Shown here: positions 1-64,000 of the stretch, piece after piece
How positions within the stretch are numbered: the first letter of the stretch is position 1
Layout of the letters: the number at the start of each line of letters is the position of its first letter
Source: Winogradskyella sp.
GTDB lineage: Bacteria > Bacteroidota > Bacteroidia > Flavobacteriales > Flavobacteriaceae
Assembly (NCBI RefSeq): GCF_028282165.1
Contig: NZ_JANQIM010000037.1
Location: 33,982-97,981 of the forward strand
Direction of reading: 5' to 3'
Length of the DNA: 64,000 bases
The notes under the pieces: generated by a model
What the model was told of the DNA's origin: nothing
The model's database searches: none
The model's input: the letters and a program-made list of their open reading frames with translations, nothing else
Position numbers and translations under genes: made by a program

Positions 1-94
1 TTCTTTCTTCTAAATCAAGTGTTAAATAACCTCCAACACCAAAATATAAACCTATACTAAGCCAAAGTAAATAGGCAATTACTCTTAATATCAT
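1..94 (-). CDS. partial CDS, N-terminus of a small hydrophobic protein (continues past window start)
   Basis: Minus-strand ATG at 94-92 reads MILRVIAYLLWLSIGLYFGVGGYLTLDLEER... and stays open to the window edge. It is truncated, so it is absent from the ORF track. Confidence 0.3.
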   Translation of the reverse strand, partial: MILRVIAYLLWLSIGLYFGVGGYLTLDLEER

Positions 95-100
95 ACTTAT

Positions 101-1087
101 TCAATTAAATCCTTTGCACCCTTTTTTCGATGATAGTTCTTCCAACTTTTCCAACTCACCACAATGCTTTTTTTCATGATTAGAACAGCAATATATTTCT
201 GTAGACTTCCATCCCCATTCCTTTAAACTCTCATTACTTATAGCGTCATACTCTGCATTTTCAAACTTTTTCGCTATAGCTAAAGTAAACAAAGCCGTAT
301 CAAAATCACCTAGCTTCGCATAAATCAAAGCTTTTTGCCTCAGGTACCAAAAAGAAGGTTCCTCTGACAACTCAACAGCTTTATCAATCCATAACCTTGC
401 TTTTTCAATATCCTTTCCAATCGATAAATAGTAACTAGCAGCAGCATAATAATCTTCTCCACTAGGACTGTTCAAAGTCTCTTCAATACTGGCCTTTACT
501 TGGATATCGGTCTCTACCTTAAATGGGATACTTACATAGGTGTTTTCCCAAACAATAGCAATTTTTGCGCCATGTGATGAAACGTCGTCTATTCTAATAG
601 TGAAAGTATCTGTCTTAATGGGATAAAAGATGGATTCTACCCCAACACGTAGGGCTATTTGACTTTCATCATATTCACTAACTAAAGAGTTGCCTAAGTC
701 CTCATAGTTATTAGAGTTATCGGAGATATCCGAAGCCCCAAAATTTGTAGGGTCATTACAGAATATAATTTCCCAAGAGTCTTTGTTTGGTATGGCAAAT
801 ACACTATATGTTCCTATTTCTAACCTTTTATCTTTAATTATTAAGGGATTATCTATTACAATTTGAGTGATTTCATCTGCCCCTATTGCCCAGACTTTTC
901 CATATGGAATGTAGTCTCCAAACATAGTCCTTCCTTTTAATTGTGGTCTTGAGTAACGAATCGTAATATTAGTCAAACCAACAACCTGATTTAATTCTGA
1001 AGGAGGACTTTCCTTCGGAATTAAAACTTGGGCACTCAAATTTGAAAATATAAAAAGAGAAATTATTACAGTAATGTTCTTAGCCAT
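101..1087 (-). CDS. secreted DUF2911-like protein with C-terminal TPR-like repeats
   Basis: 328-aa ORF with a signal peptide (IISLFIFSNLSAQ). The block GRTMFGDYIPYGKVWAIGADE...GTYSVFAIPNKDSWEIIF matches my memory of the DUF2911 family. The C-terminus has helical repeats (YYAAASYYLSIGKDIEKARLWIDKAVE). Confidence 0.6.
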   Translation of the reverse strand: MAKNITVIISLFIFSNLSAQVLIPKESPPSELNQVVGLTNITIRYSRPQLKGRTMFGDYIPYGKVWAIGADEITQIVIDNPLIIKDKRLEIGTYSVFAIPNKDSWEIIFCNDPTNFGASDISDNSNNYEDLGNSLVSEYDESQIALRVGVESIFYPIKTDTFTIRIDDVSSHGAKIAIVWENTYVSIPFKVETDIQVKASIEETLNSPSGEDYYAAASYYLSIGKDIEKARLWIDKAVELSEEPSFWYLRQKALIYAKLGDFDTALFTLAIAKKFENAEYDAISNESLKEWGWKSTEIYCCSNHEKKHCGELEKLEELSSKKGCKGFN

Positions 1088-1317
1088 TTTTAAATAGTTG
1101 GATCGGTTAAATCAATTAATAAGCTGGAAAACAGGATATTTAAACAAACATATTCTAAATGTATTAATATTACTTTTGAAAACAAATTAAATAATCTCAG
1201 AAATAAAACTGAGTCTTTAGTAATTAACTGTTATATCTGAGAAATTTTCATATTTATATCTGTTTAATTGAAAATTAAAAATACCCAAACGAAGGTAGAC
1301 CTTAATGACAGAAAAAC

Positions 1318-1341
1318 CAATACGTAGAACTACGTAATTTT
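1318..1341. repeat. conserved palindrome-containing motif caaTACGTAGAACTACGTAatttt, copy 1 of 2
   Basis: 19 nt (caatacgtagaactacgta) are identical to 29053-29071. The core is TACGTAG-AA-CTACGTA, equivalently two TACGTA palindromes 10 bp apart. Confidence 0.6.
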
Positions 1342-1346
1342 CGAGC

Positions 1347-1375
1347 AAAAAAAATCCCAAGCCAGAAGCTCGGGA
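1347..1375 (-). terminator. putative rho-independent terminator of the ferredoxin gene
   Basis: Stem tcccaagc/gctcggga (one mismatch) with a 5-nt loop, followed on the minus strand by a T-run (the plus-strand A-run at 1347-1354). It lies 26 nt downstream of the stop at 1401. Confidence 0.5.
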
Positions 1376-1400
1376 CTATTATTCATTAATAATTATTAAT

Positions 1401-1754
1401 TTAATCATCTGGATGCATAAAACGTTGTTTCCCTAACAATTCCTCTTCTGTTTCTACAACATTTTCATCGGGCACACAGCAATCCACTGGACAAACCGCT
1501 GCACACTGTGGTTCTTCATGGAAGCCCATACATTCTGTACACTTATCGGGAGCAATGTAATACACCTCGTCGCTGATGGGCTCTTGTGTTTCGTCAGCAT
1601 CCACTTCTTTACCGTTGGGCAAGACCACTTTTCCTTTTAGGCTTGTACCATCAGAATAACGCCAATCGTCAGCACCCTCATAAATAGCAGTATTTGGGCA
1701 TTCTGGTTCACAAGCACCACAATTAATACATTCGTCTGTAATTATGATAGCCAT
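1401..1754 (-). CDS. 4Fe-4S ferredoxin (2x[4Fe-4S]-type with insert)
   Basis: 117 aa with [12 protein letters not shown] and CTECMGF...[10 protein letters not shown] cysteine motifs. Confidence 0.9.
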
Positions 1755-1777
1755 CGTAATTTTTCTTTTTTATTGCG

Positions 1778-1785
1778 TAATTTTG
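1778..1785 (+). promoter_or_regulatory. Bacteroidota -7 promoter element (TAATTTTG = TAnnTTTG)
   Basis: Exact match to TAnnTTTG, 42 nt upstream of the ATG at 1827. It lies inside the TTG-initiated extension of the ORF-track call, which argues for the downstream start. Confidence 0.4.
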
Positions 1786-1826
1786 CATTTGCAAAAATAA
1801 AGCCTAAAGCGCTTTTTACCAAATAC

Positions 1827-2888
1827 ATGATGGATTTACAACAAAGAATTAACGCTTTCGCAAAATTAGGCGCTTTTTTTAGTCAATTTTCTAATGATGG
1901 CATTCAAAAAAAAGACCATATCGAAGCCAACGACTTATTCTTTGAAGGTTTTAAGCATCAAATAAAACTGGCCAAGGAACATAATGGTTGGTTTACCGAA
2001 GCCAATGTATTATTCAGTCTAGAATCTTGGACCCAAGTATTAACCAATGAACACTTACAGCGATGGGCAAAAAATTATCACTTTAAAGGTGTTGAATCAA
2101 AGACCGTTGGCATCATTATGGCTGGCAATATTCCGTTGGTTGGATTTCACGATTTTTTATCTGTACTGATGAGTGGACATAAGGTTTTAGTAAAGCAATC
2201 GTCTAACGATAAGCATCTTCTCCCATTTTTAGCTAAATATTTGGAAGTGGTTGAACCTGAATTTAAAGGTAATATCACCTTCACTGAAGATAAGCTCGAA
2301 GATTTTGATGCTGTTATTGCCACAGGAAGTGATAACACCGCACGCTATTTTGAGTACTATTTCAAAAATAAGCCATCCATCATTAGAAAGAATAGAAATT
2401 CAGTAGCTGTACTCCATGGCGATGAGACCAAAACACAGCTTGAAGCGTTGTCTGACGATATTTTTAGATACTATGGTTTGGGTTGCAGAAACGTTTCAAA
2501 ACTATTTGTCCCTAAAGACTATAACTTTGACGCCTTCTTTAATGCGGTTTACAAATGGCATCCCGTGATTCACGAGACAAAATATGCTAACAACTACGAC
2601 TATAATAAAGCTGTATATTTGATGAGTGAATTTGATATGTTAGAAAATGGCTTTTTAATGTTGAAAGAAGATCAAAGTTACGCCTCACCTATCGCCACCT
2701 TATTCTACGAATTTTATGATTCCAAAACCGATTTAGAGCTTAAATTAGCAGCAGATATCAATCATATACAATGTATTGTTGCTGATGGTTTTGTAAAGCA
2801 TGAAGTCGCCTTTGGAGAAACGCAAAAACCACAACTTTGGGATTATGCCGATGATGTTGATACTGTTGAATTCCTGTTAAAAATTTGA
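1827..2888 (+). CDS. LuxC-like acyl-CoA reductase family protein
   Basis: ORF track gives 1773..2888 from a TTG; I prefer the ATG at 1827 (MMDLQQRINAF...). Length and motifs (GNIPLVGFHDFL, ATGSDNTARYFEYYF, GLGCRNVSKLFVP) match the acyl-CoA reductase commonly found next to ferredoxin and serC in Flavobacteriia. Confidence 0.65.
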   Translation: MMDLQQRINAFAKLGAFFSQFSNDGIQKKDHIEANDLFFEGFKHQIKLAKEHNGWFTEANVLFSLESWTQVLTNEHLQRWAKNYHFKGVESKTVGIIMAGNIPLVGFHDFLSVLMSGHKVLVKQSSNDKHLLPFLAKYLEVVEPEFKGNITFTEDKLEDFDAVIATGSDNTARYFEYYFKNKPSIIRKNRNSVAVLHGDETKTQLEALSDDIFRYYGLGCRNVSKLFVPKDYNFDAFFNAVYKWHPVIHETKYANNYDYNKAVYLMSEFDMLENGFLMLKEDQSYASPIATLFYEFYDSKTDLELKLAADINHIQCIVADGFVKHEVAFGETQKPQLWDYADDVDTVEFLLKI

Positions 2889-3004
2889 TTCAAAAATTAT
2901 CAATTTATTAATGTATTATACCCAATAAATTAGCACCTTTGTAGCTGTTTAAAAAATGACGTTCAGGGTCATGATAACAAGATCCCGAAATAAATTCAGA
3001 TAAA

Positions 3005-4066
3005 ATGAAAAAACATAATTTTAGTGCAGGACCATGTGTATTACCCAAATCAGTAATGGAGAAAGCTGCGGAAGCCGTAATCAACTATGACAATGGTTTG
3101 TCGCTCATTGAAATTTCGCATCGCAGCAAACCTTTTGTTGATATCATGGAAAATGCAAGATCCTTGGCCTTAGAGCTTTTAGGTCTTGAGGGTAAAGGTT
3201 ATAAAGCCTTATTCTTACAAGGCGGTGCAAGTACACAATTTTTAATGGTCGCCTTAAACCTTTTAGAAAAAAGAGCTGGTTACCTTAATACTGGTACTTG
3301 GAGTGACAAGGCGATAAAAGAAGCTAGAATTTATGATGACATTTATGAAGTAGCATCCTCTAAGAGTGCAAACTTTAACTACATTCCAAAAGGGTATGAC
3401 ATTCCTGAGGATTATGATTATTTCCACTGTACATCCAACAATACCATTTTTGGAACGCAAATGAAGCGTTTCCCTAACTCACCAATTCCAATGGTATGCG
3501 ATATGAGTAGTGATATCTTTTCGCGTCAATTAGACTTTTCACAATTCGATCTTATTTACGCAGGTGCACAAAAGAATATGGGCCCAGCAGGTACAACGCT
3601 TGTAGTGGTAAAAGAAGATATCTTAGGAAAAGTGTCGCGTAAGATTCCATCAATGATGGACTATAAAATACACATCAATAAAGGTAGTATGTTTAATACA
3701 CCTCCTGTATTTGCGGTTTACGTATCTATGCTTACCATGCAATGGCTAAAGGATAAAGGAGGTATTAAAGCTATAGAAGAAGAAAACGAAAAGAAAGCAC
3801 GTTTAATCTATTCTGAGATAGACTTAAACCCACTGTTTAAAGGTTATGCTGTAAAAGAAGATCGTTCTCATATGAATGCAACATTCACTTTAGAAAATGA
3901 AAATCTTAAAGAAACCTTCGATGCCATGTGGAAAGAAGCCGGTATTAATGGCCTAAATGGACACAGAAGTGTCGGTGGCTACAGAGCATCGATGTACAAT
4001 GCGCTAACATTAGATAGTGTGAAGGTACTTGTGGAAGTGATGAGCGAATTAGAAAGTAAAGCGTAA
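3005..4066 (+). CDS. serC: phosphoserine aminotransferase
   Basis: 353 aa with MKKHNFSAGPCVLP..., FLQGGASTQF and YAGAQKNMGPAGTT (PLP-lysine region), typical of SerC. It is followed by the dehydrogenase gene. Confidence 0.9.
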   Translation: MKKHNFSAGPCVLPKSVMEKAAEAVINYDNGLSLIEISHRSKPFVDIMENARSLALELLGLEGKGYKALFLQGGASTQFLMVALNLLEKRAGYLNTGTWSDKAIKEARIYDDIYEVASSKSANFNYIPKGYDIPEDYDYFHCTSNNTIFGTQMKRFPNSPIPMVCDMSSDIFSRQLDFSQFDLIYAGAQKNMGPAGTTLVVVKEDILGKVSRKIPSMMDYKIHINKGSMFNTPPVFAVYVSMLTMQWLKDKGGIKAIEEENEKKARLIYSEIDLNPLFKGYAVKEDRSHMNATFTLENENLKETFDAMWKEAGINGLNGHRSVGGYRASMYNALTLDSVKVLVEVMSELESKA

Positions 4067-4071
4067 ATCAC

Positions 4072-4147
4072 AATTCCTGGGTTGGTCAGGTCACTGTACG
4101 TGGTTATTGAGCGAAGTCAAAATATAGTCGAAGTATAACCAGGAATT
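4072..4147. repeat. REP-like long hairpin element in the serC-serA gap
   Basis: Arms aattcctgg(g)tt (4072-4083) and aaccaggaatt (4137-4147) enclose about 50 nt that contain gcgaagtc/gtcgaagt sub-repeats. Confidence 0.5.
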
Positions 4148-4177
4148 CCAAAGTAATTAGCAAGTAAAAATAAATAG

Positions 4178-4197
4178 ATTCCCACTTTCGCGGGAAT
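4178..4197. repeat. REP-like short hairpin (attcccacTTTCgcgggaat)
   Basis: 7-bp stem (one mismatch) with a tetraloop. Same family as 42591-42610 and 42623-42642. It contains the first ATG of the ORF-track call. Confidence 0.5.
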
Positions 4198-4213
4198 GAC
4201 AAAAAAGGAAAAA

Positions 4214-5164
4214 ATGAAAGTATTAGCAAACGACGGTGTTTCACAAAGTGGTATCAACACTTTAGAAGCTGCAGGATATGAAGTTATCACTACCAATGTA
4301 GCACAAGAACAACTTCAAAATTATATCAATGATAATGGCGTAACAGTACTTCTTGTGCGAAGTGCTACCAAAGTTAGAAAAGACATTATTGACAATTGTC
4401 CAAGTCTTAAAATCATTGGTCGTGGTGGTGTTGGTATGGACAACATCGATGTAGCATATGCAAGGGAAAAAGGCCTGCATGTTATTAATACACCCGCAGC
4501 ATCTTCGCACTCCGTTGCGGAATTGGTTTTTGGTCATTTTTATGGTCTAGCACGGTTTTTACATAAATCTAACCGAGACATGCCTTTAGAAGGTGATGCC
4601 AACTTTAAAGGTTTAAAGAAAGCCTATGCAAAAGGAACGGAATTAAAAGGAAAAATCCTTGGCGTGATTGGTTTTGGTCGTATTGGTCAAGCCACGGCCA
4701 AAATAGGAATTGGAGCAGGAATGAAAGTTGTGGCCTACGATCCATTCATAGAAAAAGCCAATCTTGAATTGGAATTCTTTGACGGTCAAAAAGTGAGTTT
4801 TGAGATCGATACCATTTCTAAGGAAGAGGTTTTAAAACAAGCCGACTTTTTAACATTGCATGTTCCGGCACAAAAAGATTATGTTATTGATGAGACTGAC
4901 TTCAACGCTATGAAAGATGGTGTTATTATTGCCAATGCTGCACGTGGTGGCGTAGTCAATGAAGTAGCACTAGTAAAAGCTATTGAAAGTGGTAAAGTCG
5001 CAAGAGCTGCTTTGGATGTTTTTGAAAAAGAGCCAAAACCCGAAATTCAATTATTAATGAATTCTGCACTGTCACTAACACCGCATACGGGCGCGGCGAC
5101 AAATGAAGCGCAAGATAGAATTGGCGTGGAACTTGCAGACCAAATCATTAGTATTTTGGGATAA
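4214..5164 (+). CDS. serA: D-3-phosphoglycerate dehydrogenase-like 2-hydroxyacid dehydrogenase
   Basis: The track ORF starts at 4196 inside the REP hairpin; MKVLANDG at 4214 is the likelier start. It has an NAD-binding GVIGFGRIGQ motif and a D-isomer dehydrogenase signature, and sits next to serC. Confidence 0.8.
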   Translation: MKVLANDGVSQSGINTLEAAGYEVITTNVAQEQLQNYINDNGVTVLLVRSATKVRKDIIDNCPSLKIIGRGGVGMDNIDVAYAREKGLHVINTPAASSHSVAELVFGHFYGLARFLHKSNRDMPLEGDANFKGLKKAYAKGTELKGKILGVIGFGRIGQATAKIGIGAGMKVVAYDPFIEKANLELEFFDGQKVSFEIDTISKEEVLKQADFLTLHVPAQKDYVIDETDFNAMKDGVIIANAARGGVVNEVALVKAIESGKVARAALDVFEKEPKPEIQLLMNSALSLTPHTGAATNEAQDRIGVELADQIISILG

Positions 5165-5199
5165 ATAAGTTCTAAAATGTGACCAAATTAAAATAAATG

Positions 5200-5227
5200 A
5201 GTCCTACATATGCTAGGACTTTTTTTT
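5200..5227 (+). terminator. rho-independent terminator after serA
   Basis: agtccta-catatgc-taggact stem-loop followed by TTTTTTT. Confidence 0.7.
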
Positions 5228-5274
5228 GTACCTTATGAATGCTAAATTTTATTAACCTTAATACATAAAAAACA

Positions 5275-5922
5275 ATGGAAGGAATCTTGGATTTATTAAA
5301 TAGTGACATAGGAAAAACAATCATTAGTGGTGTTTCTGGATCTACAGGAACAGACCAAAACAAAACAGGAAACGTATTAACAATGGCATTACCTGTACTC
5401 ATGAAAGCTATGGAACGAAATGCCTCTACACCAGAAGGTGCACAAGGGCTTATGGGCGCATTAAACAATAAGCACGATGGGAGTATTTTAGACAACCTTA
5501 GTGGTTTATTTGGTGGCGGCGTTGATGAGACAGTAACTACTGATGGTGATAAGATTCTTGGACATGTATTAGGAGGAAGACGTCAAGGCGTAGAACAAGT
5601 AATTGGGCAAAAAGCCGGTATCGATGCAGGTTCTGTTGGAAATATTTTAAAAATTGCTGCACCTATACTAATGGGAATGTTAGGTAAACAGTCACGACAA
5701 AACAATGTGAGTTCCCAAAGTGATCTAACAGGCTTATTAGGAGGTTTATTAGGTGGTGCAAGCCAGAGTGGCCCAGTGACTAGAGAGCAAACATTTTTAG
5801 AACAAGTATTAGACTCTGATGGTGATGGGAGTGTTATTGATGATGTTGCCGGAATGGTATTAGGTGGTAGTAAGAATAAAGGTGGTCTAGGCGGTCTTTT
5901 AGGCGGCTTATTTGGAAAATAA
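5275..5922 (+). CDS. DUF937-like Gly-rich protein
   Basis: 215 aa with repeated LLGGLLGG and Gly-rich segments. The N-terminus LDLLNSDIGKTIISGVSG resembles DUF937 as I recall it. Confidence 0.55.
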   Translation: MEGILDLLNSDIGKTIISGVSGSTGTDQNKTGNVLTMALPVLMKAMERNASTPEGAQGLMGALNNKHDGSILDNLSGLFGGGVDETVTTDGDKILGHVLGGRRQGVEQVIGQKAGIDAGSVGNILKIAAPILMGMLGKQSRQNNVSSQSDLTGLLGGLLGGASQSGPVTREQTFLEQVLDSDGDGSVIDDVAGMVLGGSKNKGGLGGLLGGLFGK

Positions 5923-5946
5923 GCAGAACTTCAAATATTTAATGAA

Positions 5947-5974
5947 AGCAGCTCATGGAGCTGCTTTTCGTTTT
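5947..5974 (+). terminator. rho-independent terminator
   Basis: agcagctc-atg-gagctgct stem followed by tttcgtttt. Confidence 0.6.
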
Positions 5975-6099
5975 AGAAAGCTTTAAAACCATATCATTAC
6001 CTAATTCATAAACGGTTTTTACTCATTTTAACTACTAAGACACATTGCGAATACGTTATTTTACAGTACTAAACATAAATTATTTGTATCTTTATTATC

Positions 6100-6537
6100 A
6101 TGAAAAAGCTTATTCCGTTTGCAATACTCATTGTATTAATTGCCAGTTGTAAATCATATACGCCCAGTCAGACCATAGACCACGGTGATGAAAATGCCTT
6201 GGTAGAAAATGATACGGTATCTATTAGCAGTGACGAAACCGATTATGAAATTATAATCATTGAGCCTGGTTTTAGAGGCTGGTTAGAAACTATTGCAAGA
6301 CCAAGAGGATTTCATTCACAGCGCTATTTAGAAGATAGAAATATCTTTCTTGTGCAATCATGGAACCAGAGAAACCTCCAACCACATGTTTTTGACCCAA
6401 ATTTGTATGTATTTCGTATAGATTACGATTCGCGCACAGATTATGGCTACGAAGTCAACTATCTATTGTACAATTACTTTTTATATTTTCAACTTAAATA
6501 TAAACAACAATTAACATCCATCATTCCTAGAATTTAG
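6100..6537 (+). CDS. lipoprotein of unknown function
   Basis: 145 aa with a lipobox (LIASC). Possibly the DUF6146 family, from memory only. Confidence 0.6.
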   Translation: MKKLIPFAILIVLIASCKSYTPSQTIDHGDENALVENDTVSISSDETDYEIIIIEPGFRGWLETIARPRGFHSQRYLEDRNIFLVQSWNQRNLQPHVFDPNLYVFRIDYDSRTDYGYEVNYLLYNYFLYFQLKYKQQLTSIIPRI

Positions 6538-6703
6538 CTTAACTTTGCAGCACTTTTATAGTGTATGAAATGGGCACAAACTAAATTTAATTTCTTACTT
6601 GCTAACCGGAAAGATTAAATTTTTTGTGATAAAGCGCAGCGGTTGATCTAAGTAGAAAATTTTTATTCGCTTCATTTCTAATGAAATAGAAATTTTCAAA
6701 TAG

Positions 6704-7198
6704 ATGAAAAAATTTAAGGAAAATTGGGAAATACAACATAATTGGCAACTGCTATTTCCACTTTTAGGTCTTTTGGGTCTAGGGTATTCTGCCTACAAAT
6801 TGTCTAATGCACTATTTCAAAAATTCGGTTTATCAATAGTTATTATACTATCAGTTCTACTTTTTTTTGGTTTATTAACCGTTACCCTTAAATTGTTTAA
6901 ATGGCTAGAAAAACGTTGGATTCTTCAATACCGTTGGGAAATGATACGTGTATTTATCGTATTTGCCATAACCGGATCGACCTCTATGTATGTAGGACGA
7001 CCCATTATGAAATGGATCGGAATTACTAAAGACAATCTACATCCATTACTTTATTGGATACTATTTATTATCATCAGTCTTATTTTTTATCAAATTCTTT
7101 TAGTTACTTTTGGTTGGCTGTTTGGTCAACATAAGTTTTTCTGGGAATTTGAAAAGAAAATACTAAGAAGATTCAGCCTCATTAAAGATGAAAATTAA
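6704..7198 (+). CDS. integral membrane protein, unknown function
   Basis: 164 aa with about 4 predicted TM helices. Confidence 0.55.
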   Translation: MKKFKENWEIQHNWQLLFPLLGLLGLGYSAYKLSNALFQKFGLSIVIILSVLLFFGLLTVTLKLFKWLEKRWILQYRWEMIRVFIVFAITGSTSMYVGRPIMKWIGITKDNLHPLLYWILFIIISLIFYQILLVTFGWLFGQHKFFWEFEKKILRRFSLIKDEN

Positions 7199-7232
7199 GA
7201 TTTTCTTAACATTGTTAGTTTAGGATAATATC

Positions 7233-7240
7233 TAGGTTTG
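7233..7240 (+). promoter_or_regulatory. candidate -7 element TAGGTTTG
   Basis: Exact TAnnTTTG match. It ends only 11 nt before the ATG at 7252, so the leader would be very short. Confidence 0.3.
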
Positions 7241-7251
7241 CCCAAGATTGC

Positions 7252-7596
7252 ATGAAGAACATTTTTATAAAGATAATAGCGCTCTTTTTTTTATCAATAT
7301 TACTTACCAGTAATGTTCTAAATCTTCACGTCTACCTTCACGAACATGAGCAACATCAATGTTTTGCAGACTCTGATGAAAATCATGAAGATGAAGAAAA
7401 CACACCTTGTGAATTATGCCTCTTAGTTCTAAATCTCAACAGTTTAGACTACAACAACAGCTTAGAGTTTTCATACAAAAGTGATATACCATTAATTAAT
7501 AACTTCAGAAAAGACCATCTGGTTTACCAAAAACTTAATTACGACCAACTTTTTTCTGAACATCATAGGAACAAAGCCCCTCCTCACCTTATCTAA
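7252..7596 (+). CDS. small secreted His/Cys/acidic-rich protein, unknown function
   Basis: 114 aa with a signal/TM segment, then HVYLHEHEQHQCFADSDENHEDEENTPCELC. It sits directly upstream of the TonB-dependent receptor. Confidence 0.5.
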   Translation: MKNIFIKIIALFFLSILLTSNVLNLHVYLHEHEQHQCFADSDENHEDEENTPCELCLLVLNLNSLDYNNSLEFSYKSDIPLINNFRKDHLVYQKLNYDQLFSEHHRNKAPPHLI

Positions 7597-7649
7597 TACG
7601 TCAAAAAATTAGTAAATAGATTAGTAATAGGGATATTATAAATAAGTAA

Positions 7650-10091
7650 ATGAAGAATATCTTTCTAATCTTATTTATACTAATAACTAGTTTTGGCTAT
7701 ACTCAAGAATGTAATAGTGTCTTAAGTGGAGAAATCTCCGATTTTCATGATAATACTGCATTAGAAAATGCCTCAATAAAACTTATTGGTACAAATAAGA
7801 TCACCATATCGGATAAACAGGGAAAATTTAGGTTTAAAGATTTATGTGATAAAACATATCAGATAGAGGTGTCTCACATAGCCTGTGAAACGAAAATAAT
7901 AACAGTGAAAGTCCAAGGAGATACTCATAACGTAATTAAACTAGAACATCATTTGGAAGAACTAGATGAGGTTAATGTAACAGGAAAAGAAAGAAAGGAA
8001 ACAAAAACCGCTCAAGAGACGCTTATAAAAAGTGATATCCTAGAGCAATACAGTAGCCTTTCCTTAGGTGATGCGTTAAGGGAAGTTCCAGGCGTATCTT
8101 CTATAAATACAGGAAATACGATTGTTAAACCCATGATAAATGGCCTACATAGCAGCAGAATTTTGATCATGAATAATGGTGTACGTTTACAAGATCAGGA
8201 ATGGGGAATTGAACATGCACCAAATGTAGATATTAACAGCGCTAGTCAAATCTCAGTGATCAAAGGGTCTGGTGCTCTAGCTTATGGTGGTGATGCCATT
8301 GGTGGTGTCGTCGTTATTAATCCGAGCAGAATTATTAGAAAAGACACACTTTACGGACGCACCATTATTGGTGGTCAAACCAATGGCCGTGGTTATAATT
8401 TCACTTCAAGTCTAAATAAAAATTACGAATCAGGATGGTTTGCTAAAGTTCAGGGTTCTTATAAAAGAAATGGCGATTTTAAAGCACCTGATTATAACCT
8501 TACCAATACTGGGTTAGAGTCGACAGGCCTATCTGCACGGTTTGGCAAAAAGACTTTTGAATCGGGATTCGAAGTTTATTATAGCTATCTAGATAATGAA
8601 ATTGGCATTTTAAGATCTGCCCATATTGGTAATATAGGGAATTTGGCAGCTTCAATCAATGCACCAGTTCCAATTTTTATAAATGATTTTAGCTACGATA
8701 TCAATGAACCAAAACAAGAAGTGACACATCATCTCTTTAAGGCTTCATATTATAAACGCTTTAAGAACTTTGGAAAAGTTGACATTCAGTACGACTACCA
8801 GAACAATCATCGTTTTGAGTTCGATGTTCGCCGAGGTGGTAGAAGTGGAAAAGCCGCTATTGACCTAGAACTAGAAACCCACACCATTTTGGCAAATGTT
8901 AAAATTGATAACAATCTAGAACGAAAGTACAACTTTGGTTTGTTGGCCAGATATCAAAATAATTTTGCAAACCCCGATACTGGTGTAAGACGTTTAATCC
9001 CAGATTATGATAAATACGACTTTGGTATTTATGCTAATACAGAGTGGGCTATAAACGATAACTTAATTGCGGATGCTGGGTTGCGATACGATTTTAGCAG
9101 AGTAGACGCTTTAAAATTTTATAGACTTTCACGATGGGAAGAACGAGGTTATGATGAAGATTTTAGGGATATCATTATTGGTTCTGTAGTGGCTGGTGAA
9201 GTTGTTGATGGTATCGATGCTAATGCTTCACAATATTTAACTAACCCGATATTTGACTTTCATAATATATCTGCTGCTGTAGGTGTTAAATACGAATTCA
9301 ATGCAAATCATTGGATGACTTTAGGTTATAATTTGGCTAGTCGTGCGCCTAACCCTTCCGAGTTGTTTAGTGATGGCGTGCATCATTCAGCGGCAAGATA
9401 TGAGATCGGAGATCTTCGTATTGAAAGCGAACAGTCTCATCGTATATCTACAACTTATGGCTATATCACTTCAAAACTTAATGTACAGGTAGATGCTTAC
9501 TATAATCATATCAATAGTTTTATCTACTTAGTTCCCACTGAAGTAGGAATACTTCCAACAATAAGGGGGCCATTTCCTGAATGGGAATATGTACAGACCC
9601 AAACTAATGCCACACTTTTTGGTGTAGATGTTAGTGCAAATTATCAGGTTGGACCTCGCTGGAATATAAATCACAAATCATCTTTTATAAAGGGGTATGA
9701 CGTGAAAGCCGATATACCATTGATTGATATTCCACCATTTGCAACTTTAAACGGCATTACATATACCAATACCGACTGGTATAATTTTAATGCAAGTTTA
9801 CAATCGGAGTGGGTCTTTGAGCAAAATGAATTTCCAGATGAGTTTAATTATTCAGTACCAATAGCAGATGAGGATGATATCGTTGTCGACCTTGGTCCAC
9901 CTCCAGCTTATCATTTAATGCATTTTCAAAGTGAAATAACCTTACCTGTGTTTAAACAATCTAGTTTGGATATTCGATTAAGCGTTGACAATATTTTTAA
10001 TACAAACTACAGAAATTATTTAAACCGATTACGTTTTTTTGCAGACGAAATGGGAAGAAATATAAGATTACAAATTCAATTGAATTACTAA
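7650..10091 (+). CDS. TonB-dependent outer-membrane receptor with N-terminal carboxypeptidase-regulatory-like domain
   Basis: 813 aa with a signal peptide, a plug-region motif (ETLIKSD...PGVSSINTGNTIVKPMINGL) and a C-terminal beta-barrel ending in an aromatic residue (...LQIQLNY). Confidence 0.9.
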   Translation: MKNIFLILFILITSFGYTQECNSVLSGEISDFHDNTALENASIKLIGTNKITISDKQGKFRFKDLCDKTYQIEVSHIACETKIITVKVQGDTHNVIKLEHHLEELDEVNVTGKERKETKTAQETLIKSDILEQYSSLSLGDALREVPGVSSINTGNTIVKPMINGLHSSRILIMNNGVRLQDQEWGIEHAPNVDINSASQISVIKGSGALAYGGDAIGGVVVINPSRIIRKDTLYGRTIIGGQTNGRGYNFTSSLNKNYESGWFAKVQGSYKRNGDFKAPDYNLTNTGLESTGLSARFGKKTFESGFEVYYSYLDNEIGILRSAHIGNIGNLAASINAPVPIFINDFSYDINEPKQEVTHHLFKASYYKRFKNFGKVDIQYDYQNNHRFEFDVRRGGRSGKAAIDLELETHTILANVKIDNNLERKYNFGLLARYQNNFANPDTGVRRLIPDYDKYDFGIYANTEWAINDNLIADAGLRYDFSRVDALKFYRLSRWEERGYDEDFRDIIIGSVVAGEVVDGIDANASQYLTNPIFDFHNISAAVGVKYEFNANHWMTLGYNLASRAPNPSELFSDGVHHSAARYEIGDLRIESEQSHRISTTYGYITSKLNVQVDAYYNHINSFIYLVPTEVGILPTIRGPFPEWEYVQTQTNATLFGVDVSANYQVGPRWNINHKSSFIKGYDVKADIPLIDIPPFATLNGITYTNTDWYNFNASLQSEWVFEQNEFPDEFNYSVPIADEDDIVVDLGPPPAYHLMHFQSEITLPVFKQSSLDIRLSVDNIFNTNYRNYLNRLRFFADEMGRNIRLQIQLNY

Positions 10092-10164
10092 AAAAAACAA
10101 ATAATAACTACTTTAAATTTTAAATACAAAAACAATGAAAACTAATTTTTTAAATTTTAACACA

Positions 10165-10743
10165 ATGAAAACAACTAAATTTTTTGCAAGTGCTTTTTTA
10201 GGTTTAGCCCTTTTGGCATCATGTTCAGATGATGATGATGGTTCAGGTACACAACCAGTTGAAGAAGAAGAAGCTATCACGAGATTGATTCTTACGTTTA
10301 CAAACGATGACGAAACAGATACAGTTATATTGACTTGGAACGATGCAAACCTAGATGAAGTGATTGATGCAGGCGAACAAACGGTCGTTGGCGAATTCGA
10401 TGCTGACGAAGTTTATGATGCTGAAATTCAATTATTCAATATGGATGAAGATTTTCTTGCAGAAGATATCTTGGCAGACCAAGCAGGAATAGATGCACAC
10501 TTTTTTGTGTATAGTACCGATCTAGATTTTACAATGGTTAGAGCCGATGATGATAATTTAAGAGGAGATGGCAATAGACTTGGTGTAAAAACGGTATGGA
10601 CTGCTGGCCCAAATGACGAAACAGGAACTATAACTATTCAACTTTTCCACGAGTCTCCAAGTGTTAGTGATGATGGTGGTTTTGGATCAGCAACTGGAAC
10701 TGATACAGATATTGATATCACTTTTAATGTTGAAATAGACTAA
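10165..10743 (+). CDS. acidic lipoprotein, unknown function (receptor-associated)
   Basis: The track ORF starts at 10135; MKTTKFFASAFLGLALLASC (lipobox) at 10165 is the likelier start. The mature part is very Asp/Glu-rich. Confidence 0.6.
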   Translation: MKTTKFFASAFLGLALLASCSDDDDGSGTQPVEEEEAITRLILTFTNDDETDTVILTWNDANLDEVIDAGEQTVVGEFDADEVYDAEIQLFNMDEDFLAEDILADQAGIDAHFFVYSTDLDFTMVRADDDNLRGDGNRLGVKTVWTAGPNDETGTITIQLFHESPSVSDDGGFGSATGTDTDIDITFNVEID

Positions 10744-10762
10744 GTAATAAACAAAACCAGAT

Positions 10763-10793
10763 AAAAAAGCACTCGAGGTCGAGTGCTTTTTTT
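10763..10793. terminator. bidirectional rho-independent terminator
   Basis: A-run, then agcactcg-aggt-cgagtgct, then a T-run, between convergent genes. Confidence 0.75.
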
Positions 10794-11058
10794 ATGCCTT
10801 AGTTACAGAGTCTCTCGGATTCAAAATATAAGTATATAGCCACATCAATGAGAATGTTGGTATCACATCCAAAAATGGTAAGGCTTCTTCAATAAATGCA
10901 ATCACAGCAGCTATTTTCCCTTCTCTCCCCTTATATAGTTTGGTCATAAAATAGGCCGATAATGGTGCCCATATAAAATCAAAAGGTGGAAATACTATAG
11001 AGACATATCCTAAACCATCCAAAAGTAGCCCCAATGCAAGTTTATTATATTTATTCAT
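10792..11058 (-). CDS. small membrane protein
   Basis: 88 aa with 2-3 hydrophobic segments. Confidence 0.45.
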   Translation of the reverse strand: MNKYNKLALGLLLDGLGYVSIVFPPFDFIWAPLSAYFMTKLYKGREGKIAAVIAFIEEALPFLDVIPTFSLMWLYTYILNPRDSVTKA

Positions 11059-11199
11059 GTAAAGATTTAAGTATTAATTCATTGAGTAAATAGCAATAAG
11101 TATTCCAAATTTATATTGTGTCAATTAGTCAAGCTGTACTCTTAACATACCTTAAACCTTTTTAACGTTTAATTAAGAGCTGTGCTCAATGTGAGAATG

Positions 11200-11207
11200 T
11201 AGATTTG
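11200..11207 (+). promoter_or_regulatory. candidate -7 element TAGATTTG
   Basis: Exact TAnnTTTG match, about 75 nt upstream of the ATG at 11283. Confidence 0.35.
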
Positions 11208-11282
11208 CACATTATAAGTGCAACAATCATTTTGTCAACCCATCTTTATAACAAAAGTTTAAGTCATCATTAACCAACCACT

Positions 11283-13823
11283 ATGAACTTACGTTCTCTA
11301 TTAACTTTTCTTAGCTTTTGTTATGTCCTTATTTTCTCCGCACAAAACGATTCTATACCGATTCCAGACAAAAAGATTTTAAATATTGAGCGCACAAATC
11401 AAAAACCAAAAATAGACGGTATCTTAGATGAGGATATATGGCAAAATGCTGATATAGCTACAGATTTCATCCAATTTAGACCAGAAATAGGTAACACACT
11501 TCCTGAGGAAAAACGAACTGAAGTAAAAATGACCTACGATGATAAAGCCATCTATGTTGCTGCTTATCTTTATGATGATCCTGAATTGATCATGAAACAA
11601 TTGGTGAATCGAGATAATTTCGGTCAGACCGATTTTTTTGCCGTGGTCATTAACCCAAATAATGACGCCCAAAATGACACTCAGTTTTTTGTATTCAGTT
11701 CTGGCCAACAGGCAGATGCTATCGCCAATCCAAGTATTGGTGAGGATTTTAGCTGGAACGCCGTTTGGCAAAGTGCTGTAACAATACACAATGATGGTTG
11801 GAGTTTAGAGATCGAAATTCCATACAGAACATTACGCTTTGCCGAAGAAGAAAATCCGATTTGGGGTTTGCAATTCCATAGACAATTTAGACGCGATAGA
11901 GCACAATATACATGGAATCCCATAGATCCCACTAAAGGCAATATTGGTTTGTACCATGGAGAGCTACATGGACTTAATGGCCTTAAACCTCCTACCCGAC
12001 TCATTTTTTATCCCTTTACTACTGGGATTCTCGATAGTTTTGATGGCGAAACAGAAACTACCTTAAGATTAGGCATGGACGTTAAATATGGAATTACAGA
12101 TAACTTCACCTTAGATGCGACCCTTATTCCCGACTTTAGTCAGGCAGGTTTTGACAATTTGGTGCTCAATCTCGGGCCATTTGAGCAAACCTTTGCTGAA
12201 CAGCGACAATTCTTTACTGAGGGCGTCGACTTGTTTTCTAAAGGTGGGTTATTCTTTTCGAGGCGTGTAGGAAGTGCACCAACAGGCGAATTAGATTTAG
12301 CTGATGATGAAGAAGCTGAAGTCCCCGATGAAGTCAAAGTATTAAATGCTGTAAAAGTATCGGGACGAACAAAAGATGGCTGGGGGCTTGGCCTTTTTAA
12401 TGCCATTACTGAAAAAACCTTTGCGACTATTACAGATACTATCACTGGCCAATCTCGCCAAGAAGTGGTCGAACCTTTTGCTAATTACAATATTTTAGTG
12501 GTTGACAAGCAGTTTGGCGGTAACTCTGCTATAAGCCTTATTAATACCAATGTGATGCGGGAAGGTGAGTTTAGGGATGGTAATGCCACAGCACTGGTAG
12601 CCAACTTGGTGAATAAAAAAAACACCTATAGGTTAGACACTGAGTTAAGAATGAGTAATGTAAATTATCAAAATGAACCCAGTGAAACCGGTTTTAGTAG
12701 CTTTTTGTTCGTTGGAAAAGTTGCTGGTAATTTTAGGTATAGTTTTGATCATCGTTTTGCAGACACAAAATATGAGATTAATGACTTAGGTCTAAATTTC
12801 AGGAATAACAGAAATGATTTCGGTATCGATTTTTCATATCAAACCTTTGAGCCTTCAGGAAAGTTGAATAGCTATCGTTTTAACTTTTTCTCTAATTACA
12901 GACGTCTTGTAGACCCAAATACCTTTTCTAATTTCAATTTTGGTGGTGGTTATCGTGCCTTTACCAGAAAGCTTGATGCTTATGGTTTTCGTTTGTTTAT
13001 AGAACCTGGAAAACAATACGATTTTTTTGAATCTCGTGATGGACGCCCCTTTATTTTTGAAAATTTCGTAAGTACTGGTGGTTGGGTCTCTTCCAATTAC
13101 AATCGCGTTTTTGCCATTGATGCCCGAGCCAATATCGGAACCCTATTTGAAGATGGACGTGACTTTTTTACCTACGATTTTAACATAGAACCTAGAGTAA
13201 GAGTGTCTGATAAACTATTATTAATCTATGGGTTCTCTTTTGACTACACCAATGGTGATCGTGGTTATGCCACCAGTGAAGAAATTCAATTATTTGGAGG
13301 AGAAACAGAAGAAATTCCAATCTTGGGTGAACGTAACCGACAAATCGTAACCAATACCCTATCGGGAAATTATACCTTTAATCCATTTCATACTTTGGGA
13401 TTAACCTTTAGACATTATTGGGATACCGTCAACTACGACAATGAATTGTTTACACTTTTGGATAATGGGCGTTTAACCACAGCAGATGGATATACAATTG
13501 ATACGGTTGAGGACAATCCAAATATTAACTTTAGTACTTGGAATATCGATTTAAGCTATTCTTGGCAGTTTGCACCTGGTAGCTTTTTAACGGCATTGTA
13601 CAGAAACCAAATTTTTAGCAATGACGAAAATTCTGAGGATGGTTTTACCGAAAGCTTGGATTTACTGTTTCAGCAACCGATGCAAAACATCTTTTCCTTG
13701 CGCCTTCAGTTTTTTATTGATTACAATAATGTAAAATCAATCTTTAAAAAGAAGAACAAAACACAAGACGGACAGGCTAGTATGCGCAATACTGTAATAA
13801 GACCGTTTCACACTTTACCATAA
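11283..13823 (+). CDS. large secreted protein, carbohydrate-binding family 9-like N-domain + DUF5916-like beta-barrel region
   Basis: 846 aa with a signal peptide. The N-terminal DGILDEDIWQNAD...F.QF.P block resembles CBM9/DOMON-like proteins annotated DUF5916 in Bacteroidota (from memory). Confidence 0.6.
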   Translation: MNLRSLLTFLSFCYVLIFSAQNDSIPIPDKKILNIERTNQKPKIDGILDEDIWQNADIATDFIQFRPEIGNTLPEEKRTEVKMTYDDKAIYVAAYLYDDPELIMKQLVNRDNFGQTDFFAVVINPNNDAQNDTQFFVFSSGQQADAIANPSIGEDFSWNAVWQSAVTIHNDGWSLEIEIPYRTLRFAEEENPIWGLQFHRQFRRDRAQYTWNPIDPTKGNIGLYHGELHGLNGLKPPTRLIFYPFTTGILDSFDGETETTLRLGMDVKYGITDNFTLDATLIPDFSQAGFDNLVLNLGPFEQTFAEQRQFFTEGVDLFSKGGLFFSRRVGSAPTGELDLADDEEAEVPDEVKVLNAVKVSGRTKDGWGLGLFNAITEKTFATITDTITGQSRQEVVEPFANYNILVVDKQFGGNSAISLINTNVMREGEFRDGNATALVANLVNKKNTYRLDTELRMSNVNYQNEPSETGFSSFLFVGKVAGNFRYSFDHRFADTKYEINDLGLNFRNNRNDFGIDFSYQTFEPSGKLNSYRFNFFSNYRRLVDPNTFSNFNFGGGYRAFTRKLDAYGFRLFIEPGKQYDFFESRDGRPFIFENFVSTGGWVSSNYNRVFAIDARANIGTLFEDGRDFFTYDFNIEPRVRVSDKLLLIYGFSFDYTNGDRGYATSEEIQLFGGETEEIPILGERNRQIVTNTLSGNYTFNPFHTLGLTFRHYWDTVNYDNELFTLLDNGRLTTADGYTIDTVEDNPNINFSTWNIDLSYSWQFAPGSFLTALYRNQIFSNDENSEDGFTESLDLLFQQPMQNIFSLRLQFFIDYNNVKSIFKKKNKTQDGQASMRNTVIRPFHTLP

Positions 13824-13964
13824 TCTTAATACTTCGTTATCGACCATTGTCCGGACACTCAATATAGTATTTAAACTCTATAATAACCCAAGAGTCTAAA
13901 AATCTAAAAGGCTAACAGTCTAAGCCACTAATAATCTAATAAAATATAGTATTTTCGCTGTTGT

Positions 13965-14627
13965 ATGATTAAAGCTACCAACATCCACAAATCGTTTAAG
14001 GATCTACACGTTTTAAAAGGTGTAAACATCACTATTTCCGAAAGTGAAATCATTTCTATTGTTGGTGCTTCTGGGGCAGGAAAAACCACCTTACTGCAAA
14101 TCTTAGGGACCTTGGACAAACCAGATTACAAAGTGGATTCGGAACTAATAATCAATGGACAATCCATTACTGCACTTAACGATAAAGCCCTCGCTAAATT
14201 TAGGAATCAACATATTGGTTTTATTTTTCAGTTTCATCAGTTGCTGCCAGAATTTACAGCTTTAGAAAATGTCTGTATCCCCGCATTTATCAATAATACG
14301 CCCAAAGCCGAAGCTGAGAAACGTGCCAAGGAATTGTTAGATTATTTAGGGCTTAGCGATCGCATCGACCATAAACCCAATAGCCTATCCGGTGGTGAAC
14401 AACAACGTGTGGCTGTGGCCAGAGCATTGATTAACCAACCGAAGATTATTTTTGCAGATGAGCCTTCTGGAAACTTAGATAGCGAATCCGCAGAGCAATT
14501 ACACCAACTCTTCTTTAAGTTAAGAGATGAGTTGAAGCAAACCTTTGTTGTCGTAACTCATAACCAGGACCTCGCCAATATGGCCGATCGTAAGTTGACA
14601 ATGGTCGATGGAAAGATTGTAGGTTAA
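13965..14627 (+). CDS. lolD: ABC transporter ATP-binding protein (LolD/MacB-type)
   Basis: 220 aa with Walker [10 protein letters not shown], signature [15 protein letters not shown] and Walker [13 protein letters not shown]. Confidence 0.8.
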
Positions 14628-14694
14628 TTATTATAGCTTGCTTAGAGCTTTTAGACTTAAACTATCCTGATTGAAATAACTCGCTTTCACTGCA

Positions 14695-15378
14695 TCAATG
14701 ATAGCCATTAAAGTAACCGTACAACTGATATACAAATAACCCTATCCCTGCTAGTACCAGATACCAATTGACCGCTTTGTAAAACGCTGGAAACTGTTTA
14801 TGTTTTCTCGAAAGTGTAATTATGAAAACAATAGGAATCAACGCCAGTACCTGCCCGACTTCTACACCAAGATTAAAGCATAGGATTTTTACTAGAAACT
14901 GTTCCGTTCCAATATCAAAGGACTGTAAACGGGTGGACAGGCCAAAGCCATGAATCAATCCGAAAAGACCTACCATAAGCAGTAAATTGGGTGATTTTAC
15001 CTTCAGTTTTTCAAATCCACCTAAATTTTCAAAGCCCTTATATAACACACTCAGGGCAATAACCGCATCTACTAAATGTTCATTTGCCGTGATTCCGGCA
15101 TAGGTTGCACCAATTAAGGTAATACAATGCCCTATTGTAAACACGGTAATGAATTTTAAGATGTCTATAAAATTGTTCAGGTAGAATATAACACCTGTTA
15201 GAAAAAGCAAATGGTCATAGCCTGTAAGCATATGTGTGGCACCTACACGAATGTAAGCCCACAAACCACCGTTACGCAAAAGTTCCTGATCAGCACTTGT
15301 TACATCATGTGCAAACCCTAAAAGCGGAACGAAAATTAATAATAGAAATAGTGCCTGCCTAAAATGTTGATGTTTCAT
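14695..15378 (-). CDS. HupE/UreJ family metal (Ni/Co-type) transporter
   Basis: 227 aa with a signal peptide ending AHD, 6 TM segments, and GYDHLLF and HGFGLS motifs typical of HupE/UreJ. Its start overlaps the stop of the upstream gene, suggesting translational coupling. Confidence 0.75.
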   Translation of the reverse strand: MKHQHFRQALFLLLIFVPLLGFAHDVTSADQELLRNGGLWAYIRVGATHMLTGYDHLLFLTGVIFYLNNFIDILKFITVFTIGHCITLIGATYAGITANEHLVDAVIALSVLYKGFENLGGFEKLKVKSPNLLLMVGLFGLIHGFGLSTRLQSFDIGTEQFLVKILCFNLGVEVGQVLALIPIVFIITLSRKHKQFPAFYKAVNWYLVLAGIGLFVYQLYGYFNGYH

Positions 15379-16712
15379 TAACTCTTTTTTCTAAAGACTA
15401 CGAATAACAACGCTATAATAAGTACGCTACCTAATATAAAAATCCATGTAGGGATTCCATCCTCGTGATCATGATCATGTGTATGCGTACTATCATCATG
15501 TTTGTGGGTCACCTCAAACGTCAATGTTGCCCATTTAGAGCGATGCGTTAATTCATCACTATCCGTAACACTAACCATATGAATGGTTCGTAAGTAGTAA
15601 ATACCGTCTTCTGGTAGATTTACAGAAACAATGCCTTGGTCATTGGTCCGTAACTGCTGACCACTGGTATGTGAATGGTCTTTTTCTGGCTTTGATTTGT
15701 CAGTATGGCTATGCGCACCGTCACCGTGCTTGTGTTTATGGGAGTGCTTTTTGCCATCATGCTCATTACTGTGCTCACCATCATCATGCTTATGCTCGTG
15801 GGAATGTTTTTTTCCTTCGTGCTCATGCTCATGGCTGTGCTCACCGTCACCGTGCTTGTGTTCATGGGAGTGCTTTTTCCCATCATGCTCATGACTATGC
15901 TTACCATCATCATGCTTATGCTCGTGGGAATGTTTTTTTCCTTCGTGTTTGTGCTCATCATGGTGATGTTCACCTTCATCATGCTTATGTTTTTTATCAC
16001 CATGACTATGGCTGTGACCATGACCATGATCATGATCATGGATTACTTTGATATAATCCGCATAAACGAGTTGATTGGCTAAAGGTGCTCCATCTAACAA
16101 TAACTGCACTTCCAACTTATCACCAGTATACTTTTCATAAGGATTTGCTAATGTCACAAACTCAATAGGATAGCCCAAAACCGTTTTCCAATCGTCTGTT
16201 TTTACATCACCCACTTGATAGATCGCTTTTACATGCTTTTCATAACGCTCTATAGCATCTTGATCCAATAAGTCATTATCCGTGCGGTATTCGAGCATAT
16301 CTAAAACACCATCGTGTTTAAGGTAGTTGTTAAACTTTTCGGCGGTGAGTTCTATATTTCTGGCTTTGGTTGAGACACCTGCTACATAAGTTGCGGCTTC
16401 AATAGGCGTAAATTTAAATTGTGTAATGGTGGTGTCCTTATCTGTCCATTGACTTGCATCTACAGTTAATCGGTTTCCCTGATATAAAATAGAAGCATCT
16501 TGCATACGATCGCGCGCAATAATATTTTCACTATTTTCAAAAGTCCCATTGTATAGGCTTAAGGTCGCTTCTTGATTAGGTTTCAAGAAATAGGTGTCCA
16601 TTTTTATATACAGGTCGTGACTGCATAATAGAATGACAGCGAGGAGTAAGTAAAAAGGCCTAAAAACCCTGTATTTTAAGCTTTTTGTGATTGTTCTTCT
16701 TATTAAATTCAT
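15378..16712 (-). CDS. DUF4198-like periplasmic metal-uptake protein with a large His-rich insert and C-terminal TM anchor
   Basis: 444 aa. The N-terminal SHDLYIK...LSLYNGTFE block is like the DUF4198/NikM-type domain. About 120 aa of H/K/D/E/G repeats follow, then a C-terminal THTHDHDHEDG segment and a TM helix. It is co-transcribed with HupE/UreJ. Confidence 0.7.
   Translation of the reverse strand: MNLIRRTITKSLKYRVFRPFYLLLAVILLCSHDLYIKMDTYFLKPNQEATLSLYNGTFENSENIIARDRMQDASILYQGNRLTVDASQWTDKDTTITQFKFTPIEAATYVAGVSTKARNIELTAEKFNNYLKHDGVLDMLEYRTDNDLLDQDAIERYEKHVKAIYQVGDVKTDDWKTVLGYPIEFVTLANPYEKYTGDKLEVQLLLDGAPLANQLVYADYIKVIHDHDHGHGHSHSHGDKKHKHDEGEHHHDEHKHEGKKHSHEHKHDDGKHSHEHDGKKHSHEHKHGDGEHSHEHEHEGKKHSHEHKHDDGEHSNEHDGKKHSHKHKHGDGAHSHTDKSKPEKDHSHTSGQQLRTNDQGIVSVNLPEDGIYYLRTIHMVSVTDSDELTHRSKWATLTFEVTHKHDDSTHTHDHDHEDGIPTWIFILGSVLIIALLFVVFRKKS
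15716..15967. repeat. 126-nt tandem duplication (2 copies, each built of two ~60-66-nt sub-repeats) encoding His-rich peptide repeats
   Basis: caccgtcaccgtgcttgtgtt... recurs at 15716 and 15842 (126 nt = 42 codons apart). It encodes GKKHSHEHKH(D/G)DG(K/E)HSHEH units. The wider His-rich coding tract spans about 15668-16039. Confidence 0.85.
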
Positions 16713-16974
16713 GCGTTTTTTGTTGATAGTTCTTTTTTAATGTATAAATGACTCATAAAAATCCATTTAAATTGGTTTTATCCGTCTAAAAGCGAAGTTA
16801 ATCTTTTCGTCTTAAGAAATCAACATAAAAAACTATGGGAATTTAGAGCTACAAGCTCCAACCAGCAAAGATTGTGGAAGGCTTAATCATAAAGAAAATG
16901 CTAACGCCTCTATTATGAGAAAATTGGATGTTACAAAAAGCACAGAACCTTATTAGAGACCAAGCTTTTTCTAT

Positions 16975-18543
16975 TTAATTTTCCTTTTCTGCCTTTTTCA
17001 ACTGATCAATTTTATTCTTGGCCTCTTTGCAATTTGGATCAATATCTAATGCCATTTGATAATAACGAATAGCATTATTGTAGTTTTCGGGTGTAAAGTC
17101 TACATAATAATTTCCTAATTCATAAAATGCTTTTGCAGATTGTGGGTTTTCCCTAGAGTTGATCCACAATAGAATACCTGTTTCCCTAGCACTTTTGGCC
17201 TCTTTTATATTAAAATCTCCTAAAGCAATATCTAGAAGTTCTTCTTCATCAAAAAGGGATAGTTTTTTGGTTGAATTAATTACATACTCGTAGTAATTAT
17301 TAATCGCCCCTATAAAATTACGTTTCTGTAAAAGCTTTGTAAATACATTGTTTTTTTCAGAATACTTATCGGTCTTTTTTGTAAAATAAATGGCTTCATC
17401 AAAATCATTAGTCTTTTTAGTTTGCTTTTGGAGTGATTTTAAAAGCGCAGGGTTATTCTTCAAAGTTTTATCCAAAAAAGCTTTAGAGAACTGACATAGC
17501 AATCCATAACTTGCTTCTATCTCGGCACCTTTACGTTTGTAAAATTCAACCAAATCAGGAGGAGAAGGCCTATCCATAGTCATGATAGCATCCGAGTTAA
17601 AGTTGCGATGCCCCATTTTTTGAAACTTTAGTAAGTAGCGTTCTGAATTTCCTTCTTTAAAAAAATTAAAATTTTGGTGATCTCCCCATGCCAACGTGTA
17701 TAGAAAAGGAATTTTTAATTCTTTACCACTATAGCCTTGAAAATTATCTCTGCCCATTCCGTCTTCATAACTAATCGTACCATCAAAACTGATAAAGGCA
17801 TCAAATGAATCGGGTTTTTTTACACTGGTTACAATGGCAGATGCCAATCCGCCCCAACTGTAACCAATCAATCCAACCTTATTAGACTTGGTATATGAAG
17901 TTTTTACTGTATCTAGAAAATTTCTTGTCCAAACAAGATCTTCTACGGCCGTTTTTAATCCTTCCAAATCATATGTCATATTGGGACCTTTGCCATTGGA
18001 TGGCATAGAAAAAATAACATATCCGTGACTGGCTAAATATTCAAATAAAATGGAATTTTCATAAATACTTCCTCCCAATCCTGGAGCATAAACGATTACA
18101 GGAAAATCGCCAACCGTTGGTTTTGCATCATTGTGCGCTAAAGTGAGATGTTCAAAATCTTTTGTAATGCTCTTTTCACTCCCACCCTTTTTTATTGCAG
18201 AATTCCTAAAATGATCGATAAAAGCCTTTTCTAACGATTTGTTGTTTCCAGAACCTCCGCCTAAGGAGTCTTCATAAGCTCTGGTAGCGATATATGCTTT
18301 GTATTTAATTGCTTGGTCTACTGACGTTACATCAGCAGGATACCAAACGCCTAAGTTCATAGGTCTTTCACTATCTCCCATTTTTCTGTTCGTATCGCTT
18401 TCAGTTAGCACTTTAAAGCCTACATTAAATTTTCCTTTTGACAAACCAGCCCAATCGTGTAAGGATTGGGAACTTAGGTGATTCGTAATTAAGATCGTTC
18501 CAAGGAGTAAAATCCATAATTTTATTCTGTGGTGGTGTTTCAT
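16975..18543 (-). CDS. secreted alpha/beta hydrolase (PAF-acetylhydrolase/dienelactone-hydrolase-like) with C-terminal TPR repeats
   Basis: 522 aa with a signal peptide, the nucleophile elbow GYSWGG, and a C-terminal TPR-like region (AFYELGNYYVDF..., AIRYYQMALDIDPN). Confidence 0.65.
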   Translation of the reverse strand: MKHHHRIKLWILLLGTILITNHLSSQSLHDWAGLSKGKFNVGFKVLTESDTNRKMGDSERPMNLGVWYPADVTSVDQAIKYKAYIATRAYEDSLGGGSGNNKSLEKAFIDHFRNSAIKKGGSEKSITKDFEHLTLAHNDAKPTVGDFPVIVYAPGLGGSIYENSILFEYLASHGYVIFSMPSNGKGPNMTYDLEGLKTAVEDLVWTRNFLDTVKTSYTKSNKVGLIGYSWGGLASAIVTSVKKPDSFDAFISFDGTISYEDGMGRDNFQGYSGKELKIPFLYTLAWGDHQNFNFFKEGNSERYLLKFQKMGHRNFNSDAIMTMDRPSPPDLVEFYKRKGAEIEASYGLLCQFSKAFLDKTLKNNPALLKSLQKQTKKTNDFDEAIYFTKKTDKYSEKNNVFTKLLQKRNFIGAINNYYEYVINSTKKLSLFDEEELLDIALGDFNIKEAKSARETGILLWINSRENPQSAKAFYELGNYYVDFTPENYNNAIRYYQMALDIDPNCKEAKNKIDQLKKAEKEN

Positions 18544-19000
18544 ACTCGCTGTTTTAGTTAAATTTTATTCTTATCACATACTCTATTTCTTAAAGCGTGA
18601 AAGAATTTATTCAAAGCCACTTTTTACCTTCTGAAAGGAGATATTATCTAATTTTTCAAAAAAAATTAATATCGAGGACTAGTTTCCATAAAAATAGATT
18701 TTTACAACTTACAGAAGTTCCGAAATTATAAAGTCCGACATTTTTATTTTTTAGATTCTATAGAACTATATATTCCTCCTATTCCAGGTGTTAGTTTCGT
18801 TGCTTTAGTTAGCCTGCTATTTATATAAGACTAAAAAAAACGATTTTGTCGCATTTAATTTTCATCTTTCCATCTAATTACATACCCTAAAGAAAAGATC
18901 ATCTGCAATGAGAGAATATTTATGGATATCTTCAGTTATATATCGATAAAAAACAATGGTGTTAGATTTTTCTCTTTTGTGTGGTTGAAATTACTTTCAA

Positions 19001-19008
19001 TATATTTG
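19001..19008 (+). promoter_or_regulatory. candidate -7 element TATATTTG
   Basis: Exact TAnnTTTG match, about 66 nt upstream of the ATG at 19075. Confidence 0.35.
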
Positions 19009-19074
19009 AGATAACTACGTTAGTACGAATCGTAAAAACTCTAATCAAAACTATTGTAAAACCAAAGACTACTA

Positions 19075-20181
19075 ATGGATATTAAGGTCAATTTGTACAA
19101 TATACTTATTGCATTCGGGATGCTTCAAAGCTTTATATTTGGCTTTTACCTTAGTTTTAGAAGTAAATTAAAAGGCGCTCAATTTTATCTCGGAATTACC
19201 GTTATATTTCTATCTTCTTATATATTTTGGGTACTGAAATATGACTTTGGATTTGAAAAGTATTTTCCTCATTTACGGCTTTTCCCTATTTTCTTTATTA
19301 GTGGTATTGGCCCGGCTTTTTATATCTATTTAAGATTTCTTTTCAATAAACCCATCTCTGGTTTTAAGATAAGACTGTTTTTTATCCCATTACTAATTCA
19401 ATTTGTTTACTACATTTCAACCATTGCAATTTATTGGGTTAATCATTGGGACTATAGAACATTTAATACGTTTGAAAGTACATGGGTGTTTAATTCAGCT
19501 TCTGTTGAACATTTATACGGACTTAGTTTTTTTGGGATCTTTCTATATAAGAGCTATAGATTAGTATTAAAATCCCATATGCTCTATGCTACAAATAAGA
19601 TTAAAACCATTCTCATATGCTTTATAATACTTTGGAGTATATGGGTTGTGTATTCCTTTTTTGACACCCTCTATTATGATTTTGCTTTCCCTCCTTCGGG
19701 ATTTTATCTTTTCTATATTTTATTTACCGCATTGACCTATGCTATCGGTTTTTTTGGATTTAAAATAAATAATGATACGTTTTTGCGTGTTGGGTTTAAA
19801 AGTGAAGCTAAAACAGAAGGAAAAACTGCCAATAAAGAGATGACTGACATATTTCAGAATATATTGGAATTAATGGCAACTTCCAAACCCTACCTAGATC
19901 CAAGTATCAATCTTACAAGTTTTTCAGAACAACTAAAATTGCATCCAAATAAAGTTTCTGCAGCTATTAACATTATGAGCAAAAGTTCTTTTAGAGATTT
20001 TATAAATACATACAGAATAAATGAGTTTATATCTAATAGTAGCACATATGATTTTGAAACAAAAACAATTTTAGGTTTGGCTTATGAAGTAGGCTTTAAC
20101 TCTAAATCTTCTTTTAATAGAGCGTTTAAAAAATTTACTAATTCATCACCAGTTGAATATTTACAGAAAATAAAAGAGTAA
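19075..20181 (+). CDS. membrane-anchored AraC-family transcriptional regulator
   Basis: 368 aa with about 7 N-terminal TM helices and a C-terminal HTH_AraC domain (LAYEVGFNSKSSFNRAFKKFT). Confidence 0.8.
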   Translation: MDIKVNLYNILIAFGMLQSFIFGFYLSFRSKLKGAQFYLGITVIFLSSYIFWVLKYDFGFEKYFPHLRLFPIFFISGIGPAFYIYLRFLFNKPISGFKIRLFFIPLLIQFVYYISTIAIYWVNHWDYRTFNTFESTWVFNSASVEHLYGLSFFGIFLYKSYRLVLKSHMLYATNKIKTILICFIILWSIWVVYSFFDTLYYDFAFPPSGFYLFYILFTALTYAIGFFGFKINNDTFLRVGFKSEAKTEGKTANKEMTDIFQNILELMATSKPYLDPSINLTSFSEQLKLHPNKVSAAINIMSKSSFRDFINTYRINEFISNSSTYDFETKTILGLAYEVGFNSKSSFNRAFKKFTNSSPVEYLQKIKE

Positions 20182-20278
20182 GTAGGTGTCAAAATGTAAA
20201 ACGCTACTTTGAAATGGCATAAAACAGTTACACTTGCAGCGTGATTATTTTAATAAATTAAAACTTTTGATTTTTATT

Positions 20279-21799
20279 ATGAGAAATACCGCTCTTAATG
20301 TAATTGCTTTACTTTTTCTAGTAAGCTGCACATCGTGTAAAGAATACAACAATGCAAGTGGAACAACTTCAAAATTAGATTCCATCTTAAATGTTTTACA
20401 TCAAAAAGAACAGTTTAATGGAGGGGTATTAATTGCAAAAGGAAATGAAGTGATCTACAAAAACACTTTCGGATATTCAACATTTGAAGATAAAAAAGCG
20501 TTAAACCTTAATACCGTATTTCAAACGGCATCTGTTTCAAAAACCTTTACAGCTGTAGCTGTTTTGCAACTGATTGAACAGGGCAGACTACAATTAGATG
20601 ATAAGTTAGTTGATTTTTTTCCGGAATTGCCTTATCCAGATGTTACTATACGCAATTTGCTTTCCCATACTTCTGGTCTGTATCCATACAACCCTTTATT
20701 TGTTAAACATTGGGATCATAATAAAATTGCTGAGAATAAAGACATTCTTACAATCTATCGAGAGCAAAAACCAAAGTCATTTTTTTCTCCTGATGAGGGC
20801 TATTCGTATAGTAATATTGGTTATGTCTTCTTAGCCTGCATCGTTGAGAACGTTAGTAAAGTCTCTTTTCAAGACTATCTAAAACAAGAAATCTTCGGTC
20901 CGTTAAAAATGGAAAATTCTCAGATCTATACTTTACTAAATAAAAACAGGATCGAAAACTTCGCTAAGGAGCATCTACTTGATCCCATTTCTGGGGCGTA
21001 TAAAAGTCCACTGGAATTGGATTATCAAAAGGAAGTTTATTATTTGAGTGGTAAGGTAGGAGATGACAAAGTAGCGTCTACATTAGATGATTTGTGGAAA
21101 TGGAATAGAGCATTGTTTACACATAAGATTTTACCCAAAGGAAAACTAGAAAAAGTATTTGCTTCCAGTATCACCCATATACCTGATTCTTTAAGACACT
21201 CACCATTTGACTATGGATTAGGGTTTCAGTTAGAACACCACGAAGATTTTGGTAAAATCATATATCACAATGGTGGTGAACCCGGTCTAAGGGCGAGGTT
21301 TTTGTATTACTCCGATCATGATGTTTCCCTAATTATGTACGATAATGCACACTCGCAATATATCAACAAGGTTAGGGACATCATTATTGGAACCTTGTTA
21401 GATAAAGAAATAGTGTTCCCAAAAAAATCACTGGCAACAGAATTGTATAAAGTTGCTAGATATGGTAACGACGAAGTACATAAGACTATTGAGAAGTATA
21501 AAGATTCACCGTCTTATTATTTAAAAGAAAACGAGATCAACCGTTTGGCAGGAGTCTTTTGGACAGCGGAAGATTATGAAAATGGATTAACTATACTAAG
21601 GTTAAATACAGAGCTATTTCCTGAATCAATTAATGCCCAATTTTATCTTGGAGAAGGATACATGGAAAATGGGGATATGGAAAAAGCAAAAAAACATTTT
21701 CAGATATCAAAAGATATCATGCTGGCACGCCCTAAAGAAAAACAAAATGCAAACTACTTAAAGTATCTAGATCAACTTCTTAATGCGAAAGAACAGTAA
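20279..21799 (+). CDS. serine hydrolase (beta-lactamase/PBP4-fold) lipoprotein with C-terminal TPR-like region
   Basis: The track ORF starts at a TTG at 20234; the ATG at 20279 gives MRNTALNVIALLFLVSC (lipobox). It has the SxxK motif ASVSKTF and YSNIGY. Confidence 0.8.
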   Translation: MRNTALNVIALLFLVSCTSCKEYNNASGTTSKLDSILNVLHQKEQFNGGVLIAKGNEVIYKNTFGYSTFEDKKALNLNTVFQTASVSKTFTAVAVLQLIEQGRLQLDDKLVDFFPELPYPDVTIRNLLSHTSGLYPYNPLFVKHWDHNKIAENKDILTIYREQKPKSFFSPDEGYSYSNIGYVFLACIVENVSKVSFQDYLKQEIFGPLKMENSQIYTLLNKNRIENFAKEHLLDPISGAYKSPLELDYQKEVYYLSGKVGDDKVASTLDDLWKWNRALFTHKILPKGKLEKVFASSITHIPDSLRHSPFDYGLGFQLEHHEDFGKIIYHNGGEPGLRARFLYYSDHDVSLIMYDNAHSQYINKVRDIIIGTLLDKEIVFPKKSLATELYKVARYGNDEVHKTIEKYKDSPSYYLKENEINRLAGVFWTAEDYENGLTILRLNTELFPESINAQFYLGEGYMENGDMEKAKKHFQISKDIMLARPKEKQNANYLKYLDQLLNAKEQ

Positions 21800-21808
21800 T
21801 TAAGACGT

Positions 21809-23257
21809 TTAAAACAGGAAATCTTTTAACATGGCAAACAATTTGTTTGCCTGATCATCAGAATTAGATAATATCACTATTGTGACGTCTATCGTAGGAA
21901 AATGGTAGGCAATACTGTTAAATCCCGGTATGCTTCCCGAATGTCCCCAATACGATTGATCTTTATATGTATTGACTTCAAACCCATTGTTATACCCTTT
22001 CGTTTCAATAAAACTAAAGTGTCTAACGGTTCTTTGACGCATCATATTGGGAGTTGTTTCCTTAGACATTAAACCACTGGCGACGAACTTTATAAAGTTG
22101 AAAAGATCATCAGATACTGTATACATCCCTCCTGCTGGTGAAGACACTGTATTAGAAAAAAAGTCATTGGGAAATGTGGCTTCACTTAGTCTCTTCTGTT
22201 GAAACTCTACGGATGCCTTTAAGCTATCTACAACAGGATAAACCCTCGTATATCCAGTGGCTTTTTTACTTGTGCTTTGATACTTATTAACTGCTAAGGT
22301 TTTGGACATATCGGCCGGTCTAAAGATATTTTTTTGAAGAACGCTTTGATAGGAATCCCCAGTTACTTGTTCTATGATGAGTCCCAACAAGAGAAATCCA
22401 GTGTTACTGTAGAAATAAGCCGTTTCCTCAAGTTTTTTGACTGACAAATCCGCGTAATCCAACAAGTCATGCCAAGATTGTAAATCTGCTTTTGAGCTTA
22501 ACCAAAATTCACTTGAGAAAAAAGTCTTTAAACCAGAGGTATGATTCAATAAATCGGCTATCGTTATTGTAGGATCTAATGACAGATTTAAATAGTTCAC
22601 AACCGGATCGGAGAGCTTTAATTTACCCTGTGCTTCCAGTATTCTAATAGCAACACTTGTAAACATTTTTGAGGATGAAGCCATATTAAACTTTGTGGAT
22701 GCGTCTACAGGGATTTGAAATGATTGATTAGCAATTCCGATGTTTTTTTGAAAAAAAGATTGACGAGAGTCACCGATTGTTACCGACATTGAAAAGCCCT
22801 CTATATTCAAACTGTCAAGTACCCGATTTAAATAGTTGACGATTTCCTGCTGCGATTTCCTATTAGGATTTTTAGAGTTCCAAGTGATTTCCGTTTCACT
22901 CCAACCTCTTATTTTACCTGATGGAAGCGTATTAATAATCAGTCCCAATGAATTTTTTGGATTATGCAGTAAACCAGCAATCTTCTGCCCATCATTGTAT
23001 TGGATATCGATTTTGAATGGCTTAGGCAGATTTTCATGTAATTGCATACTCATGTTTAGAACCTTGTCAACAGTCATAAAAGAGATGAAGTCATCAGCAA
23101 ACTCATCCTTGACAAACTTTTGAATAGTACTTGTTTTACCACTTTTAACAGAAGTGATCCAATCTATAAATAAGGTTTCTAGAGTTTCTTTTTTTGTTTG
23201 TGAATGGCTAGTAAGGCAAATGGTTAGACCTATGACAAGCAAGACTATGTTTTTCAT
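21809..23257 (-). CDS. serine hydrolase (beta-lactamase fold), secreted
   Basis: 482 aa with a signal peptide, the SxxK motif ASSSKMF, YSNTGF and HSGSIPGF. Confidence 0.8.
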   Translation of the reverse strand: MKNIVLLVIGLTICLTSHSQTKKETLETLFIDWITSVKSGKTSTIQKFVKDEFADDFISFMTVDKVLNMSMQLHENLPKPFKIDIQYNDGQKIAGLLHNPKNSLGLIINTLPSGKIRGWSETEITWNSKNPNRKSQQEIVNYLNRVLDSLNIEGFSMSVTIGDSRQSFFQKNIGIANQSFQIPVDASTKFNMASSSKMFTSVAIRILEAQGKLKLSDPVVNYLNLSLDPTITIADLLNHTSGLKTFFSSEFWLSSKADLQSWHDLLDYADLSVKKLEETAYFYSNTGFLLLGLIIEQVTGDSYQSVLQKNIFRPADMSKTLAVNKYQSTSKKATGYTRVYPVVDSLKASVEFQQKRLSEATFPNDFFSNTVSSPAGGMYTVSDDLFNFIKFVASGLMSKETTPNMMRQRTVRHFSFIETKGYNNGFEVNTYKDQSYWGHSGSIPGFNSIAYHFPTIDVTIVILSNSDDQANKLFAMLKDFLF

Positions 23258-23439
23258 TGGATAGCTATAAAATTTGAGTCCTAATAATTGGGATGCTACT
23301 ATTAAGACTCAACTTTTAGAAAGTGTCTCATTTTTTTTTAGACTATTTATTGTTTGAAGACAGGCTTTTTCTCTTATGGATAGAAATAGTGTTGGGAAGG
23401 TTGTGGGTTAAGTTAATTTTAAACGTGTGGAAGCGGTTA

Positions 23440-23458
23440 CTTATAGGCATTATTACCT
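23440..23458 (-). repeat. attC-like half-site F (cttataggc-att-attacct); partner arm not confidently found
   Basis: It closely resembles the right half of site D (cttatagcc-att-gttggtc). The reverse complement of its box (aggtaat) matches the left box of site A (aggtaaa) at 6/7 positions. It overlaps the stop codon of the 320-aa gene. Confidence 0.4.
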
Positions 23459-24415
23459 TGCGTTTTTCTTTCCTGGTGTTATCACAACGATATTCAATTC
23501 TGTGTTGTCTATTTTAATATCTTTTGTTTCAAGACCAATTAAATGTCTATCGTCTTTTGGTGGTATGAACAGTATTCCTTTTGTAATTCCACTTGCAGAA
23601 AGATAAGTTATCAATTGATTTAATCCACTGTCAATAGCTCTTCTATCTTCAGTTCTCTTGAGTTCAATAATAATACTATCCGTTTTCGATTTGACGATAA
23701 AGTCTGGTCTCAACTTTAATCTCTCTCCTGCTTGCAAAAGAGGTTCAACTTGTATATCAAAATCACTGTCAGCTGCTTTGATATATGCTTCTATTTTACC
23801 AATCAGTTCGTATTCATTCCTTATATCTCTAATCTCTGGATTATCATGTGAAAATTTCGCAAGTATTCCAGAGAGTTTTAATAAGTTGTCTTTTTTGGAG
23901 TAGTTCTTAATCTCACTCTTAATGTCTTTATTTGATTGTTTTAACTTCTTTGATTCAGCCTGAAAAGCCAACTTTTCGATTATTTGATTCAATAACAGAT
24001 GAATAAAAGCTGAGACACTTATTATTGCTAAAAAGGATTCGCTATGACTGAAAAAAAGTTTATGGTCGTGCGTTGATGGGTTTCTCCACTTTTGTCGATA
24101 GTTGGTAAATTGTTCTAAGACACGTTCTTTAAAAATTTCATTATCGGTTAAGTATTTTTCGATTTTGAATGGTGTCAATTCACTTGTATCAGTCTTTCCT
24201 GTTAGATAGACGTATGCTTCTTTGAGCATTCCTTCAAATCCTTGATTTGTTCGATATATAACATCAGTAAAATACGCTTCATCCTGGTGTTCTATTCCTT
24301 TTTCAAGAAGAAATTCAGCACGTTCAATATGTGTTAATACTGAGTTAAGACCAACCAGTTCCTTTCCATTAGAAATCTGCTTAATTTGTTCTTTAACTAA
24401 TTTCAGTATATCCAT
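23453..24415 (-). CDS. two-domain protein: N-terminal helical domain with HEPN-like Rx4H motif + C-terminal PD-(D/E)xK nuclease-like domain
   Basis: 320 aa. WRNPSTHD fits the Rx4-6H HEPN signature within a helical ~140-aa domain. The C-terminus YELIGKIEAY...LRPDFIVKS..SIIIELKR...QLITYL fits the E...D...ExK...Q PD-(D/E)xK layout. Confidence 0.5.
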   Translation of the reverse strand: MDILKLVKEQIKQISNGKELVGLNSVLTHIERAEFLLEKGIEHQDEAYFTDVIYRTNQGFEGMLKEAYVYLTGKTDTSELTPFKIEKYLTDNEIFKERVLEQFTNYRQKWRNPSTHDHKLFFSHSESFLAIISVSAFIHLLLNQIIEKLAFQAESKKLKQSNKDIKSEIKNYSKKDNLLKLSGILAKFSHDNPEIRDIRNEYELIGKIEAYIKAADSDFDIQVEPLLQAGERLKLRPDFIVKSKTDSIIIELKRTEDRRAIDSGLNQLITYLSASGITKGILFIPPKDDRHLIGLETKDIKIDNTELNIVVITPGKKNAR

Positions 24416-24438
24416 ATTCTTTATGTGTTCTTAATGCA

Positions 24439-24516
24439 AGGTAAAGGTTCAGGCTATGATTTCGTTGTGACACGAGTTCAGCGAACTGGCGTTAGCAATT
24501 ATAGCCATCGTTGGGC
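24439..24516 (-). repeat. attC-like site A
   Basis: Plus strand reads aggtaaa|ggttca|ggctatgat...attatagcc|atc|gttgggc. Its arms are homologous to those of site D. Confidence 0.55.
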
Positions 24517-24525
24517 ATAGTAATT

Positions 24526-25176
24526 TTACTCTGGTTTGAAATCTTTAAACTCTTGGTTAACTTTTCTTTCTTTTAAAGATAATTCTGTCGATAGATTGGT
24601 TAATAATTCATTGTATGCTTCTCGAATATTCATTCTTGAATTCAAATCATTACTCATATTTTTGACAAATGCATCATCCCATGACTTAGACCAGCTAACT
24701 TTTCCGATATAAAATTTTTTATGTGTCCAAAACTCTGATTTTATTTTTGCATCTGCTCCCATACCGTTATAAGTTTCAAAAGCATTTCTCATGAAGTTCT
24801 CATAAGACTCAAAAAATTTCTTGTTAAATAATGGTTCATTGGAATACATAATCTCATCACATAGTCTTTTATTCATAATTATTTTTTCCGGACTAAGTTC
24901 TTTCCATTTCCCAACATAGTAGATATAACTAAATATTTCATTAATTGGGATTTTTATTTTTTTGTAAATTTCAAATCTATGTTCGTATATTCTCTTATTA
25001 TTCTCCATAATAGATTTGTTTTGACGGATAATGTTTTCCTGATATTGCTGTGATTTTTTTAGATCATTATTTATAATATACGTTAATATAAAAAGACTAA
25101 TAGGTACGAATAAGCTCACTATTAATTTTGCGATTTCCAGACTATTCCAAACTTTTTTATCACTTTTTCCATTCAT
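24526..25176 (-). CDS. hypothetical protein with one N-terminal TM helix (cassette-borne)
   Basis: 216-aa ORF with an IAKLIVSLFVPISLFILTYII TM segment. I recognise no family. Confidence 0.5.
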   Translation of the reverse strand: MNGKSDKKVWNSLEIAKLIVSLFVPISLFILTYIINNDLKKSQQYQENIIRQNKSIMENNKRIYEHRFEIYKKIKIPINEIFSYIYYVGKWKELSPEKIIMNKRLCDEIMYSNEPLFNKKFFESYENFMRNAFETYNGMGADAKIKSEFWTHKKFYIGKVSWSKSWDDAFVKNMSNDLNSRMNIREAYNELLTNLSTELSLKERKVNQEFKDFKPE

Positions 25177-25196
25177 TTTTTCTTAATTTTTATTAT

Positions 25197-25350
25197 GCTC
25201 AACGATCTCGTACATAAGTAGTTATAGACTTCTACTCACAAACCTTTAGTCTCGATAGCTATCGGGATCGGGATTGCACTGACATTTTAATTTATGTTTA
25301 TACTATCGTTTTAGCACTTAAACTGCTATTATTAATACGCATTGTTAGGG
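25197..25350 (-). repeat. attC-like site B (long, ~154 nt)
   Basis: Plus strand reads gctcaac|gatctc|gtacataag...ttaatacgc|att|gttaggg. Arm pairing is weaker than in sites C and D. Confidence 0.5.
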
Positions 25351-25357
25351 ATAGTAG

Positions 25358-27160
25358 TTATTCTGTAATATAAGTTCCAAAAATTTCTGTCATTTTGTTT
25401 CTCCAATTTTCTGGAATATCTTCCCAACTTTCTCCCCATTTTTGAGTTTGTTCAAAGGCTTTGAAAGGCTTTTCATAGGTTGCTTCATATCCGATTTCAT
25501 CCTCCACATTTTCATACATTTCAACTATCCTTCCATTAGTTCCAACCGCATCTTTAATTGGTTGATTAAATTTTACAGCACCCTCAATTCCATTATCTCT
25601 GTCGTGAACGACTATTGGTTTTATTCCCATAGATGTGAGATATTTTACCAAACCAATAATCGCTGCTTTTCCTCTTGCTTTAAGGACTTCAAAATTTGAT
25701 ATAATTCTCAAATATTTTTCTTTAGGTAATCTTACTAACGATTCTCTAATAAGAATATCTTCTGTATCACCCTCAATTATGATTATATTGTTTGTATAAA
25801 ATGCTCTCGATATATAATCATCAATTTTTAATATCATTTTTACATATGATTTATCATCCTCTTGTAGTTCTAAAAAGGCATCGGATACTGAAAATGTGCT
25901 ACATCTAACAGACTTTTTATTTCTTATCAGTCGATTTAATACTTGTTTTGGTTTTCTTGAAATATCAATCAAATATGGTGAATGGGTTGATGCAACAATT
26001 TGAGAATTTGAACTACTCAATTCGTAAATTGTATCTCTCATTTGATTAGCTGCACTTGGATGTAAATAAATTTCTGGTTCTTCAAAGCTAATTATTAAAG
26101 AACGATTATGTTCATCTTCTTTATCTGAAAGCCATTTTTGTCTAAATCGTAACATACCAAAAACAGCAGCTCTAACCATTCCTGTTCCTTGATTTTCTAC
26201 TGAAGTTTTTATATTGCTAGACATTTCAATATTAAAACTTGGTTTTAGTGCTTTATTTGGATCACTTAAATCAGTGGTAGCGTGTAATTGAGACTCTGGA
26301 AAAATTCTAGTCAAGACTAAATTTAATTCCGTCATCATTTTCCCAAACTCCGATGTAACATCCTCAGGGTCTAATTCTTTAGAAAGCTTCTCTAAATACT
26401 CTTGAGCATTTTTAAAATTATCAGAATTTTCCCTTACTATTTGAAAAAGTTCGTTCAAGGTTTTACCTAAAACACCTGATGTTCCACCTTGGATTTCGTT
26501 TATTGAAGTATCAACAGGTATCAATAAAAATCTTGGTAGCATTTTAAGAACATTTCCAGGAATACCACCAGGATTTTGAAACCAAGTATCTTCTTCTATA
26601 ATATCCCAAATTTCATCAAGTTGCTCAAGTTTTTCTAGCGCTGCTTTACTTTTTCCAATATTTTTATCTAGTTCTGGAAAGTAATCAGAAATGATTTCTT
26701 CTTGAATTCCTTTGTTTATATAATCTTGTGGTTTTTTACAATCTTTAAAATCAGCTTTTATATTACGTATTTTAGATTTAAACTCTATTACCACATCTTT
26801 TCCTAATTCATACGTTTTTCTATAAGTAACTGAAAGTCCAGTTTCCGTATCACTATCATACTCAAAAATACGTCCTTTAAACCCTCTCCAAGTCTTTGAC
26901 TCCTCAGGTAAGTTTCTAAACTCGCCTTCAAGAACTACTTTAGTGGTCTGTGGTTTAGTTTCTCCAGTTTCTTCGTCAACAACCGAATAGTAATCTGAAC
27001 TTGGTAGTGTTTTTGTTGCGGAAAGTAAAACACCGATAGCTTTCAGTATTGAGCTTTTTCCAGAATTATTTTGTCCAATTAAAAATGTGGCGTCTTCAAG
27101 ATAAATTTCAATATCCTCAAGTCGCTTAAATCCATTTATTTTTAATCTATGTAGTTTCAT
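25358..27160 (-). CDS. OLD-family nuclease (ABC-type ATPase + C-terminal Toprim domain)
   Basis: 600 aa. The N-terminus is MKLHRLKINGFKRLEDIEI...IGQNNSGKSSIL (Walker A). Walker B/D-loop is LIISFEEPEIYLHP, and the H-loop is ASTHSP. The Toprim domain has IIIIEGDTEDIL (Glu) and VVHDRDNG (DxD). Confidence 0.8.
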   Translation of the reverse strand: MKLHRLKINGFKRLEDIEIYLEDATFLIGQNNSGKSSILKAIGVLLSATKTLPSSDYYSVVDEETGETKPQTTKVVLEGEFRNLPEESKTWRGFKGRIFEYDSDTETGLSVTYRKTYELGKDVVIEFKSKIRNIKADFKDCKKPQDYINKGIQEEIISDYFPELDKNIGKSKAALEKLEQLDEIWDIIEEDTWFQNPGGIPGNVLKMLPRFLLIPVDTSINEIQGGTSGVLGKTLNELFQIVRENSDNFKNAQEYLEKLSKELDPEDVTSEFGKMMTELNLVLTRIFPESQLHATTDLSDPNKALKPSFNIEMSSNIKTSVENQGTGMVRAAVFGMLRFRQKWLSDKEDEHNRSLIISFEEPEIYLHPSAANQMRDTIYELSSSNSQIVASTHSPYLIDISRKPKQVLNRLIRNKKSVRCSTFSVSDAFLELQEDDKSYVKMILKIDDYISRAFYTNNIIIIEGDTEDILIRESLVRLPKEKYLRIISNFEVLKARGKAAIIGLVKYLTSMGIKPIVVHDRDNGIEGAVKFNQPIKDAVGTNGRIVEMYENVEDEIGYEATYEKPFKAFEQTQKWGESWEDIPENWRNKMTEIFGTYITE

Positions 27161-27169
27161 ACTTATTGT

Positions 27170-27281
27170 CTCTAACGGTGAAGTATAACTATCAGTTTTC
27201 GGTTTAGTACTGACTTTAGTAATTCCGAGTGGGTTCGGACGTAGACGAATGCACCGTAACTGCAGTTATACATTGTTGTGC
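27170..27281 (-). repeat. attC-like site C
   Basis: Plus strand reads ctctaac|ggtgaa|gtataact...agttatac|att|gttgtgc, with perfect 8-bp arms. It overlaps the stop codon of the upstream cassette ORF. Confidence 0.6.
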
Positions 27282-28231
27282 GTAGTTTTTTTATCCAAAT
27301 AATATACAATTCCTTGTCTTGGAAGAATTCCGCCTTCAGCTTCATAAATGCTTCTATCATCATCTTTTACTTTTAGTTCTAAGCTTGGAGAAAGCATGCT
27401 AAAAATTTCAAAATTGTATTCAGGTGGATAGGTTGCGATAATCTTCAAATTAATTACAGGAAGCCAAGTAAAAAACTCATCTTGTAGTCTTTTAGAATGT
27501 TCTATTTTGTAAATAATAGTGTAGTCCACATAGTTGTTTGGCGGGATTTCCAAGTCATAATGAATTTTATGCATTTTATCATCAATTTTTTCAATTTCGA
27601 CACCTTTATTTTCCTCAGGCTTGTTATTTTTTTCATAATAAACAGTCTGTTTACCTTTGATTGAACAAATCACTTTTTCAATTGATGTGTCACTTGGATT
27701 GTGATTTGCTATTACTGCGGAAATAGGATTCTTTATAATTTGGTTTGTATTATTGTAAGACTTCATAATTGAAGTTAATCTACAAGTAATATTTTCATTA
27801 TCGTCAACACTAAAGTCTAAAATCCATTCAGCATCTTTTCTAATAATTTCCGCATTAATTATTTCGTCTTTTACTGTTTGAAACAACTCTTTTGGAATTA
27901 TTTTTTGGAATAAAGCATTATGTATGTCTTTGTAGAGATTATCTTTTAATGATTCCAATTCTGCTTTTTTGGACTTAAGTTGTTCTTCTTTTAATTTTGA
28001 AGATATGAATGTTGATATAAAAATTGCGAATGCTAATGAAAAAGATAGATAAACGCCTATATCATAGAACCTCTTCAAAATAGGTTTGTCAATTATCAAC
28101 GAATTCTCTTTAATTCCATCAGAATTCAAATAAGATATTTCTTTGTAAACGAGACTTTGGTTGGAAGATAAAACTTCCAAAAAGATTCCTGTTATTATTA
28201 AGACTATGATTATTAAGACTATTCTTTTCAT
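27266..28231 (-). CDS. 2-TM + coiled-coil + beta-rich C-domain protein, unknown function (cassette-borne)
   Basis: The track ORF starts at a GTG at 28252, inside the attC-like box; the ATG at 28231 (MKRIVLIIIVLIITGIF...) is more likely. It has a second TM segment (IGVYLSFSLAFAIFISTFI), then a KLKEEQLKSKKAELESLKDNL coiled coil. Confidence 0.55.
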   Translation of the reverse strand: MKRIVLIIIVLIITGIFLEVLSSNQSLVYKEISYLNSDGIKENSLIIDKPILKRFYDIGVYLSFSLAFAIFISTFISSKLKEEQLKSKKAELESLKDNLYKDIHNALFQKIIPKELFQTVKDEIINAEIIRKDAEWILDFSVDDNENITCRLTSIMKSYNNTNQIIKNPISAVIANHNPSDTSIEKVICSIKGKQTVYYEKNNKPEENKGVEIEKIDDKMHKIHYDLEIPPNNYVDYTIIYKIEHSKRLQDEFFTWLPVINLKIIATYPPEYNFEIFSMLSPSLELKVKDDDRSIYEAEGGILPRQGIVYYLDKKTTHNNV

Positions 28232-28248
28232 TTCGTTTGTCAAATTAC

Positions 28249-28345
28249 GCACAACGGTCTTGGCTATGAGTAGTTGTGTAGGTGATCACGTAATTTCGCA
28301 AGTAGCACCCAAGTTGTAGCAATTACTTATAGCCATTGTTGGTCT
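28249..28345 (-). repeat. attC-like site D
   Basis: Plus strand reads gcacaac|ggtctt|ggctatgag...cttatagcc|att|gttggtc. The box gcacaac is the exact reverse complement of the right box of site C (gttgtgc). Confidence 0.6.
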
Positions 28346-28356
28346 TTCGTTATTTA

Positions 28357-28824
28357 TTAACTAGCGCATCCAGCAGAACAAGAGTTTTCACTACAAGAAG
28401 ATGGAATACAAGTTTTACATCCACAAGTCCCGCAACTACTAGTCCAGCTACTTCCATCAGGTTTTGTTCCTGAACAGGAAGTTTTACAACAAGCTTTTGC
28501 AGAAGCATCTTCTCCTTTGACGCCAACTTTCATAGTAGACATTTTAACTTCAATGATTTCAGTTCCAATTTTTAAAGGAATTCTGAATCTAGGTTGGTCA
28601 ATGAATAATTGTTTAGACTTCTCTTCAGTAGTCCACTCGTAGATTTCTCCCGCAATATCATCTTTTTTTATCAAGTAATAATGTTTCTTGTCCGTTTCGG
28701 CTGGATATAATCTAAAATAGTCTTCGTTTGAATCTGACGAGATAAAACCATCTACTTTAAAGATGTCTAATTCATTGTCCATTTCTCTAAATGACTTTGT
28801 TTCAAGAATTTCATTAATTTCCAT
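28357..28824 (-). CDS. hypothetical protein with a C-terminal Cys/Ser/Thr/Gly-rich tail (10 Cys in the last 44 aa)
   Basis: 155 aa with an acidic ~110-aa N-domain and no signal peptide. The tail is ACCKTSCSGTKPDGSSWTSSCGTCGCKTCIPSSCSENSCSAGCAS. Confidence 0.55.
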   Translation of the reverse strand: MEINEILETKSFREMDNELDIFKVDGFISSDSNEDYFRLYPAETDKKHYYLIKKDDIAGEIYEWTTEEKSKQLFIDQPRFRIPLKIGTEIIEVKMSTMKVGVKGEDASAKACCKTSCSGTKPDGSSWTSSCGTCGCKTCIPSSCSENSCSAGCAS

Positions 28825-28874
28825 TTTGGTTGATTTTAAAGATTAATATTCATGATTTTGTAGTTTATAATGAA

Positions 28875-28936
28875 CGTCAACTCGTAAATATATCTGTATT
28901 TTGATGCCAGATTTACAACCCAGATATAAGTTCAAA
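28875..28936 (-). repeat. possible degenerate attC-like site E / array end
   Basis: cgtcaac|tcgtaa|atatatctg...cagatata|a|gttcaaa. The spacing deviates from the other sites, and its box matches the prediction from site D (gaccaac) at only 4/7 positions. Confidence 0.25.
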
Positions 28937-29052
28937 ACCCTTATATCTACAAAGGAATTTACAAATAGTGGTTATGCATTTTACTAAATACACTAACTCA
29001 ACTTATACATATTACAAGTTGTAGCTAAGTTAGCTTCTTGAAATACCAAAGT

Positions 29053-29076
29053 CAATACGTAGAACTACGTATTTTT
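29053..29076. repeat. conserved palindrome-containing motif caaTACGTAGAACTACGTAttttt, copy 2 of 2
   Basis: 19 nt are identical to 1318-1336. It lies about 200 nt upstream of fumC, between the cassette array and the core genes. Confidence 0.6.
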
Positions 29077-29238
29077 ACATGTACTAACCCTAGATCCCGT
29101 TTTTTGAGCGGGATACGCCTACCTGTCAGCATAGACAGGTTTAACTTACTATGTTAATTGCGTTGACATGCAACTTTTTTAAAATAGGGTTTCACTCATT
29201 ATTATGACATTCTTCAGCTTTTAAACGTTCTAAATCTG

Positions 29239-29246
29239 TAATTTTG
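29239..29246 (+). promoter_or_regulatory. candidate -7 element TAATTTTG for fumC
   Basis: Exact TAnnTTTG match, ending 24 nt before the ATG at 29271. Confidence 0.45.
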
Positions 29247-29270
29247 TAGTTCCTTAAAAACATACACATC

Positions 29271-30668
29271 ATGTCATACAGAATAGAAAAAGATACTATG
29301 GGCGAGGTGAAAGTCCCTGCCGATAAACTTTGGGGCGCACAAACCGAGCGTTCGCGTAATAATTTTAAAATCGGAGCACCAGCTTCCATGCCTTTAGAGG
29401 TGGTTTACGGCTTTGCCTACCTTAAAAAAGCAGCCGCTTATACCAATTGCGATTTAGGCGTTTTAGATAAAGACAAACGCGATCTCATCGCCCAAGTCTG
29501 TGATGAAATTTTGGAGGGTCAGCACGACAATCAATTCCCCTTGGTGATTTGGCAAACCGGTTCTGGGACGCAAAGCAATATGAACGTCAATGAAGTCATT
29601 GCCAATAGAGCGCATCAAATGGCTGGTAAGGTGATTGGTGAAGGTGATAAAACGATTCAGCCAAATGATGATGTCAACAAATCCCAATCATCTAACGACA
29701 CCTTTCCTACTGGGATGCATATCGCCGCCTACAAAAAAGTGGTAGAAACGACCATTCCAGGTGTGATACAATTAAGAAATACATTGCATAAAAAATCTTT
29801 GGAATTTAAGGATTGTGTAAAGATAGGGCGTACGCACCTTATGGATGCTACACCTTTAACCTTAGGTCAGGAGTTTTCGGGTTATGTATCACAATTAGAT
29901 CACGGTCTTAAAGCCTTGGAAAATACCTTGTCGCATTTAAGCGAACTGGCTCTAGGTGGCACGGCTGTGGGTACAGGACTCAACACGCCTGCTGGTTACG
30001 ATGTTTTGGTCGCCAAATACATTGCCGATTTTACGGGCTTGCCTTTTGTGACTGCAGAAAACAAATTCGAAGCCTTAGCCGCCCATGATGCGATAGTAGA
30101 AACCCATGGTGCTTTAAAACAATTAGCTGTATCCTTAAACAAAATAGCCAATGACATTAGAATGATGGCCTCTGGACCGCGTTCTGGTATTGGTGAAATT
30201 ATTATTCCTGCCAACGAGCCAGGAAGCTCCATTATGCCAGGAAAAGTGAATCCGACCCAATGTGAAGCCTTGACTATGGTTTGCGCCCAAGTGATGGGTA
30301 ACGATGTTGCCATCAGTATTGGTGGTACCCAAGGGCACTATGAGCTTAATGTCTTTAAACCCGTAATGGCCGCTAATATTCTGCAATCCGCCCAACTGCT
30401 TGGTGATGCTTGTGTAAGCTTTGAGGAAAACTGTGCAATAGGTATTGAACCTAACCATGCGGTGATTAAGCAATTACTTAATAACTCATTGATGTTAGTT
30501 ACCGCATTAAATACTAAAATCGGCTATTATAAAGCCGCTGAAATCGCCAATACAGCCCATAAAAATGGTACGACTTTAAAAGAAGAAGCCATTAATTTGG
30601 GTTATGTGACGGCAGAGGAATATGACGAATGGGTAAAACCAGAGGATATGGTAGGCAGTCTAAAATAA
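29271..30668 (+). CDS. fumC: class II fumarate hydratase
   Basis: 465 aa with [28 protein letters not shown], the [16 protein letters not shown] signature, and a length typical of FumC. Confidence 0.95.
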
Positions 30669-30687
30669 TCATATCATCATGAAGATT

Positions 30688-30722
30688 AAAAACGTTGCGC
30701 TTCCGAGGGTAACGTTTTTTTT
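30688..30722 (+). terminator. possible terminator after fumC
   Basis: aaaaacgtt ... aacgttttt stem (AT-rich, 14-nt loop) followed by a T-run. Confidence 0.4.
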
Positions 30723-30761
30723 ATTGAAAAAAAATCGACAACTTTACAAAAAGCCATCCCT

Positions 30762-32030
30762 ATGTCTATACTCATCACAAATATTAAGCAACTCCTTCAG
30801 GTACATGATCATAATGTCTTAATCCTTAAGGGTAAAGAGATGAAGACCCTTTCTATACTTGAAAATGCGTATCTGTATATAGAGCACGATACCATTATAG
30901 AATATGGTGATATGAAGTATTGTGAAGGTATTGAAGCTGAAACTATTGTGGATGCTACTGGTAAAATTGTACTGCCTTCATGGTGCGATTCGCATACACA
31001 TATCGTTTATGCTGGAAATAGAACTTCGGAGTTTGTCGATCGGATTAATGGCTTGAGTTATGCCGAAATTGCGGAACGTGGTGGTGGTATTTTGAATTCT
31101 GCTAAAGTGCTTCAAGAGACCTCAGAAGATGATTTATATGAGCAATCCATAAATCGACTCGAAGAACTCATTAAAATGGGAACAGGCTCCTTTGAGATTA
31201 AAACCGGTTATGGCCTTACCGTCGATGCCGAACTTAAAATGCTTCGTGTCATTAAGCGCATTAAACAGGAAAGCTTGGCAAAAATCACACCTACCCTTTT
31301 GGCTGCCCATGCTATTCCTGAAGATTTTCGTGATAAAAAAAGTGAGTATATCAAACTTATTACTGAAGAACTCATCCCTAAAGCTGCTAAACTGAATATC
31401 GCCCATCATATCGATGTGTTTTGCGAAGATGGCTATTTTGATCTAGATGATACGGAAGCCATTTTAAAAGCTGGCCAAAAGCATAAATTCATACCAAAAA
31501 TTCATGTGAATCAATTCAATATTCTCGGTGGTGTTGCTTTGGGTGTAAAATACAAGGCTTTATCTGTAGATCATTTAGAAGAATTGAATACTGATGACGT
31601 AAAAGCCCTAAAAGGAAGCGATACTATGCCAGTAGCTTTACCAGGTTGCTCTTTCTTTTTGGGTATTCCATACACACCTGTGAGGCAACTTATCGACGCT
31701 GGCTTACCGGTTGCCATTGCAACGGATTATAATCCCGGTTCGGCACCAAGTGGCAATATGAATTTTGTGGTAAGTGCTGCTTGTGTAAAGTTAAAAATGA
31801 CTCCAGAAGAAGCCATTAATGCAGCGACGATTAATGGTGCATATGCTATGGGCATAAGCAATATGTACGGTAGTATTACGAGAGGAAAAAAGGCAAACGT
31901 CATCATTACAAAACCATTGAATCACTACAGCGAAATTCCTTATGCTTTTGCACATAATCCTGTAGAACAAGTAGTAATCAATGGTCAACTTAAGGATATA
32001 AAAAATCCGGAAGAAAACTTCCGGATTTAG
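30762..32030 (+). CDS. hutI: imidazolonepropionase
   Basis: 422 aa amidohydrolase with CDSHTHIVYAG (HxH), an ATDYNPGS-containing C-terminal part, and a length typical of HutI. Confidence 0.85.
   Translation: MSILITNIKQLLQVHDHNVLILKGKEMKTLSILENAYLYIEHDTIIEYGDMKYCEGIEAETIVDATGKIVLPSWCDSHTHIVYAGNRTSEFVDRINGLSYAEIAERGGGILNSAKVLQETSEDDLYEQSINRLEELIKMGTGSFEIKTGYGLTVDAELKMLRVIKRIKQESLAKITPTLLAAHAIPEDFRDKKSEYIKLITEELIPKAAKLNIAHHIDVFCEDGYFDLDDTEAILKAGQKHKFIPKIHVNQFNILGGVALGVKYKALSVDHLEELNTDDVKALKGSDTMPVALPGCSFFLGIPYTPVRQLIDAGLPVAIATDYNPGSAPSGNMNFVVSAACVKLKMTPEEAINAATINGAYAMGISNMYGSITRGKKANVIITKPLNHYSEIPYAFAHNPVEQVVINGQLKDIKNPEENFRI
32004..32027. terminator. strong hairpin overlapping the hutI stop; likely terminator for the convergent minus-strand gene
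   Basis: aatccggaag-aaaa-cttccggatt (10-bp stem). A T-run follows on the minus strand only. Confidence 0.5.
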
Positions 32031-32056
32031 CTATCAATCAGTCAAACGAATATTTC

Positions 32057-32944
32057 TTATTTCAGAATAAACTCTGAAGAAGAAATCAATTCTTTGTCAT
32101 TAAATACGCTTATTTGGTATCGCCCTTTTTCAAATTTAGAATCATTAGATTGTGAAATATATTCACATATGTTAAGGTTTCTATTCTCATAATTGAATCG
32201 GCTTATTAAACTGTAGTTCAACACCTGATCTTCAAATTGAATTTGATTATTTGTACCTAAAACATTATTATTAGGGTCAATTACCTGTACATATAACTCT
32301 TTATCACCTGCTTCTGTCAGTGTATTTTTAGCCACGGTGAAACAGATCTTAATCTTATCACTTCTACGTGCACGTTCTGTTGGTATTTGCTTACCACTGC
32401 TTCTCTCAATGACTCCCATACCTACTAGCCCAACAGTTTGTAATGCAGATGCATCCTCAACTACATTCGCCAATTCTGTATTCTGTACCAATAAGGAATC
32501 TGTAAAAACCGTACGTTCTGCCAACTGAACTTGAGTGCTGTCTAAAGATGTTGCCAAATATTGGTTTTCCACTTTTAAACGATCATTCTCTTCTAATAAT
32601 TCGTCCATTTCTTCCTGTAAGGCCAAGAATTTTTTCTTGTATCTAAACAGACTATTGACACTATTTTGGGATATCTTCAAAGAATCCATTAAACCTTGTA
32701 TACGGTCTCTAGCAGCAATTAAATCCTGATCTTTAACTTCGCTATCTGCAATAGCTTGGTCATATTGTTTTGCCATATTGTTGAGATCATTCATCACTTG
32801 TTGTTTTTCAGAAATGAGCTCCTTTTCTTGTTCTTTACTATCAGAGTACAATTTTGACGCATAAAACGCAGTTCCTAAAAACAGTATTAAAAGTATACCT
32901 AATCCTACTTTAAGTCCTATGCTAGATTTTTGTGAACTTTCCAT
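32057..32944 (-). CDS. membrane-anchored coiled-coil protein, unknown function
   Basis: 295 aa with an N-terminal TM segment (IGLKVGLGILLILFLGTAFYA), about 130 aa of coiled coil, and a beta-rich C-terminus. Confidence 0.6.
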   Translation of the reverse strand: MESSQKSSIGLKVGLGILLILFLGTAFYASKLYSDSKEQEKELISEKQQVMNDLNNMAKQYDQAIADSEVKDQDLIAARDRIQGLMDSLKISQNSVNSLFRYKKKFLALQEEMDELLEENDRLKVENQYLATSLDSTQVQLAERTVFTDSLLVQNTELANVVEDASALQTVGLVGMGVIERSSGKQIPTERARRSDKIKICFTVAKNTLTEAGDKELYVQVIDPNNNVLGTNNQIQFEDQVLNYSLISRFNYENRNLNICEYISQSNDSKFEKGRYQISVFNDKELISSSEFILK

Positions 32945-33054
32945 AAATTTTAGTGTTTAAGTTATTGTTTGTTGTCGTTTTTAAATTAAACTAAAATGCT
33001 TTAATTATTTAAATAAAGCTGTATTTTTATTTTAAATCTTTATCAAATATCCAA

Positions 33055-34068
33055 ATGCAAAATCTCGTATTATTTACTTCAAAAGATCGCGATACACTTT
33101 TAAAGACTCGTAAAGGAGAATCAAAATTTGGAGAACATGTTCGATTATTATCTAATCTCACTAACATATACGACGACATTAACAATTTAGATGTTGACTA
33201 CGTCATTTTTGGTATTACGGAAGATATCGGAGTTTATGCAAATTACGGAAAAACAGGGACTTACAAAGCATGGGGAGCTACAATAAAAGTTTTGTTAAAT
33301 ATCCAAAGTACCCACTTTACTAAGGCTAAACGTGTCCTGGTTTTAGGGCATTTGGATTATGGTACGGATCGGGAAATCGTCAATCAGGAATCCAATAAAA
33401 AGTCAATATCAAAAGCCCGAGAACTGGTAGAAACTATTGATAAAGATGTGGCTTACCTTGTATCGTCAATTGTTAAGGCAGGTAAAACTCCAATTATCAT
33501 TGGAGGAGGGCACAATAATGCCTACGGCAATATCAAAGGATTGGCTCTTGCAAAAAATGACAAGGTGAATGCTATTAATTTTGATGCCCATACAGACTTT
33601 AGACCAGAAGAAGGTAGACATAGTGGTAATGGTTTTAGTTATGCCTTTGCTGAAGGCTTTTTAAAAAACTATTTTGTTTTTGGATTGCATGAAAATTATA
33701 CATCCGACACCTTGTATAAAACCATAAAGAAGATAAAAAACATAAAGTACAATACTTACGAAGCTCTTGAAGTTAGAAATGAGTTAGGTTTTAATTCTGA
33801 AATGGAAAAAGCTATTGGGCATATCTCAGGAAAGTATTTTGGAGTAGAAATAGATTGCGATGCCATAGAAAACATCCCAAGTAGCGCAGAAACACCGAGC
33901 GGCTTTAGCACAAAACAAGCCAGACAGTTTGTACATTTTTTCGGAAAACATGAAAGAGCGGCTTATTTACATATTTGTGAAGCAGCACCAAGAAAAAAAT
34001 CGCAACAAAAAGTCGGTAAACTCATCACCTATTTAATCACTGATTTTATTAGGACAAATTGCAAATAA
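33055..34068 (+). CDS. hutG: arginase-family hydrolase, probable formimidoylglutamase
   Basis: 337 aa with IIGGGHNNAYG, DAHTDFR and EIDCDAI metal-ligand motifs of the ureohydrolase family. It lies near hutI. Confidence 0.65.
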   Translation: MQNLVLFTSKDRDTLLKTRKGESKFGEHVRLLSNLTNIYDDINNLDVDYVIFGITEDIGVYANYGKTGTYKAWGATIKVLLNIQSTHFTKAKRVLVLGHLDYGTDREIVNQESNKKSISKARELVETIDKDVAYLVSSIVKAGKTPIIIGGGHNNAYGNIKGLALAKNDKVNAINFDAHTDFRPEEGRHSGNGFSYAFAEGFLKNYFVFGLHENYTSDTLYKTIKKIKNIKYNTYEALEVRNELGFNSEMEKAIGHISGKYFGVEIDCDAIENIPSSAETPSGFSTKQARQFVHFFGKHERAAYLHICEAAPRKKSQQKVGKLITYLITDFIRTNCK

Positions 34069-34142
34069 ATTATAGATTATTTTTGTGATGTTTTAAATAA
34101 CTGCTACATTTACATAAGTACTTATATAAATATTTATTTAAT

Positions 34143-35099
34143 ATGGATGCATTAAGAGGTTACGGAGCGCTGGGTCTAGGCTCGAGATTAAAAAGAGTAA
34201 GTGAATATATGATGCGCGAAACACAACTTGTATATAACGCTTATAATATAGACTTTGACCCTTACCTATTCCCTGTTTTTAAGACCATTAGTCATTATAA
34301 CGGCATTACAAACACAGAACTCGTGGAGCAGCTAAAATTCACCCAGCCAGCTATTACTCAATTTGTAAATAAGCTCAACAAAAAAGGATATATAAAACAA
34401 CGCAACGATAAAACAGATAAGCGTAAGAAAATCATTCTTTTAACCAAAAAGGGAGAGAATTTATTGATTAATATAAAACCTATCTGGAATGCTATAGAAA
34501 AAACGGTAGATGAAACAGTTAATCATAAATCAGATTCCTTAATAGATCAAATAAATCTACTGGAAGATAGTTTTAAAACAATCGACTTTAATACGATGAT
34601 ACTAAATAATATAGAGGCCAGTATTGCCGGTCAAATTACAATAAATGATTATAAAACCGAATACAAACAAGCCTTTTACGATCTCAATATTGAATGGCTA
34701 AAAACTTTCTTTTATGTGGAACCCTTTGATGAAGACGTTCTTAGCAAGCCCGAAATGTATATCATAAATAAAGGTGGTTTTATATTCTTCGCGTTAAAGA
34801 ATGAACACGTTGTAGGCACCGTTGCCCTTATGCCAACCGAAGAACAAGGTGTCTTAGAACTTACTAAAATGGCTGTATTACCTCACCAGCGCGGTCAGAA
34901 AATTGGTCAACAACTATTACAGCATTGCATAGATTTTGCAAAGGTCAAAGAATTAAAAGCACTAATGCTCTACTCTAATACAAAACTGGAAAATGCCATC
35001 TATCTATACCGAAAGTATGGATTTAAGGAATTGGAGTTAGAAAAGAATAGACCTTATAAACGCTCTAATATAAAGATGCGATTAGAACTTAAAGCTTAA
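34143..35099 (+). CDS. bifunctional MarR-type HTH regulator / GNAT N-acetyltransferase
   Basis: 318 aa with an N-terminal winged-HTH (LKFTQPAITQFVNKLNKKGYIKQ) and a C-terminal GNAT motif (QRGQKIGQQLLQH...YRKYGF). Confidence 0.75.
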   Translation: MDALRGYGALGLGSRLKRVSEYMMRETQLVYNAYNIDFDPYLFPVFKTISHYNGITNTELVEQLKFTQPAITQFVNKLNKKGYIKQRNDKTDKRKKIILLTKKGENLLINIKPIWNAIEKTVDETVNHKSDSLIDQINLLEDSFKTIDFNTMILNNIEASIAGQITINDYKTEYKQAFYDLNIEWLKTFFYVEPFDEDVLSKPEMYIINKGGFIFFALKNEHVVGTVALMPTEEQGVLELTKMAVLPHQRGQKIGQQLLQHCIDFAKVKELKALMLYSNTKLENAIYLYRKYGFKELELEKNRPYKRSNIKMRLELKA

Positions 35100-36744
35100 A
35101 TTTTACCTTTAGATAATCGAATGCACCTTTGATATTCTCGAAGATGTGTTCCTCTGAAATCAAATCGGGTACAATATCTATAGAGATCAACTTATCTTTG
35201 GGCTGTTCTTGTAGGGCGGTAAGCAATACTTTAACTCCCTTCTTTTCCAAGTCCATAACTGCATTCTCCAAGGCGTATAAACCCGATTGATCTATATACG
35301 GTACACGATCCATCCGAATAATCAAGGCTTTTACCTCTTCTGGTATATTCTTTATTTCATTCTGAAAATGAGAGGTAAATCCAAAAAATAGTGGCCCATA
35401 TAAATGTTTAATATATACTTTATCCTTGTAATTATTATAGAATTCAACTTCATCTTGCCATGGTTTTTCACCATCAAAACCAGCTAAAGTTCCGACTTCC
35501 ATACCTTTTTCTCCAATATCACTTGCTTGCTTCATAAATAAAAGACAAGCTAATAATAGACCCATTCCAACGGCTTGTATTAAACTGCCAAATGTTGTTA
35601 CTAGAAGAACCAGGATTAGGACAAACGCATCGGCTCTAGGTACTGCCAACAAATGCTTTAATCCCTTGGTATCCACAATCTTAAACCCTATTGGGATTAA
35701 CAAGCCCGCAAGTACAGACAGAGGAATATAACCTGCTAATTTGCCTAAACCAAGGAGCACGGCCAAAAGCACCAAACCATGTATAGTTCCAGAAACACGG
35801 GTTCTACCACCTGAGTTAATATTAACTACAGTTCCCTTGGTTGCACCAGCACCAGGAATACCACCAAAAATTGCTGCTATTGAGTTTCCGATACCTTGAC
35901 CAATCAACTCTCTATTACTGTTATGCTTAGTTTTGGTCATATTGTCAGCAATGACTGAAGTTAGCAAAGAATCAATAGAGCCTAAAATTGCCAGTACGGT
36001 AGCATATTCGCCTATAAGCATATAAGCACTTGCATCTATTGAAAAAATACCATCGATCTGCAAAGAAGGTAATCCTGATGGAATATCACCAATGATAGGT
36101 ACATCCCACTTAAGAAAAAAGCCAACAACAGAAGCGACGATTAAAGCTACTAACGCACTTGGTATGACTTTGGTGATGTAAGGAAATACATAGTAAATCA
36201 CAACTGTTAAAGCTCCCAATGAGAGTGCCTGCCAATTAAAATCCGAAAACAAACGTGGTAAATCCTGAATAACCAACCAAGTGGATTTTGCGGAATCGAG
36301 CCCCACAAAAGGGAATAACTGAAGTATTACGATAATTAGTCCAACCCCACTCATAAAGCCAGAGACTACGGGATAAGGAAAATATTTTACATAACTGGCG
36401 ATGTTTAGAAACCCAAATATAATTTGAAAGATACCTCCAAGCAAAAATGTAAGAATAATGATAGGCATGGCTGCTTCTAAGCTTCCTGTAAGCTCAATTG
36501 CTGCAGCTACGAGCGCAGCCGAAACCACGGTCATTGGTCCTGTTGGTCCACTGGCTTGTGTCGCCGTGCCACCAAATATGGCCGCAAAAATTCCAACAGC
36601 TATGGCGCCATAAAGACCTGCAATAGCACCAAGTCCGGATTGTACACCAAAAGCCAAAGCTAATGGCAAGGCTACAACACCTGCGACTAAACCACCTGTT
36701 AAGTCTCCCTTAAAATATTTAAAATCGTAATATTTTGAAATCAT
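35089..36744 (-). CDS. SulP-family anion transporter with C-terminal STAS domain
   Basis: 551 aa with a multi-TM core (GLVAGVVALPLALAFG...) and a C-terminal STAS domain (IRMDRVPYIDQSGLYALE). Confidence 0.9.
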   Translation of the reverse strand: MISKYYDFKYFKGDLTGGLVAGVVALPLALAFGVQSGLGAIAGLYGAIAVGIFAAIFGGTATQASGPTGPMTVVSAALVAAAIELTGSLEAAMPIIILTFLLGGIFQIIFGFLNIASYVKYFPYPVVSGFMSGVGLIIVILQLFPFVGLDSAKSTWLVIQDLPRLFSDFNWQALSLGALTVVIYYVFPYITKVIPSALVALIVASVVGFFLKWDVPIIGDIPSGLPSLQIDGIFSIDASAYMLIGEYATVLAILGSIDSLLTSVIADNMTKTKHNSNRELIGQGIGNSIAAIFGGIPGAGATKGTVVNINSGGRTRVSGTIHGLVLLAVLLGLGKLAGYIPLSVLAGLLIPIGFKIVDTKGLKHLLAVPRADAFVLILVLLVTTFGSLIQAVGMGLLLACLLFMKQASDIGEKGMEVGTLAGFDGEKPWQDEVEFYNNYKDKVYIKHLYGPLFFGFTSHFQNEIKNIPEEVKALIIRMDRVPYIDQSGLYALENAVMDLEKKGVKVLLTALQEQPKDKLISIDIVPDLISEEHIFENIKGAFDYLKVKFKL

Positions 36745-36778
36745 AAGTACGGATTAGTTAGTGAAATATAAAAGTAAA

Positions 36779-36844
36779 ACCTTTCAGGTAAAAATAGAAC
36801 TTTAATAAACTTAGCAGATTGTATAATGTTCTAACCTGAAAGGT
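36779..36844. repeat. long hairpin in the gap upstream of the SulP gene
   Basis: Perfect 11-bp arms acctttcaggt/acctgaaaggt plus inner agaac/gttct. Confidence 0.5.
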
Positions 36845-36878
36845 CAATTATAATTATTAGGAACAATTAACTATCATT

Positions 36879-37391
36879 CTAGTTATTTGGGTTATATGGC
36901 AAAGAAGATTTGTGAACTACGATTCGTAATTTACCTTCTCTATCTTTTACATATCCCAAGGTATATTCTACTTTAACTTCATCACCATCCGTTGTTGTAA
37001 AGAAATAGTTTCCCATAGCAACAGCCATGTTTGTTCCGCCATTAATGATACCGATATTTTTCCAACGTACTTTTGTCCAAGGTTTTATTGCAAATCCGCC
37101 ATCTTCTGGATACGTTTCATTTCCACCAACAAAATAAGACAAGGCAGCATCGAAGGTACCTCTAAATTGATCTTCTGAAGCTAATGTGGGCTTAAATAGC
37201 ACCATACCCAAATCATAAGCATAATGATTTTGAATGTGGTCAGATGCCGCTTTTTCGTAATCACCACCATCGGTGAATACTTTTCCAATATGCACAATAC
37301 CTTCACCCCAAGCTTTCTGTGCCGCTACAACCTCGGCTTCTGTAATGGGATCTGTAGAATAAACTGTCAATGTGTTTTCTTCTTGTTTCAT
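36879..37391 (-). CDS. NTF2-fold-like protein; candidate iota-class (COG4337-like) carbonic anhydrase
   Basis: 170 aa. It starts with an AAQKAWGEGIV motif and ends ...LRIVVHKSSLPY, resembling the H(H/K)SS motif reported for iota-CAs (from memory). It sits immediately upstream of SulP on the same strand. Confidence 0.35.
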   Translation of the reverse strand: MKQEENTLTVYSTDPITEAEVVAAQKAWGEGIVHIGKVFTDGGDYEKAASDHIQNHYAYDLGMVLFKPTLASEDQFRGTFDAALSYFVGGNETYPEDGGFAIKPWTKVRWKNIGIINGGTNMAVAMGNYFFTTTDGDEVKVEYTLGYVKDREGKLRIVVHKSSLPYNPNN

Positions 37392-37597
37392 TTTTTAGTT
37401 CTTACGTTAAATTGTTAATGTATAATGATTTTTTGTTTAAGAATTTCTGTTAAAATATTAGACAATAAAAATAAACGTTAAACAAATTTTACAAAAATAG
37501 CGATAGGAAATATTAACGTAAATTTATGATTTTAAAAGCCTAAGGCCTAGGACGTTTAAAGTAGCATTAATAGAATTGATTAGAAAAGAATAAAATA

Positions 37598-38359
37598 TTA
37601 ATCACCATCACCTTTAGGGTAACGATTATTAAAATCAATTTGTAAAGCTTCTTTAAGTGTTGAAGTAAACTGTCTTAACACATAATGTTCCAATACACAT
37701 TCGTTATAATAGTCTTCGAGTTGTTTGTGGTGAATATTTAGTCTTGGTATATGAATCCTATTTATTACAACTTCATGTTGTTTATAAATGCCTAAGATTT
37801 TTTTGTGTGAAACAATATTTATCCATTTATAATCTTTAGCATAATCCTTAATAAGCTCAATAATGAATCGCTTTTCTGGTCTGTTGTATTCGGCACCCGT
37901 TTTTAGATACCAATCATTAATAAAACGTATGTAATGATGTAAACTAACAGATCTCCCATAATCTACATTAGCTTTAGAAACTAATTTTAAAACCAAACTA
38001 GAAAACTTGTCCGTTCCTTTAGTCTGATTATTCAAAACATGAAAAAAGAAACCTTTATGCTTTTTTTTAAAAAGCCCGTTTATGTAAATTTTTTCATCTT
38101 CAAATTTTGCAAGTTGTAAACTTTTGGTTGTTAATAGGTTAAATAAAGTTAACCTAAAAGTCCATAATACTAGTTGTTCCCAATCCTTTTTTTCAGTTAA
38201 TGAAACAAAATTGAATTCAAAATTATGATCACGGTAGATAGCATATAGACCAACGTCATCGCAGAAATAATTATCAAAACTTATTTCAATAATGTCTTCG
38301 CTTAGCCTTTTACGTTTGTAGAAATAAAAATTAAAAAGCTTAAACCTTGATATAACCAA
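37598..38359 (-). CDS. hypothetical protein
   Basis: 253-aa ORF starting 10 nt downstream of the preceding gene. I recognise no family. Confidence 0.5.
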   Translation of the reverse strand: MVISRFKLFNFYFYKRKRLSEDIIEISFDNYFCDDVGLYAIYRDHNFEFNFVSLTEKKDWEQLVLWTFRLTLFNLLTTKSLQLAKFEDEKIYINGLFKKKHKGFFFHVLNNQTKGTDKFSSLVLKLVSKANVDYGRSVSLHHYIRFINDWYLKTGAEYNRPEKRFIIELIKDYAKDYKWINIVSHKKILGIYKQHEVVINRIHIPRLNIHHKQLEDYYNECVLEHYVLRQFTSTLKEALQIDFNNRYPKGDGD

Positions 38360-38369
38360 TTTGTCATTT

Positions 38370-40064
38370 TTAATTCCCGATAGCTTTTAAAGAATCGATC
38401 TGACGTTGCAATGCCTCAATCTGTTTGGTGTTATCATCCACTTTAGGAATGGCCATTAAAGAGTCTATGGCTTGCTCAATAATATCCTCATCTTTCGGTA
38501 TTTCTTGATAGTAATAGCCAATACCTTCCTCAGATCGCCAAGCTTCATTTAGTTGATTATAAACGGTTTCATCCCAAGTACTTGGATGTTTTACATCAAT
38601 CCAAACCACATCGCGATATTCACTATCTATCAATACCAAATCTGGTGTAGCAGAACCGTCGAACTGTTGGGCGTTTTGGGCACTTATAGAAGAAATGGTT
38701 CCCAAGAAAAACATGCGCTTTCTACCAGCAATATCTTTAATATAAGGCCTAAATTCTACTGGTGTACTTGCATTCCAATCGTATTCCTTACGCGATTCCT
38801 TAACCTTTAATGGCATGGCAGACACACCGGCATAACCCTGTTTTTTTGTTGCATGATCGTAATAATATAACCTATCGGTTCCATCTGCAGGAACAAAAAC
38901 ACTATAACTTAAGCTTGTACGTTCATCGCCAACAGGTTCTAAACCAAACCAATGGTACAATCCGCTGTAAGCATCCGAATTACTTCCGGCAAAATCAAAA
39001 TCGGTGACATAAGGTTGTTGATTCTGATCTTTTGGCATAAGAGGAATCTTAACGGCTGTTTCCATATTCCAAGGTAATGGATCACTAAAACCGCCTAAGA
39101 ACTTCAAGGATTCTGCTTGTAATTGCGATACTTTCTCCGATAGTGTATTTTGCTTCGTTAAGAAGTTATAGTTTTTGATATCATCTGGACTCACAAAAGT
39201 ACCCTTGCCTATGGTAATACGCTCTAGATAATCATTAAAATCGTGGTCGCCATTGTCTACAATCATAACGCCACCAAATGTTGGATAAGGGAAGAAAAAG
39301 CCTTTCCATTTGATTAAACTCACTACCTGTACCCAAGCGCCTTCGTCATTCTTCATATAAAAGGTATCGCTCGGCTCATAATTAAATAACATCCAAGGAT
39401 TGAATCGCTGCACTACAGCATTATATGTATTTCTACTAAACATCAGTGATTCGCCTATTGAAAAAATGACCTCAATACGGTTTTCATTTGAAAACCTTGG
39501 AAATGGCGTTGTACTGCTCACGGAAAACACCTCTTCCGTATTGTCACTAAATCGTTGCATCACATATTTTTCACTTGGCTGAATGGCCATTGTCCATTTA
39601 TTCTCTGTCCCGATTCTTACTAAATGTGGTAAAGACACATCTTTTGTCTCACCCACACTCTCGTTAGCCATAGAGAAAATATTGCGTAAGGGTTGAATGC
39701 GCTCGTTTTGCGTTAAAGGCAATTCATCTATTTCTACTCTATTAAGGTGATTAAAAACATTATAGGTTTTCATGTAGTCATAGAGTCCTTGATTCCAACC
39801 CAAAAAATATAGTAGCCCAAAAAATATAATTAGTAATCCTAAAATGCTTAAACGTCCACCTGTACTAGCTGTTTTTCTGAATTTTCTAAGGCCTAGTATT
39901 AAAACCAATAGACTTACAAGAATTATGAATATATACTTTCTTAGAAATAGTAAAACGGGTTGATAGTCATCCCTGAAAAAGAAGAGTGCGAGCACGAGCA
40001 AAACTCCAACAATTACGACAATTCGCTTTTGTTTTGCGCCTTTATTCCAATAGTTTTTTATCAT
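38370..40064 (-). CDS. membrane-anchored large protein, unknown function
   Basis: 564 aa with 3 N-terminal TM helices, a ~430-aa soluble domain and a C-terminal coiled coil (QIEALQRQIDSLKA). Confidence 0.6.
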   Translation of the reverse strand: MIKNYWNKGAKQKRIVVIVGVLLVLALFFFRDDYQPVLLFLRKYIFIILVSLLVLILGLRKFRKTASTGGRLSILGLLIIFFGLLYFLGWNQGLYDYMKTYNVFNHLNRVEIDELPLTQNERIQPLRNIFSMANESVGETKDVSLPHLVRIGTENKWTMAIQPSEKYVMQRFSDNTEEVFSVSSTTPFPRFSNENRIEVIFSIGESLMFSRNTYNAVVQRFNPWMLFNYEPSDTFYMKNDEGAWVQVVSLIKWKGFFFPYPTFGGVMIVDNGDHDFNDYLERITIGKGTFVSPDDIKNYNFLTKQNTLSEKVSQLQAESLKFLGGFSDPLPWNMETAVKIPLMPKDQNQQPYVTDFDFAGSNSDAYSGLYHWFGLEPVGDERTSLSYSVFVPADGTDRLYYYDHATKKQGYAGVSAMPLKVKESRKEYDWNASTPVEFRPYIKDIAGRKRMFFLGTISSISAQNAQQFDGSATPDLVLIDSEYRDVVWIDVKHPSTWDETVYNQLNEAWRSEEGIGYYYQEIPKDEDIIEQAIDSLMAIPKVDDNTKQIEALQRQIDSLKAIGN

Positions 40065-40178
40065 GGTTATTTGTCATTGCGAATCCCAAAGTTTTGGGAT
40101 GTGGCAATCTTTTGATTTATAGTTAAATTTGCAATTTAAAAAGATTACTTTGTCATTTCATTCATCGTAATGACATTT
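40065..40178. repeat. REP-like hairpin cluster (gtcattgcg...atcccaaagttttgggat...ggcaatc; gtcatt...aatgac)
   Basis: Nested inverted repeats of the '..gcaatgac' type, also seen at 41279-41316. Confidence 0.5.
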
Positions 40179-40727
40179 TTACATCAAACCTTTATCCTTC
40201 AAACGGTCACGTGCACTTTTCTTTTCCACTTCTGGTTCGGTTTCTGGTTGCATATCCTCTTTGGGTTCTTCAACAATCTTATCGGTATCTGGTTTTAAAT
40301 CTTCAATTAAGTCTTTACCTTTTTCCACAGCATCAGTCACCAAATCGCCTAGGGAATCACTTTTCTCTTCAATAACTTTAGATGATTTTATTACAAAACT
40401 TGCCAAGTAAGTTCCAATTATAGTTCCTGTGGCAAAGGTTGCTAAACCAGATAAACCATAGAAGTTTGTAAATACTTTAATTGGCGTTAAGAATTGGAGA
40501 ATTAGTCCAATAATTAGAAGCGAAATAACTACAAATAGTAATCTTGGTATAAATGGCTGCTTATAGATAAATCCTTTAGGGTTATCGTCACTCATCTGGA
40601 GTTCTTTACTATTCATTATTTTATTGATAAATCGATAAGCGCCGTTTCCATTAGATTCTCGCCAATATATAAAAATCCCTACTAGAATAGCAGAAACAAA
40701 AATTATGATGTCAATTCCTAATCCCAT
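40179..40727 (-). CDS. membrane protein with acidic C-terminal tail, unknown function
   Basis: 182 aa with 3 TM segments and a C-terminus rich in E/K/D/P. Confidence 0.55.
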   Translation of the reverse strand: MGLGIDIIIFVSAILVGIFIYWRESNGNGAYRFINKIMNSKELQMSDDNPKGFIYKQPFIPRLLFVVISLLIIGLILQFLTPIKVFTNFYGLSGLATFATGTIIGTYLASFVIKSSKVIEEKSDSLGDLVTDAVEKGKDLIEDLKPDTDKIVEEPKEDMQPETEPEVEKKSARDRLKDKGLM

Positions 40728-40740
40728 TTTTAAAAAGTTA

Positions 40741-40768
40741 GAAGGTAGAAGAACGAAGCCTGAAGTTC
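40741..40768. repeat. heptamer array (GAAGNNN)x4, flank of four-helix-bundle gene 1
   Basis: GAAG occurs at 40741, 40748, 40755 and 40762, an exact 7-nt period. Confidence 0.85.
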
Positions 40769-40781
40769 GTTATTACCTTTA

Positions 40782-41138
40782 TTAATGTTTTATCTTATTT
40801 CTGAATGCTATAGTCATATTCATTGAATCAAAACAGTCCTTATAATAGTTCTCAAATGTTTTTGTTTTCAAATAATTTCTTCTATTTGCTTTATGCAAAC
40901 ATGTTACTACTTCCGCAATAGATCGAATCGAATATCCCAAAAACTTTCTATATTCTGGTCCTGATTGCAAAATAGATCCTTCAGAAATATTTAATGCTAT
41001 AGAATCTGAAGCTCTTCGTAATTGAGAAGATAAATTAAAGTTTTCCTTATCAGGAAACAAATCAGCAAGCTCATTCATATCATCTCCCAAATCCATTGCT
41101 TTTTGCCAAATTAACAAATCTTCAAACCTAAACTTCAT
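40782..41138 (-). CDS. four-helix-bundle protein (23S rRNA intervening-sequence protein family, Avd-related)
   Basis: 118 aa with MKFRFEDLLIWQKAMDL...QLRRASDSIALNISEG, characteristic of the TIGR02436/PF05635-type family. Confidence 0.8.
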   Translation of the reverse strand: MKFRFEDLLIWQKAMDLGDDMNELADLFPDKENFNLSSQLRRASDSIALNISEGSILQSGPEYRKFLGYSIRSIAEVVTCLHKANRRNYLKTKTFENYYKDCFDSMNMTIAFRNKIKH

Positions 41139-41179
41139 AATATTAGTATAGAAAAATCAATTTTTGTTACTATAGACAT

Positions 41180-41277
41180 CTTCCAACTTCAAACTTCAAA
41201 CTACAAACTCCAAACTTCTCACTTCTCACTTCCGACTCCAAATACCCAAAACCAAAAACCCAAATGCCAAACTCAAA
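41180..41277. repeat. heptamer array, 14 units of (CTTC-like + NAA), inverted relative to 40741-40768
   Basis: cttc caa cttc aaa cttc aaa ctac aaa ctcc aaa cttc tca cttc tca cttc cga ctcc aaa tacc caa aacc aaa aacc caa atgc caa actc aaa. This is 98 nt = 14 x 7, almost G-free on the plus strand. Confidence 0.85.
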
Positions 41278-41278
41278 A

Positions 41279-41316
41279 GATTGCTTCGTCCCAAACGTCC
41301 TTGCAATGACACGCGC
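41279..41316. repeat. REP-like element (gattgcttcgtcccaaacgtccttgcaatgac) splitting the heptamer array
   Basis: It has the '..ttgcaatgac' terminus. Heptamers resume at 41331-41351 (ctcc aaa ctcc taa cttc taa). Confidence 0.45.
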
Positions 41317-41351
41317 ATTATTATTTTGTACTCCAAACTCCTAACTTCTAA

Positions 41352-42587
41352 CTATATGTTACTACTAATCGTTTCTATCACCCAATCCTTAAATGAATCA
41401 TTCCATGTCTCATAACTCTTGTAAAACTGTTCTTTATCGTACCAATACAAAAACAAAACATCCTTGGGCGAAATGTTAACTAACAGTTTATGTATTAAAT
41501 CACGATGCTTCGTTGACAGTGATGAATGTGGCTGATGCAAAGCAAAATATATGGCTTGATCTACCATATCCTCAATTTTATAGGCATTACTGCGCTCAAG
41601 CCTCTCAAGGTAAAGCTCAGCTCCCATTATTTGTTTTCGGGATTTGATATCTATTTTGTTGAGATAACTCCTAAACAAGGACTTGCTATCAAGGATTTCT
41701 TTTATCGGATGCTCTGCATCTTTAAGCAATTGGTATAGTTCAAATTTTTTAATGCGATCGTAATTGGGTGTTGTTACCATATACTCCAAATCACATTCGA
41801 TAATGATATGGCTCTTTAATTTATCGACCAGTTCTGGTTGGTTTATGTGGTATATCAGAACATCATGAATGGTATCTTTAATGGCTTCTTTATAGACCTT
41901 ATCACTTTCAAAAACCAAAATGGGCTTAATGAAGTCCCTCAATAAGTAAACACCACCAAAGGCCCTCGTATAAAAGGAATCAGTAGAAAAATGCAACGGA
42001 CCGAGGTTTAAATCCCTATTGCGCAAATCGCCATAAGTCTTTGCAGAATCCAACAACTCTTTATGTATTTGTTCATCAATAAAATTATTTTCTGTTTTAA
42101 ACTTATCGACGAGTTTTAGTTGTTCTTTTTGCTTTTCTTCGAGATTATCTATTAGTCTAAAAGTAATACTTACATCTTCATATTTTAAAACATCCAAGGG
42201 CTCATAAAACACGTCAATATCCTGGTCAAAATCAATACAAATAGCAGAATCTCTCGTAATATCATTTATTTTGCTTCCGTGTGTTCTGAAGATATGTAGC
42301 ATCATTTCCCTATCGAAGGAATGAAACGGTAAATAAACGGGTTTTCCTTTTTGCAATGGTGAGATAATGATGCCATGTGGATTAGCATCACCATGATTTA
42401 AATAATGAACATCATTTTTTTCTTCTGCAACCTCAGGACTCCAACCCACACCATCAATAGAAAAAGATTTGAGCTTTGTTGCTTTAAATCCTAGAGTTTT
42501 CAAGCACTTATTGTAACGCTCCACCAACTTTCCGCTTACGGGAATAAGTTCACTTCTATATAGATTTGCTTGTTTTAATTTGTCCAT
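41352..42587 (-). CDS. hypothetical protein (411 aa), operon member
   Basis: The track ORF extends to 42647, but its first 20 codons (MSFLRKQESQ...) translate the REP hairpins. MDKLKQANLY at 42587 is the likely start. Confidence 0.55.
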   Translation of the reverse strand: MDKLKQANLYRSELIPVSGKLVERYNKCLKTLGFKATKLKSFSIDGVGWSPEVAEEKNDVHYLNHGDANPHGIIISPLQKGKPVYLPFHSFDREMMLHIFRTHGSKINDITRDSAICIDFDQDIDVFYEPLDVLKYEDVSITFRLIDNLEEKQKEQLKLVDKFKTENNFIDEQIHKELLDSAKTYGDLRNRDLNLGPLHFSTDSFYTRAFGGVYLLRDFIKPILVFESDKVYKEAIKDTIHDVLIYHINQPELVDKLKSHIIIECDLEYMVTTPNYDRIKKFELYQLLKDAEHPIKEILDSKSLFRSYLNKIDIKSRKQIMGAELYLERLERSNAYKIEDMVDQAIYFALHQPHSSLSTKHRDLIHKLLVNISPKDVLFLYWYDKEQFYKSYETWNDSFKDWVIETISSNI

Positions 42588-42590
42588 TTT

Positions 42591-42642
42591 ATTGCCGCGA
42601 AAGCGGTAATCTTTATCTTGAGATTCCTGCTTTCGCAGGAAT
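42591..42642. repeat. twin REP-like hairpins attgccgcGAAAgcggtaat / attcctgcTTTCgcaggaat
   Basis: Two 7-8-bp stems with tetraloops, 12 nt apart. Confidence 0.6.
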
Positions 42643-42649
42643 GACATAC

Positions 42650-43228
42650 TTAAACTAATTGATGTATCTGAGCATATTGAATCAGCATAATCGTTTTTGC
42701 ATCGATGATTTCTTCATTTTCTATCATTTCTATTGCTTTTTGAAATGGCAGTTCCAATAGTTCTATTTCTTCATGCTCACTTTCTAAACCACCACCATCA
42801 TTTGTTTTCATCTGGTCATTATATTCTGCAACAAACAAATACATCTTTTCAGTCAACGCACCTGGCGAGGTGTAAGCTGTTAACACTTGCTTGGCTTCTT
42901 CAATCTTATAGCCTACTTCTTCCTCAGTTTCCCTTATAATGGTTTGAAGGGGCGAATCGTTGCCGTCGATAGCACCAGCACAGACTTCAATGGACATACT
43001 ATCCTTGGGGTTGTTCTCATAAATTGGCATTCGGAATTGTTTAGTTAAAACAACGGTGCCTTTATTCTTGTTATATAATAAAATAGCAGCGCCATTGCCG
43101 CGATTATAGGTTTCACGTTTTAGGCGTTTCCATTCACCATTTTTAAATTGAAAATCGTACTCAATACGATCCAACTTCGCCCAATCGTGGGAGAGGTTGA
43201 TGTGTTCTATGTTTTTTATATTTTTCAT
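42650..43228 (-). CDS. Nudix hydrolase (NudF/NudK-like nucleoside-diphosphate-sugar pyrophosphatase)
   Basis: Nudix box GAIDGNDSPLQTIIRETEEEVGY (GX5[D]X7REUXEEXGU). The track start at 43273 overlaps the AAA gene; MKNIKNIEH at 43228 abuts the AAA stop instead. Confidence 0.8.
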   Translation of the reverse strand: MKNIKNIEHINLSHDWAKLDRIEYDFQFKNGEWKRLKRETYNRGNGAAILLYNKNKGTVVLTKQFRMPIYENNPKDSMSIEVCAGAIDGNDSPLQTIIRETEEEVGYKIEEAKQVLTAYTSPGALTEKMYLFVAEYNDQMKTNDGGGLESEHEEIELLELPFQKAIEMIENEEIIDAKTIMLIQYAQIHQLV

Positions 43229-43232
43229 GCGA

Positions 43233-45194
43233 TTAATCCAGCTTTTCAAAACGCGCTCTAGCTTCCGTTTCAATATTTAGTTGGTCAATTCTTGCATCGA
43301 CTTTACGTTTAAAGTCCGTATCTGCAATAGTAGCCACATTATCTAAATAGCGCACCACTTCTTGTCGTCTTATGTCACTAAAGTCAAGCCCTTTCATATT
43401 GGTACGCATCAATTCTTGTAGCATACCAAATTTGGTATCGTAATCTTTTTTGAAATAAATTTCAGGATTTTCGAACCAATCGGGTTCTAAATCAAAATCC
43501 GTTAATCGTAAGGACACCGCTTTTTGAATATTCCTTACATCGCGTGATGAAAAGAATGGAAATATCTTTTGAATCTCAGTATATAAATGCGCATAGAACA
43601 TATGGTCATCGTCATCATATTTCTTAGCAACCTTTTCAAAAGTATCAAGCACACGTTCTTCGGTAGGCTTATCTATTTTTTCTAAGATTTCACCAAGGTT
43701 CTTCGCCACTTTTTGGGCATCCAAAAAGTTGTAATCTTCAGGATTATCCATGTTAATAAAATTGGGCATGGTATCCTCCAGCTTTCGCCACCATAGGTAA
43801 TCTTGGTCTACAAAATCCTTTTCATTGCGTGCGCCATCTATTTTAAAACGACCTTGTACACGCGAAATCACGGCTTTATCTAACATTTCGGGCAAATTGG
43901 TGAACAAACCGACGGAGCTATTACCATAGTTAACAGCGTATGCACCTTCGGTATATCTTAAAAAGACACCGATAACTTCTTTCACACCTGCCGAGACGCC
44001 TTGTGTCGTTCGCTCTTGCAAATTATTTTCCGCATCATCAATAGGGGCAAAAATTAAGCGTGTTGGATCCTGTAAGGGTTTCATCCACTCTACCATCTTC
44101 TCTGCTGAGCCGCCTTGAAAAGTACTTACAATTGTATCTGGCATGGGATGAAACAAAAATGGAATTTCTAAATTCTCACTATGTTCCTTCAGTCGTGTAG
44201 CTATGGCGGCAATCAACATACTTTTCCCTGTACCTGGAATGCCATAGCCCATAAACACAGGCATAAAACCGCCCAACTCTTGGAAAGGATTCTTTTTGGC
44301 TTCAAAATCATAGCTCAAAAGACGCTCCGTTAAACGTCTAGCAAAGTGCTTTGCATCTTTATTTCCGACAATTTGCTCAAACTGTACTTTATTGAATTCT
44401 ACACTGACCGCTGTACCTTGAAAGACATTATTCCACCCATCAACCGCAAAATCGGAATTCTCTAGTTTATAAGCTCTATCTACAATGGTTTCAGTGTACT
44501 CTAGCGTACTTTTACGTAACTGAATTTCGTCAATTAAAGCTTCAAAATATACAACCGTAAAGTCAATAACATCTTGATCTGTCTTTATAATATCCGGATG
44601 CCCTAAATACTTGTCATAATAAAACAATTGACAAGAGATTCCTTTAAGTGGTGAAATTAAAGAGACCTCTGGAATACCGGCAAACTTCTGTTTCATTACC
44701 GATAAGTCGTCTGAAGCATGGGGTTTTAGATCATGCAAAATTTTATAGGCTGTAGCAAACAACATAAAGGCCGTGGCGGTTTGCATTTTGCTTTCATATT
44801 CTCGTTTTCCTGCATTGTCTAGAGCTGATCTATTTTCGTACAAGGTGGATAATCCCGAAGCATCATAATAACTATCCTTAATCCATAAGCCAAGTGTAAT
44901 ACCTTCTTGTACACCAAACAAAGCATGGTTGAGATGTATAGGAATTGCCACCGATTCTGGTAACAAGCGTTTCTTTAAGGCTAAAATGGTTTTTGAAACG
45001 GAGGTCACAGCAACACTACTGCCATTATTGGCTCTGGACAGATATAAAAGAATCGACTCATCCTTACCGTCATTATCCCTATTCTTAGCCCGTTGACTTT
45101 GCTCCCATTGAATGGACTTTAGGTAAGATGTCGCTTCATCACGAAGCATATCGAGTTCATTTTGTTTTATAGGAAAGGTTGAGTTGTGTTCCAT
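43233..45194 (-). CDS. AAA-family ATPase with a large unknown N-terminal domain
   Basis: 653 aa with a single AAA module (Walker A GIPGTGKS, probable Walker B LIFAPIDDAE, then TNLPEMLDKAVISRVQGRF). About 330 aa precede it without a recognisable family. Confidence 0.75.
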   Translation of the reverse strand: MEHNSTFPIKQNELDMLRDEATSYLKSIQWEQSQRAKNRDNDGKDESILLYLSRANNGSSVAVTSVSKTILALKKRLLPESVAIPIHLNHALFGVQEGITLGLWIKDSYYDASGLSTLYENRSALDNAGKREYESKMQTATAFMLFATAYKILHDLKPHASDDLSVMKQKFAGIPEVSLISPLKGISCQLFYYDKYLGHPDIIKTDQDVIDFTVVYFEALIDEIQLRKSTLEYTETIVDRAYKLENSDFAVDGWNNVFQGTAVSVEFNKVQFEQIVGNKDAKHFARRLTERLLSYDFEAKKNPFQELGGFMPVFMGYGIPGTGKSMLIAAIATRLKEHSENLEIPFLFHPMPDTIVSTFQGGSAEKMVEWMKPLQDPTRLIFAPIDDAENNLQERTTQGVSAGVKEVIGVFLRYTEGAYAVNYGNSSVGLFTNLPEMLDKAVISRVQGRFKIDGARNEKDFVDQDYLWWRKLEDTMPNFINMDNPEDYNFLDAQKVAKNLGEILEKIDKPTEERVLDTFEKVAKKYDDDDHMFYAHLYTEIQKIFPFFSSRDVRNIQKAVSLRLTDFDLEPDWFENPEIYFKKDYDTKFGMLQELMRTNMKGLDFSDIRRQEVVRYLDNVATIADTDFKRKVDARIDQLNIETEARARFEKLD

Positions 45195-45199
45195 CTGTT

Positions 45200-45233
45200 T
45201 AGTCTTCAGTTCGCAGTGCCCAGTCTACAGTCA
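45200..45233. repeat. heptamer array (YAGTNNN)x5, core CAGT, flank of four-helix-bundle gene 2
   Basis: tagt ctt cagt tcg cagt gcc cagt cta cagt cac. CAGT occurs at 45207, 45214, 45221 and 45228. Confidence 0.85.
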
Positions 45234-45239
45234 CTTTTA

Positions 45240-45608
45240 TTATTTAAATTTATCAGGGTTATTCATCATGTAGTGGATGAGTTTGCCTATTTCTTCGCTT
45301 TTTAAATGCAATTCATTCTTATCTTTTTCAGAAATATATTCGCAAGCTAATGCAAAGTCCAGCCACAATTGAGTCTCTGAGTTTTCACTATCAGCATCAG
45401 ACATTTTGCTTTTAAAATGTTTCTCATATTGTCGTTTTCTGTAGCCCTCTGCAATATTCGAACATACAGACCGACTCGATCTAACCATTTGCGATGTTAA
45501 TCCAAACATTTCAGATTTCGGAAACTGTTTAGTCAAATGAAAAATATCCATTGCTAGATTGAAACCTTTTTGATATGCTAATAATGTTTTAAATGACATA
45601 TTGCTCAA
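45240..45608 (-). CDS. four-helix-bundle protein (23S rRNA IVS protein family)
   Basis: 122 aa with ...AYQKGFNLAMDIF...QMVRSSRSVCSNIAEGY... It sits inside the operon, between the 348-aa gene and the AAA gene. Confidence 0.8.
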   Translation of the reverse strand: MSNMSFKTLLAYQKGFNLAMDIFHLTKQFPKSEMFGLTSQMVRSSRSVCSNIAEGYRKRQYEKHFKSKMSDADSENSETQLWLDFALACEYISEKDKNELHLKSEEIGKLIHYMMNNPDKFK

Positions 45609-45615
45609 TTCTCTT

Positions 45616-45650
45616 ACTGCATACTGCCAACTGAAACTGCATACTCATAT
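45616..45650. repeat. heptamer array with core ACTG (inverted relative to 45200-45233)
   Basis: actg cat actg cca actg aa actg cat actc ata tact. Periods are 7, 7, 6 and 7 nt. Confidence 0.8.
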
Positions 45651-45652
45651 AC

Positions 45653-46699
45653 TTACTTTTCAATTTTCAAATCCGCTAATTCAACTGGTGGAATAGCCAG
45701 GTTGTTCATAATCTCTGGTGTTTTATTGTACAATAACTGTATAATTCTATGTGGTGCAAATACATAGCGTTGTCTAAACGTATTCCCCCATTTTTGAAAG
45801 ACTTGCTTGCTAAAAAAACTCCCTTCCTTAAATTGGCTTTGCGAACTGAGTTCGTCTACCTTAAAGGATACTACAAAAGACTCAAGCGGTATGGTCTTCT
45901 TTGATATACCATCTAATATGGCATGGGTGACTTCGTTTTCATCCTTTGCAAATACATTATGAATTGGTCCCAGGTCTATGCGCCTTATCAACTTTGGCAA
46001 TACCTTGGGTAATCGCTTATCAATGGCATAAGCCATGGTATCTAAAGCCATTTCACGATCCGATGTGTTCTTTAAAACACTGTAAATCTCGTCCTTATAG
46101 CCTTGTACATCTTTTCCATCATAGTTAAAATACATGTAACAAATAAATGGTCTGTTGTGTGTGACGTCGTAAAAGCTCCAACTCACTAAATGCGCAGCAG
46201 GTGAACCCTTGGGTGCATCAATAATCTTGCCTTGCACGAAACGATTGAAAATATATTCCTTCCTTGCAGATGTATAATACACTATCGAAGCCGCCTGGAA
46301 TAACTTTCGTTTAGAAATAGGCTGTTTTTTTCGCATTAAGGTATCCAAGAATTCTTCTTTTAGAACATCAATATCTGTCAGTCTACTGAGAAACTCTTCC
46401 CTAAGTTCTAAATCATTGAACAAGTAACGGAACTCTAGATAATTTGGAAAACTAGAATCTGTTAGATCCACCTTCATATTCTCATCATCATCGTACATAT
46501 ACTTAACTCGCATAGCCTCAATTGAATACAATAGTAAATCTGTGTATTGCTTAAACAACAAAACCTCTTGCTGATTTAGTATTTGTTTGGCTTGAACAGC
46601 AGTTATGAGTTCTTTGAGCGTAAAATCTATCATTTTGTGATAGAATACATATTGCTCTTTAGAATCTAAAGTTGCTGAATCTAGTGGTGTTACAATCAT
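45653..46699 (-). CDS. hypothetical protein (348 aa), operon member
   Basis: Long ORF, co-directional with its neighbours. I recognise no family. Confidence 0.55.
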   Translation of the reverse strand: MIVTPLDSATLDSKEQYVFYHKMIDFTLKELITAVQAKQILNQQEVLLFKQYTDLLLYSIEAMRVKYMYDDDENMKVDLTDSSFPNYLEFRYLFNDLELREEFLSRLTDIDVLKEEFLDTLMRKKQPISKRKLFQAASIVYYTSARKEYIFNRFVQGKIIDAPKGSPAAHLVSWSFYDVTHNRPFICYMYFNYDGKDVQGYKDEIYSVLKNTSDREMALDTMAYAIDKRLPKVLPKLIRRIDLGPIHNVFAKDENEVTHAILDGISKKTIPLESFVVSFKVDELSSQSQFKEGSFFSKQVFQKWGNTFRQRYVFAPHRIIQLLYNKTPEIMNNLAIPPVELADLKIEK

Positions 46700-46703
46700 G
46701 GTT

Positions 46704-46723
46704 TAGTTCGCAGTTTGCAGTCA
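46704..46723. repeat. short heptamer array tagt tcg cagt ttg cagt cac (solo copy, same orientation and sequence type as 45200-45233)
   Basis: It shares agttcgcagt and the ending cagtcac with the 45200 array. Confidence 0.7.
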
Positions 46724-46777
46724 CAGGATGAGTTACATCGTTACTTTGACGGGATACTGTTTACTCATTGCTTTGAT

Positions 46778-48121
46778 TTACGACAGTAAATCGTCCTCAT
46801 TGACCTCTGGTTTTGGCTCACCTTCTGGCTCTCCTCCACCATCACTTGGTGCGTTTGGATCGGCATTATAGTATTCGGTAAAAATCTCTTTCATATCAAT
46901 ACCGTAGCGATCAGCAAAGTTCTTCTGAATTTCGGCATCCTTAGATCTAATATCCTTAAGTGCTTCGGCATAACTACCGTAAATGCCTTGCATCACCTTC
47001 TCATGTACTGGAATATTATCCATCATTTCTTGACGTGCCTTTGCACTAGCGGTATGCATTGCAGCCAATGTTTCACCAATATGTTCATCGGTTTTCACTC
47101 CTAAATGTTCTAAAATAGCCGCAAACTCCTGGTCTGTGCGTGCTTTTAAGGCCACAACATAGCCATCGTAATATTTTAAACGCTCATCGGTATCGGATTT
47201 AAGTTTAGCACGATGTGTCTGCAAATTACTTCTCAAAGAGGTCAATACCTTAATGGTTAAGTTATGCTTGTGAACAAAACTATCCTTAGAAGCTGCTAAA
47301 GTTGTGTAAGCATTTTTGAGACCTTCTAACTCTTCTACTTTTTGCTCGAGTTGTGTAACTTTCTCTAAAGCCTCTGAATATTCGGGCGATTGTTTATCGG
47401 CGACTTCTTCTAAGGCCTGTCTTGCTTGTTTTAAAAGTGCATATTGCTCTTCGAGCCTAGCTTCAACCTCTTCTTTCTTCTGGAGTGCTTTGGTATGATT
47501 GTTACTAGCTTCAACGATAGCTACTTTTAAACTCTCCTCTACTTCCTTAATTTCAAGCTCTCTATCCTTTAAACGTTTAATTGCTGCTTGGCTCTTAAAT
47601 GATAACTCATTTAGCAAGGTTTGTACATCTGCCGTTTCAATTCGCTGCTGAAACATAGCTTTCGCTCTATTATCGGCACCATCACGTTGTTTTTGGGCAG
47701 CAGCTAATTCGTCTTCTGCTTTCTTTATCTTGCTTTTACGTCCCCATAGATTATTCCACCAAGTATCTGGTTTGGCTTTTGCATCTTCTAGCTCAACTTT
47801 GGCTCGTTCTAAACGTCTAACGGCATCGTCAATGATTTTTTGCTCTGCGGCATTTAGTGCAGAAAAACCTTCGAACATAATCCCTACCTCGTCCTGATAA
47901 TCTGTTAAATCCTTAATAGCATCGAGAAGTGTTGTCCGATCTTTTTCGGCCATATCAACAACATTGTCTAAGGTGGCATTTAAGATTTTCTGACGACTTT
48001 CTGGATCATCCTCCTGAGCCAATTTAGACTTCATTTGGTCTATGGCTTTTCCCCAATTGACTTCTACTTTTTCAGTTTTTTCTTGCGAGTTAGTCTCTAA
48101 TAAATCAAAATCATCAGACAT
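46778..48121 (-). CDS. long coiled-coil protein with Gly/Pro/Glu-rich linker and acidic C-terminal tail; first gene of the operon
   Basis: 447 aa, almost entirely helical and heptad-like (e.g. KALQKKEEVEARLEEQYALLKQARQALEEV). The C-terminus is ...PSDGGGEPEGEPKPEVNEDDLLS. There are no TM segments. Confidence 0.6.
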   Translation of the reverse strand: MSDDFDLLETNSQEKTEKVEVNWGKAIDQMKSKLAQEDDPESRQKILNATLDNVVDMAEKDRTTLLDAIKDLTDYQDEVGIMFEGFSALNAAEQKIIDDAVRRLERAKVELEDAKAKPDTWWNNLWGRKSKIKKAEDELAAAQKQRDGADNRAKAMFQQRIETADVQTLLNELSFKSQAAIKRLKDRELEIKEVEESLKVAIVEASNNHTKALQKKEEVEARLEEQYALLKQARQALEEVADKQSPEYSEALEKVTQLEQKVEELEGLKNAYTTLAASKDSFVHKHNLTIKVLTSLRSNLQTHRAKLKSDTDERLKYYDGYVVALKARTDQEFAAILEHLGVKTDEHIGETLAAMHTASAKARQEMMDNIPVHEKVMQGIYGSYAEALKDIRSKDAEIQKNFADRYGIDMKEIFTEYYNADPNAPSDGGGEPEGEPKPEVNEDDLLS

Positions 48122-48440
48122 GTTATATCGTGTTATTTAGTTGAACAATTTTTAGGATAAGCAATTTCGGCAATTTTTTTAAGACTATAAAAACTTTACC
48201 ATCAAATTATATGTAGCATTAGTCATAAAATTGTTACACCATTTTAAATGTTGTTTATTGGCTAACCTCTTCACGAAAAACTAGTCTTTTCCCCATAAGT
48301 ATTAGCCTTATTCATTTAGAAAATGAAATAATCTTTCCTAATTATCACACACCAATGATTTTGTACTGTGCAAAAGTTGACAATTTTCTTGAAAAGATCG
48401 CTTTGGGTTGATATGATAGCATTATAAATGTTAAATTTTT

Positions 48441-48456
48441 AAGTTGTTAACAACTT
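48441..48456. promoter_or_regulatory. perfect 16-bp palindrome AAGTTGTTAACAACTT in a 500-bp intergenic region
   Basis: It is self-complementary over 16 nt and lies between divergent genes (operon start at 48121; small ORF at 48624). Confidence 0.3.
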
Positions 48457-48623
48457 AGCTAAATTGACCTTTTAGCCGAAAACACTGCGTTTCGTCGTAT
48501 TTTTTATCCGTTTTAACGATAAAATTGTTCAAAAGAAAAAGGTAAATTATTCAAAATAAAGTATTTGGCTTTGGTTTTTTTTCTATATTAGCACCATAGA
48601 ACCCAAATCTAACCGTATTTAAT

Positions 48624-48848
48624 ATGCTTAATAAACTGCTTTCCAAGGCTTTAATAGTGACTACCACACAACTAACTATGATATTGATAGCCGTTGCATC
48701 TATTTTCCTTGTATTCATAATTATTGCGATTATAAAGATGTATAAGTTAAAAGCGGAAAACAAGAAATTGATGGAAACCAATGCCTTTAAAGATGTTGAC
48801 GATACCTATAAAGATTTTACAAGTGGACATCTTTATGGTGATAATTAG
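48624..48848 (+). CDS. small single-TM protein
   Basis: 74 aa with the TM segment MILIAVASIFLVFIIIAII. It is followed by a strong terminator. Confidence 0.45.
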   Translation: MLNKLLSKALIVTTTQLTMILIAVASIFLVFIIIAIIKMYKLKAENKKLMETNAFKDVDDTYKDFTSGHLYGDN

Positions 48849-48862
48849 CAATAAAAAATATT

Positions 48863-48898
48863 AAAAAAAAAGGCTAGCGTTTGCTAGCCTTTTTTTTT
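48863..48898. terminator. bidirectional rho-independent terminator
   Basis: An A8 run, then aggctagc-gttt-gctagcct, then a T8 run, between convergent genes. Confidence 0.85.
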
Positions 48899-48913
48899 AA
48901 TAATGCCAAATCA

Positions 48914-50605
48914 TTATCTGACTAGCTTTTTATACTTGATACGCTTAGGCATAATGTCACTACCAAGTCGCTTCTTCTTGTTCTCTTCATAATCGCTAAA
49001 GCCGCCTTCAAAGAAATAGACTTGAGAATTACCTTCAAAAGCTAGGATATGTGTACAAATTCTATCTAAGAACCATCGATCGTGACTAATCACTACAGCG
49101 CAGCCTGCAAAGTTCTCCAAACCTTCTTCTAAAGCTCTTAATGTATTGACATCTAAATCATTGGTGGGCTCATCTAAAAGTAACACATTGCCTTCTTCTT
49201 TAAGGGTCATAGCCAAATGCAAGCGATTTCTTTCTCCTCCAGATAGTAGTTTTACTGTTTTATTTTGCTCACTTCCAGAAAAATTAAATCGGCTTAAATA
49301 AGCTCTTGAATTTACCTGTCTTCCACCCATCATTATCAACTCTTGTTCATCACTAAAGTTTTGCCAAATTGTCTTCTCGGGATCTATGTTTGCATGCTTT
49401 TGATCTACGTAAGCAATCTTAGCTGTTTCACCAACTTTAAACTCGCCCTTATCTGGAGCTTCTTCTCCCATTATCATTCTAAAAATAGTAGTCTTACCTG
49501 CACCATTTGGTCCAATAACGCCAACAATACCTGCCTGTGGCAAATTAAAATTTAAATCGTCATATAATAATTTATCGTCATAACCCTTGGCAACACCAAT
49601 AGCTTCTATAACATTTGTTCCCAAACGTGGCCCATTTGGTATGTAGATTTCTAGTTTTTCATCGAGCTGCTTTTGATCTTGATTCATCAGCTTGTCGTAA
49701 TTCTTCAAACGTGCTTTTTGCTTGGTTTGACGACCTTTAGCGCCTTGCCTCACCCATTCGAGCTCGCGCTCAAGTGTTTTTTGGCGCTTAGAGGCTGACT
49801 TACTTTCTTGTGCTAGCCGTTTAGACTTTTGGTCTAACCAGGAGGAATAGTTTCCTTTCCAAGGTATACCTTCTCCTCTATCGAGTTCTAAAATCCAACC
49901 TGCAACGTTATCTAAAAAGTATCTATCGTGAGTCACTGCTATAACAGTACCTTTATACTGCGCCAAATGGTGCTCGAGCCAATGAACAGATTCCGCATCT
50001 AAATGGTTAGTGGGCTCATCTAATAATAACACATCTGGTTCTTGCAGCAACAAACGGCATAAGGCCACTCGACGTCGCTCCCCACCAGAAAGCACACTAA
50101 TTTTCTTATCACCATCAGGGGTTCTCAGGGCATCCATGGCGATTTCAAGTTTCGTATCAAGTTCCCATGCATTTGTAGCATCGATTTGATCTTGAAGTTC
50201 GGCCTGGCGATTCATCAGCTTTTCCATTTTATCTGGATCACTGTAGACTTCCTCAAGACCAAACTGTTCATTTATGCTATTATACTCGTCCAGAATAGCT
50301 ACGGTTTCTGCCGCACCTTCCTTTACTATATCCATTACGGTTTTTTCGTCATCCAATTGCGGTTCTTGCTCTAAGTAGCCCACCGAATAATCCTGAGAAA
50401 ACACCACATCGCCTTGATAATTCTTATCGACACCCGCGATAATTTTTAGTAAGGTCGATTTCCCTGAACCATTAAGACCTAGGATACCTATTTTAGCACC
50501 ATAGAAAAAACTGAGATAAATATTTTTGAGTACTGGTGTATTAGCCGATTGAAATGTCTTGGTGACACCAGACATTGAAAAAATGACTTTTTTATCGTCG
50601 CTCAT
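48914..50605 (-). CDS. ettA: ABC-F ATPase, energy-dependent translational throttle protein
   Basis: 563 aa with two ABC cassettes (GLNGSGKST / GPNGAGKTT; LSGGERRRVAL / LSGGERNRLHL), no TM segments, and EttA-like length and N-terminus. Confidence 0.85.
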   Translation of the reverse strand: MSDDKKVIFSMSGVTKTFQSANTPVLKNIYLSFFYGAKIGILGLNGSGKSTLLKIIAGVDKNYQGDVVFSQDYSVGYLEQEPQLDDEKTVMDIVKEGAAETVAILDEYNSINEQFGLEEVYSDPDKMEKLMNRQAELQDQIDATNAWELDTKLEIAMDALRTPDGDKKISVLSGGERRRVALCRLLLQEPDVLLLDEPTNHLDAESVHWLEHHLAQYKGTVIAVTHDRYFLDNVAGWILELDRGEGIPWKGNYSSWLDQKSKRLAQESKSASKRQKTLERELEWVRQGAKGRQTKQKARLKNYDKLMNQDQKQLDEKLEIYIPNGPRLGTNVIEAIGVAKGYDDKLLYDDLNFNLPQAGIVGVIGPNGAGKTTIFRMIMGEEAPDKGEFKVGETAKIAYVDQKHANIDPEKTIWQNFSDEQELIMMGGRQVNSRAYLSRFNFSGSEQNKTVKLLSGGERNRLHLAMTLKEEGNVLLLDEPTNDLDVNTLRALEEGLENFAGCAVVISHDRWFLDRICTHILAFEGNSQVYFFEGGFSDYEENKKKRLGSDIMPKRIKYKKLVR

Positions 50606-50636
50606 TATGTGTTAGTTTATTGTATATTGTTTATAG
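50606..50636. repeat. T/A-rich ~7-nt periodic array (tatgtgt tagttta ttgtata ttgttta tag...)
   Basis: It flanks the disrupted four-helix-bundle gene. It shares the unit TTTATAG with the reverse complement of 51028-51056. Confidence 0.5.
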
Positions 50637-51024
50637 TTAATTATTGCTTTTTTTAAATTTTTGTCCTTTTATTTTTGAGTTTCTTAAATAGTACATTAAT
50701 GCGCCAATTTTATTTTTAACCGTTTCACACATTTCGGATAGTTTTTCAAAATCAGTTTGACTTATATAGCCTTTATCTAATAGACTTTAACTCGCTGGCA
50801 GATCCTTTGGAGTAACTCAGGAAGTTATGGAATTCTTTCGTTCCATCTCTATCAAAACCTTCTGCTATGTTATCCATAATCGAACCAGAACTTCCTTCCA
50901 TCTGATTTCTTAGCCTAGAGTTATTTATAATTTGAGTAGAATTAATAAGGGTATCGACAAACTGACAAATCTTCCTAGCTCTCTGCCAAACTTCCAAGTC
51001 CTCAAACTTTTCAATACGCGCCAT
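50637..51024 (-). pseudogene. disrupted four-helix-bundle (23S rRNA IVS family) gene
   Basis: The first 81 aa are family-typical (FEDLEVWQRARKI...GSIMDNIAEGF...SASELKS), then IR-stop at 50773. The family C-terminus (LLDKGYISQTDFEKLSEMCETVKNKIGALMYYL...) continues in another frame down to 50637. The E..YI spacing is about 5 aa shorter than in the two intact copies, suggesting a short out-of-frame deletion. Confidence 0.65.
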
Positions 51025-51027
51025 GGA

Positions 51028-51056
51028 CTATAAACCTTTGACTCTAAACATCTAAA
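51028..51056. repeat. ~7-nt periodic array ctataaa cctttga ctctaaa catctaaa
   Basis: It lies immediately upstream (in gene orientation) of the disrupted four-helix-bundle gene, inverted relative to 50606-50636. Confidence 0.45.
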
Positions 51057-51234
51057 CACGTCCTTTTAAAGCATTAAACACCCAAGCTATTGCAAAAAAA
51101 CCAATACCTACGGTTGCAAATCCCCAACCTGCAACATCATCGTATCGGTAAGCACCCATGAGAATCAATAAAACACCCATGATTATCATTAGTACCGTAG
51201 CCCAAGCAAGTACGGTATTTTTATTCATCGCCAT
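51052..51234 (-). CDS. small 2-TM membrane protein
   Basis: 60 aa with two hydrophobic helices. Confidence 0.4.
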   Translation of the reverse strand: MAMNKNTVLAWATVLMIIMGVLLILMGAYRYDDVAGWGFATVGIGFFAIAWVFNALKGRV

Positions 51235-51361
51235 AATCTTAAAATTTTAATTTAGATAGTTAGTTGGATCACAAATATCGTGAAATAAAGTTGATTTTTT
51301 TCACCTTCCAAAAGACAATGTCCCTCCTACTTCAAATTGGTTATTGGCAAGTGACTCTTGT

Positions 51362-52063
51362 TTACTTTAAAATATCAAAAACGCTATTCTTGTAAATAGC
51401 TCCTATTGGTATTTCTATTGCCCCTATCTCCACATCAATTTTGGTAAATGCTGTAACTTTAGAAATATTAACAATGTATGAGCGATGAACTCTTACAAAT
51501 TGCTTTGGAAGTTTAGTTTCAAAATTAGAAATCGTTTCCTTTGTTACAACGTTAGAGTTTTCTAAGATGATTCTAATATAATCTTTAATACTTTCTATAT
51601 ATAGTATTTCAGAAAAAGATATTTTAATATGTTTTTTATTAGAATTAACATATAAATGGTCTAGTGAATCTTCTGTGGTTTTATTTTGAATTAAAGGATC
51701 TCTTACTGCGGATAGGCTTTTATACTTGGTTATTGCTTTAAAAAAACGCTTAAACGAAATTGGTTTTAACAAATAATCTACCACATCTAGCTCATAACTT
51801 TCGATAGCATAATTGCGATAAGCAGTAGTTAAAATGACTTTAGGTGGGCTTTTTAATGTTTTTATAAATTCTATACCTGATAAAATAGGCATTTCAATAT
51901 CTAAGAAAATAAGATCAATAGGATTAGAATTTAAAATTTCAACGGCATTAATAGGATTATTTAAACTCGCCACTAACTCCAAATCCGGAATCTGATCCAT
52001 ATGTGACTTAATAACTTCTAAAGCTAAAGGTTCATCATCTATTGCGATACATCTTATGGTCAT
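51362..52063 (-). CDS. LytTR-family response regulator
   Basis: 233 aa with a receiver domain (CIAIDDEPLA...LIFLDIEMP) and a C-terminal LytTR DNA-binding domain (FVRVHRSYIVN). Confidence 0.9.
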   Translation of the reverse strand: MTIRCIAIDDEPLALEVIKSHMDQIPDLELVASLNNPINAVEILNSNPIDLIFLDIEMPILSGIEFIKTLKSPPKVILTTAYRNYAIESYELDVVDYLLKPISFKRFFKAITKYKSLSAVRDPLIQNKTTEDSLDHLYVNSNKKHIKISFSEILYIESIKDYIRIILENSNVVTKETISNFETKLPKQFVRVHRSYIVNISKVTAFTKIDVEIGAIEIPIGAIYKNSVFDILK

Positions 52064-52064
52064 T

Positions 52065-53138
52065 TTAATTCAAATCTAAATTCAATTCAATAAAGTAACT
52101 GTCTGAAGTCTCTTTGACCTCAATGTTGTGTTTGTTAGGATAATAAATCTCTAATTGTCTTCTTAGGTTTATATTCCCAATTCCCGATTTGTTATAATCT
52201 TTTTGTTTCAGTAAATTTTTCAATTTACTATTAAAAACACTAAATCTTAAAAGTCTTTTACTAACAGACAAGTCTATTAAAATCCTAGTATGTATAGGAT
52301 CGCTGCTAACCCCATGCTTAAATGCATTCTCTACCAAAGGCAATAATAGTAATGGTGCAATTTGTGCTTTACCATCATCTAAGTTATGATCAAATACTAT
52401 ATCTAATGTATCCCCATACCTCAGTGCTTCTAATTCAATGAAACCATTGATCAACTCAATTTCTTGAATCAAAGGTATAGATGTCTGGTCACTTTGGTAT
52501 AAAATAAAGTCTAGTAACTCAGATAGCTTTAAAACTACTTTAGGTGCTAAATCAGACTTTAAAAGTGTTAAGGCATATAAATTATTTAGAGTATTAAATA
52601 AGAAATGTGGCTGAATTTGAGCTTTTAAAAATTTAAGCTCATTAACTACTTTTTCCTTTTCTAAAATTTCTATGCGCTGCTTCTCATCAAATCTTCGTTT
52701 TAAAACTTTAATAATTAGCATTATAAATGCATAAATATATACTGACGGAAAATAGATAGAAAAAAGATAAGCCGTGTCAGACAAGATTTCTACTATTGAC
52801 TCTTGGGTGAAATCACTCCGTATAAATGGTTCAGCCAAATAGACAATAGACCATCTGCCAAATGCTGAAAGTAGATATATACTAAGTACTATTGAAATAG
52901 CAAACCCAATAAACTTCTTCTTAAAAAGAAGCCTCGGTATTTGAAAATAATTCAATAAATAAGCAGCTATAATCTGAGAAGGTAACAAAGCTATATAGCT
53001 ATACATATTATACTTTAGTTCACCTGTGTTCAATGTCGCCGATATAGTAAATAAGGTAATGAAGGATAGCCAAAACAGAACATGCGTAACTACTCTGTTT
53101 TTAAAAATAGTATCAATTGACCGAACAATTTTTTTCAC
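52065..53138 (-). CDS. LytS/YehU-type sensor histidine kinase
   Basis: 357 aa with multi-TM N-terminal helices, the His-kinase motif QIQPHFLFNTLNNL and an ATPase N-box LLLLPLVENAFKHG. It ends 1 nt upstream of the regulator gene. Confidence 0.85.
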   Translation of the reverse strand: MKKIVRSIDTIFKNRVVTHVLFWLSFITLFTISATLNTGELKYNMYSYIALLPSQIIAAYLLNYFQIPRLLFKKKFIGFAISIVLSIYLLSAFGRWSIVYLAEPFIRSDFTQESIVEILSDTAYLFSIYFPSVYIYAFIMLIIKVLKRRFDEKQRIEILEKEKVVNELKFLKAQIQPHFLFNTLNNLYALTLLKSDLAPKVVLKLSELLDFILYQSDQTSIPLIQEIELINGFIELEALRYGDTLDIVFDHNLDDGKAQIAPLLLLPLVENAFKHGVSSDPIHTRILIDLSVSKRLLRFSVFNSKLKNLLKQKDYNKSGIGNINLRRQLEIYYPNKHNIEVKETSDSYFIELNLDLN

Positions 53139-53343
53139 AAGTTAAAGATAATTATTTGTGCCTTTTTTATGATCAAAGTCTACCAAATCAAGACTTCAAA
53201 TGACAGATTAATGATTTCTCATGACCAACACAAAAAATGACTCGATATACTGTTTATATGCTTAGAAATCCATGTTTCGTCGATTTTTAAAAAAATGAAT
53301 TCATGGTATTAGTTTCTTTGAACTTAAATCAAAAACGAATATT

Positions 53344-54309
53344 ATGACACAAATTAGAAACCTATTTTTTATAGCATTTTTAAGTGCTATTTCCAGTAAT
53401 GCTCAACCATGTAAAGAACTTCTTCTTGCAGTTAAAGCTAATAACCAAGAGAAGGTAGAATCTTTATTGCAAAGCATCAATCCAAACTGTTATTACGAAA
53501 GTGATATTCAGCCGAGGACGCCCTTAGGAATGGCGGCCAGAAATGGAAATTTTTCAATTGGGAAGTTGCTAATTGAAAATGGGGCAAAAACTTCATACAG
53601 ATATGACTATGATGCCACAGCTTTGATGATATCCTGTAAAAACGGTCATTACGAATTCTCAAAGTATTTAATTGAAAGCGGAGCAAATATCAACGCAAAA
53701 ATCACAGGAGATGGAACGCCATTAATGTCTGCTGTAAAAGGTGGAAATATTGAAATAGTCCGTCTACTGCTTAAGAAGGGAGCAAACCCAAATCAAGGAG
53801 TTATTGGAGATGGCAATGCCATTTTATTAGCAAGCGAAAGCGATAATATCGATATATTAAAGCTATTGATTACTTACTCAGGTGACATCAATAAAAAAAC
53901 TTTAGGGGATGGTACAGCACTAATTAGAGCCACGAATAAAGGAAATCTGGTTATGGTAAAAGCCATTGTAAAATTAGGTGCTGACGTAAATAAAGCAAGT
54001 GACGGAGATGGAAATCCTCTTATAATGGCAGCTAAAAACGGACATATAGAAATCGTGAAATTTTTAGTGGAATCTGGAGCAAATGTTAATGCATTTGTCC
54101 CGGGTGACGAAACACCTTTAATAAGAGCTGCTTGGAGCGGGCATCTAGATATAGTAAAATATTTAGTAGAAAAAGGTGCTGATGTCAATAAATCAGTTCG
54201 TGATAAATTTTCCTTGCGTTCAGAAAAAAGAAGTCCTTTAAAAATGGCAAAAAGAGAAAATCATACTGAAGTAGTTGATTTTTTAATAAGTAAAGGTGCC
54301 ACAAATTAA
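53344..54309 (+). CDS. secreted ankyrin-repeat protein
   Basis: 321 aa with a signal peptide and about 8 ANK repeats (G.TPLM.A...G..EIVK.L...GA.VN). Confidence 0.85.
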   Translation: MTQIRNLFFIAFLSAISSNAQPCKELLLAVKANNQEKVESLLQSINPNCYYESDIQPRTPLGMAARNGNFSIGKLLIENGAKTSYRYDYDATALMISCKNGHYEFSKYLIESGANINAKITGDGTPLMSAVKGGNIEIVRLLLKKGANPNQGVIGDGNAILLASESDNIDILKLLITYSGDINKKTLGDGTALIRATNKGNLVMVKAIVKLGADVNKASDGDGNPLIMAAKNGHIEIVKFLVESGANVNAFVPGDETPLIRAAWSGHLDIVKYLVEKGADVNKSVRDKFSLRSEKRSPLKMAKRENHTEVVDFLISKGATN

Positions 54310-54320
54310 AATTTCAAATT

Positions 54321-55724
54321 ATGATTAATTCTAAACCATATATTTTATTCTTCTATATTCTATTAATAGGTATAACACTAGACGCTCAAAATGAAACCAT
54401 CCTAGTTTCTGATGACGTAGCCCAATCCGTTGAGAAACTTGCAAATGCTTTAATAAAACAATCTCATATCCCAGGAATTTCCATTGCCGTAAGCAAAGAT
54501 GAAAAGCTTATATATGCCAAAGGTTTTGGCTATGCAAATATTGAAGAGAATATTAAAATGTCTCCAGCCACACAATTACGCACGGCTTCGGTAGCTAAAG
54601 TTATCACTGCTACTGCTATTGGTCATTTATTAACAGATGGTAAATTAGATTTAGATGAACCAATAAAAACCTACATTCCATACATCGATAAGACATATGA
54701 AAACTTAACTTCAAGGCAGTTAGCCGCTCATACCTCTGGTTTAGAGCATAGACCTAAAGGCAATAATTATAAAAAGAAGCATTATAATTCAATAAAAACG
54801 ACTGTACAGTTAATGAAAAAGCCCTTATTATTCACTCCAGACACAAATTATAGTTACTCAACATATGCTTTCAACTTATTGGCCGCAGTAATTGAAGGTG
54901 CTTCAGGCATGGATTATATGGATTATCTAGAGAAGAAAATTTTCAAACCATTGCATATGACACAAACCTATGCTGAAAATATTAATACGCTTACGTCTGT
55001 GGATGCCAAGCTTTATTATATCAAAAACAAAAAGTTGAAATCAGAAAAGTTAACTAATGGAAGTTATAAAATACCTGGTGCTGGATTTAGAAGTACCCCA
55101 AGTGATTTGGTAAAAATGATGAGTGCTTACACAAATAATTTAATATCAAAAGAAGTTGTAAATGAGATGTTCAGAAGTCATAAACTAAATAATGGAGAAC
55201 TCATTAATGTCGGTATTGCTTGGCGCAAATCAATTGACCCGTTTGAAAATAAGGTCATTGAACATGCCGGAAACTGGCTTGGAGCAAGAACCGTTATCTC
55301 GTACTACCCTGAACACAATTTGAGTATCTCTATAATGATAAATGCCAGTTGTCAATTACTAATTGAAGAAACAGCGCATATATTTGCAAATATCTTTTTA
55401 AATGAAACAATCAATAGAGACCAAATTAAATTAGATAGAATTCCTGTTAAAGTAACATTCAATGGTGAAGAAAAGGAGACCTATAATGGTGAATTATCCT
55501 TGGATTCTGAAGGTGGTTTTTTAACATCACAGAACGATGGATTTTTAAAATCGAATCCTATTTTTCGTTTAAACGGTAAAAATGATTATTGCATGGCAAC
55601 TGCGTATGGACTCTTATACTTAAATATTAATTCTGAAAGTGAATATTTAGGAAATGTGTATGCATATTACAACAGACTTTCTAAAAACCCTCAAAAAGAT
55701 CAACCCATAGTAACCATCGAATAA
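54321..55724 (+). CDS. serine hydrolase (beta-lactamase fold), secreted
   Basis: 467 aa with the SxxK motif ASVAKVI and YSTYAF, plus a C-terminal extra domain. Confidence 0.8.
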   Translation: MINSKPYILFFYILLIGITLDAQNETILVSDDVAQSVEKLANALIKQSHIPGISIAVSKDEKLIYAKGFGYANIEENIKMSPATQLRTASVAKVITATAIGHLLTDGKLDLDEPIKTYIPYIDKTYENLTSRQLAAHTSGLEHRPKGNNYKKKHYNSIKTTVQLMKKPLLFTPDTNYSYSTYAFNLLAAVIEGASGMDYMDYLEKKIFKPLHMTQTYAENINTLTSVDAKLYYIKNKKLKSEKLTNGSYKIPGAGFRSTPSDLVKMMSAYTNNLISKEVVNEMFRSHKLNNGELINVGIAWRKSIDPFENKVIEHAGNWLGARTVISYYPEHNLSISIMINASCQLLIEETAHIFANIFLNETINRDQIKLDRIPVKVTFNGEEKETYNGELSLDSEGGFLTSQNDGFLKSNPIFRLNGKNDYCMATAYGLLYLNINSESEYLGNVYAYYNRLSKNPQKDQPIVTIE

Positions 55725-55729
55725 CTAAA

Positions 55730-55762
55730 TAGCAAGTATCCTTGAAAATAGGATACTTGCTA
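55730..55762 (+). terminator. 12-bp stem hairpin after the hydrolase gene
   Basis: tagcaagtatcc-(9 nt)-ggatacttgcta. The T-tract is weak. Confidence 0.5.
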
Positions 55763-55849
55763 TTACAATTCATTGAGAAATACTCTAATTCATCGGGACT
55801 TCGATAATTAACAAAATAGCAACTATGTTATTATAGTATTTATTTGTTT

Positions 55850-56722
55850 TTAACTTACAGGAAGAAATCCCATTTTACCCATCTGGTAATCGCGCATAGC
55901 TTCGAGTAACTCCGTTTGTGTATTCATTACATATGGCCCATAAGTGGCCACCTCTTCATTAAATGGTTCTCCGGACAGAAATAATAGTAAACTGTCGCTT
56001 TCGGCTTCGATTGTAAAGCCATCACCATCCTGATTAAAATAAATCAACTGGTTCTCATTTAACTGAAGTGTTGTTTCATCGTTCACTTTTACTTTTCCTT
56101 TCAGCAAGTACAACATACCCTGTTGTGAACTCGGGAAACTTATGGTTTCTCCTCCACCTTCTTTAGCTTCAATCATAAATGCATTGACCGAAGTTTGGGT
56201 AACAATCTTGCCTTGTTTTTCATTTAAGAAACCTGCTACGATTTTAGTTTTCACCTTATGATCTGCCGAATTAACCACTTCAAACTCTTCGCTTTTAGCA
56301 TGCTGATAATTAGGCTGTATCATTTTCTTCTCAGCAGGTAAATTCAACCATAACTGAATACCCTCAATAGTACCTCCTTTACTTACAAACTCCTTGGTTG
56401 GCCCCTCGGCGTGGATAATCCCTCGCCCAGCGGTTGTCCACTGTACGTCGCCAGCTTTCACTATACTTTCTTGACCAAGCGAATCGCGATGCAATTGCTC
56501 TCCTTGTACCAAAAAGGTTATAGGTTCGAACCCTCTGTGCGGGTGTGGCCCTAGATCAAAAGGATTACTTTCTGGGCTTATAGTATAAGGCCCATAATGA
56601 TGTAGCAATATAAATGGGTCTATCATTTCTATTTGTTGTGTTGGTAGCGGTTGACGCAGTCGTATTGGCCCCATATTTACAAAATCACTACGTCCTATTT
56701 GTTTTATGGTGTTTGTTTTCAT
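55850..56722 (-). CDS. pirin-family protein
   Basis: 290 aa with the cupin motif HPHRGFEPITF... and bicupin length. Confidence 0.85.
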   Translation of the reverse strand: MKTNTIKQIGRSDFVNMGPIRLRQPLPTQQIEMIDPFILLHHYGPYTISPESNPFDLGPHPHRGFEPITFLVQGEQLHRDSLGQESIVKAGDVQWTTAGRGIIHAEGPTKEFVSKGGTIEGIQLWLNLPAEKKMIQPNYQHAKSEEFEVVNSADHKVKTKIVAGFLNEKQGKIVTQTSVNAFMIEAKEGGGETISFPSSQQGMLYLLKGKVKVNDETTLQLNENQLIYFNQDGDGFTIEAESDSLLLFLSGEPFNEEVATYGPYVMNTQTELLEAMRDYQMGKMGFLPVS

Positions 56723-56777
56723 GTTTAATCTTTTATTTTATATTTTCCATGGAAAATATTTGGTTAAAAAAATTGCA

Positions 56778-57242
56778 CTATCGCATTTTGTCTAAGAGAT
56801 TACTTAATTGTTCTGCTTCTTCTTCGTTTAAATTCTTAAGCAGCTCTTTATTTAAATTTTTGGGGATTGATCTTAATAGCTTTTTGCCTTCTTCAGTAAT
56901 TACTATTTTCACCACACGTCTATCGTGTTCGGATGGTAAGCGTTCAATATAGTTTTTGGCACAAAGTTTATCCATAAGTCGTGTTGCATTAGGTGAGCGC
57001 TCTAACATTCGGTCCTTTATCGTTTGAACTTTTAAGGGTTCGCCTGCACCTTTTAAAATTCTGAGAATATTGTATTGCTGCGGTGAAATACCATAATCCT
57101 TAAAGAATTCATTTTGGCAACTATTAATCCAATTAGCTGTGTAAATAATATTGAGCAAGGCTTTTACTCTATTATTCTCGAACTTTGAATTAATATCCTT
57201 TGCTAAGTCTCCCATATGCATTTGTACTGAGTTTTTAGTCAC
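56778..57242 (-). CDS. MarR-family transcriptional regulator
   Basis: 154 aa with a winged HTH (ISPQQYNILRIL...LMDKLCAKNYIER..DRRVV). Confidence 0.85.
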   Translation of the reverse strand: MTKNSVQMHMGDLAKDINSKFENNRVKALLNIIYTANWINSCQNEFFKDYGISPQQYNILRILKGAGEPLKVQTIKDRMLERSPNATRLMDKLCAKNYIERLPSEHDRRVVKIVITEEGKKLLRSIPKNLNKELLKNLNEEEAEQLSNLLDKMR

Positions 57243-57263
57243 AGTATTCTATTCAATCTTATT

Positions 57264-57545
57264 CTAGAAAAGTACGTCTTTGTATTCTGTTCTCTTCTTA
57301 AATACTGCATTTGCGAAAGGGCAAAGTGGCATAACTTTTAAGTTATTTTCTCTAGCAAAGTTGACTGCAGCTTCAACCAACTCATAACCAACACCTTGAC
57401 CTTTTAAAGACTCATCGACTTCAGTGTGGTCAATAATGATTTTGTCTGCTCCAGCATAAGTATAGGTCATTATACCTAGTTGGTTACCATCTACCTCATA
57501 GTAGAATTCACCTTTCTTTTCATTTTCTATCTGTTGAATATTCAT
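57264..57545 (-). CDS. small GNAT-like N-acetyltransferase (YjdJ-type)
   Basis: 93 aa with HTEVDESLKGQGVGYELV...PLCPF. Confidence 0.7.
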   Translation of the reverse strand: MNIQQIENEKKGEFYYEVDGNQLGIMTYTYAGADKIIIDHTEVDESLKGQGVGYELVEAAVNFARENNLKVMPLCPFANAVFKKRTEYKDVLF

Positions 57546-57547
57546 AA

Positions 57548-58078
57548 CTATAAACTTTCTTCAAATTGTTTGACTTCTTCCAATAATTCATTGTTCAATT
57601 CTTCATTGATAATCTTTCCATCTGTAAAATTACTATGGAATGATGGCAATGAAAACTTACCGACTATGTTAGCATTGTGTCTTGGAAAACGATTAGATGC
57701 CATCTCTAAAACAGAAGCTCCTCCTCTGCCTCCAGGAGAGGTCGCCATGAGCAACATGGATTTTCCTAAAAAGGTTTTCTGCTCTACTCTTGTTGCCCAA
57801 TCGAATATATTTTTGAAAGCACCAGAATAAGCACCGTTGTGTTCGGCTAAAGAAATTACAATACCGTCTGCTTGTCGTATTTCGTCTACAAAAGCAACTG
57901 CCTCTTTTGGATGACCAGATTCCTTTTCCCTATCCGAGCTATAAATAGACATCTCAAAGTCATTCAAGTCTAAAACCTTAACCTGCACGTTATTTACTAG
58001 ACTTGCCGCATAAGTAGCCAATTGCTTGTTTATTGATGTACTGCTGTTGCTTCCAGCTAATGCTATAATTTTCTTCAT
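57548..58078 (-). CDS. NADPH-dependent FMN reductase family protein
   Basis: 176 aa with a flavodoxin-like fold (IIALAGSNSSTSINKQL..., ISLAEHNGAYSGAFKN). Confidence 0.8.
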   Translation of the reverse strand: MKKIIALAGSNSSTSINKQLATYAASLVNNVQVKVLDLNDFEMSIYSSDREKESGHPKEAVAFVDEIRQADGIVISLAEHNGAYSGAFKNIFDWATRVEQKTFLGKSMLLMATSPGGRGGASVLEMASNRFPRHNANIVGKFSLPSFHSNFTDGKIINEELNNELLEEVKQFEESL

Positions 58079-58239
58079 TTTTTGGATTTCTTTTTGTTCT
58101 CAGTACAAAACTATGATATTTAATTTTATTTTCCAAGGAATATATTTCCGTGTTATATATTTTTAACGTTTCATTTAGAAAATAGCTTCAACAATTAAAG
58201 GTATTGTTTTGTAAATTCGTAGCAAATAAAAATGTATTG

Positions 58240-59883
58240 ATGGATATTAAATTCAATAAAAACGAAGATCACAATAAACTATTACTTTCAGATTTAAAAA
58301 AACGATTGGCTAAAGTTAGGCTTGGTGGCGGAGAAAAAAGCATAGAAAAGCATCATAGTAAAGGAAAAATGACAGCCAGAGAGCGTATTGATTATCTACT
58401 GGACCCCAAATCGAAATCTATTGAAATTGGAGCTTTTGCTGGCGAAGACATGTACAAGGATTATGGTGGCTGCCCGTCTGGTGGCGTCGTTGTGAAAATA
58501 GGCTATATAAAAGGAAAACAATGTATGGTTGTTGCAAATGACGCCACCGTAAAAGCTGGTGCCTGGTTTCCAATTACCGGGAAAAAGAATCTTAGAGCTC
58601 AGGAAATAGCCATCGAAAATCGATTACCTATTATCTACCTTGTTGATAGTGCAGGTGTATTTTTACCGATGCAGGATGAAATCTTTCCAGATAAAGAGCA
58701 TTTTGGTCGCATATTTAGAAATAATGCCGTGATGAGCAGTATGGGAATTACCCAAATCGCGGCTGTTATGGGTAGCTGTGTTGCTGGTGGTGCTTACTTA
58801 CCTATTATGAGTGATGAAGCTCTTATTGTCGATAAAACTGGGAGCATATTTTTAGCAGGAAGCTATTTGGTTAAAGCAGCGATTGGCGAAACCATAGACA
58901 ACGAAACGCTTGGTGGTGCTACTACGCATTGCGAAATCTCAGGAGTTACGGATTACAAAGCAAAGTACGACAAAGATGCTTTGGATACCATTAAGAATAT
59001 CGTGGACAAAATTGGTGATTTTGAAAAAGCTGGTTTTAACCGAATAAAAGCGGTTAAGCCCAAAGAAAATCAAGAAGACATCTACGGTATCTTACCCAAT
59101 AGTCGAGCCGATCAATACGATATGAATGAGATCATTAAGCGATTGGTCGATAACTCAGAATTTGAAGAATATAAAGCTGGTTATGGACAAACTATTATTA
59201 CCGGATATGCTCGCATTGATGGTTGGGCCGTTGGTATTGTGGCTAACCAAAGACAAATAGTAAAAACCAAAGGCGCCAAAACCAAACCTAGCGAAATGCA
59301 GTTTGGTGGTGTTATTTATAATGATTCGGCAGACAAGGCTACACGTTTTATAGCCAATTGTAACCAGAAGAAAATTCCACTGGTATTTTTACAGGATGTT
59401 ACTGGTTTTATGGTGGGCAGTAAATCCGAACATGGTGGTATTATTAAAGATGGTGCCAAAATGGTAAACGCTGTTAGTAATTCTGTTGTACCAAAATTCA
59501 CTATTGTTATTGGCAACAGTTATGGTGCAGGAAACTATGCCATGTGCGGCAAGGCTTACGACCCAAGATTGATTGTGGCTTGGCCAAGTGCTGAGTTGGC
59601 CGTGATGAGTGGTAAATCCGCAGCAAAGGTTTTATTGCAAATTGAAACAGCTTCCCTAAAAAAGAAAGGCGAAACCATTACAAAAGAAAAAGAAGAAGCT
59701 TTATTTAATAAAATAAAATCGCGATATGACAACCAAGTATCGCCATATTATGCAGCCGCAAGACTTTGGACAGATGCCATAATTGATCCTCTAGATACCA
59801 GAACTTGGATAAGTATGGGCATTGAGGCTGCAAATCATGCTCCTATTGAAAAACCTTTTAATTTAGGTGTTTTACAGGTTTAA
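58240..59883 (+). CDS. acyl-CoA carboxylase carboxyltransferase (beta) subunit, methylcrotonyl-/propionyl-CoA carboxylase-like
   Basis: The track ORF starts at a TTG at 58204; the ATG at 58240 (MDIKFNKNEDHNK) is likelier. It has MTARERIDYLLD, VANDATVKAGAW and FGGVIY..SADKA motifs. Confidence 0.85.
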   Translation: MDIKFNKNEDHNKLLLSDLKKRLAKVRLGGGEKSIEKHHSKGKMTARERIDYLLDPKSKSIEIGAFAGEDMYKDYGGCPSGGVVVKIGYIKGKQCMVVANDATVKAGAWFPITGKKNLRAQEIAIENRLPIIYLVDSAGVFLPMQDEIFPDKEHFGRIFRNNAVMSSMGITQIAAVMGSCVAGGAYLPIMSDEALIVDKTGSIFLAGSYLVKAAIGETIDNETLGGATTHCEISGVTDYKAKYDKDALDTIKNIVDKIGDFEKAGFNRIKAVKPKENQEDIYGILPNSRADQYDMNEIIKRLVDNSEFEEYKAGYGQTIITGYARIDGWAVGIVANQRQIVKTKGAKTKPSEMQFGGVIYNDSADKATRFIANCNQKKIPLVFLQDVTGFMVGSKSEHGGIIKDGAKMVNAVSNSVVPKFTIVIGNSYGAGNYAMCGKAYDPRLIVAWPSAELAVMSGKSAAKVLLQIETASLKKKGETITKEKEEALFNKIKSRYDNQVSPYYAAARLWTDAIIDPLDTRTWISMGIEAANHAPIEKPFNLGVLQV

Positions 59884-61157
59884 TGCTGCATAAAGAAAAT
59901 AAGAAACAGCCTTTGTATGTCATATTATTATTGATTTTGGCAGCTGAGGCTATTTTTATTTTGCCTTTTGTTTTACAGCGTATTTTTAGAACGACCTTTT
60001 TAGAATCGTTTTCTATTTCCCAAACTCAATTAGGAAGTTGTTTTTCTGTCTATGGCATTGTGGCCTTGGTATCCTATTTGTTTGGCGGACCATTAGCTGA
60101 TCGTTTTAAGTCTAATGTATTAATGTCTTCTGCATTAATTCTGACAGCGATGGGTGGATTTTACTTATCTACCTACCCTTCTCTTATTAATCTGCACTTA
60201 CTATATGGTTTTTGGGGATTTACAACCATTTTCCTGTTTTGGGCAGCTATGATAAAGGCCACCCGAATTTGGGGAGGGTCTGATAAACAAGGTATTGCTT
60301 TTGGTTTTTTAGACGGCGGGCGTGGTTTGGTGGCTGCTCTTTTTGGGTCTGCAGGTGTCATTATATTTTCATTATTCATAACAAAAGATATTGAATTAAC
60401 GTCTCGAGTAGAGCGTCAAATAGCCTTCAAGGAAGTGATCCGCTACTCATCTTTGGCGGTTCTGGTTATTGGTATTATTGTGTATTTCTTTTTAAGATTT
60501 GAGAAATCAACAACAGATTCTTCTCAAAAGCCTGTTAAATTATTGACTCTGAACAATTTTAGAAATGTTATTGAATATCGTGCGGTTTGGCTGATTATGA
60601 TTATTATTCTTTGCGCCTATTATGGCTACAAAATGACTGACCTTTTTAGTCAATATGCTGAAGAAGTGATGCTATACAATAAAATCGAAGCTGCCAAAAT
60701 CGGAACTTACCTGTTGTACATGAGACCTATAATTGGTGTTGTTATCGGTCTGCTTGCTGATAGAACTCGGGCTTCACTGTGGATTATTATCGGTTTTTTA
60801 TTAATGACTTTAACAAGCCTCATTTTTTACCTAGGAATTATTGATGACTCCAAAACACTGTTCTTTACCTTTTCGATCGGAACTATGGCACTTGGTGTGT
60901 ATTCCGCAAGGGTATTGTATTTTGCCACACTTGAAGAAGTCAAAATACCAATTGCCATAACAGGAACTGTTGTTGGCTTTATTTCAGTAGTCGGTTATAC
61001 TCCTGATATTTTTGCAGGTTTATTGATGGGTTACTTTTTAGACGCAAATGAAGGCGCGTTAGGTTTGCAGCATGCCTTCGGAGTTATGGGCTTGTTTGCA
61101 TTTGTTGGTTTAGTTGCATCCTACTTATTCTATAAACATCAAAAAAGAGCAAATTGA
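59883..61157 (+). CDS. MFS transporter
   Basis: 424 aa with about 12 TM helices. Its ATG overlaps the preceding stop (TAATG). Confidence 0.8.
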   Translation: MLHKENKKQPLYVILLLILAAEAIFILPFVLQRIFRTTFLESFSISQTQLGSCFSVYGIVALVSYLFGGPLADRFKSNVLMSSALILTAMGGFYLSTYPSLINLHLLYGFWGFTTIFLFWAAMIKATRIWGGSDKQGIAFGFLDGGRGLVAALFGSAGVIIFSLFITKDIELTSRVERQIAFKEVIRYSSLAVLVIGIIVYFFLRFEKSTTDSSQKPVKLLTLNNFRNVIEYRAVWLIMIIILCAYYGYKMTDLFSQYAEEVMLYNKIEAAKIGTYLLYMRPIIGVVIGLLADRTRASLWIIIGFLLMTLTSLIFYLGIIDDSKTLFFTFSIGTMALGVYSARVLYFATLEEVKIPIAITGTVVGFISVVGYTPDIFAGLLMGYFLDANEGALGLQHAFGVMGLFAFVGLVASYLFYKHQKRAN

Positions 61158-61384
61158 TCGTCTTAATCTAGCTTCACTTTAGTAGCTCTTAATTATACTA
61201 AACTTTCTAAAACTATAACCCACAAAAAAGTTTAGTTGTGAGTGACATATACCGCTTAAGCCTAACTATAAAGATTTTTACAACACTTAATAGTTTTAAT
61301 GTCATTTTTGTCAAAATTTAGATCAAAAGCATCATGTGATTGTAAGATTTTTTTACATTTACCATTATTTAAAAACCTACTTTA

Positions 61385-63292
61385 TTGAGACTTGTTTTTG
61401 CCTATTTATCAGTATTCATAATACAAGCTAATATAGCCCAAACTTTAAATTCCTTAAAGTTAGAGTACCCTAAGGATGATGTAGTAACCTTGGCTTTAAC
61501 CAGACATTTAGACATTACTGAATCTCGTGGGAAGCTCAACATTACAGAAACATTTACAAAAAAGGATTTTTATCTTACTAGCAATAGATTATCGTATGCA
61601 AACGAAAGCATTGATTACGATTCTTTTGAATCTATCGAACAAGTAAATGCATACACAAGTTCCATCGCAAATGGAAAAACAACTAAGCAATTTGTAAAGG
61701 AATTTGAAGACAAAGATGTTTTAATTAGAGGTATCTTTTTCAATGACAGAAAAAAGAAGAGTTTTTCATTTCCTAATGTAACTAAGGGATCCACAACTTT
61801 TCTAGAATACAAGAAAAAAATAAAAGACCCACATTTTTTACCATCATTTGTTATTGGTAAATCTTTTCCCATCAAATCTGTAGAGCTTAGTGTAAGTTTT
61901 CCAAATACGGTAAAAGTAGCATATTCTACATTCAATTTAGACAGTGTTGATGTAGATTTTAAAACGTCAAAGACTGACAAACACACCACTTATAAATGGA
62001 TATTGAGATCTGTTCCGAAGATTAACAGAAATTATGATTTTAATCCAATATACTATTTACCCCAAGTGTTTATACGCATAGAGTCGTATAACTATAAAGG
62101 GAAAGAGAAATCCGTTTTATCAAATCCTAAAGATCTCTATTTATGGTACAATTCATTAATAAAGGATATTAATAAAACCGACCAAACAGAACTAGAGACA
62201 TTGACCCATCGCTTAATCAAAGGTCTAAAGTCCGATGAAGAAAAAATTAAGGCCATTTACTATTTCATACAAAATGAAATTAATTACATCGCCTTTGAAG
62301 ATGGCCTTAATGGGTTTATCCCCAGAGATGCCAAAAATATTTACACCAATAAATATGGCGATTGTAAGGATATGGCTAATATTTTAAATGAAATGCTAAA
62401 GTATGCAGGCATTACTTCGTACTTAACATGGATCGGCACAAGAAATAGACCTTTTACCTATAGTGAATTACCTACTCCTATGGTAGATAATCATATGATT
62501 ACCACAGTAAAGCTTAACGATGAATATCTATTTTTAGATGCTACGGCTAAGTACCTCGGATTTGGCTATCCATCGCCCTTCATTCAAGGCAAAGAGGCGT
62601 TAATTGGCATCTCAGATAGTGAATATAAAATCATTAAAGTTCCAGAAATAGACCCAGAAAAGAATGTTACTACTATACATTCCAACTTACAGATAGAGGA
62701 TAAGGCACTTTTAGGATATCATGAAGCAGAATTCACAGGGTTTGAAAAACTAAATATGTTACATAAACTCCAACGTAAAGATGACGATGACTTAGACTTT
62801 TTACAATCTGCCTTAAAATTTGGAAAAAAGAGAACTAAAATCTCTGAAATTGCATACCAAAACCTTAAGTTGATTAACGATACCCTTCAAATTGCTTTTA
62901 ATTCTAAAACTTACGATTACGTAAAAGAGATTGATAATTTGATCTATTTAAAACCCCACCTAGATTACAACCTAAAATCGGAAGTGGTTAAAGCAGAGAA
63001 AAAGAAGTTTGATAAAAAGATTGAACATAAATTTCAAAAGAATTTCATTACCACAATAAAAATTCCAGAAAACCTAAAAATCAATAGTTTACCTAAAGAT
63101 GTTACGTTTGAAAATCCTCAATTTAATTTTAAGATCACGTATGCACTATCAGGTCAAAATACTATTGTCATAAACAAGCAGATAATGGTAAATACCTTAA
63201 AAGTTAGTGTGGTCAAAATGGATAAATGGAATAAGTTTATCAAAGGCCTCAATAAAGTGAGTAAACACTCTATAATACTTGAAAAACAATAA
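61385..63292 (+). CDS. DUF3857 + transglutaminase-like domain protein, secreted
   Basis: 635 aa (TTG start in the track) with a signal peptide and the transglutaminase core YGDCKDMANIL with a downstream ...HMIT...D. Confidence 0.65.
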   Translation: MRLVFAYLSVFIIQANIAQTLNSLKLEYPKDDVVTLALTRHLDITESRGKLNITETFTKKDFYLTSNRLSYANESIDYDSFESIEQVNAYTSSIANGKTTKQFVKEFEDKDVLIRGIFFNDRKKKSFSFPNVTKGSTTFLEYKKKIKDPHFLPSFVIGKSFPIKSVELSVSFPNTVKVAYSTFNLDSVDVDFKTSKTDKHTTYKWILRSVPKINRNYDFNPIYYLPQVFIRIESYNYKGKEKSVLSNPKDLYLWYNSLIKDINKTDQTELETLTHRLIKGLKSDEEKIKAIYYFIQNEINYIAFEDGLNGFIPRDAKNIYTNKYGDCKDMANILNEMLKYAGITSYLTWIGTRNRPFTYSELPTPMVDNHMITTVKLNDEYLFLDATAKYLGFGYPSPFIQGKEALIGISDSEYKIIKVPEIDPEKNVTTIHSNLQIEDKALLGYHEAEFTGFEKLNMLHKLQRKDDDDLDFLQSALKFGKKRTKISEIAYQNLKLINDTLQIAFNSKTYDYVKEIDNLIYLKPHLDYNLKSEVVKAEKKKFDKKIEHKFQKNFITTIKIPENLKINSLPKDVTFENPQFNFKITYALSGQNTIVINKQIMVNTLKVSVVKMDKWNKFIKGLNKVSKHSIILEKQ

Positions 63293-63294
63293 CT

Positions 63295-64000
63295 ATGAAA
63301 TATTTTTTTAATACAATCCTAGTTCTGCTATTAAGTTATACAGCATCAGCTCAGCTCTACAAAAAGCACGATTGGAAAAAAAATCAGGAGTTTTATGAGC
63401 TTTCAGAGACTGAACAACAATTGCCATCAATAGCTATAAAAGAAAAATATCTTATTCAATATTACCAACCTGCCATAGCCATATCATCAAAATTCAAACT
63501 TTATGAGACCATTCATAGTATCATAAGAGTAAATACAGATAAAGGTATAAAAACGCACAATAGGGTTTATATTCCAATGCGCAATGTTAAAAAGGTAATC
63601 GATATCAAAGCCAGGGTTACTCAAAAAGATGGCCGAGTAAAGGTGCTTAATAAAAACAACATTAAAGAACTAGAAAATGTAAAGAACTACGGGAATTTTA
63701 AAATATTTGCGATTGAAGGGGTTACAAAAGACTCGCAACTAGAATTTATTTACACGCTTGAAAAACATATAAGGAGTATAGGTTCTGTTGTAGTACAAAA
63801 AAATTATGAGGTTAAAGAGGCTGAAGTCATTTTAAGAAAGCCACGTGTTTTAAGTTACCGCGTAAAAGAGTACAATGGTTTCCCAAAAATGGTAACAAAG
63901 ACTGTTGAAGGCAACAAAGAGGCCTTAACGGCTACAATTACCAACATCGATGCTATGACCGATGAGATGTCTGCTAGCCCAACAGCAAACCGAATGAAGA
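63295..64000 (+). CDS. partial CDS: secreted DUF3857-like protein (runs off the window end)
   Basis: The ATG at 63295 gives MKYFFNTILVLLLSYTASAQ... and stays open to the window end. This is the typical partner of the preceding transglutaminase-like gene. Confidence 0.55.
   Translation, partial: MKYFFNTILVLLLSYTASAQLYKKHDWKKNQEFYELSETEQQLPSIAIKEKYLIQYYQPAIAISSKFKLYETIHSIIRVNTDKGIKTHNRVYIPMRNVKKVIDIKARVTQKDGRVKVLNKNNIKELENVKNYGNFKIFAIEGVTKDSQLEFIYTLEKHIRSIGSVVVQKNYEVKEAEVILRKPRVLSYRVKEYNGFPKMVTKTVEGNKEALTATITNIDAMTDEMSASPTANRMK

Follow-up and report, generated by a model that had tools for sequence, protein, structure and literature searches.

Sedentary chromosomal integrons and CALINs, as known from the Vibrio superintegron and from the IntegronFinder definitions of Cury et al. 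2016 (PMC4889954), consist of tandem co-oriented cassettes that mostly carry a single ORF and look promoterless. Their sites have the layout R''(nnnnAAC)-L''...L'-R'(GTTnnnn) with a variable loop and are homogeneous in sequence within a lineage, and R' of one site is complementary to R'' of the next. These features are shared by the Bacteroidota arrays described here, as are a giant array with duplicated cassettes (plasmid pPP2), cargo that includes toxin-antitoxin and defence genes, and clusters without a recombinase scattered in genomes. The Bacteroidota arrays differ in having two top-strand A:C mismatches (G:T on the bottom strand) in place of conserved extrahelical bases, a 5' spacer of 3 nt, sites to which a class 1-derived attC model is blind, a head recombinase that lacks the additional domain of IntI, is extended by ~100 aa at its N-terminus and is encoded on the same strand as the cassettes, and hosts among the Flavobacteriia and Cytophagia.

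The 'inverted' integrase integrons of Treponema (PMC3607928) resemble these arrays in that the recombinase gene and the array read the same way, but their integrase is a bona fide IntI that has the additional domain, and standard models find their attC sites. The recombinase core is closest to the XerA and XerD models and has the complete RKHRHY catalytic set, as in Xer, archaeal XerA and dif-module systems. Xer systems use short duplex dif-like sites, which occur once per replicon or flank modules, whereas the Bacteroidota arrays are punctuated by long hairpin sites, on which Xer systems are not known to act.

In the current analysis we have identified, in a marine Winogradskyella chromosome, a recombinase-less array of five cassettes at 23440-28824 of the window (the whole stretch of DNA analysed, 64 kb). 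It is probably part of an integron-like system for gene capture that is specific to Bacteroidota. No description of such a system in Bacteroidota was found in the literature, and the differences of its sites and recombinase from those of classical integrons point to a distinct gene-capture system in this group.

Organisation of the array

The array comprises five co-oriented minus-strand genes, one ORF per cassette, with four complete sites (D, C, B and A) and a half-site (F). The genes are bounded one by one by sites of the integron-type R''/L''/L'/R' architecture, as was originally predicted, and all the sequence strings quoted in that prediction are present at their positions. Each site starts 0-12 nt 3' of a stop codon, and 9-25 nt lie between its end and the start codon that follows.

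In gene orientation, which is the minus strand of the window, site D (28344..28249) reads GACCAAC-AAT-GGCTATAAG...CTCATAGCC-AAGACC-GTTGTGC, with R'' GACCAAC at 28338-28344, L'' GGCTATAAG at 28326-28334, L' CTCATAGCC at 28262-28270 and R' GTTGTGC at 28249-28255. Site C (27281..27170), which overlaps the stop codon of cassette 2, reads GCACAAC-AAT-GTATAACT...AGTTATAC-TTCACC-GTTAGAG. Site B (25350..25197, 154 nt) reads CCCTAAC-AAT-GCGTATTAA...CTTATGTAC-GAGATC-GTTGAGC and has a degenerate, bulged stem. Site A (24516..24439, 78 nt) reads GCCCAAC-GAT-GGCTATAAT...ATCATAGCC-TGAACC-TTTACCT, its R' box being degenerate with TTT where GTT is expected. At its 3' end the array is truncated: half-site F (23458..23440) consists of R'' AGGTAAT, AAT and L'' GCCTATAAG, L' and R' being absent; it shares 79% identity over 28 nt with the corresponding end of site D (repeat D9). 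Sites A, B and F look decayed.

The array lies within a 14.6-kb strain-specific insertion that extends from a lolD-like gene to fumC, and the gene order is the same in the only other contig found with these genes. Between the array and fumC, the 5' flank (28825..29270) has no recombinase, no recognisable attI and no match to the covariance model R3 of the site family. The flank also contains a possible remnant site, a 9-bp perfect hairpin at 28919-28945 with GTTGTAA after it.

Cassette-wise complementarity of the boxes

In the window, the outer box of one site and the facing box of its neighbour are reverse complements at 25 of 28 positions (7, 6, 6 and 6 of 7 at the four junctions). Neighbouring sites match at 14 of the 16 variable box positions (binomial P = 8.5e-7), the complementarity extends outward so that the next 7 nt match at 21 of 28 positions (P = 2e-7), and no other of the 120 possible assignments pairs as well as the observed one. 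The two boxes within one site match at 2-5 of 7 positions and at 3 of 16 variable positions. Even the degenerate A/F junction remains complementary, with 6/7 matches between R' of site A and the half-site box.

The co-variation of boxes across each gene, on which the original prediction was built, is real and generalises to 56 junctions in independent contigs. The rule is exact in 44 of these 56 adjacent site pairs, from ~25 independent contigs (mean 6.6/7, as compared to a mean of 4.6/7 within sites). The metagenome array L125, which holds close relatives of site C, has six perfect junctions in succession with differing boxes.

Each cassette begins with TTnnnn and a short leader, followed by a single ORF; then come nnnnAAC-AAT, an imperfect hairpin of 60-190 nt and a spacer of 4-6 nt, and it ends in G. 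By analogy with integrons, a tyrosine recombinase would cut the 3' box at G|TT or beside it, so that cassettes would be excised and inserted as units with both of their own complementary ends.

Specificity and spread of the site family

The covariance model R3 was built from sites of the window and related sites, site B being outside the training set. Its matches in the 64-kb window are sites D (73.5 bits, E 7e-13), C (44.5 bits), A (40 bits) and B (23.5 bits, E 0.04) only, and the R2 model has zero matches in 1.57 Mb of other Flavobacteriaceae loci. In marine metagenome contigs the family model has more than 70 matches, and the Persicobacter psychrovividus plasmid pPP2 carries at least 70 R3 sites in an array of cassettes that covers at least 90 kb. 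A strict pattern identified 32 contigs from marine metagenomes, where chance alone would give ~6 by our own estimate.

Generic intergenic hairpins, either REP-like or terminators, with coincidental box matches are a most improbable explanation. A loose 'AAC - stem - GTT' pattern often arises by chance (514 matches in 1.65 Mb), and stems alone are therefore not significant; the significance comes from the common end sequences, the placement and the covariation. The sites are located at gene 3' ends, as terminators are, but they are devoid of a T-run, a RAYT gene is absent, and box pairing of the kind seen in the window (P about 1e-6) and in the exact junctions elsewhere would not be expected. 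The absence of copies outside the array in the window and in the 1.57 Mb of related DNA also excludes a scattered REP/MITE family, in agreement with the original prediction. The generic-hairpin explanation is effectively refuted by the specificity of R3 together with the box rule in the window and in the 56 junctions.

Folding of the sites and comparison with attC

Among 65 distinct sites, compensatory changes are seen in 13 of 16 stem pairs, and the stem covariation score is 0.443 as against 0.105 for shuffled and at most 0.074 for slid alignments. Hairpin potential is kept by these changes while sequence and loop length vary, which argues for a folded substrate. Two conserved positions of the stem do not pair: on the top strand they read A:C, one in 51/65 and the other in 56/65 sites, and on the bottom strand, the stabler one in 55/65 sites, they read G:T. 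The sites are likely to fold as single-stranded DNA with the bottom strand preferred, where the two mismatches would become G:T wobbles.

Of the window sites, D folds at -11.2 kcal/mol on the bottom (+) strand vs -7.4 on the top strand, and the single-stranded fold of C has z = -2.7 on the + strand. The simple 9-nt arms of site B pair poorly, and its minimum-energy fold is without the stem; its ends pair once bulges are allowed.

Classical attC identity is not borne out. A covariance model of ten class 1 attC sites, which is a narrow proxy, matches neither the four window sites nor ~60 sister sites, and the extrahelical bases usual in attC, for which the spacers had been thought to leave room, have no conserved counterpart here. 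It is unlikely that the locus is an ordinary integron cassette array (CALIN) whose sites are served by a true IntI, one that has the additional domain, from another part of the genome. Extracted class 1 cassettes have exactly the same R''/L''/L'/R' layout, AAC/GTT triplets, 'AAC-AA' after R'' and 6-nt 3' spacer, and they show the cassette-wise complementarity as well, for example GTTGGGC/GCCCAAC and GTTAGCG/CGCTAAC. Clusters of attC without a recombinase are common (PMC4889954), and there is a report (PMC9024848) of IntI genes in Bacteroidetes for which no attC sites were detected (In0). These similarities are opposed by the failure of the class 1-derived model, the missing extrahelical bases, the 3-nt 5' spacer, the want of any IntI in ~0.5 Mb of array-bearing DNA, and the cassette-oriented Xer-like recombinase without the IntI insertion in all the array heads read.

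Recombinase associated with sister arrays

No recombinase of any kind is encoded in the 64-kb window, which extends the original prediction of none near the array, and the 32 metagenome array loci have none either. The same site family adjoins a recombinase gene in Persicobacter pPP2, P. diffluens and TARA contigs. In pPP2 the R3 sites begin below a gene for a 379-aa recombinase. Three TARA/ENA contigs share an identical recombinase and an identical upstream flank and have differing downstream genes; R3 sites lie downstream of the recombinase in two of them, and the third stops ~400 nt past the gene. In Paracrocinitomix mangrovi, which has a related site type, the recombinase is followed by a 69-nt gap ending in GTTAGCA and then by cassettes with perfect junctions.

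The array-head recombinase is a protein of ~380 aa of the NCBIfam NF040815 type, with the extra N-terminal region of ~100 aa and an Xer-like score (226 bits with the XerA model and 199 bits with XerD). This score would agree with Xer/dif-type duplex sites, the genes being 'dif modules' moved by housekeeping XerC/XerD like the pdif modules of Acinetobacter plasmids. Such an origin is very unlikely, as the sites are imperfect palindromes of 60-190 nt in direct orientation, not 28-bp 11-6-11 sites in alternating orientation, and their conserved hairpin potential speaks for a folded substrate.

The Xer-like recombinase of ~380 aa, and not a classical IntI, is likely to be the enzyme of the integron-like system. 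With more than 7,500 clusters at E <= 1e-40 the family is very large, and it may include housekeeping Xer proteins, so that the adjacency of recombinase and array in six contexts is suggestive, not proof.

A recombinase may act in trans on the Winogradskyella array, or the array may now be a relic. It is possible, if somewhat doubtful, that the cassettes were assembled by an integron-like Bacteroidota system and are now immobile in a small genomic island, with the recombinase lost and the sites decaying. The loss of GTT in site A, the degenerate stem of B, the half-site F, the missing 5' partner box of cassette 1, the unchanged gene order, the lack of a recombinase within 64 kb and the strain-specific insertion are consistent with such a fossil. 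Sites D and C, however, are intact and score equal to sites in large arrays, and box complementarity is kept even where the sites are degenerate. Recombinase-less mini-arrays moreover recur between core genes, for example dnaE and rpsP in L110/L131, which suggests trans action as the norm.

Genes carried by the cassettes

The original prediction of defence-like cargo is upheld for one gene; no function could be assigned to the other four proteins. The ORF of cassette 3 (25358..27160, minus strand; cassette span ~25203-27175) encodes a 600-aa protein with an OLD-family ATPase and a TOPRIM nuclease (Pfam AAA_15 5.5e-43, OLD-like_TOPRIM 1.3e-9; PADLOC 'Old' 7.9e-63). It resembles P2 Old and the class 1 OLD-family nucleases in combining an AAA_15/AAA_21 ATPase and an OLD-type TOPRIM in one protein. 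Unlike P2 Old, it is encoded on an integron-like cassette and not on a prophage, with no evident partner gene.

Cassette 1 (ORF 28357..28824, minus strand) encodes a 155-aa protein whose C-terminus is rich in Cys and which matches no family in Pfam, PADLOC or NCBIfam; no GTTGGTC-like partner box was found upstream as its 5' boundary. Cassette 4 (ORF 24526..25176, minus strand; span ~24445-25202) encodes a 216-aa protein with 9 homologous protein clusters in all. The 320-aa protein of cassette 5 (ORF 23453..24415, minus strand) belongs to a widespread uncharacterised family of 480 representative protein clusters; it has no relative in PDB, and its C-terminus shows a weak PD-(D/E)XK-like signal (PDDEXK_3 3e-4, below cut-off).

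Cassette 2 (ORF 27266..28252, minus strand; span ~27176-28254) encodes a membrane-anchored protein, which has 328 aa if translation starts at GTG and 304 aa if it starts at the ATG at 28180. Its only homologues found, P0161 and P0162 (~50% identity), are also single cassettes on other contigs, with flanking sites that obey the cassette-wise rule, and this occurrence in other arrays is counted as mobility of the cargo.

Organisation of the cassette array

The interval between a gene for a beta-lactamase-family serine hydrolase (21809-23257, minus strand) and fumC (29271-30668, plus strand) contains five ORFs, all on the minus strand, coding for proteins of 155, 328/304, 600, 216 and 320 aa and referred to here as cassettes 1 to 5 (28824 down to 23453). 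The original prediction had placed an integron-type cassette array between these two genes, and the repeats that it described are present, in sequence and position alike, in the four intergenic gaps (sites D, 28249-28344; C, 27170-27281; B, 25197-25350; A, 24439-24516) and at the 3' end of the array (half-site F, 23440-23458). In gene orientation each site opens with a 7-mer ending in AAC (R'' box) followed by AAT (GAT in A), continues with a stem arm (L''), a variable loop, the complementary arm (L') and a spacer of 6 nt with CC or TC at its end, and closes with a 7-mer beginning with GTT (R' box; TTT in A). AAC is found in 4/4 complete sites and GTT in 3/4. Stems are formed in D, C and A and a bulged stem in B, and the end sequences are common to the sites of the window, as exemplified by repeats D5 and D9, which are 75-79% identical. 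The sites start 0-12 nt past a stop codon and stop 9-25 nt short of the next start codon. The array has a GC content of about 27-34%, as against 43% in fumC. The worn look of sites A, B and F bears on whether the array is still mobile.

The sites are hairpins of 78-154 nt in direct orientation throughout and do not correspond to those of Xer/dif modules, which are short duplex sites of about 28 bp (11-6-11) that alternate in orientation around the modules. Upstream of cassette 1, positions 28919-28945 form a perfect 9-bp hairpin (AGATATAAG / CTTATATCT) followed by GTTGTAA; since its arm is similar to the L arms of the sites, it may be the collapsed remnant of a site.

As predicted, no integrase is situated nearby: tyrosine recombinases are absent from the whole 64-kb window, and no integron platform (attI, or a Pc promoter beside intI) was found in it. 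Four sites and a half-site lie within 4.9 kb of the minus strand, as compared with the at least two sites per 4 kb on one strand, without integrase, by which a recombinase-less attC cluster is recognised. The array belongs in that class only if its sites count as attC-like.

Complementarity of the boxes across genes

The stems alone are not significant, as a permissive scan for AAC-stem-GTT gave 514 matches in 1.65 Mb; simple scans of this kind were dropped because chance matches are too many for use. The proposal that the outer boxes covary across each gene is borne out by the sequence. The R' box is the reverse complement of the next R'' box at 7, 6, 6 and 6 of 7 positions. This makes 25/28 positions in total and 14/16 variable positions (P = 8.5e-7), and the complementarity extends outward over the next 7 nt (21/28, P = 2e-7). 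The actual pairing of boxes is the unique best among 120 possible assignments. Boxes of one and the same site match at only 3/16 variable positions. The junction from A to F is particularly telling for this rule, as its two boxes, TTTACCT and AGGTAAT, are both off-consensus and have kept their complementarity.

The same rule is followed in sister arrays, which carry the same family of sites in metagenome contigs and other Bacteroidota. Locus L125 has six consecutive cassettes in which each 5' box is perfectly complementary to the 3' box before it (GTTGTGT / ACACAAC, GTTGTAC / GTACAAC, GTTGCCA / TGGCAAC, GTTGTAG / CTACAAC, GTTGGCA / TGCCAAC and GTTGTGC / GCACAAC). Over the site family 44/56 adjacent pairs are exact (mean 6.6/7), as against 5/77 pairs within single sites (mean 4.6/7). 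Homologues of the cassette 2 protein (about 50% identity) were found only as products of single cassettes, and the sites around these are complementary across the gene at 10/10 positions in L096 and, twice, at 8/8 in L098. Cassettes of class 1 integrons used as controls (aadA2 to cmlA1, estX to psp, aac(6')-29a to blaVIM-2) obey an identical box rule, and the logic of the Bacteroidota arrays is therefore that of integron cassettes.

In JGI metagenomes (L098-L103, 33000407xx) a homologue of the cassette 2 protein is flanked by GC-rich repeats about 215 nt long, CGCCCAAC-ACCGCGCC...GGCGCC-CTC-GTTGTGTG, that obey the cassette-wise rule. These repeats match neither the class 1 proxy nor the Bacteroidota model and hence constitute another site family. 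In the Bacteroidota contig L096 (GCA_040777765.1, 12590-12797) a stretch beginning with GTGCGCCCGGCATGGGCAG starts at the position expected for an R' box and over 40 nt shares 80% identity with the 5' end of the group IIC-attC intron of a class 1 integron (L093). Assignment of this contig end to such an intron was rejected, as the match is confined to these 40 nt and Rfam gave none. The contig stops about 190 nt further on. Rfam searches likewise gave no match in window positions 22000-30000 or in L098.

Spread of the site family and structure of its stem

A REP/BIME or MITE family would require copies throughout the genome that do not delimit single genes, and none was found outside the array in the DNA scanned. 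Within the 64-kb window two covariance models of the present site family, R2 and R3, match only the array, in agreement with the argument of the original prediction against generic REP hairpins. R2 was built from four trimmed sites of the window; it bridges long loops poorly and yielded no new sites, and has no match in 1.57 Mb around fumC of 80 other Flavobacteriaceae. R3 was built from 18 diverse sites and recovers 73 sites at E < 1e-4, with scores in the window of 73.5 (D), 44.5 (C), 40 (A) and 23.5 bits (B), the last site being outside the training set.

A strict pattern derived from sites D and A has identified 32 contigs among marine metagenomes of TARA, JGI and ENA, as compared with about 6 expected by chance in our own estimate; the pattern is absent from the viral contigs scanned. 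These contigs contributed about 27 distinct sites with the consensus TGCCAAC-AAT-GGCTATAA...TCATAGCC-GGAAC-GTTnnnn, among them close relatives of site C.

In 65 distinct site sequences 85% of the stem cells are paired and 13/16 stem pairs have undergone compensatory changes, with a stem covariation score of 0.443 against 0.105 for shuffled and at most 0.074 for slid alignments. The original prediction saw room for extrahelical bases, as in attC sites, in the unequal spacers. This is not borne out by the consensus stem, which has no conserved bulges and instead has two conserved non-pairs. The top strand reads A:C at these positions, in 51/65 sites at one and in 56/65 at the other, and the bottom strand accordingly reads G:T. 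With DNA energy parameters, 55/65 sites are more stable when folded as the bottom strand. We infer that this A:C/G:T strand asymmetry would fill the role of the extrahelical bases of classical attC sites.

Recombinase at the head of sister arrays

None of the 32 metagenome array loci encodes a recombinase. A blastn search of plasmids with a 131-nt site identified 16 places, at up to 97% identity, in plasmid pPP2 of Persicobacter psychrovividus (NZ_AP025294.1), with further matches in NZ_AP025293.1 of the same species and in a plasmid of Flagellimonas marinaquae, and a shorter 73-nt site matches a plasmid of Fulvitalea. pPP2 carries an array of co-oriented small genes with duplicated proteins and at least 70 R3 sites, which extends from 313 kb or less to 403 kb. 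At the upstream end of this array, and co-oriented with its cassettes, is a gene for a 379-aa tyrosine recombinase that is missing from the gene table because it spans the origin of the record.

This protein comprises the Pfam domains Phage_int_SAM_4 and Phage_integrase and scores 226 bits against NF040815, 'XerA / integron integrase' (cut-off 220), 199.5 bits against XerD (cut-off 329.6) and 198 bits, in two pieces, against the integron integrase family TIGR02249 (cut-off 265). Alignment with IntI1 and XerD reveals a complete set of catalytic residues. The insertion that IntI1 has, about 38 residues long, is absent, and the N-terminus is extended by about 95 aa, as it is in the homologues. 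The IntI-specific additional domain (intI_Cterm) reportedly goes back to Messier and Roy 2001. Homologues of the 379-aa protein are abundant in Bacteroidota and marine metagenomes. The RefSeq product name of the recombinase, 'site-specific tyrosine recombinase/integron integrase', indicates that annotators were aware of the resemblance to integrons.

Co-oriented small ORFs follow the recombinase in Persicobacter diffluens and Paracrocinitomix mangrovi; the contig of Sediminitomix flava stops just past it. In Paracrocinitomix a 69-nt gap after the recombinase ends with GTTAGCA, which pairs with the TGCTAAC ending the first cassette, and all later junctions examined are perfect; the sites, about 170 nt long, are of a related type. 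Three TARA/ENA contigs share an identical recombinase and the identical flank upstream of it but differ in their downstream genes. R3 sites follow in two of them, and the third stops about 400 nt past the recombinase gene.

A divergent gene of about 130 codons precedes the recombinase in P. diffluens, S. flava and P. mangrovi. In all, this conserved gene, for a protein of 130-140 aa, lies divergent from the array-head recombinase in four genera (L138, 709-1131; L140, 9508-9909; L142, 9499-9903; L143, 9528-9920); its product has only a weak treble-clef (DUF2116) signal and may be a regulator or partner. In P. diffluens (L142, 13894-21149) a unit that combines an IS91-like Y2 transposase gene with a split gene for a small tyrosine recombinase is inserted among the cassettes below the array-head recombinase, in at least two full copies plus the beginning of a third.

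Relation to classical integrons

The core of the original prediction, integron-type excisable cassettes with no integrase nearby, is supported by the layout of the sites and by the box rule. Both are shared by the window array and class 1 cassettes; the conserved extrahelical bases of attC sites are absent. The Bacteroidota sites also differ from classical attC in their 5' spacer of 3 nt, and the associated recombinase differs from classical IntI in being devoid of the additional domain and co-oriented with the cassettes. R1, a covariance model of 10 class 1 attC sites, matches neither sites A-D nor about 60 sister sites; it is a narrow and over-fitted model, which gives a held-out arr-3 attC no more than 17 bits. 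A complete integron, with an adjacent IntI carrying the additional domain, was rejected because the window is devoid of a recombinase and the sister enzyme remains below the TIGR02249 cut-off (198 < 265 bits).

Integrons are regarded as essentially proteobacterial and are defined by IntI with its additional domain. The window element is best classed as an array, without its own recombinase, of an integron-like system specific to Bacteroidota and outside the classical integron family. The additional domain is described, in work cited in PMC9668308, as defining IntI and as required for its activity. Integron surveys report almost none in Bacteroidetes (PMC9024848), and in the literature on integrons of Flavobacteriaceae, Persicobacter and Cytophagales no description of such arrays was found.

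On balance we lean towards the view that Bacteroidota (Flavobacteriia and Cytophagia) have a gene-capture system of their own, integron-like, with five features taken jointly. A Xer-like recombinase, without the IntI additional domain, with an extra N-terminal region and oriented as the cassettes, would head arrays of up to at least 90 kb. The hairpin sites would gain strand asymmetry by G:T wobbles and not by extrahelical bases. Small recombinase-less arrays, such as that of the window, would have been seeded among core genes of marine Flavobacteriaceae, and a plasmid-borne version would already bear a DHFR-family cassette beside erm(F). The system would have been missed or under-called by the standard integron tools.

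If a second recombinase lineage does serve such a system in one of the dominant phyla of the ocean, integron-type capture would have evolved twice, or would be older and broader than IntI. The roles of the extrahelical bases and of the IntI domain could then be tested against a natural system that has neither, and a large cassette pool, including defence genes, T9SS-secreted proteins and hydrolases, would have been overlooked by current tools.

Genomic context of the locus

The fumC gene of the window is 92-94% identical to fumC of Winogradskyella species. In six other Winogradskyella the distance between fumC and a lolD-like gene is 0.1-4.7 kb, and the window has 14.6 kb extra at this place; the array is part of this insertion, which is missing from all six. 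Comparison of the serine-hydrolase/fumC junction, proposed as a check for presence, absence and shuffling of cassettes, showed the region upstream of fumC in 80 Flavobacteriaceae to contain no cassette homologues or sites. It was uninformative on the presence or absence of individual cassettes. Only one other contig, from a Logan assembly, has the cassettes of the window, and their order is identical.

The part of the insertion at 14695-23257 also encodes a HupE/UreJ-like protein, an AraC regulator and three serine-hydrolase-type proteins, and a 444-aa protein with a long His/Asp/Lys-rich repeat is encoded at 15378-16712. No sites were detected around the HupE-like or serine-hydrolase-type genes of the insertion. 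HupE and beta-lactamase-family proteins are encoded in the sister array regions L129 and L107 as well, where the beta-lactamase-family genes are bracketed by sites.

Cargo of the cassettes

The suggestion of a defence-like cargo holds only for the 600-aa protein of cassette 3, which is an OLD-family nuclease; the other four proteins of the window have no family match. The cassette 3 protein has an N-terminal ABC-type ATPase and a C-terminal TOPRIM domain, the combination by which the OLD family is recognised (AAA_15, 5.5e-43; OLD-like_TOPRIM, 1.3e-9; PADLOC Old, 7.9e-63). The 320-aa protein of cassette 5 is a member of a large uncharacterised family, and a sequence search of PDB with it returned nothing. 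Its homologue P0010 was considered as a cassette and set aside, as it is situated in a tight operon. The nearest homologue of cassette 4, in Flavobacterium collinsii (L082, 5800-20700), was likewise not assigned to the same system because the site type differs. It lies among co-oriented small genes with SIR2, PLD and RAYT/REP elements and a distinct short repeat (cccgctcgt...acgagc), and this region looks like a defence island rather than the present cassette system.

Sister cassettes encode beta-lactamase-family hydrolases, HupE, a DndB-like protein, a PLD nuclease, an N6 methyltransferase, LRR proteins and peptidases. In L110/L131 an array of four cassettes with T9SS-tagged cargo, without a recombinase, lies between dnaE and DUF6252/rpsP, and in L119 a PARIS-like pair of AAA_15 and DUF4435 genes is found just beyond the last detected site. 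Genes for RteC, DUF3987 and DUF6371, which we take to be typical of Bacteroidota integrative mobilizable elements, adjoin the 3' end of one metagenomic array (L132, 755-4873).

The mobilizable Flagellimonas marinaquae plasmid NZ_CP092416.1 (L144, 9219-15066) has a dihydrofolate-reductase-family gene between two sites of the family. This cassette, beside erm(F), suggests that the cassette pool could also move resistance genes, and the plasmid locus may represent a mobile form of the system, of resistance type. Other neighbours are a gene for a 272-aa 'xerA / integron integrase' and a Tn3 transposase gene.

Follow-up and report, generated by a model that had tools for sequence, protein, structure and literature searches.

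The window analysed here, a stretch of 64,000 nucleotides from a Winogradskyella sp. contig, contains a small gene of the PF05635/TIGR02436 four-helix-bundle family that is bracketed by two inverted arrays of tandem heptamers. We refer to this unit as cassette A and to two related units in the same window as cassettes B and C (Table 1). The minus strand carries all three genes concerned at cassette A, namely a DUF6638 gene, the PF05635 gene and a gene for a 182-aa membrane protein. Read along this strand, the DUF6638 stop codon is followed by three heptads, 53 nt free of heptads, 14 heptads, a 41-nt leader, the ORF, 13 nt, five heptads and, after another 6 nt, the ATG of the membrane-protein gene. 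The cassette A protein shows 100% identity to a Winogradskyella entry. The PF05635 profile matches it with 97 bits (cut-off 33.8; E 1e-27) and TIGR02436 with 92 bits (cut-off 24); the Pfam scan of this protein returned PF05635 only, with no Y1 (IS200/IS605-like) transposase. The protein also matches 2GSC (E 1e-13), an entry with five chains, and, judging by this similarity, probably adopts the four-helix-bundle fold and may form a pentamer. DUF6638 is the syntenic neighbor of the PF05635 gene in 37 of the 80 loci that make up our sample of close relatives.

Table 1. Features of the three cassettes in the window and of the host genes flanking cassette A.
Feature	Position	Strand	Details
Membrane-protein gene, downstream host of cassette A	40179..40727	minus	182 aa; no Pfam match
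Cassette A, 3' arm, pyrimidine-rich	40734..40768	minus	5 heptads; gene strand GAACTTC AGGCTTC GTTCTTC TACCTTC TAACTTT
Cassette A, PF05635/TIGR02436 four-helix-bundle gene	40782..41138	minus	118 aa; profile matches
Cassette A, leader from 5' arm to ATG	41139..41179	minus	41 nt; 41139-41172 relic, by alignment with empty sites
Cassette A, 5' arm, main block	41180..41277	minus	14 heptads, NNNGAAG-type, purine-rich on gene strand
Cassette A, interruption in 5' arm	41278..41330	minus	53 nt, heptad-free; contains TCATTGC...GAAGCAAT (41281-41313)
Cassette A, 5' arm, distal block	41331..41351	minus	3 heptads; gene strand TTAGAAG TTAGGAG TTTGGAG
DUF6638 gene, upstream host of cassette A	41352..42647	minus	431 aa; PF20343, E 9e-36
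Cassette B, 3' arm	45200..45231	minus	5 ACTGNNN units; ATPase ATG 5 nt further
Cassette B, gene	45240..45599	minus	119 aa; PF05635 114 bits, E 5e-33; also bAvd-like
Cassette B, 5' arm	45616..45649	minus	5 NNNCAGT units, one a 6-mer; TRF period 7
Cassette C	50606..51059	minus	frameshifted PF05635 pseudogene 50637-51024, degenerate inverted flanks

The arrays of cassette A were first pointed out in an earlier note made from the bare sequence, and most of its description stands. The GAAG cores that it placed at 40741, 40748, 40755 and 40762 are exact, and a degenerate fifth unit (AAAG at 40734) extends this array. The three additional units at 41331-41351 are present and abut the stop codon of the DUF6638 gene (41352-41354) without a gap, and the two flanks are indeed mutually inverted, with a purine- and G-rich arm 5' of the ORF and its complement 3' of it. 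The account of the main array has to be narrowed: exactly 14 heptamers fill the 98 nt of 41180-41277, with two G on the plus strand, but the CTTC-like core is limited to the first nine units, and the last five (TACCCAA, AACCAAA, AACCCAA, ATGCCAA, ACTCAAA) retain just the 7-nt period and a CAA tail. Likewise, the REP-like element that was thought to have inserted into the array is only partly supported. The 53-nt interruption, which leaves the two blocks of the 5' arm out of register, has no second copy in the window, and its fold is not above that of shuffled sequences (z +1.07); however, its terminal motif matches a small hairpin family that is dispersed in related genomes (58 vs 6 in shuffles).

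Within the window, the main array gives the strongest lag-7 signal (46 matches out of a possible 56; mean 15.4, sd 3.7) and is also reported by Tandem Repeats Finder (TRF). Runs of at least three GAAG or CTTC cores at 7-nt spacing occur only in the two flanks of cassette A in the entire 64 kb, with an expectation of 0.15 from shuffles. The tandem units lie in intergenic DNA between co-oriented ORFs, and a search of 40500-41600 against Rfam detected no rRNA or other RNA family, the sole match up to E = 1 being a eukaryotic snoRNA model far below threshold; the site is located between two protein-coding genes.

To delimit the cassette, we used the DUF6638 protein as a query, which returned 80 metagenomic loci with 67 junctions that could be scored for arrays. 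The proposal that gene and arrays entered the operon gap as a single insertion is borne out by these junctions. Both arrays are present at all seven junctions that carry the gene and at none of the 60 that lack it; 54 of the latter are free of arrays and show a conserved spacer of ~41 nt (GWWTTTTAGACTAATTTTATAAGAACCTTAAAC...) in their place. The other six gene-less junctions have one array, CTTC in four cases and GAAG in two, and one of them (L152) retains the 3' end of the four-helix-bundle ORF and thus looks like a decayed cassette. By hand arithmetic, the probability that all seven filled sites fall by chance among the 13 array-bearing sites is ~2e-6. The same counts refute the notion that the cassette is fixed between the DUF6638 and membrane-protein genes in Flavobacteriaceae, given that 60 of the 67 scorable metagenome junctions are without it. 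In an alignment with the empty sites, positions 41139-41172 prove to be a relic that repeats the 3' end of DUF6638 together with the TAGACTAAT motif from the spacer, which places the 5' arm inside a short duplication. In the Winogradskyella lineage, the ~15 nt duplicated from the 3' end of DUF6638 bracket the 5' arm only, and alignment with empty and array-only sites revealed no clean target-site duplication around the whole cassette. A locus without the gene (L173) still has both the 5' arm and the duplication, and together with L136 and L152 it represents a group of array-only or decayed sites.

The arrangement is not peculiar to this operon. Single searches gave thousands of PF05635 homologs, and the clade-wide enrichment of 7-nt periodicity that the earlier note had suggested looking for is evident beside 109 PF05635 genes from four independent samples. 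When the best lag was sought between 4 and 12, it was 7 in 85 of 108 upstream flanks (79%) and 91 of 106 downstream flanks (86%), compared with 13 of 310 control segments (4%), and higher stringency left lags 7 and 8 only. On the sense strand, the upstream arm is G-rich in 86 of 89 cases and the downstream arm C-rich in 86 of 92; since the arms are inverted, this polarity amounts to a single invariant, with the G-rich strand entering the cassette in the 5'->3' direction from both sides. Arms most often comprise 4-5 units (28-35 nt), so that the 14+3 units of cassette A are atypically long. The repeat unit, by contrast with its period, varies by lineage (GAAGNNN, GATGACN, TTGACAA, GGGAATC and others). 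Among the 80 Bacteroidota loci encoding close relatives, which were drawn from one-genome-per-species contigs, GAAG heptads lie within 200 nt upstream of the gene in 62 and CTTC heptads downstream of it in 62, with both in 57, and loci failing this search carry other inverted heptamers, such as NGATGAC/GTCATCN between thrB and thrC, GGTGTTT/ACACCAA or GGAGTCG-type units. In Xanthomonadaceae, the orthologs of XCC0516 (2GSC), situated between accB and accC, have (CGGGAAT)n on one side and (CATTCCC)n on the other, i.e. GGGAATC/GATTCCC. The distant Bacteroides clade that includes 2RLD occupies either the araD-araA junction or a position between genes for an aminotransferase and a DAHP synthase, and its arms are (TTGACAA)n and (TTGTCAA)n. 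Even on viral contigs from IMG/VR, about 20 of 24 loci (28-45% identical to the query; GC 38 to 66%) show the inverted-arm layout, with a separate unit for each lineage and, in one locus (L102), units of 8 nt. Cassette A is therefore established as one instance of a conserved cassette type, with the arrays as its inverted arms.

These data also bear on the possibility that chance or a local mutational bias has placed ordinary microsatellites or G-quadruplex repeats close to the gene. Heptamer arrays do occur away from PF05635 genes: the 578 kb of loci contain 18 strict arrays, including some upstream of three other genes in one of them (L017), and the GGGAATC arrays of Xanthomonas form G-quadruplexes in vitro (PMC4692102). 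However, the excess of lag 7 in the flanks of the gene over control segments, the invariable inversion and almost constant polarity of the arms, and the strict distinction between filled and empty junctions make this explanation extremely improbable. Chance and simple microsatellites were ruled out by the shuffles, the control segments and the comparison of filled and empty junctions. The formation of G-quadruplexes was ruled out as a common function because most units are devoid of G-tracts: GAAG, TTGACAA and CAGT units have none, and neither GAAGNNN nor NNNCAGT contains a run of three or more G.

Two further cassettes are found in the same 64-kb window. Cassette B lies between a 348-aa ORF and an AAA ATPase gene, and its protein shares 44% identity with that of cassette A over 50 aa. 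Its arms are predicted to form 21 bp, against 0-6 in shuffles, and in the minimum free energy (MFE) fold the 5' arm makes 20 base pairs with 45201-45224. Cassette C, whose neighbors are a 60-aa ORF and the gene for an ABC-F ATPase, has two copies of GTTTAG-type units with a period of 8 in its upstream flank and TAAAC-type units in its downstream flank, the latter at lag 7 and among the lag-7 peaks of the window. The three cassettes thus combine different proteins with different units. Cassettes A and B share one run of co-oriented genes.

In the sample of 80 loci, about 30 different operon junctions are occupied, many of them sites in conserved operons (thrB-thrC, nuoJ-nuoK, ftsA-ftsZ and ruvB-queG); accB-accC and araD-araA are further such operons, occupied in the Xanthomonadaceae and Bacteroides loci. 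The proteins fall into separate clades, one for each junction type, and are 77-82% identical when they come from the same context and 65-75% identical when they do not. Comparison of the cassette A gene with 13 orthologs yielded a dN/dS of 0.05-0.15 (about 0.1), indicating that the protein is functional and under purifying selection. The mean identity among orthologs is 77% for the PF05635 protein and 70% and 56% for its syntenic neighbors.

One way to account for this distribution, raised in the earlier note alongside a binding platform and an RNA-level signal, invokes processes at the DNA level. The arms would be the ends of a mobile cassette or the substrates of its recombination, with the PF05635 protein as the trans-acting partner of the element, as the RAYT transposase is for REP/REPIN sequences. 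Gene-less inverted array pairs would then represent non-autonomous derivatives or scars. We regard this explanation, which is compatible with the RNA-based one developed below, as possible but rather unlikely. It is consistent with the presence/absence polymorphism among close relatives, the number of occupied junctions, the array-only and decayed sites, the duplication around the 5' arm in the Winogradskyella lineage and the occurrence of gene-less GAAG-loop-CTTC pairs in Polaribacter loci. Moreover, the unit flanking the Xanthomonas gene is dispersed at 186 sites, 70 of them in convergent pairs (PMC4692102). On the other hand, the cassette encodes only a helical bundle of 118 aa and no nuclease, transposase or recombinase, the duplication is found at one arm rather than around the whole element, the window contains no other GAAG array, and the junction types are vertically inherited, so that movement must be rare. 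As in REP/REPIN elements with their RAYT, a single small gene is bracketed by inverted short repeats that can disperse in intergenic regions, but the cassette has neither a Y1 transposase nor any catalytic domain, its arms are tandem arrays instead of single palindromes, and the repeat of cassette A is not dispersed within the 64-kb window, whereas the Xanthomonas flanking unit is (PMC4692102). Integron cassettes resemble it in comprising a promoter-less ORF that is inserted co-directionally, expressed by host transcription and associated with an imperfect inverted-repeat site. They differ in that the heptad cassettes have repeats on both sides, composed of tandem heptads, lack an integrase and an attC architecture, and are spread over housekeeping operons instead of being gathered into a single array.

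The orientation of the cassettes points to a connection with host transcription. Both neighbors share the orientation of the cassette in 65 of 72 loci, and a scan for sigma-70 promoters and intrinsic terminators, which does not model Bacteroidota promoters, found nothing above shuffles. Together with the conserved operons that host the cassette, these observations suggest that it depends on transcription of the host operon, and they support the following model. We would give roughly even chances to a model in which the arms pair in the host transcript and are subject to RNase III-type processing, in analogy to the intervening sequences (IVSs) of 23S rRNA. The cassette, which has no detectable promoter or terminator signal, was inserted, in the orientation of the operon, into the ~41-nt spacer between the DUF6638 and membrane-protein genes, with the arrays as its terminal inverted repeats made of tandem heptamers. 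Upon transcription of the operon, the arms would pair across the ~350-nt ORF, forming a long imperfect stem with the ORF in its loop. This stem may act as a processing or insulation signal that frees or isolates the cassette RNA, such that the host operon still works; its cleavage by RNase III is suggested by the analogy with 23S rRNA intervening sequences. It is tempting to speculate that tandem units allow pairing independently of register, so that slippage would alter the copy number while the stem survives. In addition, transcription of the G-rich arm first might ensure that the C-rich, G-poor strand, a Rho loading site when single-stranded, is never exposed, and the use of distinct units in each cassette could prevent cross-pairing between cassettes of the same transcript.

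The earlier note held that, with 4 of 7 positions conserved, the flanks are unable to form a continuous duplex. This copy is indeed degenerate, but the statement is too strong: the MFE fold of the cassette A RNA has 38 predicted base pairs between its two flanks (41338-41349 with 40733-40744; 41199-41229 with 40745-40774), and in most relatives all seven unit positions are complementary between the arms. Partition-function folds of whole cassettes from 38 loci predict 25 inter-flank base pairs, compared with 10 after shuffling of the 3' flank (p 3e-9), and a second set gave 37 versus 20. When complementarity was scored without gaps, cognate arms reached 14.9, non-cognate arms 11.6 and shuffles 8.6, and the units common to both arms of a cassette are specific to its context (TTT/CAC at the DUF6638 site, GAT at ruvB, GAC at ftsA). 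Complementary termini thus enclose the ORF as in an ORF-bearing rRNA intervening sequence, with their pairing being a prediction. Composition makes a sizeable contribution to this prediction in the window, where a shuffled pyrimidine flank still pairs over 17-32 bp with the purine arm, compared with 35 bp for the native one, and the fold of the whole cassette is no more stable than that of shuffles (z 0.09).

Other observations are harder to reconcile with a selected RNA stem. Where the two arms mismatch, changes compatible with G.U pairing on the sense strand are not favored (109 vs 102, in addition to 263 transversions), a negative wobble test on the basis of which we rejected strict covariation of an RNA helix. 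With no wobble bias and many transversions, the complementarity does not resemble the outcome of nucleotide-level selection on an RNA helix, and the missing bias would fit homogenization at the DNA level, as expected for a mobile cassette. Furthermore, a TAtcTTTA box is found between the 5' arm and the ATG in ~20 of the 37 syntenic loci, in other genera, and is absent from this window; if it were a promoter, the gene would have its own mRNA without the 5' arm, which counts against the stem. The weakest point of the stem model is the period itself, because a plain stem needs none, so that something else must set the 7-nt spacing.

A possible source of this spacing is the protein. The arrays may serve as a binding platform with one heptad per subunit of the encoded pentamer, used for autoregulation or for the packaging of its own RNA or DNA; alternatively, they could be recognized by a host protein that binds single strands, for instance S1 or a cold-shock protein. 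Although we consider such a role, which is compatible with pairing in the transcript, unlikely, several findings are in line with it. The 7-nt period is constant across phyla and the unit sequence is free, as if a ruler rather than a sequence were being maintained. The modal arm has 4-5 units, and Xanthomonas arrays also favor four (PMC4692102). Both 2GSC and 2RLD crystallize with five chains, and a passage in PMC4990558 that cites Lin 2006 describes the Xanthomonas protein as a homopentameric toroid. The three cassettes in the window pair different proteins with different units. Avd, a relative of PF05635 proteins, binds a complex of reverse transcriptase and RNA. However, a single-strand binder would have no need for a complementary second arm, paralogs as similar as 65-75% identity carry quite different units, and the encoded protein is near neutral by a hand count of charged residues. 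The 8-nt period in L102 and cassette C is also at odds with a fixed heptad ruler.

For the pairing model, the closest precedent is provided by the ORF-bearing 23S rRNA IVSs of Coxiella burnetii, Leptospira and Brucella, in which a PF05635 ORF lies in the orientation of the host transcript within the loop of an inverted-repeat stem. In the IVS of C. burnetii, the stem that encloses the PF05635 ORF is terminal, 28 bp long and cut in the middle by RNase III, and GACAGAT heptamers are present in 2-3 copies, their number varying between strains, just upstream of the ORF (PMC4990558). The analogy with IVS stems drawn in the earlier note is therefore well founded. The 28-bp stem is four heptads long, in keeping with the modal arm of 28-35 nt in the relatives, and GACAGAT can be called a circular permutation of the GATGACA unit of one of our loci (L067). 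PF05635 ORFs are also known from rRNA insertions of CPR bacteria (bioRxiv 10.1101/2024.02.27.582315). In contrast to these elements, the cassettes described here are hosted by mRNA operons rather than helix 45 of 23S rRNA, and strong purifying selection acts on the window protein, while decay has been reported for the Coxiella ORF. Excision, which in IVSs is carried out by RNase III and not followed by ligation, is conjectural here, and heptads in both arms are not described as a general feature of IVSs.

The suggested link to the Avd proteins of diversity-generating retroelements (DGRs) is also upheld, as PF05635 proteins belong to the same four-helix-bundle superfamily as Avd (PMC10053308) and the cassette B protein matches the bAvd-like family. 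Unlike in DGRs, no reverse-transcriptase match was found among the Pfam-scanned neighbors of cassettes A and B, several of which have no match at all: those of cassette A are DUF6638, NUDIX, AAA ATPase and membrane proteins, and those of cassette B two ORFs without a Pfam match and an AAA ATPase.

The view that heptamer flanks of this kind are undescribed holds for the gene but not for the repeats. Arrays as such have been published, as the STRR of cyanobacteria, the GGGAATC arrays of Xanthomonas (PMC4692102) and TAACTGA arrays (PMC4679880), whereas our literature search found no description of PF05635 genes with flanking heptamers beyond the single Coxiella case, and neither array paper mentions the family. 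The 186 GGGAATC arrays of Xanthomonas usually have four units, include 70 convergent pairs and are transcribed, and Nostoc has GGGGAYT arrays (PMC4692102); TAACTGA arrays are found in Beggiatoaceae (PMC4679880). Like the arms of the cassettes, the STRR of cyanobacteria, the GGGNATC arrays of Xanthomonas and Nostoc and the TAACTGA arrays consist of tandem 7-nt units with 4/7 or 5/7 conserved positions, lie between co-oriented ORFs, show a preference for about four units, are frequently arranged as convergent pairs and are transcribed (PMC4692102, PMC4679880). The unit of the Xanthomonas GGGAATC arrays is identical to that flanking the Xanthomonas PF05635 gene. The published arrays differ in that they were treated as free-standing, with G-quadruplex or translational roles, and mostly have no gene between them, and the GAAG and CAGT units of the window cannot form a G-quadruplex.

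A more speculative possibility, in our view a decidedly unlikely one, is that PF05635 proteins are the missing partner of heptamer arrays in general, including STRR, the GGGAATC arrays of Xanthomonas and those of flavobacteria. Their pentameric ring would read nucleic acid in steps of 7 nt and would nucleate, maintain or move the arrays. The array-flanked gene would constitute the autonomous copy and the gene-less array pairs its dependants. Conceivably, a polymerase or reverse-transcriptase partner would extend DNA 3' ends by reiterative synthesis, as suggested by the G-rich strand always running 5'->3' into the cassette from both flanks.

To our knowledge, the very large PF05635 family has had no known function outside the Avd proteins of DGRs, and we know of no agreed function for the tandem heptamer repeats of cyanobacteria, Xanthomonas and other bacteria since about 1990. 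Our findings show that the gene and its inverted heptad arrays form one conserved package that occurs not only in rRNA but also in housekeeping operons and even within ORFs. The two puzzles thereby gain a shared and testable frame, and intervening sequences can be recast as a general cassette type that extends beyond rRNA. Moreover, the simple signature of these elements lets annotators recognize both the cassettes and their decayed remnants.

Cassettes B and C, the two further PF05635 (four-helix-bundle) genes of the window with inverted flanking arms, depart from cassette A, the GAAG/CTTC cassette at the junction between the DUF6638 gene and the membrane-protein gene, in the form of their repeats. 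Cassette B is complete, with heptads of the type NNNCAGT / ACTGNNN (five units per side), a unit unlike that of cassette A, and it breaks the polarity rule, by which the upstream arm is G-rich and the downstream arm C-rich on the sense strand, since its downstream arm is not C-rich. The core of this unit resembles CCCCAGT and CAACAGT, units of the cyanobacterial STRR heptamer repeats. The gene of cassette C carries a frameshift, and its flanks are inverted and degenerate, with GTTTAG-type units of period 8 upstream and TAAAC-type units at a lag of 7 downstream; a LytTR regulator lies upstream of the cassette. The repeat period of the cassettes is not absolutely fixed, because a cassette on an IMG/VR contig (L102) is built of 8-nt rather than 7-nt units (GGAACTAA / CTTAGTKC). 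A separate, long tandem repeat occupies window positions 15705-16040, with periods of 60, 66 and 126 and 73-92% matches, followed by a run of ACCATG hexamers. CAT and CAC are frequent in this stretch, one strand of which may encode a histidine-rich repeat protein.

Heptad arrays are not exclusive to cassettes, because those of the Gelidibacter mesophilus locus L017 stand without an adjoining PF05635 gene. Here, every intergenic gap of the operon contains a heptamer array, each with its own purine-rich unit, immediately 5' of the NUDIX, DUF6638 and 582-aa genes. In addition, Polaribacter and Gelidibacter loci contain gene-less pairs, in which a GAAG array is followed, after a loop of 13-90 nt, by a CTTC array. 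These pairs form tight hairpins, some of them stacked beside a complete cassette, and are similar to the 70 convergent array pairs of Xanthomonas (PMC4692102).

Features of the window and of the comparison loci (L-numbers)
Feature	Location	Context or units
Cassette B, complete	window 45200-45649	between 348-aa ORF and AAA ATPase gene
Cassette C, frameshifted gene	window 50606-51059	60-aa membrane ORF on one side, ABC-F ATPase gene on the other
TATCTTTA / TATATTTA box	L007, L008, L011, L016-L019, L028, L032, others	
Small-hairpin copies	window 41281-41313; L004 1698, L009 4945, L015 4960, L029 6795, L136, others	
L017 arrays	1930-1970, 2550-2642, 5064-5107	AGACAAC, AATTAAG, AGAAACA, GACAACA
Gene-less GAAG-CTTC pairs	L021, L029, L030, L033	right after PF05635 stop and ~+650 to +900
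Gene-less GAAG-CTTC pairs	L031, L035	upstream

Two further elements recur at these loci. In the stretch that separates the 5' arm from the PF05635 ATG, at -20 to -26 from the ATG, about 20 of the 37 syntenic loci share a conserved box that is similar to the Bacteroidota -7 promoter element TAnnTTTG; Winogradskyella-lineage loci lack the box and have a relic of the 3' end of DUF6638 in its place. The second, a small-hairpin family with the forms (G)TCATTCCTGCGAAGGCAGGAAT(C) and TCATTGCGA...CGAAGCAAT, is dispersed: a search of 1.15 Mb from related loci yields 58 matches, vs 6 in shuffles. Its copy in the window is degenerate, and members occupy the DUF6638 gene/membrane-protein gene junction itself in L136, L138, L159 and L160.

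On two IMG/VR contigs (L096, 57-2471; L104, 103-1617), a PF05635 ORF lies within a host gene, in a different reading frame. Motifs suggest that the host is a PglX/Eco57I-type methyltransferase gene. In L096 it is followed (2499-2888) by a second four-helix-bundle gene, with motifs like those of the 2RLD/Avd clade. The host frame is uninterrupted across the entire insert of ~360 nt in both of these diverged lineages, and the host protein would gain an insertion of ~120 aa.

Follow-up and report, generated by a model that had tools for sequence, protein, structure and literature searches.

We identified a set of six genes, four encoding soluble core proteins and two encoding membrane proteins, that is an undescribed conserved module; the literature searched holds no description of it, in keeping with the initial annotation of this DNA, which did not recognise the system. 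The set lies on the minus strand of the window, a stretch of 64,000 nucleotides from Winogradskyella sp. In order, the core genes encode a 447-aa coiled-coil protein (CC447; 46778..48121), a 348-aa soluble protein (U348; 45653..46699), a 653-aa AAA ATPase of the classical clade (43233..45194) and a 411-aa DUF6638 protein (41352..42587). These are followed by the genes for a 182-aa protein with three transmembrane segments (3-TM protein; 40179..40727) and a 564-aa membrane protein (38370..40064). Drawing on sequence comparison and structure models, we tentatively propose that the module may be a previously undescribed, chromosomal, vertically kept and membrane-anchored AAA+ machine that remodels CC447 as a helical scaffold, a reading we favour over its rivals but regard as possible rather than probable.

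The initial annotation had described five large co-directional genes, namely the four core genes and a Nudix hydrolase gene, and an ORF check recovered all five on the minus strand, where it had placed them and with the lengths and motifs that it quoted. Intergenic gaps are 4-114 nt, with a single exception of 213 nt before the second of two inserted four-helix genes. A strong intrinsic-terminator-like hairpin on the minus strand (48859..48902), with a 20-bp stem followed by a T-run, lies 3' of the upstream ABC-F gene and marks the unit's upstream boundary. The DUF6638 gene starts at the ATG at 42587. A 431-aa form read from 42647 translates an intergenic hairpin, and its 20-codon N-terminal extension is spurious because the spacer between the Nudix and DUF6638 genes holds two short GAAA-loop hairpins, TTCCTGCGAAAGCAGGAA and ATTGCCGCGAAAGCGGTAAT (42591..42641, unstranded).

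The four core genes are collinear in all 97 loci long enough to show them. Neighbourhood conservation had been put forward in the initial annotation as a check on its proposal, and the members stay linked, not unlinked, throughout; its claim that five genes form one conserved unit holds for the four-gene core, with the Nudix gene falling outside it. Order and strand are kept in 80 Flavobacteriaceae species loci, with at least 551 species matches, and the arrangement recurs in Bacteroidota, Patescibacteria, Armatimonadota, a Trueperaceae MAG, rhizobia and Vibrio megaplasmids. The loci outside Flavobacteriaceae comprise Chitinophagales (L085), the Trueperaceae MAG (L084), Armatimonadota (L089), Patescibacteria (L090 and L092), uncultured lineages (L086-L088, L091 and L093-L095), a chromosome-size replicon of S. 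meliloti and a Vibrio megaplasmid; the MAG taxon labels Trueperaceae and Limisphaerales may be binning errors. The four-gene order persists at 21-47% protein identity, spanning no fewer than five phyla and replicons of more than one type, and each DUF6638 match in the plasmid collection adjoins an AAA match. Since the genes keep this order and strand in 97 loci and several phyla, the linkage is, as judged from gene order, far beyond chance. Synteny with the ABC-F gene was seen in 68 of 86 loci, and no phage or viral copies of the core proteins were found. A PADLOC-DB scan of eight proteins gave only generic P-loop or Nudix matches (best E 6.7e-5), with none for U348, DUF6638, the 564-aa protein or a neighbouring 253-aa protein and only E>=0.017 for the 3-TM protein. 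Together with inter-genus identities of 84% for the ATPase and 83% for CC447, the ABC-F synteny and the lack of PADLOC, phage and viral matches point to a housekeeping character.

The ATPase matches PF00004 over residues 317-452 (36.3 bits against a cut-off of 21.2), as do 35 of 36 diverse members of its family. It carries a Walker A motif (GIPGTGKS, residues 318-325), a pore loop (STFQGGS, 357-363), a Walker B motif (DDAE, 386-389, within LIFAPIDDAE at 380-389), the sensor-1 residue N433, the arginine finger R445 and a sensor-2 region (SSRDVRNIQ, 549-557) followed by a helical C-terminal extension. Among 92 full-length cluster representatives, the Walker A lysine (K324) and the sensor-1 asparagine are invariant (92/92 each), the arginine finger is kept in 91, and most have [YFW]-Q-G in the pore loop. 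D386 is also kept in 91 of these representatives; the next residue, 387, is Asp in 86 of them and Glu in five, and Glu or Asp occupies position 389 in 91. The DDxE form of Walker B (IDDAE here) is thus family-wide, in contrast to the canonical hhhhDE, with the acidic pair present; as Asp rather than the canonical Glu follows the Mg-binding Asp, hydrolysis could be slow or regulated. With Walker B in this non-canonical form, the protein has all the motifs expected of an active, pore-loop-bearing, classical-clade AAA enzyme. Its novel N-domain spans about residues 1-260; the helices that come next already belong to the N-terminal part of the AAA fold, and the initial annotation had counted them in an N-region of about 330 aa. 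No MIT, CDC48_N, double-psi barrel or other N-domain family was detected in the window ATPase or in 36 diverse members. Of the solved structures, Vps4B scores highest per domain (63.7 bits over one domain), ahead of Cdc48/VAT at about 52 bits per domain, and the AAA module aligns with D1 and D2 of Cdc48/VAT at a profile E of about 1e-29. For the partner proteins of the ATPase, we found no homology to anything of known function.

In CC447, a long helical hairpin leads into a variable linker, rich in G, P and E, and then into a C-terminal peptide. Its AF2 model is helical over residues 3 to 363 and 379 to 413, with a pLDDT of 62 overall, a pTM of 0.42 and pLDDT values that rise to 70-95 at residues 90-280. 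A W-rich basic patch, PDTWWNNLWGRKSK, is located at about residues 117-130. The protein lacks a signal peptide, yet it has conserved peptides at both termini, MSDDFDLLE at the N-terminus and DDLLS at the C-terminus (...EVNEDDLLS). Among 78 Flavobacteriaceae homologues, 76 begin with M[SAP]DDFDLLE and 77 end with DD[LM]L[GS], the remaining one ending in EDLLS, so both ends are kept in this family although the linker varies. The tail, which had been singled out earlier as a possible docking peptide, accordingly shows the conservation of a short linear motif. Peptides related to the termini occur in Chitinophagales, L093 and the Trueperaceae type (FDSDQLL), and the C-terminal DDLL peptide is missing outside Bacteroidota. 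With inter-genus identities of 83-89%, CC447 ranks with the best-conserved members of the set, and a homologue lies upstream of the U348 gene in every sufficiently long locus, including those of S. meliloti and Vibrio. The top fold matches of its model (pLDDT 62) are all weak and fall among membrane-binding helical bundles, namely F-BAR domains and ClyA-family toxins; in Foldseek, AhlC, SmhB, MakA and ClyA score E 3e-3 to 3.5e-2 at TM 0.15-0.27, and AhlB and PaxB are also among the best. Matches at this level (E>=3e-3, TM<=0.27) would be typical of any long helical hairpin. Sub-threshold profile matches were obtained to Bacillus_HBL in two of ten homologues (best E 0.0014) and to T3SSipB in one of ten.

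The other two core proteins are equally constant in position, the U348 gene being directly upstream of the ATPase gene, and the DUF6638 gene after it, in all loci. U348 has no match in Pfam, NCBIfam, PADLOC or PDB, which agrees with its earlier description as a protein without a known family, and its alignment reveals the conserved motifs SGFPN, SW..YD...NRP, HPK.LKR..LGP and PH...Q.L. The 411-aa protein had been placed in the same category, but its family does have a name, if not a function: it matches Pfam DUF6638 (PF20343) at 124.1 bits against a cut-off of 27, and NCBI names its homologues 'DUF6638 family protein'. Its AF2 model is confident (pLDDT 84.4, pTM 0.80); the N-terminal half is alpha/beta and the C-terminal half helical, and no structural neighbour was found in PDB (best E 0.32) or BFVD (best E 0.23).

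Three genes downstream of the core had been suggested as possible further members of the unit. Two of these, encoding the 3-TM and 564-aa proteins, belong to it in Bacteroidota and one Patescibacteria lineage, to judge from their conserved position. The 3-TM protein has TM segments at residues 2-20, 63-81 and 95-113 and an acidic tail that is variable but ends in a conserved peptide, KSARDRLKDKGLM; a homologue comes after DUF6638 in Flavobacteriaceae, Chitinophagales, L093 (a divergent Flavobacteriales locus), L094 and Patescibacteria L090. The 564-aa protein has three N-terminal TM helices (15-33, 38-56 and 72-90) and, on the extracytoplasmic side, a domain of about 470 aa, without a Pfam or PDB match, and its homologues hold the same position in at least 74 loci, including Chitinophagales, L093, L094 and Patescibacteria L090. 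Elsewhere the membrane partner is replaced, by a 2-TM DUF2333 protein in L092, L095 and S. meliloti and by a 2-TM dynamin-like protein, with Band_7 close by, in L091; L084, L086 and the Vibrio plasmid have no adjacent membrane partner. The third gene (37598..38359, minus strand) encodes the 253-aa protein, which has no family match in Pfam or NCBIfam, a homologue in only 13 of 86 loci and about 31% inter-genus identity. It is probably a lineage-restricted, fast-evolving neighbour outside the module.

The Nudix and four-helix genes, like the 253-aa gene, are by their distribution passengers rather than parts of the machine. The Nudix hydrolase (192 aa; 42650..43228, minus strand) begins with an ATG at 43228, 4 nt past the AAA stop codon, and its Nudix box GAIDGNDSPLQTIIRETEEEVGY is intact with Asp for the first Glu; both the close junction and the box (GX5DX7RETEEEVGY) are as first reported. 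It resembles NudK/ADP-ribose pyrophosphatase in scoring above the cut-off of TIGR00052 (YffH/AdpP; 151.7 bits against 79.55) and in aligning over the full length of the NudK equivalog NF011585, but its score there, 184.4 bits, is under the equivalog cut-off of 234, and its substrate is therefore left unassigned. The initial annotation had treated this enzyme as an added functional member. However, it was found in 58 of 86 loci, all of them Flavobacteriaceae, and is absent from the other 28 and from every non-Flavobacteriaceae locus. It occupies a variable slot, held elsewhere by ORFans or an IS element, and its inter-genus identity is only 53-55%, against 84% for the ATPase. The four-helix genes belong to the 23S_rRNA_IVP/TIGR02436 family. 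The first (45240..45608, minus strand; PF05635, 114 bits) was seen in just 17-18 of 86 loci and not always in the same slot, and the second (40782..41138, minus strand; 97 bits) is sporadic across loci. A third, truncated copy lies at 50773-51024 (PF05635, 71 bits).

If the module is a remodelling machine, CC447 would form an elongated helical-hairpin scaffold at the cytoplasmic face of the inner membrane, held there through its Trp-rich basic patch, its membrane partners or both. An ATPase hexamer might be recruited by short terminal peptides, namely DDFDLL and DDLL at the two ends of CC447 together with the 3-TM protein tail, KSARERLKDKGLM. It would thread, disassemble or reset the scaffold at the expense of ATP, in parallel to Vps4 on ESCRT-III, katanin and spastin on tubulin tails or NSF on SNAREs. 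U348 and DUF6638 would serve as obligate adaptor or regulatory subunits, and the membrane proteins would link the ATPase cycle to an envelope event. Tail docking and the role of CC447 as the ATPase substrate we purely infer; the physiological role is likely to be membrane or envelope maintenance or remodelling.

The fold matches of CC447 to alpha-pore-forming toxins of the ClyA family (AhlC, AhlB, SmhB, MakA, ClyA and PaxB) would also fit a role in export or assembly, in which the ATPase, working in the cytosol as a chaperone or unfoldase like EccA of type VII secretion, delivers CC447 to the membrane proteins. CC447 would then be no scaffold but an inserted or secreted cargo or effector, with terminal peptides that act as targeting signals, as might suit a protein without a signal peptide whose two ends are conserved; the sub-threshold Bacillus_HBL and T3SSipB matches and the large extracytoplasmic domain of the partner membrane protein point the same way. 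We consider this unlikely, since the similarities are weak and come from a low-confidence model, the identity of CC447 between genera would be unusual for a secreted effector, and the module is a core-genome feature that extends to Patescibacteria. Moreover, known secretion-system components were not detected with Pfam or NCBIfam, and some lineages lack an adjacent membrane gene. A similarly low probability attaches to membrane-protein quality control, with the ATPase extracting or unfolding client membrane proteins in the way of Msp1, Cdc48 or a protease-less FtsH, and with CC447, U348 and DUF6638 as recruitment or substrate-selection factors, CC447 not being the substrate. The closeness of the AAA module to Cdc48/VAT/p97 and Vps4, its intact pore loop, the conserved membrane partners and the housekeeping level of conservation are all consistent with such a motor. 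Nevertheless, no protease, ubiquitin-like or adaptor domain of a known quality-control system was detected, and the strict co-inheritance of CC447 with its terminal peptides is better explained if CC447 is itself the substrate or scaffold.

An anti-phage or conflict system, with the Nudix enzyme as effector or signal-degrading enzyme and the ATPase as sensor, is very improbable. The variable genes within the locus and weak, sub-threshold matches of the ATPase to IetA/IteA and of the Nudix enzyme to PDC-S07 (PADLOC/NCBIfam) might suggest it, but these matches reflect generic P-loop or Nudix similarity (E 7e-5 to 0.02). This reading is largely refuted by the non-core status of the Nudix gene, the fixed synteny and the lack of viral or phage copies; the breadth of the core across species, its fixed syntenic position and its high inter-genus identity are the opposite of defence-island behaviour. 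That the genes are chance or local-synteny neighbours with unrelated functions is less credible still. Only the ATPase, Nudix and DUF6638 proteins have a family assignment, and the insertions between genes imply that the operon tolerates interruption, but the conservation of the four-gene order at such low identity, across phyla and replicon types, refutes it.

Compared with known systems, the proposed scaffold-remodelling machine differs in each case. The initial annotation had likened the operon to PspA/ESCRT-III-Vps4 or TelA modules. Ten diverse homologues of CC447, searched at E<=5, gave no match to PspA_IM30 (PF04012), Snf7 (PF03357) or TelA (PF05816), and ESCRT-III, PspA and Vipp1 structures are absent from the top 50 PDB fold matches of the low-confidence CC447 model. 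As there is neither an ESCRT/PspA profile or fold match nor a detected MIT domain, the comparison is left as one of functional analogy, not homology. Like TelA, CC447 is cytoplasmic, all-helical and about 400 aa long, and TelA too is found in stress-type operons, but the profile is unmatched. The ClyA-family toxins (ClyA, AhlBC, SmhB, MakA and Hbl) and F-BAR domains, to which the CC447 model has its best if weak fold matches, are elongated, antiparallel helical bundles that bind membranes; unlike these toxins, CC447 is highly conserved, belongs to the core genome and sits in an operon with an ATPase, and its scores are below the family thresholds. With Vps4/ESCRT-III (CdvC/CdvB) and PspA-Vipp1, the module has in common a classical-clade AAA protein with an aromatic pore loop, for which Vps4B is the best per-domain match, a helical-hairpin partner with a disordered linker ending in a conserved terminal peptide, and a genetic link to membrane proteins, in one lineage dynamin-like and Band_7. 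In contrast, CC447 has twice the length of ESCRT-III or PspA, U348 and DUF6638 are two extra obligate proteins without a counterpart in those systems, and the ATPase has a DDxE rather than a DExx Walker B and no detected MIT domain. Cdc48/p97/VAT likewise have a large N-domain, presumably adaptor-binding here, and acidic-hydrophobic terminal peptides, whereas the module ATPase has a single AAA module instead of a tandem pair and no detected CDC48_N or double-psi barrel. The C-terminal tail of p97 reads DDLYG, which the CC447 tail recalls; in p97 this acidic-hydrophobic tail is carried by the ATPase itself, and here by its partner protein.

The window comes from a species of Winogradskyella (Flavobacteriaceae). 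We identified eleven co-directional ORFs on its minus strand, running from a strong terminator (48902-48859) 3' of an ABC-F gene to about position 37600. The first two encode the 447-aa coiled-coil protein CC447 (46778-48121) and the 348-aa protein U348 (45653-46699). These are followed by a four-helix-bundle gene of the 23S_rRNA_IVP/TIGR02436 family (45240-45608) and by a 653-aa AAA ATPase (43233-45194; PF00004, 36.3 bits against a cut-off of 21.2) that is 97% identical to Winogradskyella proteins. Next come a Nudix hydrolase of the YffH/AdpP subfamily (42650-43228; TIGR00052, 151.7 bits against a cut-off of 79.55), which scored below threshold as a NudK equivalog (184 versus 234), a 411-aa protein (41352-42587), a second 23S_rRNA_IVP/TIGR02436 four-helix-bundle gene (40782-41138), a 182-aa 3-TM protein (40179-40727), a 564-aa membrane protein (38370-40064), a 253-aa protein (37598-38359) and, last, a 170-aa protein. 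Intergenic gaps are 4-114 nt, with the exception of 213 nt 5' of the second four-helix gene. Every sequence detail quoted in the initial annotation proved correct when the window ORFs were re-read, and its observation is confirmed. The 411-aa protein, which it had assigned to no family, matches Pfam DUF6638 with 124 bits.

CC447, U348 and the 3-TM, 564-aa and 253-aa proteins had no match in Pfam or NCBIfam. PADLOC and PHROGs scans of eight proteins returned weak generic matches and nothing specific, CC447, U348, DUF6638 and the 564-aa protein yielded nothing but noise when searched against PDB by sequence and by profile, and Rfam had no match in the whole window. A 431-aa form of the DUF6638 ORF was rejected, because an intergenic hairpin accounts for its first 20 codons and homologues have 411 aa. 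The spacer between the Nudix and DUF6638 genes holds two adjoining GAAA-loop hairpins (42591-42641), TTCCTGCGAAAGCAGGAA and ATTGCCGCGAAAGCGGTAAT, the first of which reads as 'MSFLRKQES' in the spurious long ORF; a similar hairpin lies at 4179-4196. These are REP-like or RNA-stability elements. The opposite strand of the 790-nt spacer that separates the module from the ABC-F gene also contains a 74-aa single-TM ORF (48624-48848, plus) with a weak DUF4446 match (E 7.5e-4), and a similar small gene is called at the matching position in Olleya. The flanks (51362-53138 minus, 35089-36744 minus, 33055-35099 plus) are ordinary; they encode a LytTR response regulator plus a His_kinase sensor, a transporter of SulP/STAS type, a MarR-GNAT fusion and a protein of the arginase family, none of which is conserved alongside the module beyond close relatives.

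We then compared 97 loci, drawn from 80 Flavobacteriaceae species genomes, contigs encoding distant ATPase homologues and annotated proteobacterial replicons, and searched all of their ORFs with iterated profiles. The Flavobacteriaceae loci are the best 80 of at least 551 confirmed species hits in a genome scan with an 11-sequence alignment, and a metagenome scan with the distant clade yielded three loci. Every locus on a long-enough contig has CC447, U348, the ATPase and DUF6638 in this order and on one strand, with core protein identities across lineages down to 21-28%. The named carriers are Flavobacteriaceae, a divergent Flavobacteriales MAG, Chitinophagales, a Trueperaceae MAG, Armatimonadota and Patescibacteria, as well as Sinorhizobium, Rhizobium, Shinella and Vibrio plasmids of about 0.9 Mb. 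The module has a soluble core of four collinear genes, joined by membrane partners that differ between lineages, and in Flavobacteriaceae it shows conservation and synteny of the housekeeping type. The gene-neighbourhood check that had been proposed thus came out in favour of a unit, from Flavobacteriaceae to proteobacteria.

Among ten ATPase-bearing records of a plasmid collection, six have DUF6638 tblastn matches, and these are the only six records matched; in a Vibrio vulnificus record the gene adjoining the ATPase is annotated DUF6638, though it fell under the tblastn threshold. In the non-mobilizable 'plasmids' of about 0.9 Mb of V. vulnificus and V. parahaemolyticus, the four-gene core adjoins mfd, an RNase H family gene and an A24 peptidase. 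The S. meliloti record CP090106.1 is titled 'plasmid pSymB', yet with its 3.72 Mb and its choline-transporter, tdk and fhs genes it has the appearance of a mislabelled chromosome of this species. In one patescibacterial genome (GCA_964269605.1; L090), in which all six module genes are preserved, genes with called lengths of 598 and 629 aa fragment under translation table 11. These broken ORFs, together with a GC content of 33%, suggest a UGA-recoding (code 25-type) lineage.

Other genes of the operon behave differently from the core. Of 86 loci, 58 carry the Nudix gene, all in Flavobacteriaceae, where it occupies the slot between the ATPase and DUF6638 genes, and its identity between genera is 53-55% versus 84% for the ATPase. 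In other Flavobacteriaceae this slot holds unrelated ORFans of 133-442 aa, sometimes alongside Nudix; they belong to no Pfam family, and one has a weak DUF3592 match. In S. meliloti Ak57 it contains an endonuclease-domain gene and ISRm16. The slot (42588-43232 in the window) is thus hypervariable in loci L001-L082 and L096; in all other lineages it is closed, and the two genes abut or overlap. The 253-aa gene is present in 13 loci only, at about 31% identity, and the four-helix genes are sporadic (17-18 loci, in differing slots). Three 23S_rRNA_IVP/TIGR02436 genes lie in the window within a stretch of about 10 kb, all on the minus strand (45240-45608, 40782-41138 and 50773-51024), one of them cut to 83 aa, and those of related genomes sit in different intergenic slots of the module operon, as if they were small mobile inserts. 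The Nudix, 253-aa and four-helix genes are passengers in an insertion-tolerant operon. Hence, of the five-gene unit put forward in the initial annotation, four genes stand and Nudix does not, neither as a member nor as an added nucleotide-diphosphate hydrolase function, and the 253-aa gene, suggested there as a possible further member, likewise drops out.

The suggestion that the 3-TM and 564-aa genes belong to the same unit was borne out, as the pair lies directly 3' of DUF6638 in all Flavobacteriaceae loci collected and also in Chitinophagales, the divergent Flavobacteriales, one uncultured lineage (L094) and the patescibacterial locus L090. In Armatimonadota, a 171-aa 3-TM protein with no assigned family replaces the 3-TM protein. 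In a second patescibacterial locus (L092), an uncultured lineage (L095) and S. meliloti, the next gene encodes a 2-TM DUF2333 protein, and in another uncultured lineage (L091) DUF6638 is followed by genes for a dynamin-like GTPase with 2 TM segments and for a DUF1523 protein, and a Band_7 gene lies upstream. The 564-aa protein was considered as a DUF2333 relative and is not detectably related (hhalign probability 0.1). No adjoining membrane gene was seen at the Trueperaceae, L086 and Vibrio loci. Across Flavobacteriaceae, the cytoplasmic tail of the 3-TM protein ends in an invariant KSAR[DE]RLKDKGL[ML] after a freely varying acidic linker, and this peptide is a second candidate docking motif of the module.

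The ATPase family is small and has sharp limits: its cluster representatives at E<=1e-3 number 437 among 1.8 billion, with a full length of about 650 aa. In an alignment of 92 full-length cluster representatives, the Walker A Lys, the sensor-1 Asn and the lid arginine R551 are invariant (92/92), the SRH arginine R445 is found in 91, and most members have a [Y/F/W]-Q-G pore loop. At the Walker B, whose DE was rightly described as not obvious in the window protein, the Mg-binding D386 is present in 91/92, 86 members have Asp and 5 Glu at the next position, and an extra acidic position two further on, E389, is kept in 91/92. What looked like a 'missing DE' is thus a DDxE variant shared across the family, within a classical AAA module that is otherwise complete and pore-bearing, and by its motifs the protein has all the hallmarks of an active substrate-threading AAA. 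Against solved structures, the family profile scored 63.7 bits with Vps4B (single domain) and about 52 bits per domain with Cdc48, VAT, p97 and Afg2. The N-domain spans about residues 1-260 and the C-terminal extension is helical; MIT, CDC48_N and other known N-domains were not detected in 36 diverse members. No paralogy was detected among the ATPase N- and C-domains, U348, DUF6638 and CC447.

The AF2 model of CC447, built from a 14-sequence alignment, is nearly all helical and of low overall confidence (pLDDT 62, pTM 0.42), with good confidence in residues 90-280 (pLDDT 70-95) and a long hairpin formed by helices 166-239 and 246-363. The top PDB fold matches of this low-confidence model, all weak (E>=3e-3, TM<=0.27), were ClyA-family pore-forming toxins and F-BAR domains, and two of ten diverse homologues gave sub-threshold Bacillus_HBL matches. 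As a lead only, the model would suggest a membrane-binding helical bundle. The resemblance to PspA, ESCRT-III or TelA raised earlier is unsupported as homology, because Snf7, PspA_IM30 and TelA had no match at E<=5 in the ten homologues and ESCRT-III, PspA and Vipp1 entries were absent from the best 50 PDB fold matches. What is conserved in CC447 includes its ends. Of 78 Flavobacteriaceae homologues, 77 have DD[LM]L[GS] and the remaining one EDLLS at the C-terminus, after a linker that varies freely, with related ends in Chitinophagales (NELLD) and the divergent Flavobacteriales (SDMLG). A second copy of the motif, M[SAP]DDFDLLE, stands at the N-terminus in 76/78; the Trueperaceae type has FDSDQLL there and lacks the C-terminal copy. 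In addition, a helix break coincides with a Trp-rich basic patch, PDTWWNNLWGRKSK, which has an aromatic-basic counterpart in most lineages. The partner proteins of the ATPase thus bear conserved terminal peptides on disordered linkers.

The AF2 model of DUF6638 is confident (pLDDT 84.4, pTM 0.80), alpha/beta in its N-terminal half and helical in its C-terminal half, and had no significant neighbour in PDB (best E 0.32, TM 0.13) or BFVD (best E 0.23). U348 has nine invariant polar residues (Y20, S82, D96, W174, D227, K236, S286, H317 and Q321), which would fit a catalytic or binding site.

The names that databases give to the module proteins carry no information or are mistaken ('AAA family ATPase', 'DUF6638 family protein', 'hypothetical protein'). 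The NCBI name 'microtubule-binding protein' for CC447 homologues is an unsupported coiled-coil artefact, as are 'myosin heavy subunit' and 'chromosome segregation ATPase' (NCBI/UniRef), which have no domain match behind them. Our literature search found mention of neither DUF6638 nor PF20343 and no description of the module, including under DUF2333 or candidate S. meliloti locus tags. A comparative-genomic survey of PSP, ESCRT and AAA contexts covers other AAA associations and does not include the present module (PMC11237479). A ChvI-bound DNA fragment has been mapped within S. meliloti SMc02733 (PMC3687685), which, judged by gene order, could be the ATPase gene.

Our tentative reading, which we prefer while granting that it may well be wrong, is that terminal peptides would recruit the ATPase to a membrane-associated CC447 scaffold, which it would remodel or recycle, with U348 and DUF6638 as putative obligate cofactors and the membrane proteins coupling the ATPase cycle to the envelope. 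That the genes are simply unlinked is scarcely credible, given that the four-gene order is kept in every long-enough locus at identities down to 21-28%. A defence system is also very improbable: defence-system models lack the module, and so do the viral contigs and phage genomes searched, which further indicates that it is neither mobile nor viral. We consider it rather unlikely that CC447 is the cargo of an export or assembly pathway, and we give similarly little weight to a motor for membrane-protein extraction or quality control. The remaining probability falls to other functions, none of which we name.

A bolder form of the remodelling proposal, which we consider doubtful, is an ancient, unrecognised membrane-remodelling or -repair machine, analogous in function to ESCRT-III/Vps4 and PspA, built of unrelated parts and spread from Patescibacteria through Bacteroidota to Alpha- and Gammaproteobacteria. 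Here the motor, a Cdc48/Vps4-like ATPase of a single ring whose Walker B is DDxE, would take apart a ClyA/BAR-like helical scaffold in repeated cycles by way of terminal DDLL-type peptides, U348 and DUF6638, as proteins of new fold, might assist, and interchangeable membrane modules (the 3-TM and 564-aa proteins, DUF2333 or a dynamin-like protein) would serve as anchors.

In conclusion, the module is an undescribed system around a known motor, and we rate it of clear interest for bacterial cell biologists. Five of its six conserved proteins are without a characterised homologue, and one of them, DUF6638, has a confident model and no structural neighbour. Very distant bacteria, genome-reduced Patescibacteria among them, retain the set as a unit, and within Flavobacteriaceae its conservation is nearly at the level of translation factors. 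Such retention of uncharacterised proteins points to some fundamental role in cell biology that has so far been overlooked, and the occurrence of the module in Sinorhizobium meliloti and culturable Flavobacteria makes it directly testable by genetics. If ATP-driven remodelling of a membrane-bound scaffold is true, it would be a third bacterial solution besides PspA/Vipp1 and dynamin-like proteins, and would provide a bacterial single-ring Cdc48/Vps4 relative with defined partners. In its proposed mode of action, the module would work like Vps4 with ESCRT-III, katanin with tubulin tails and NSF with SNAREs, although it belongs to none of these families.
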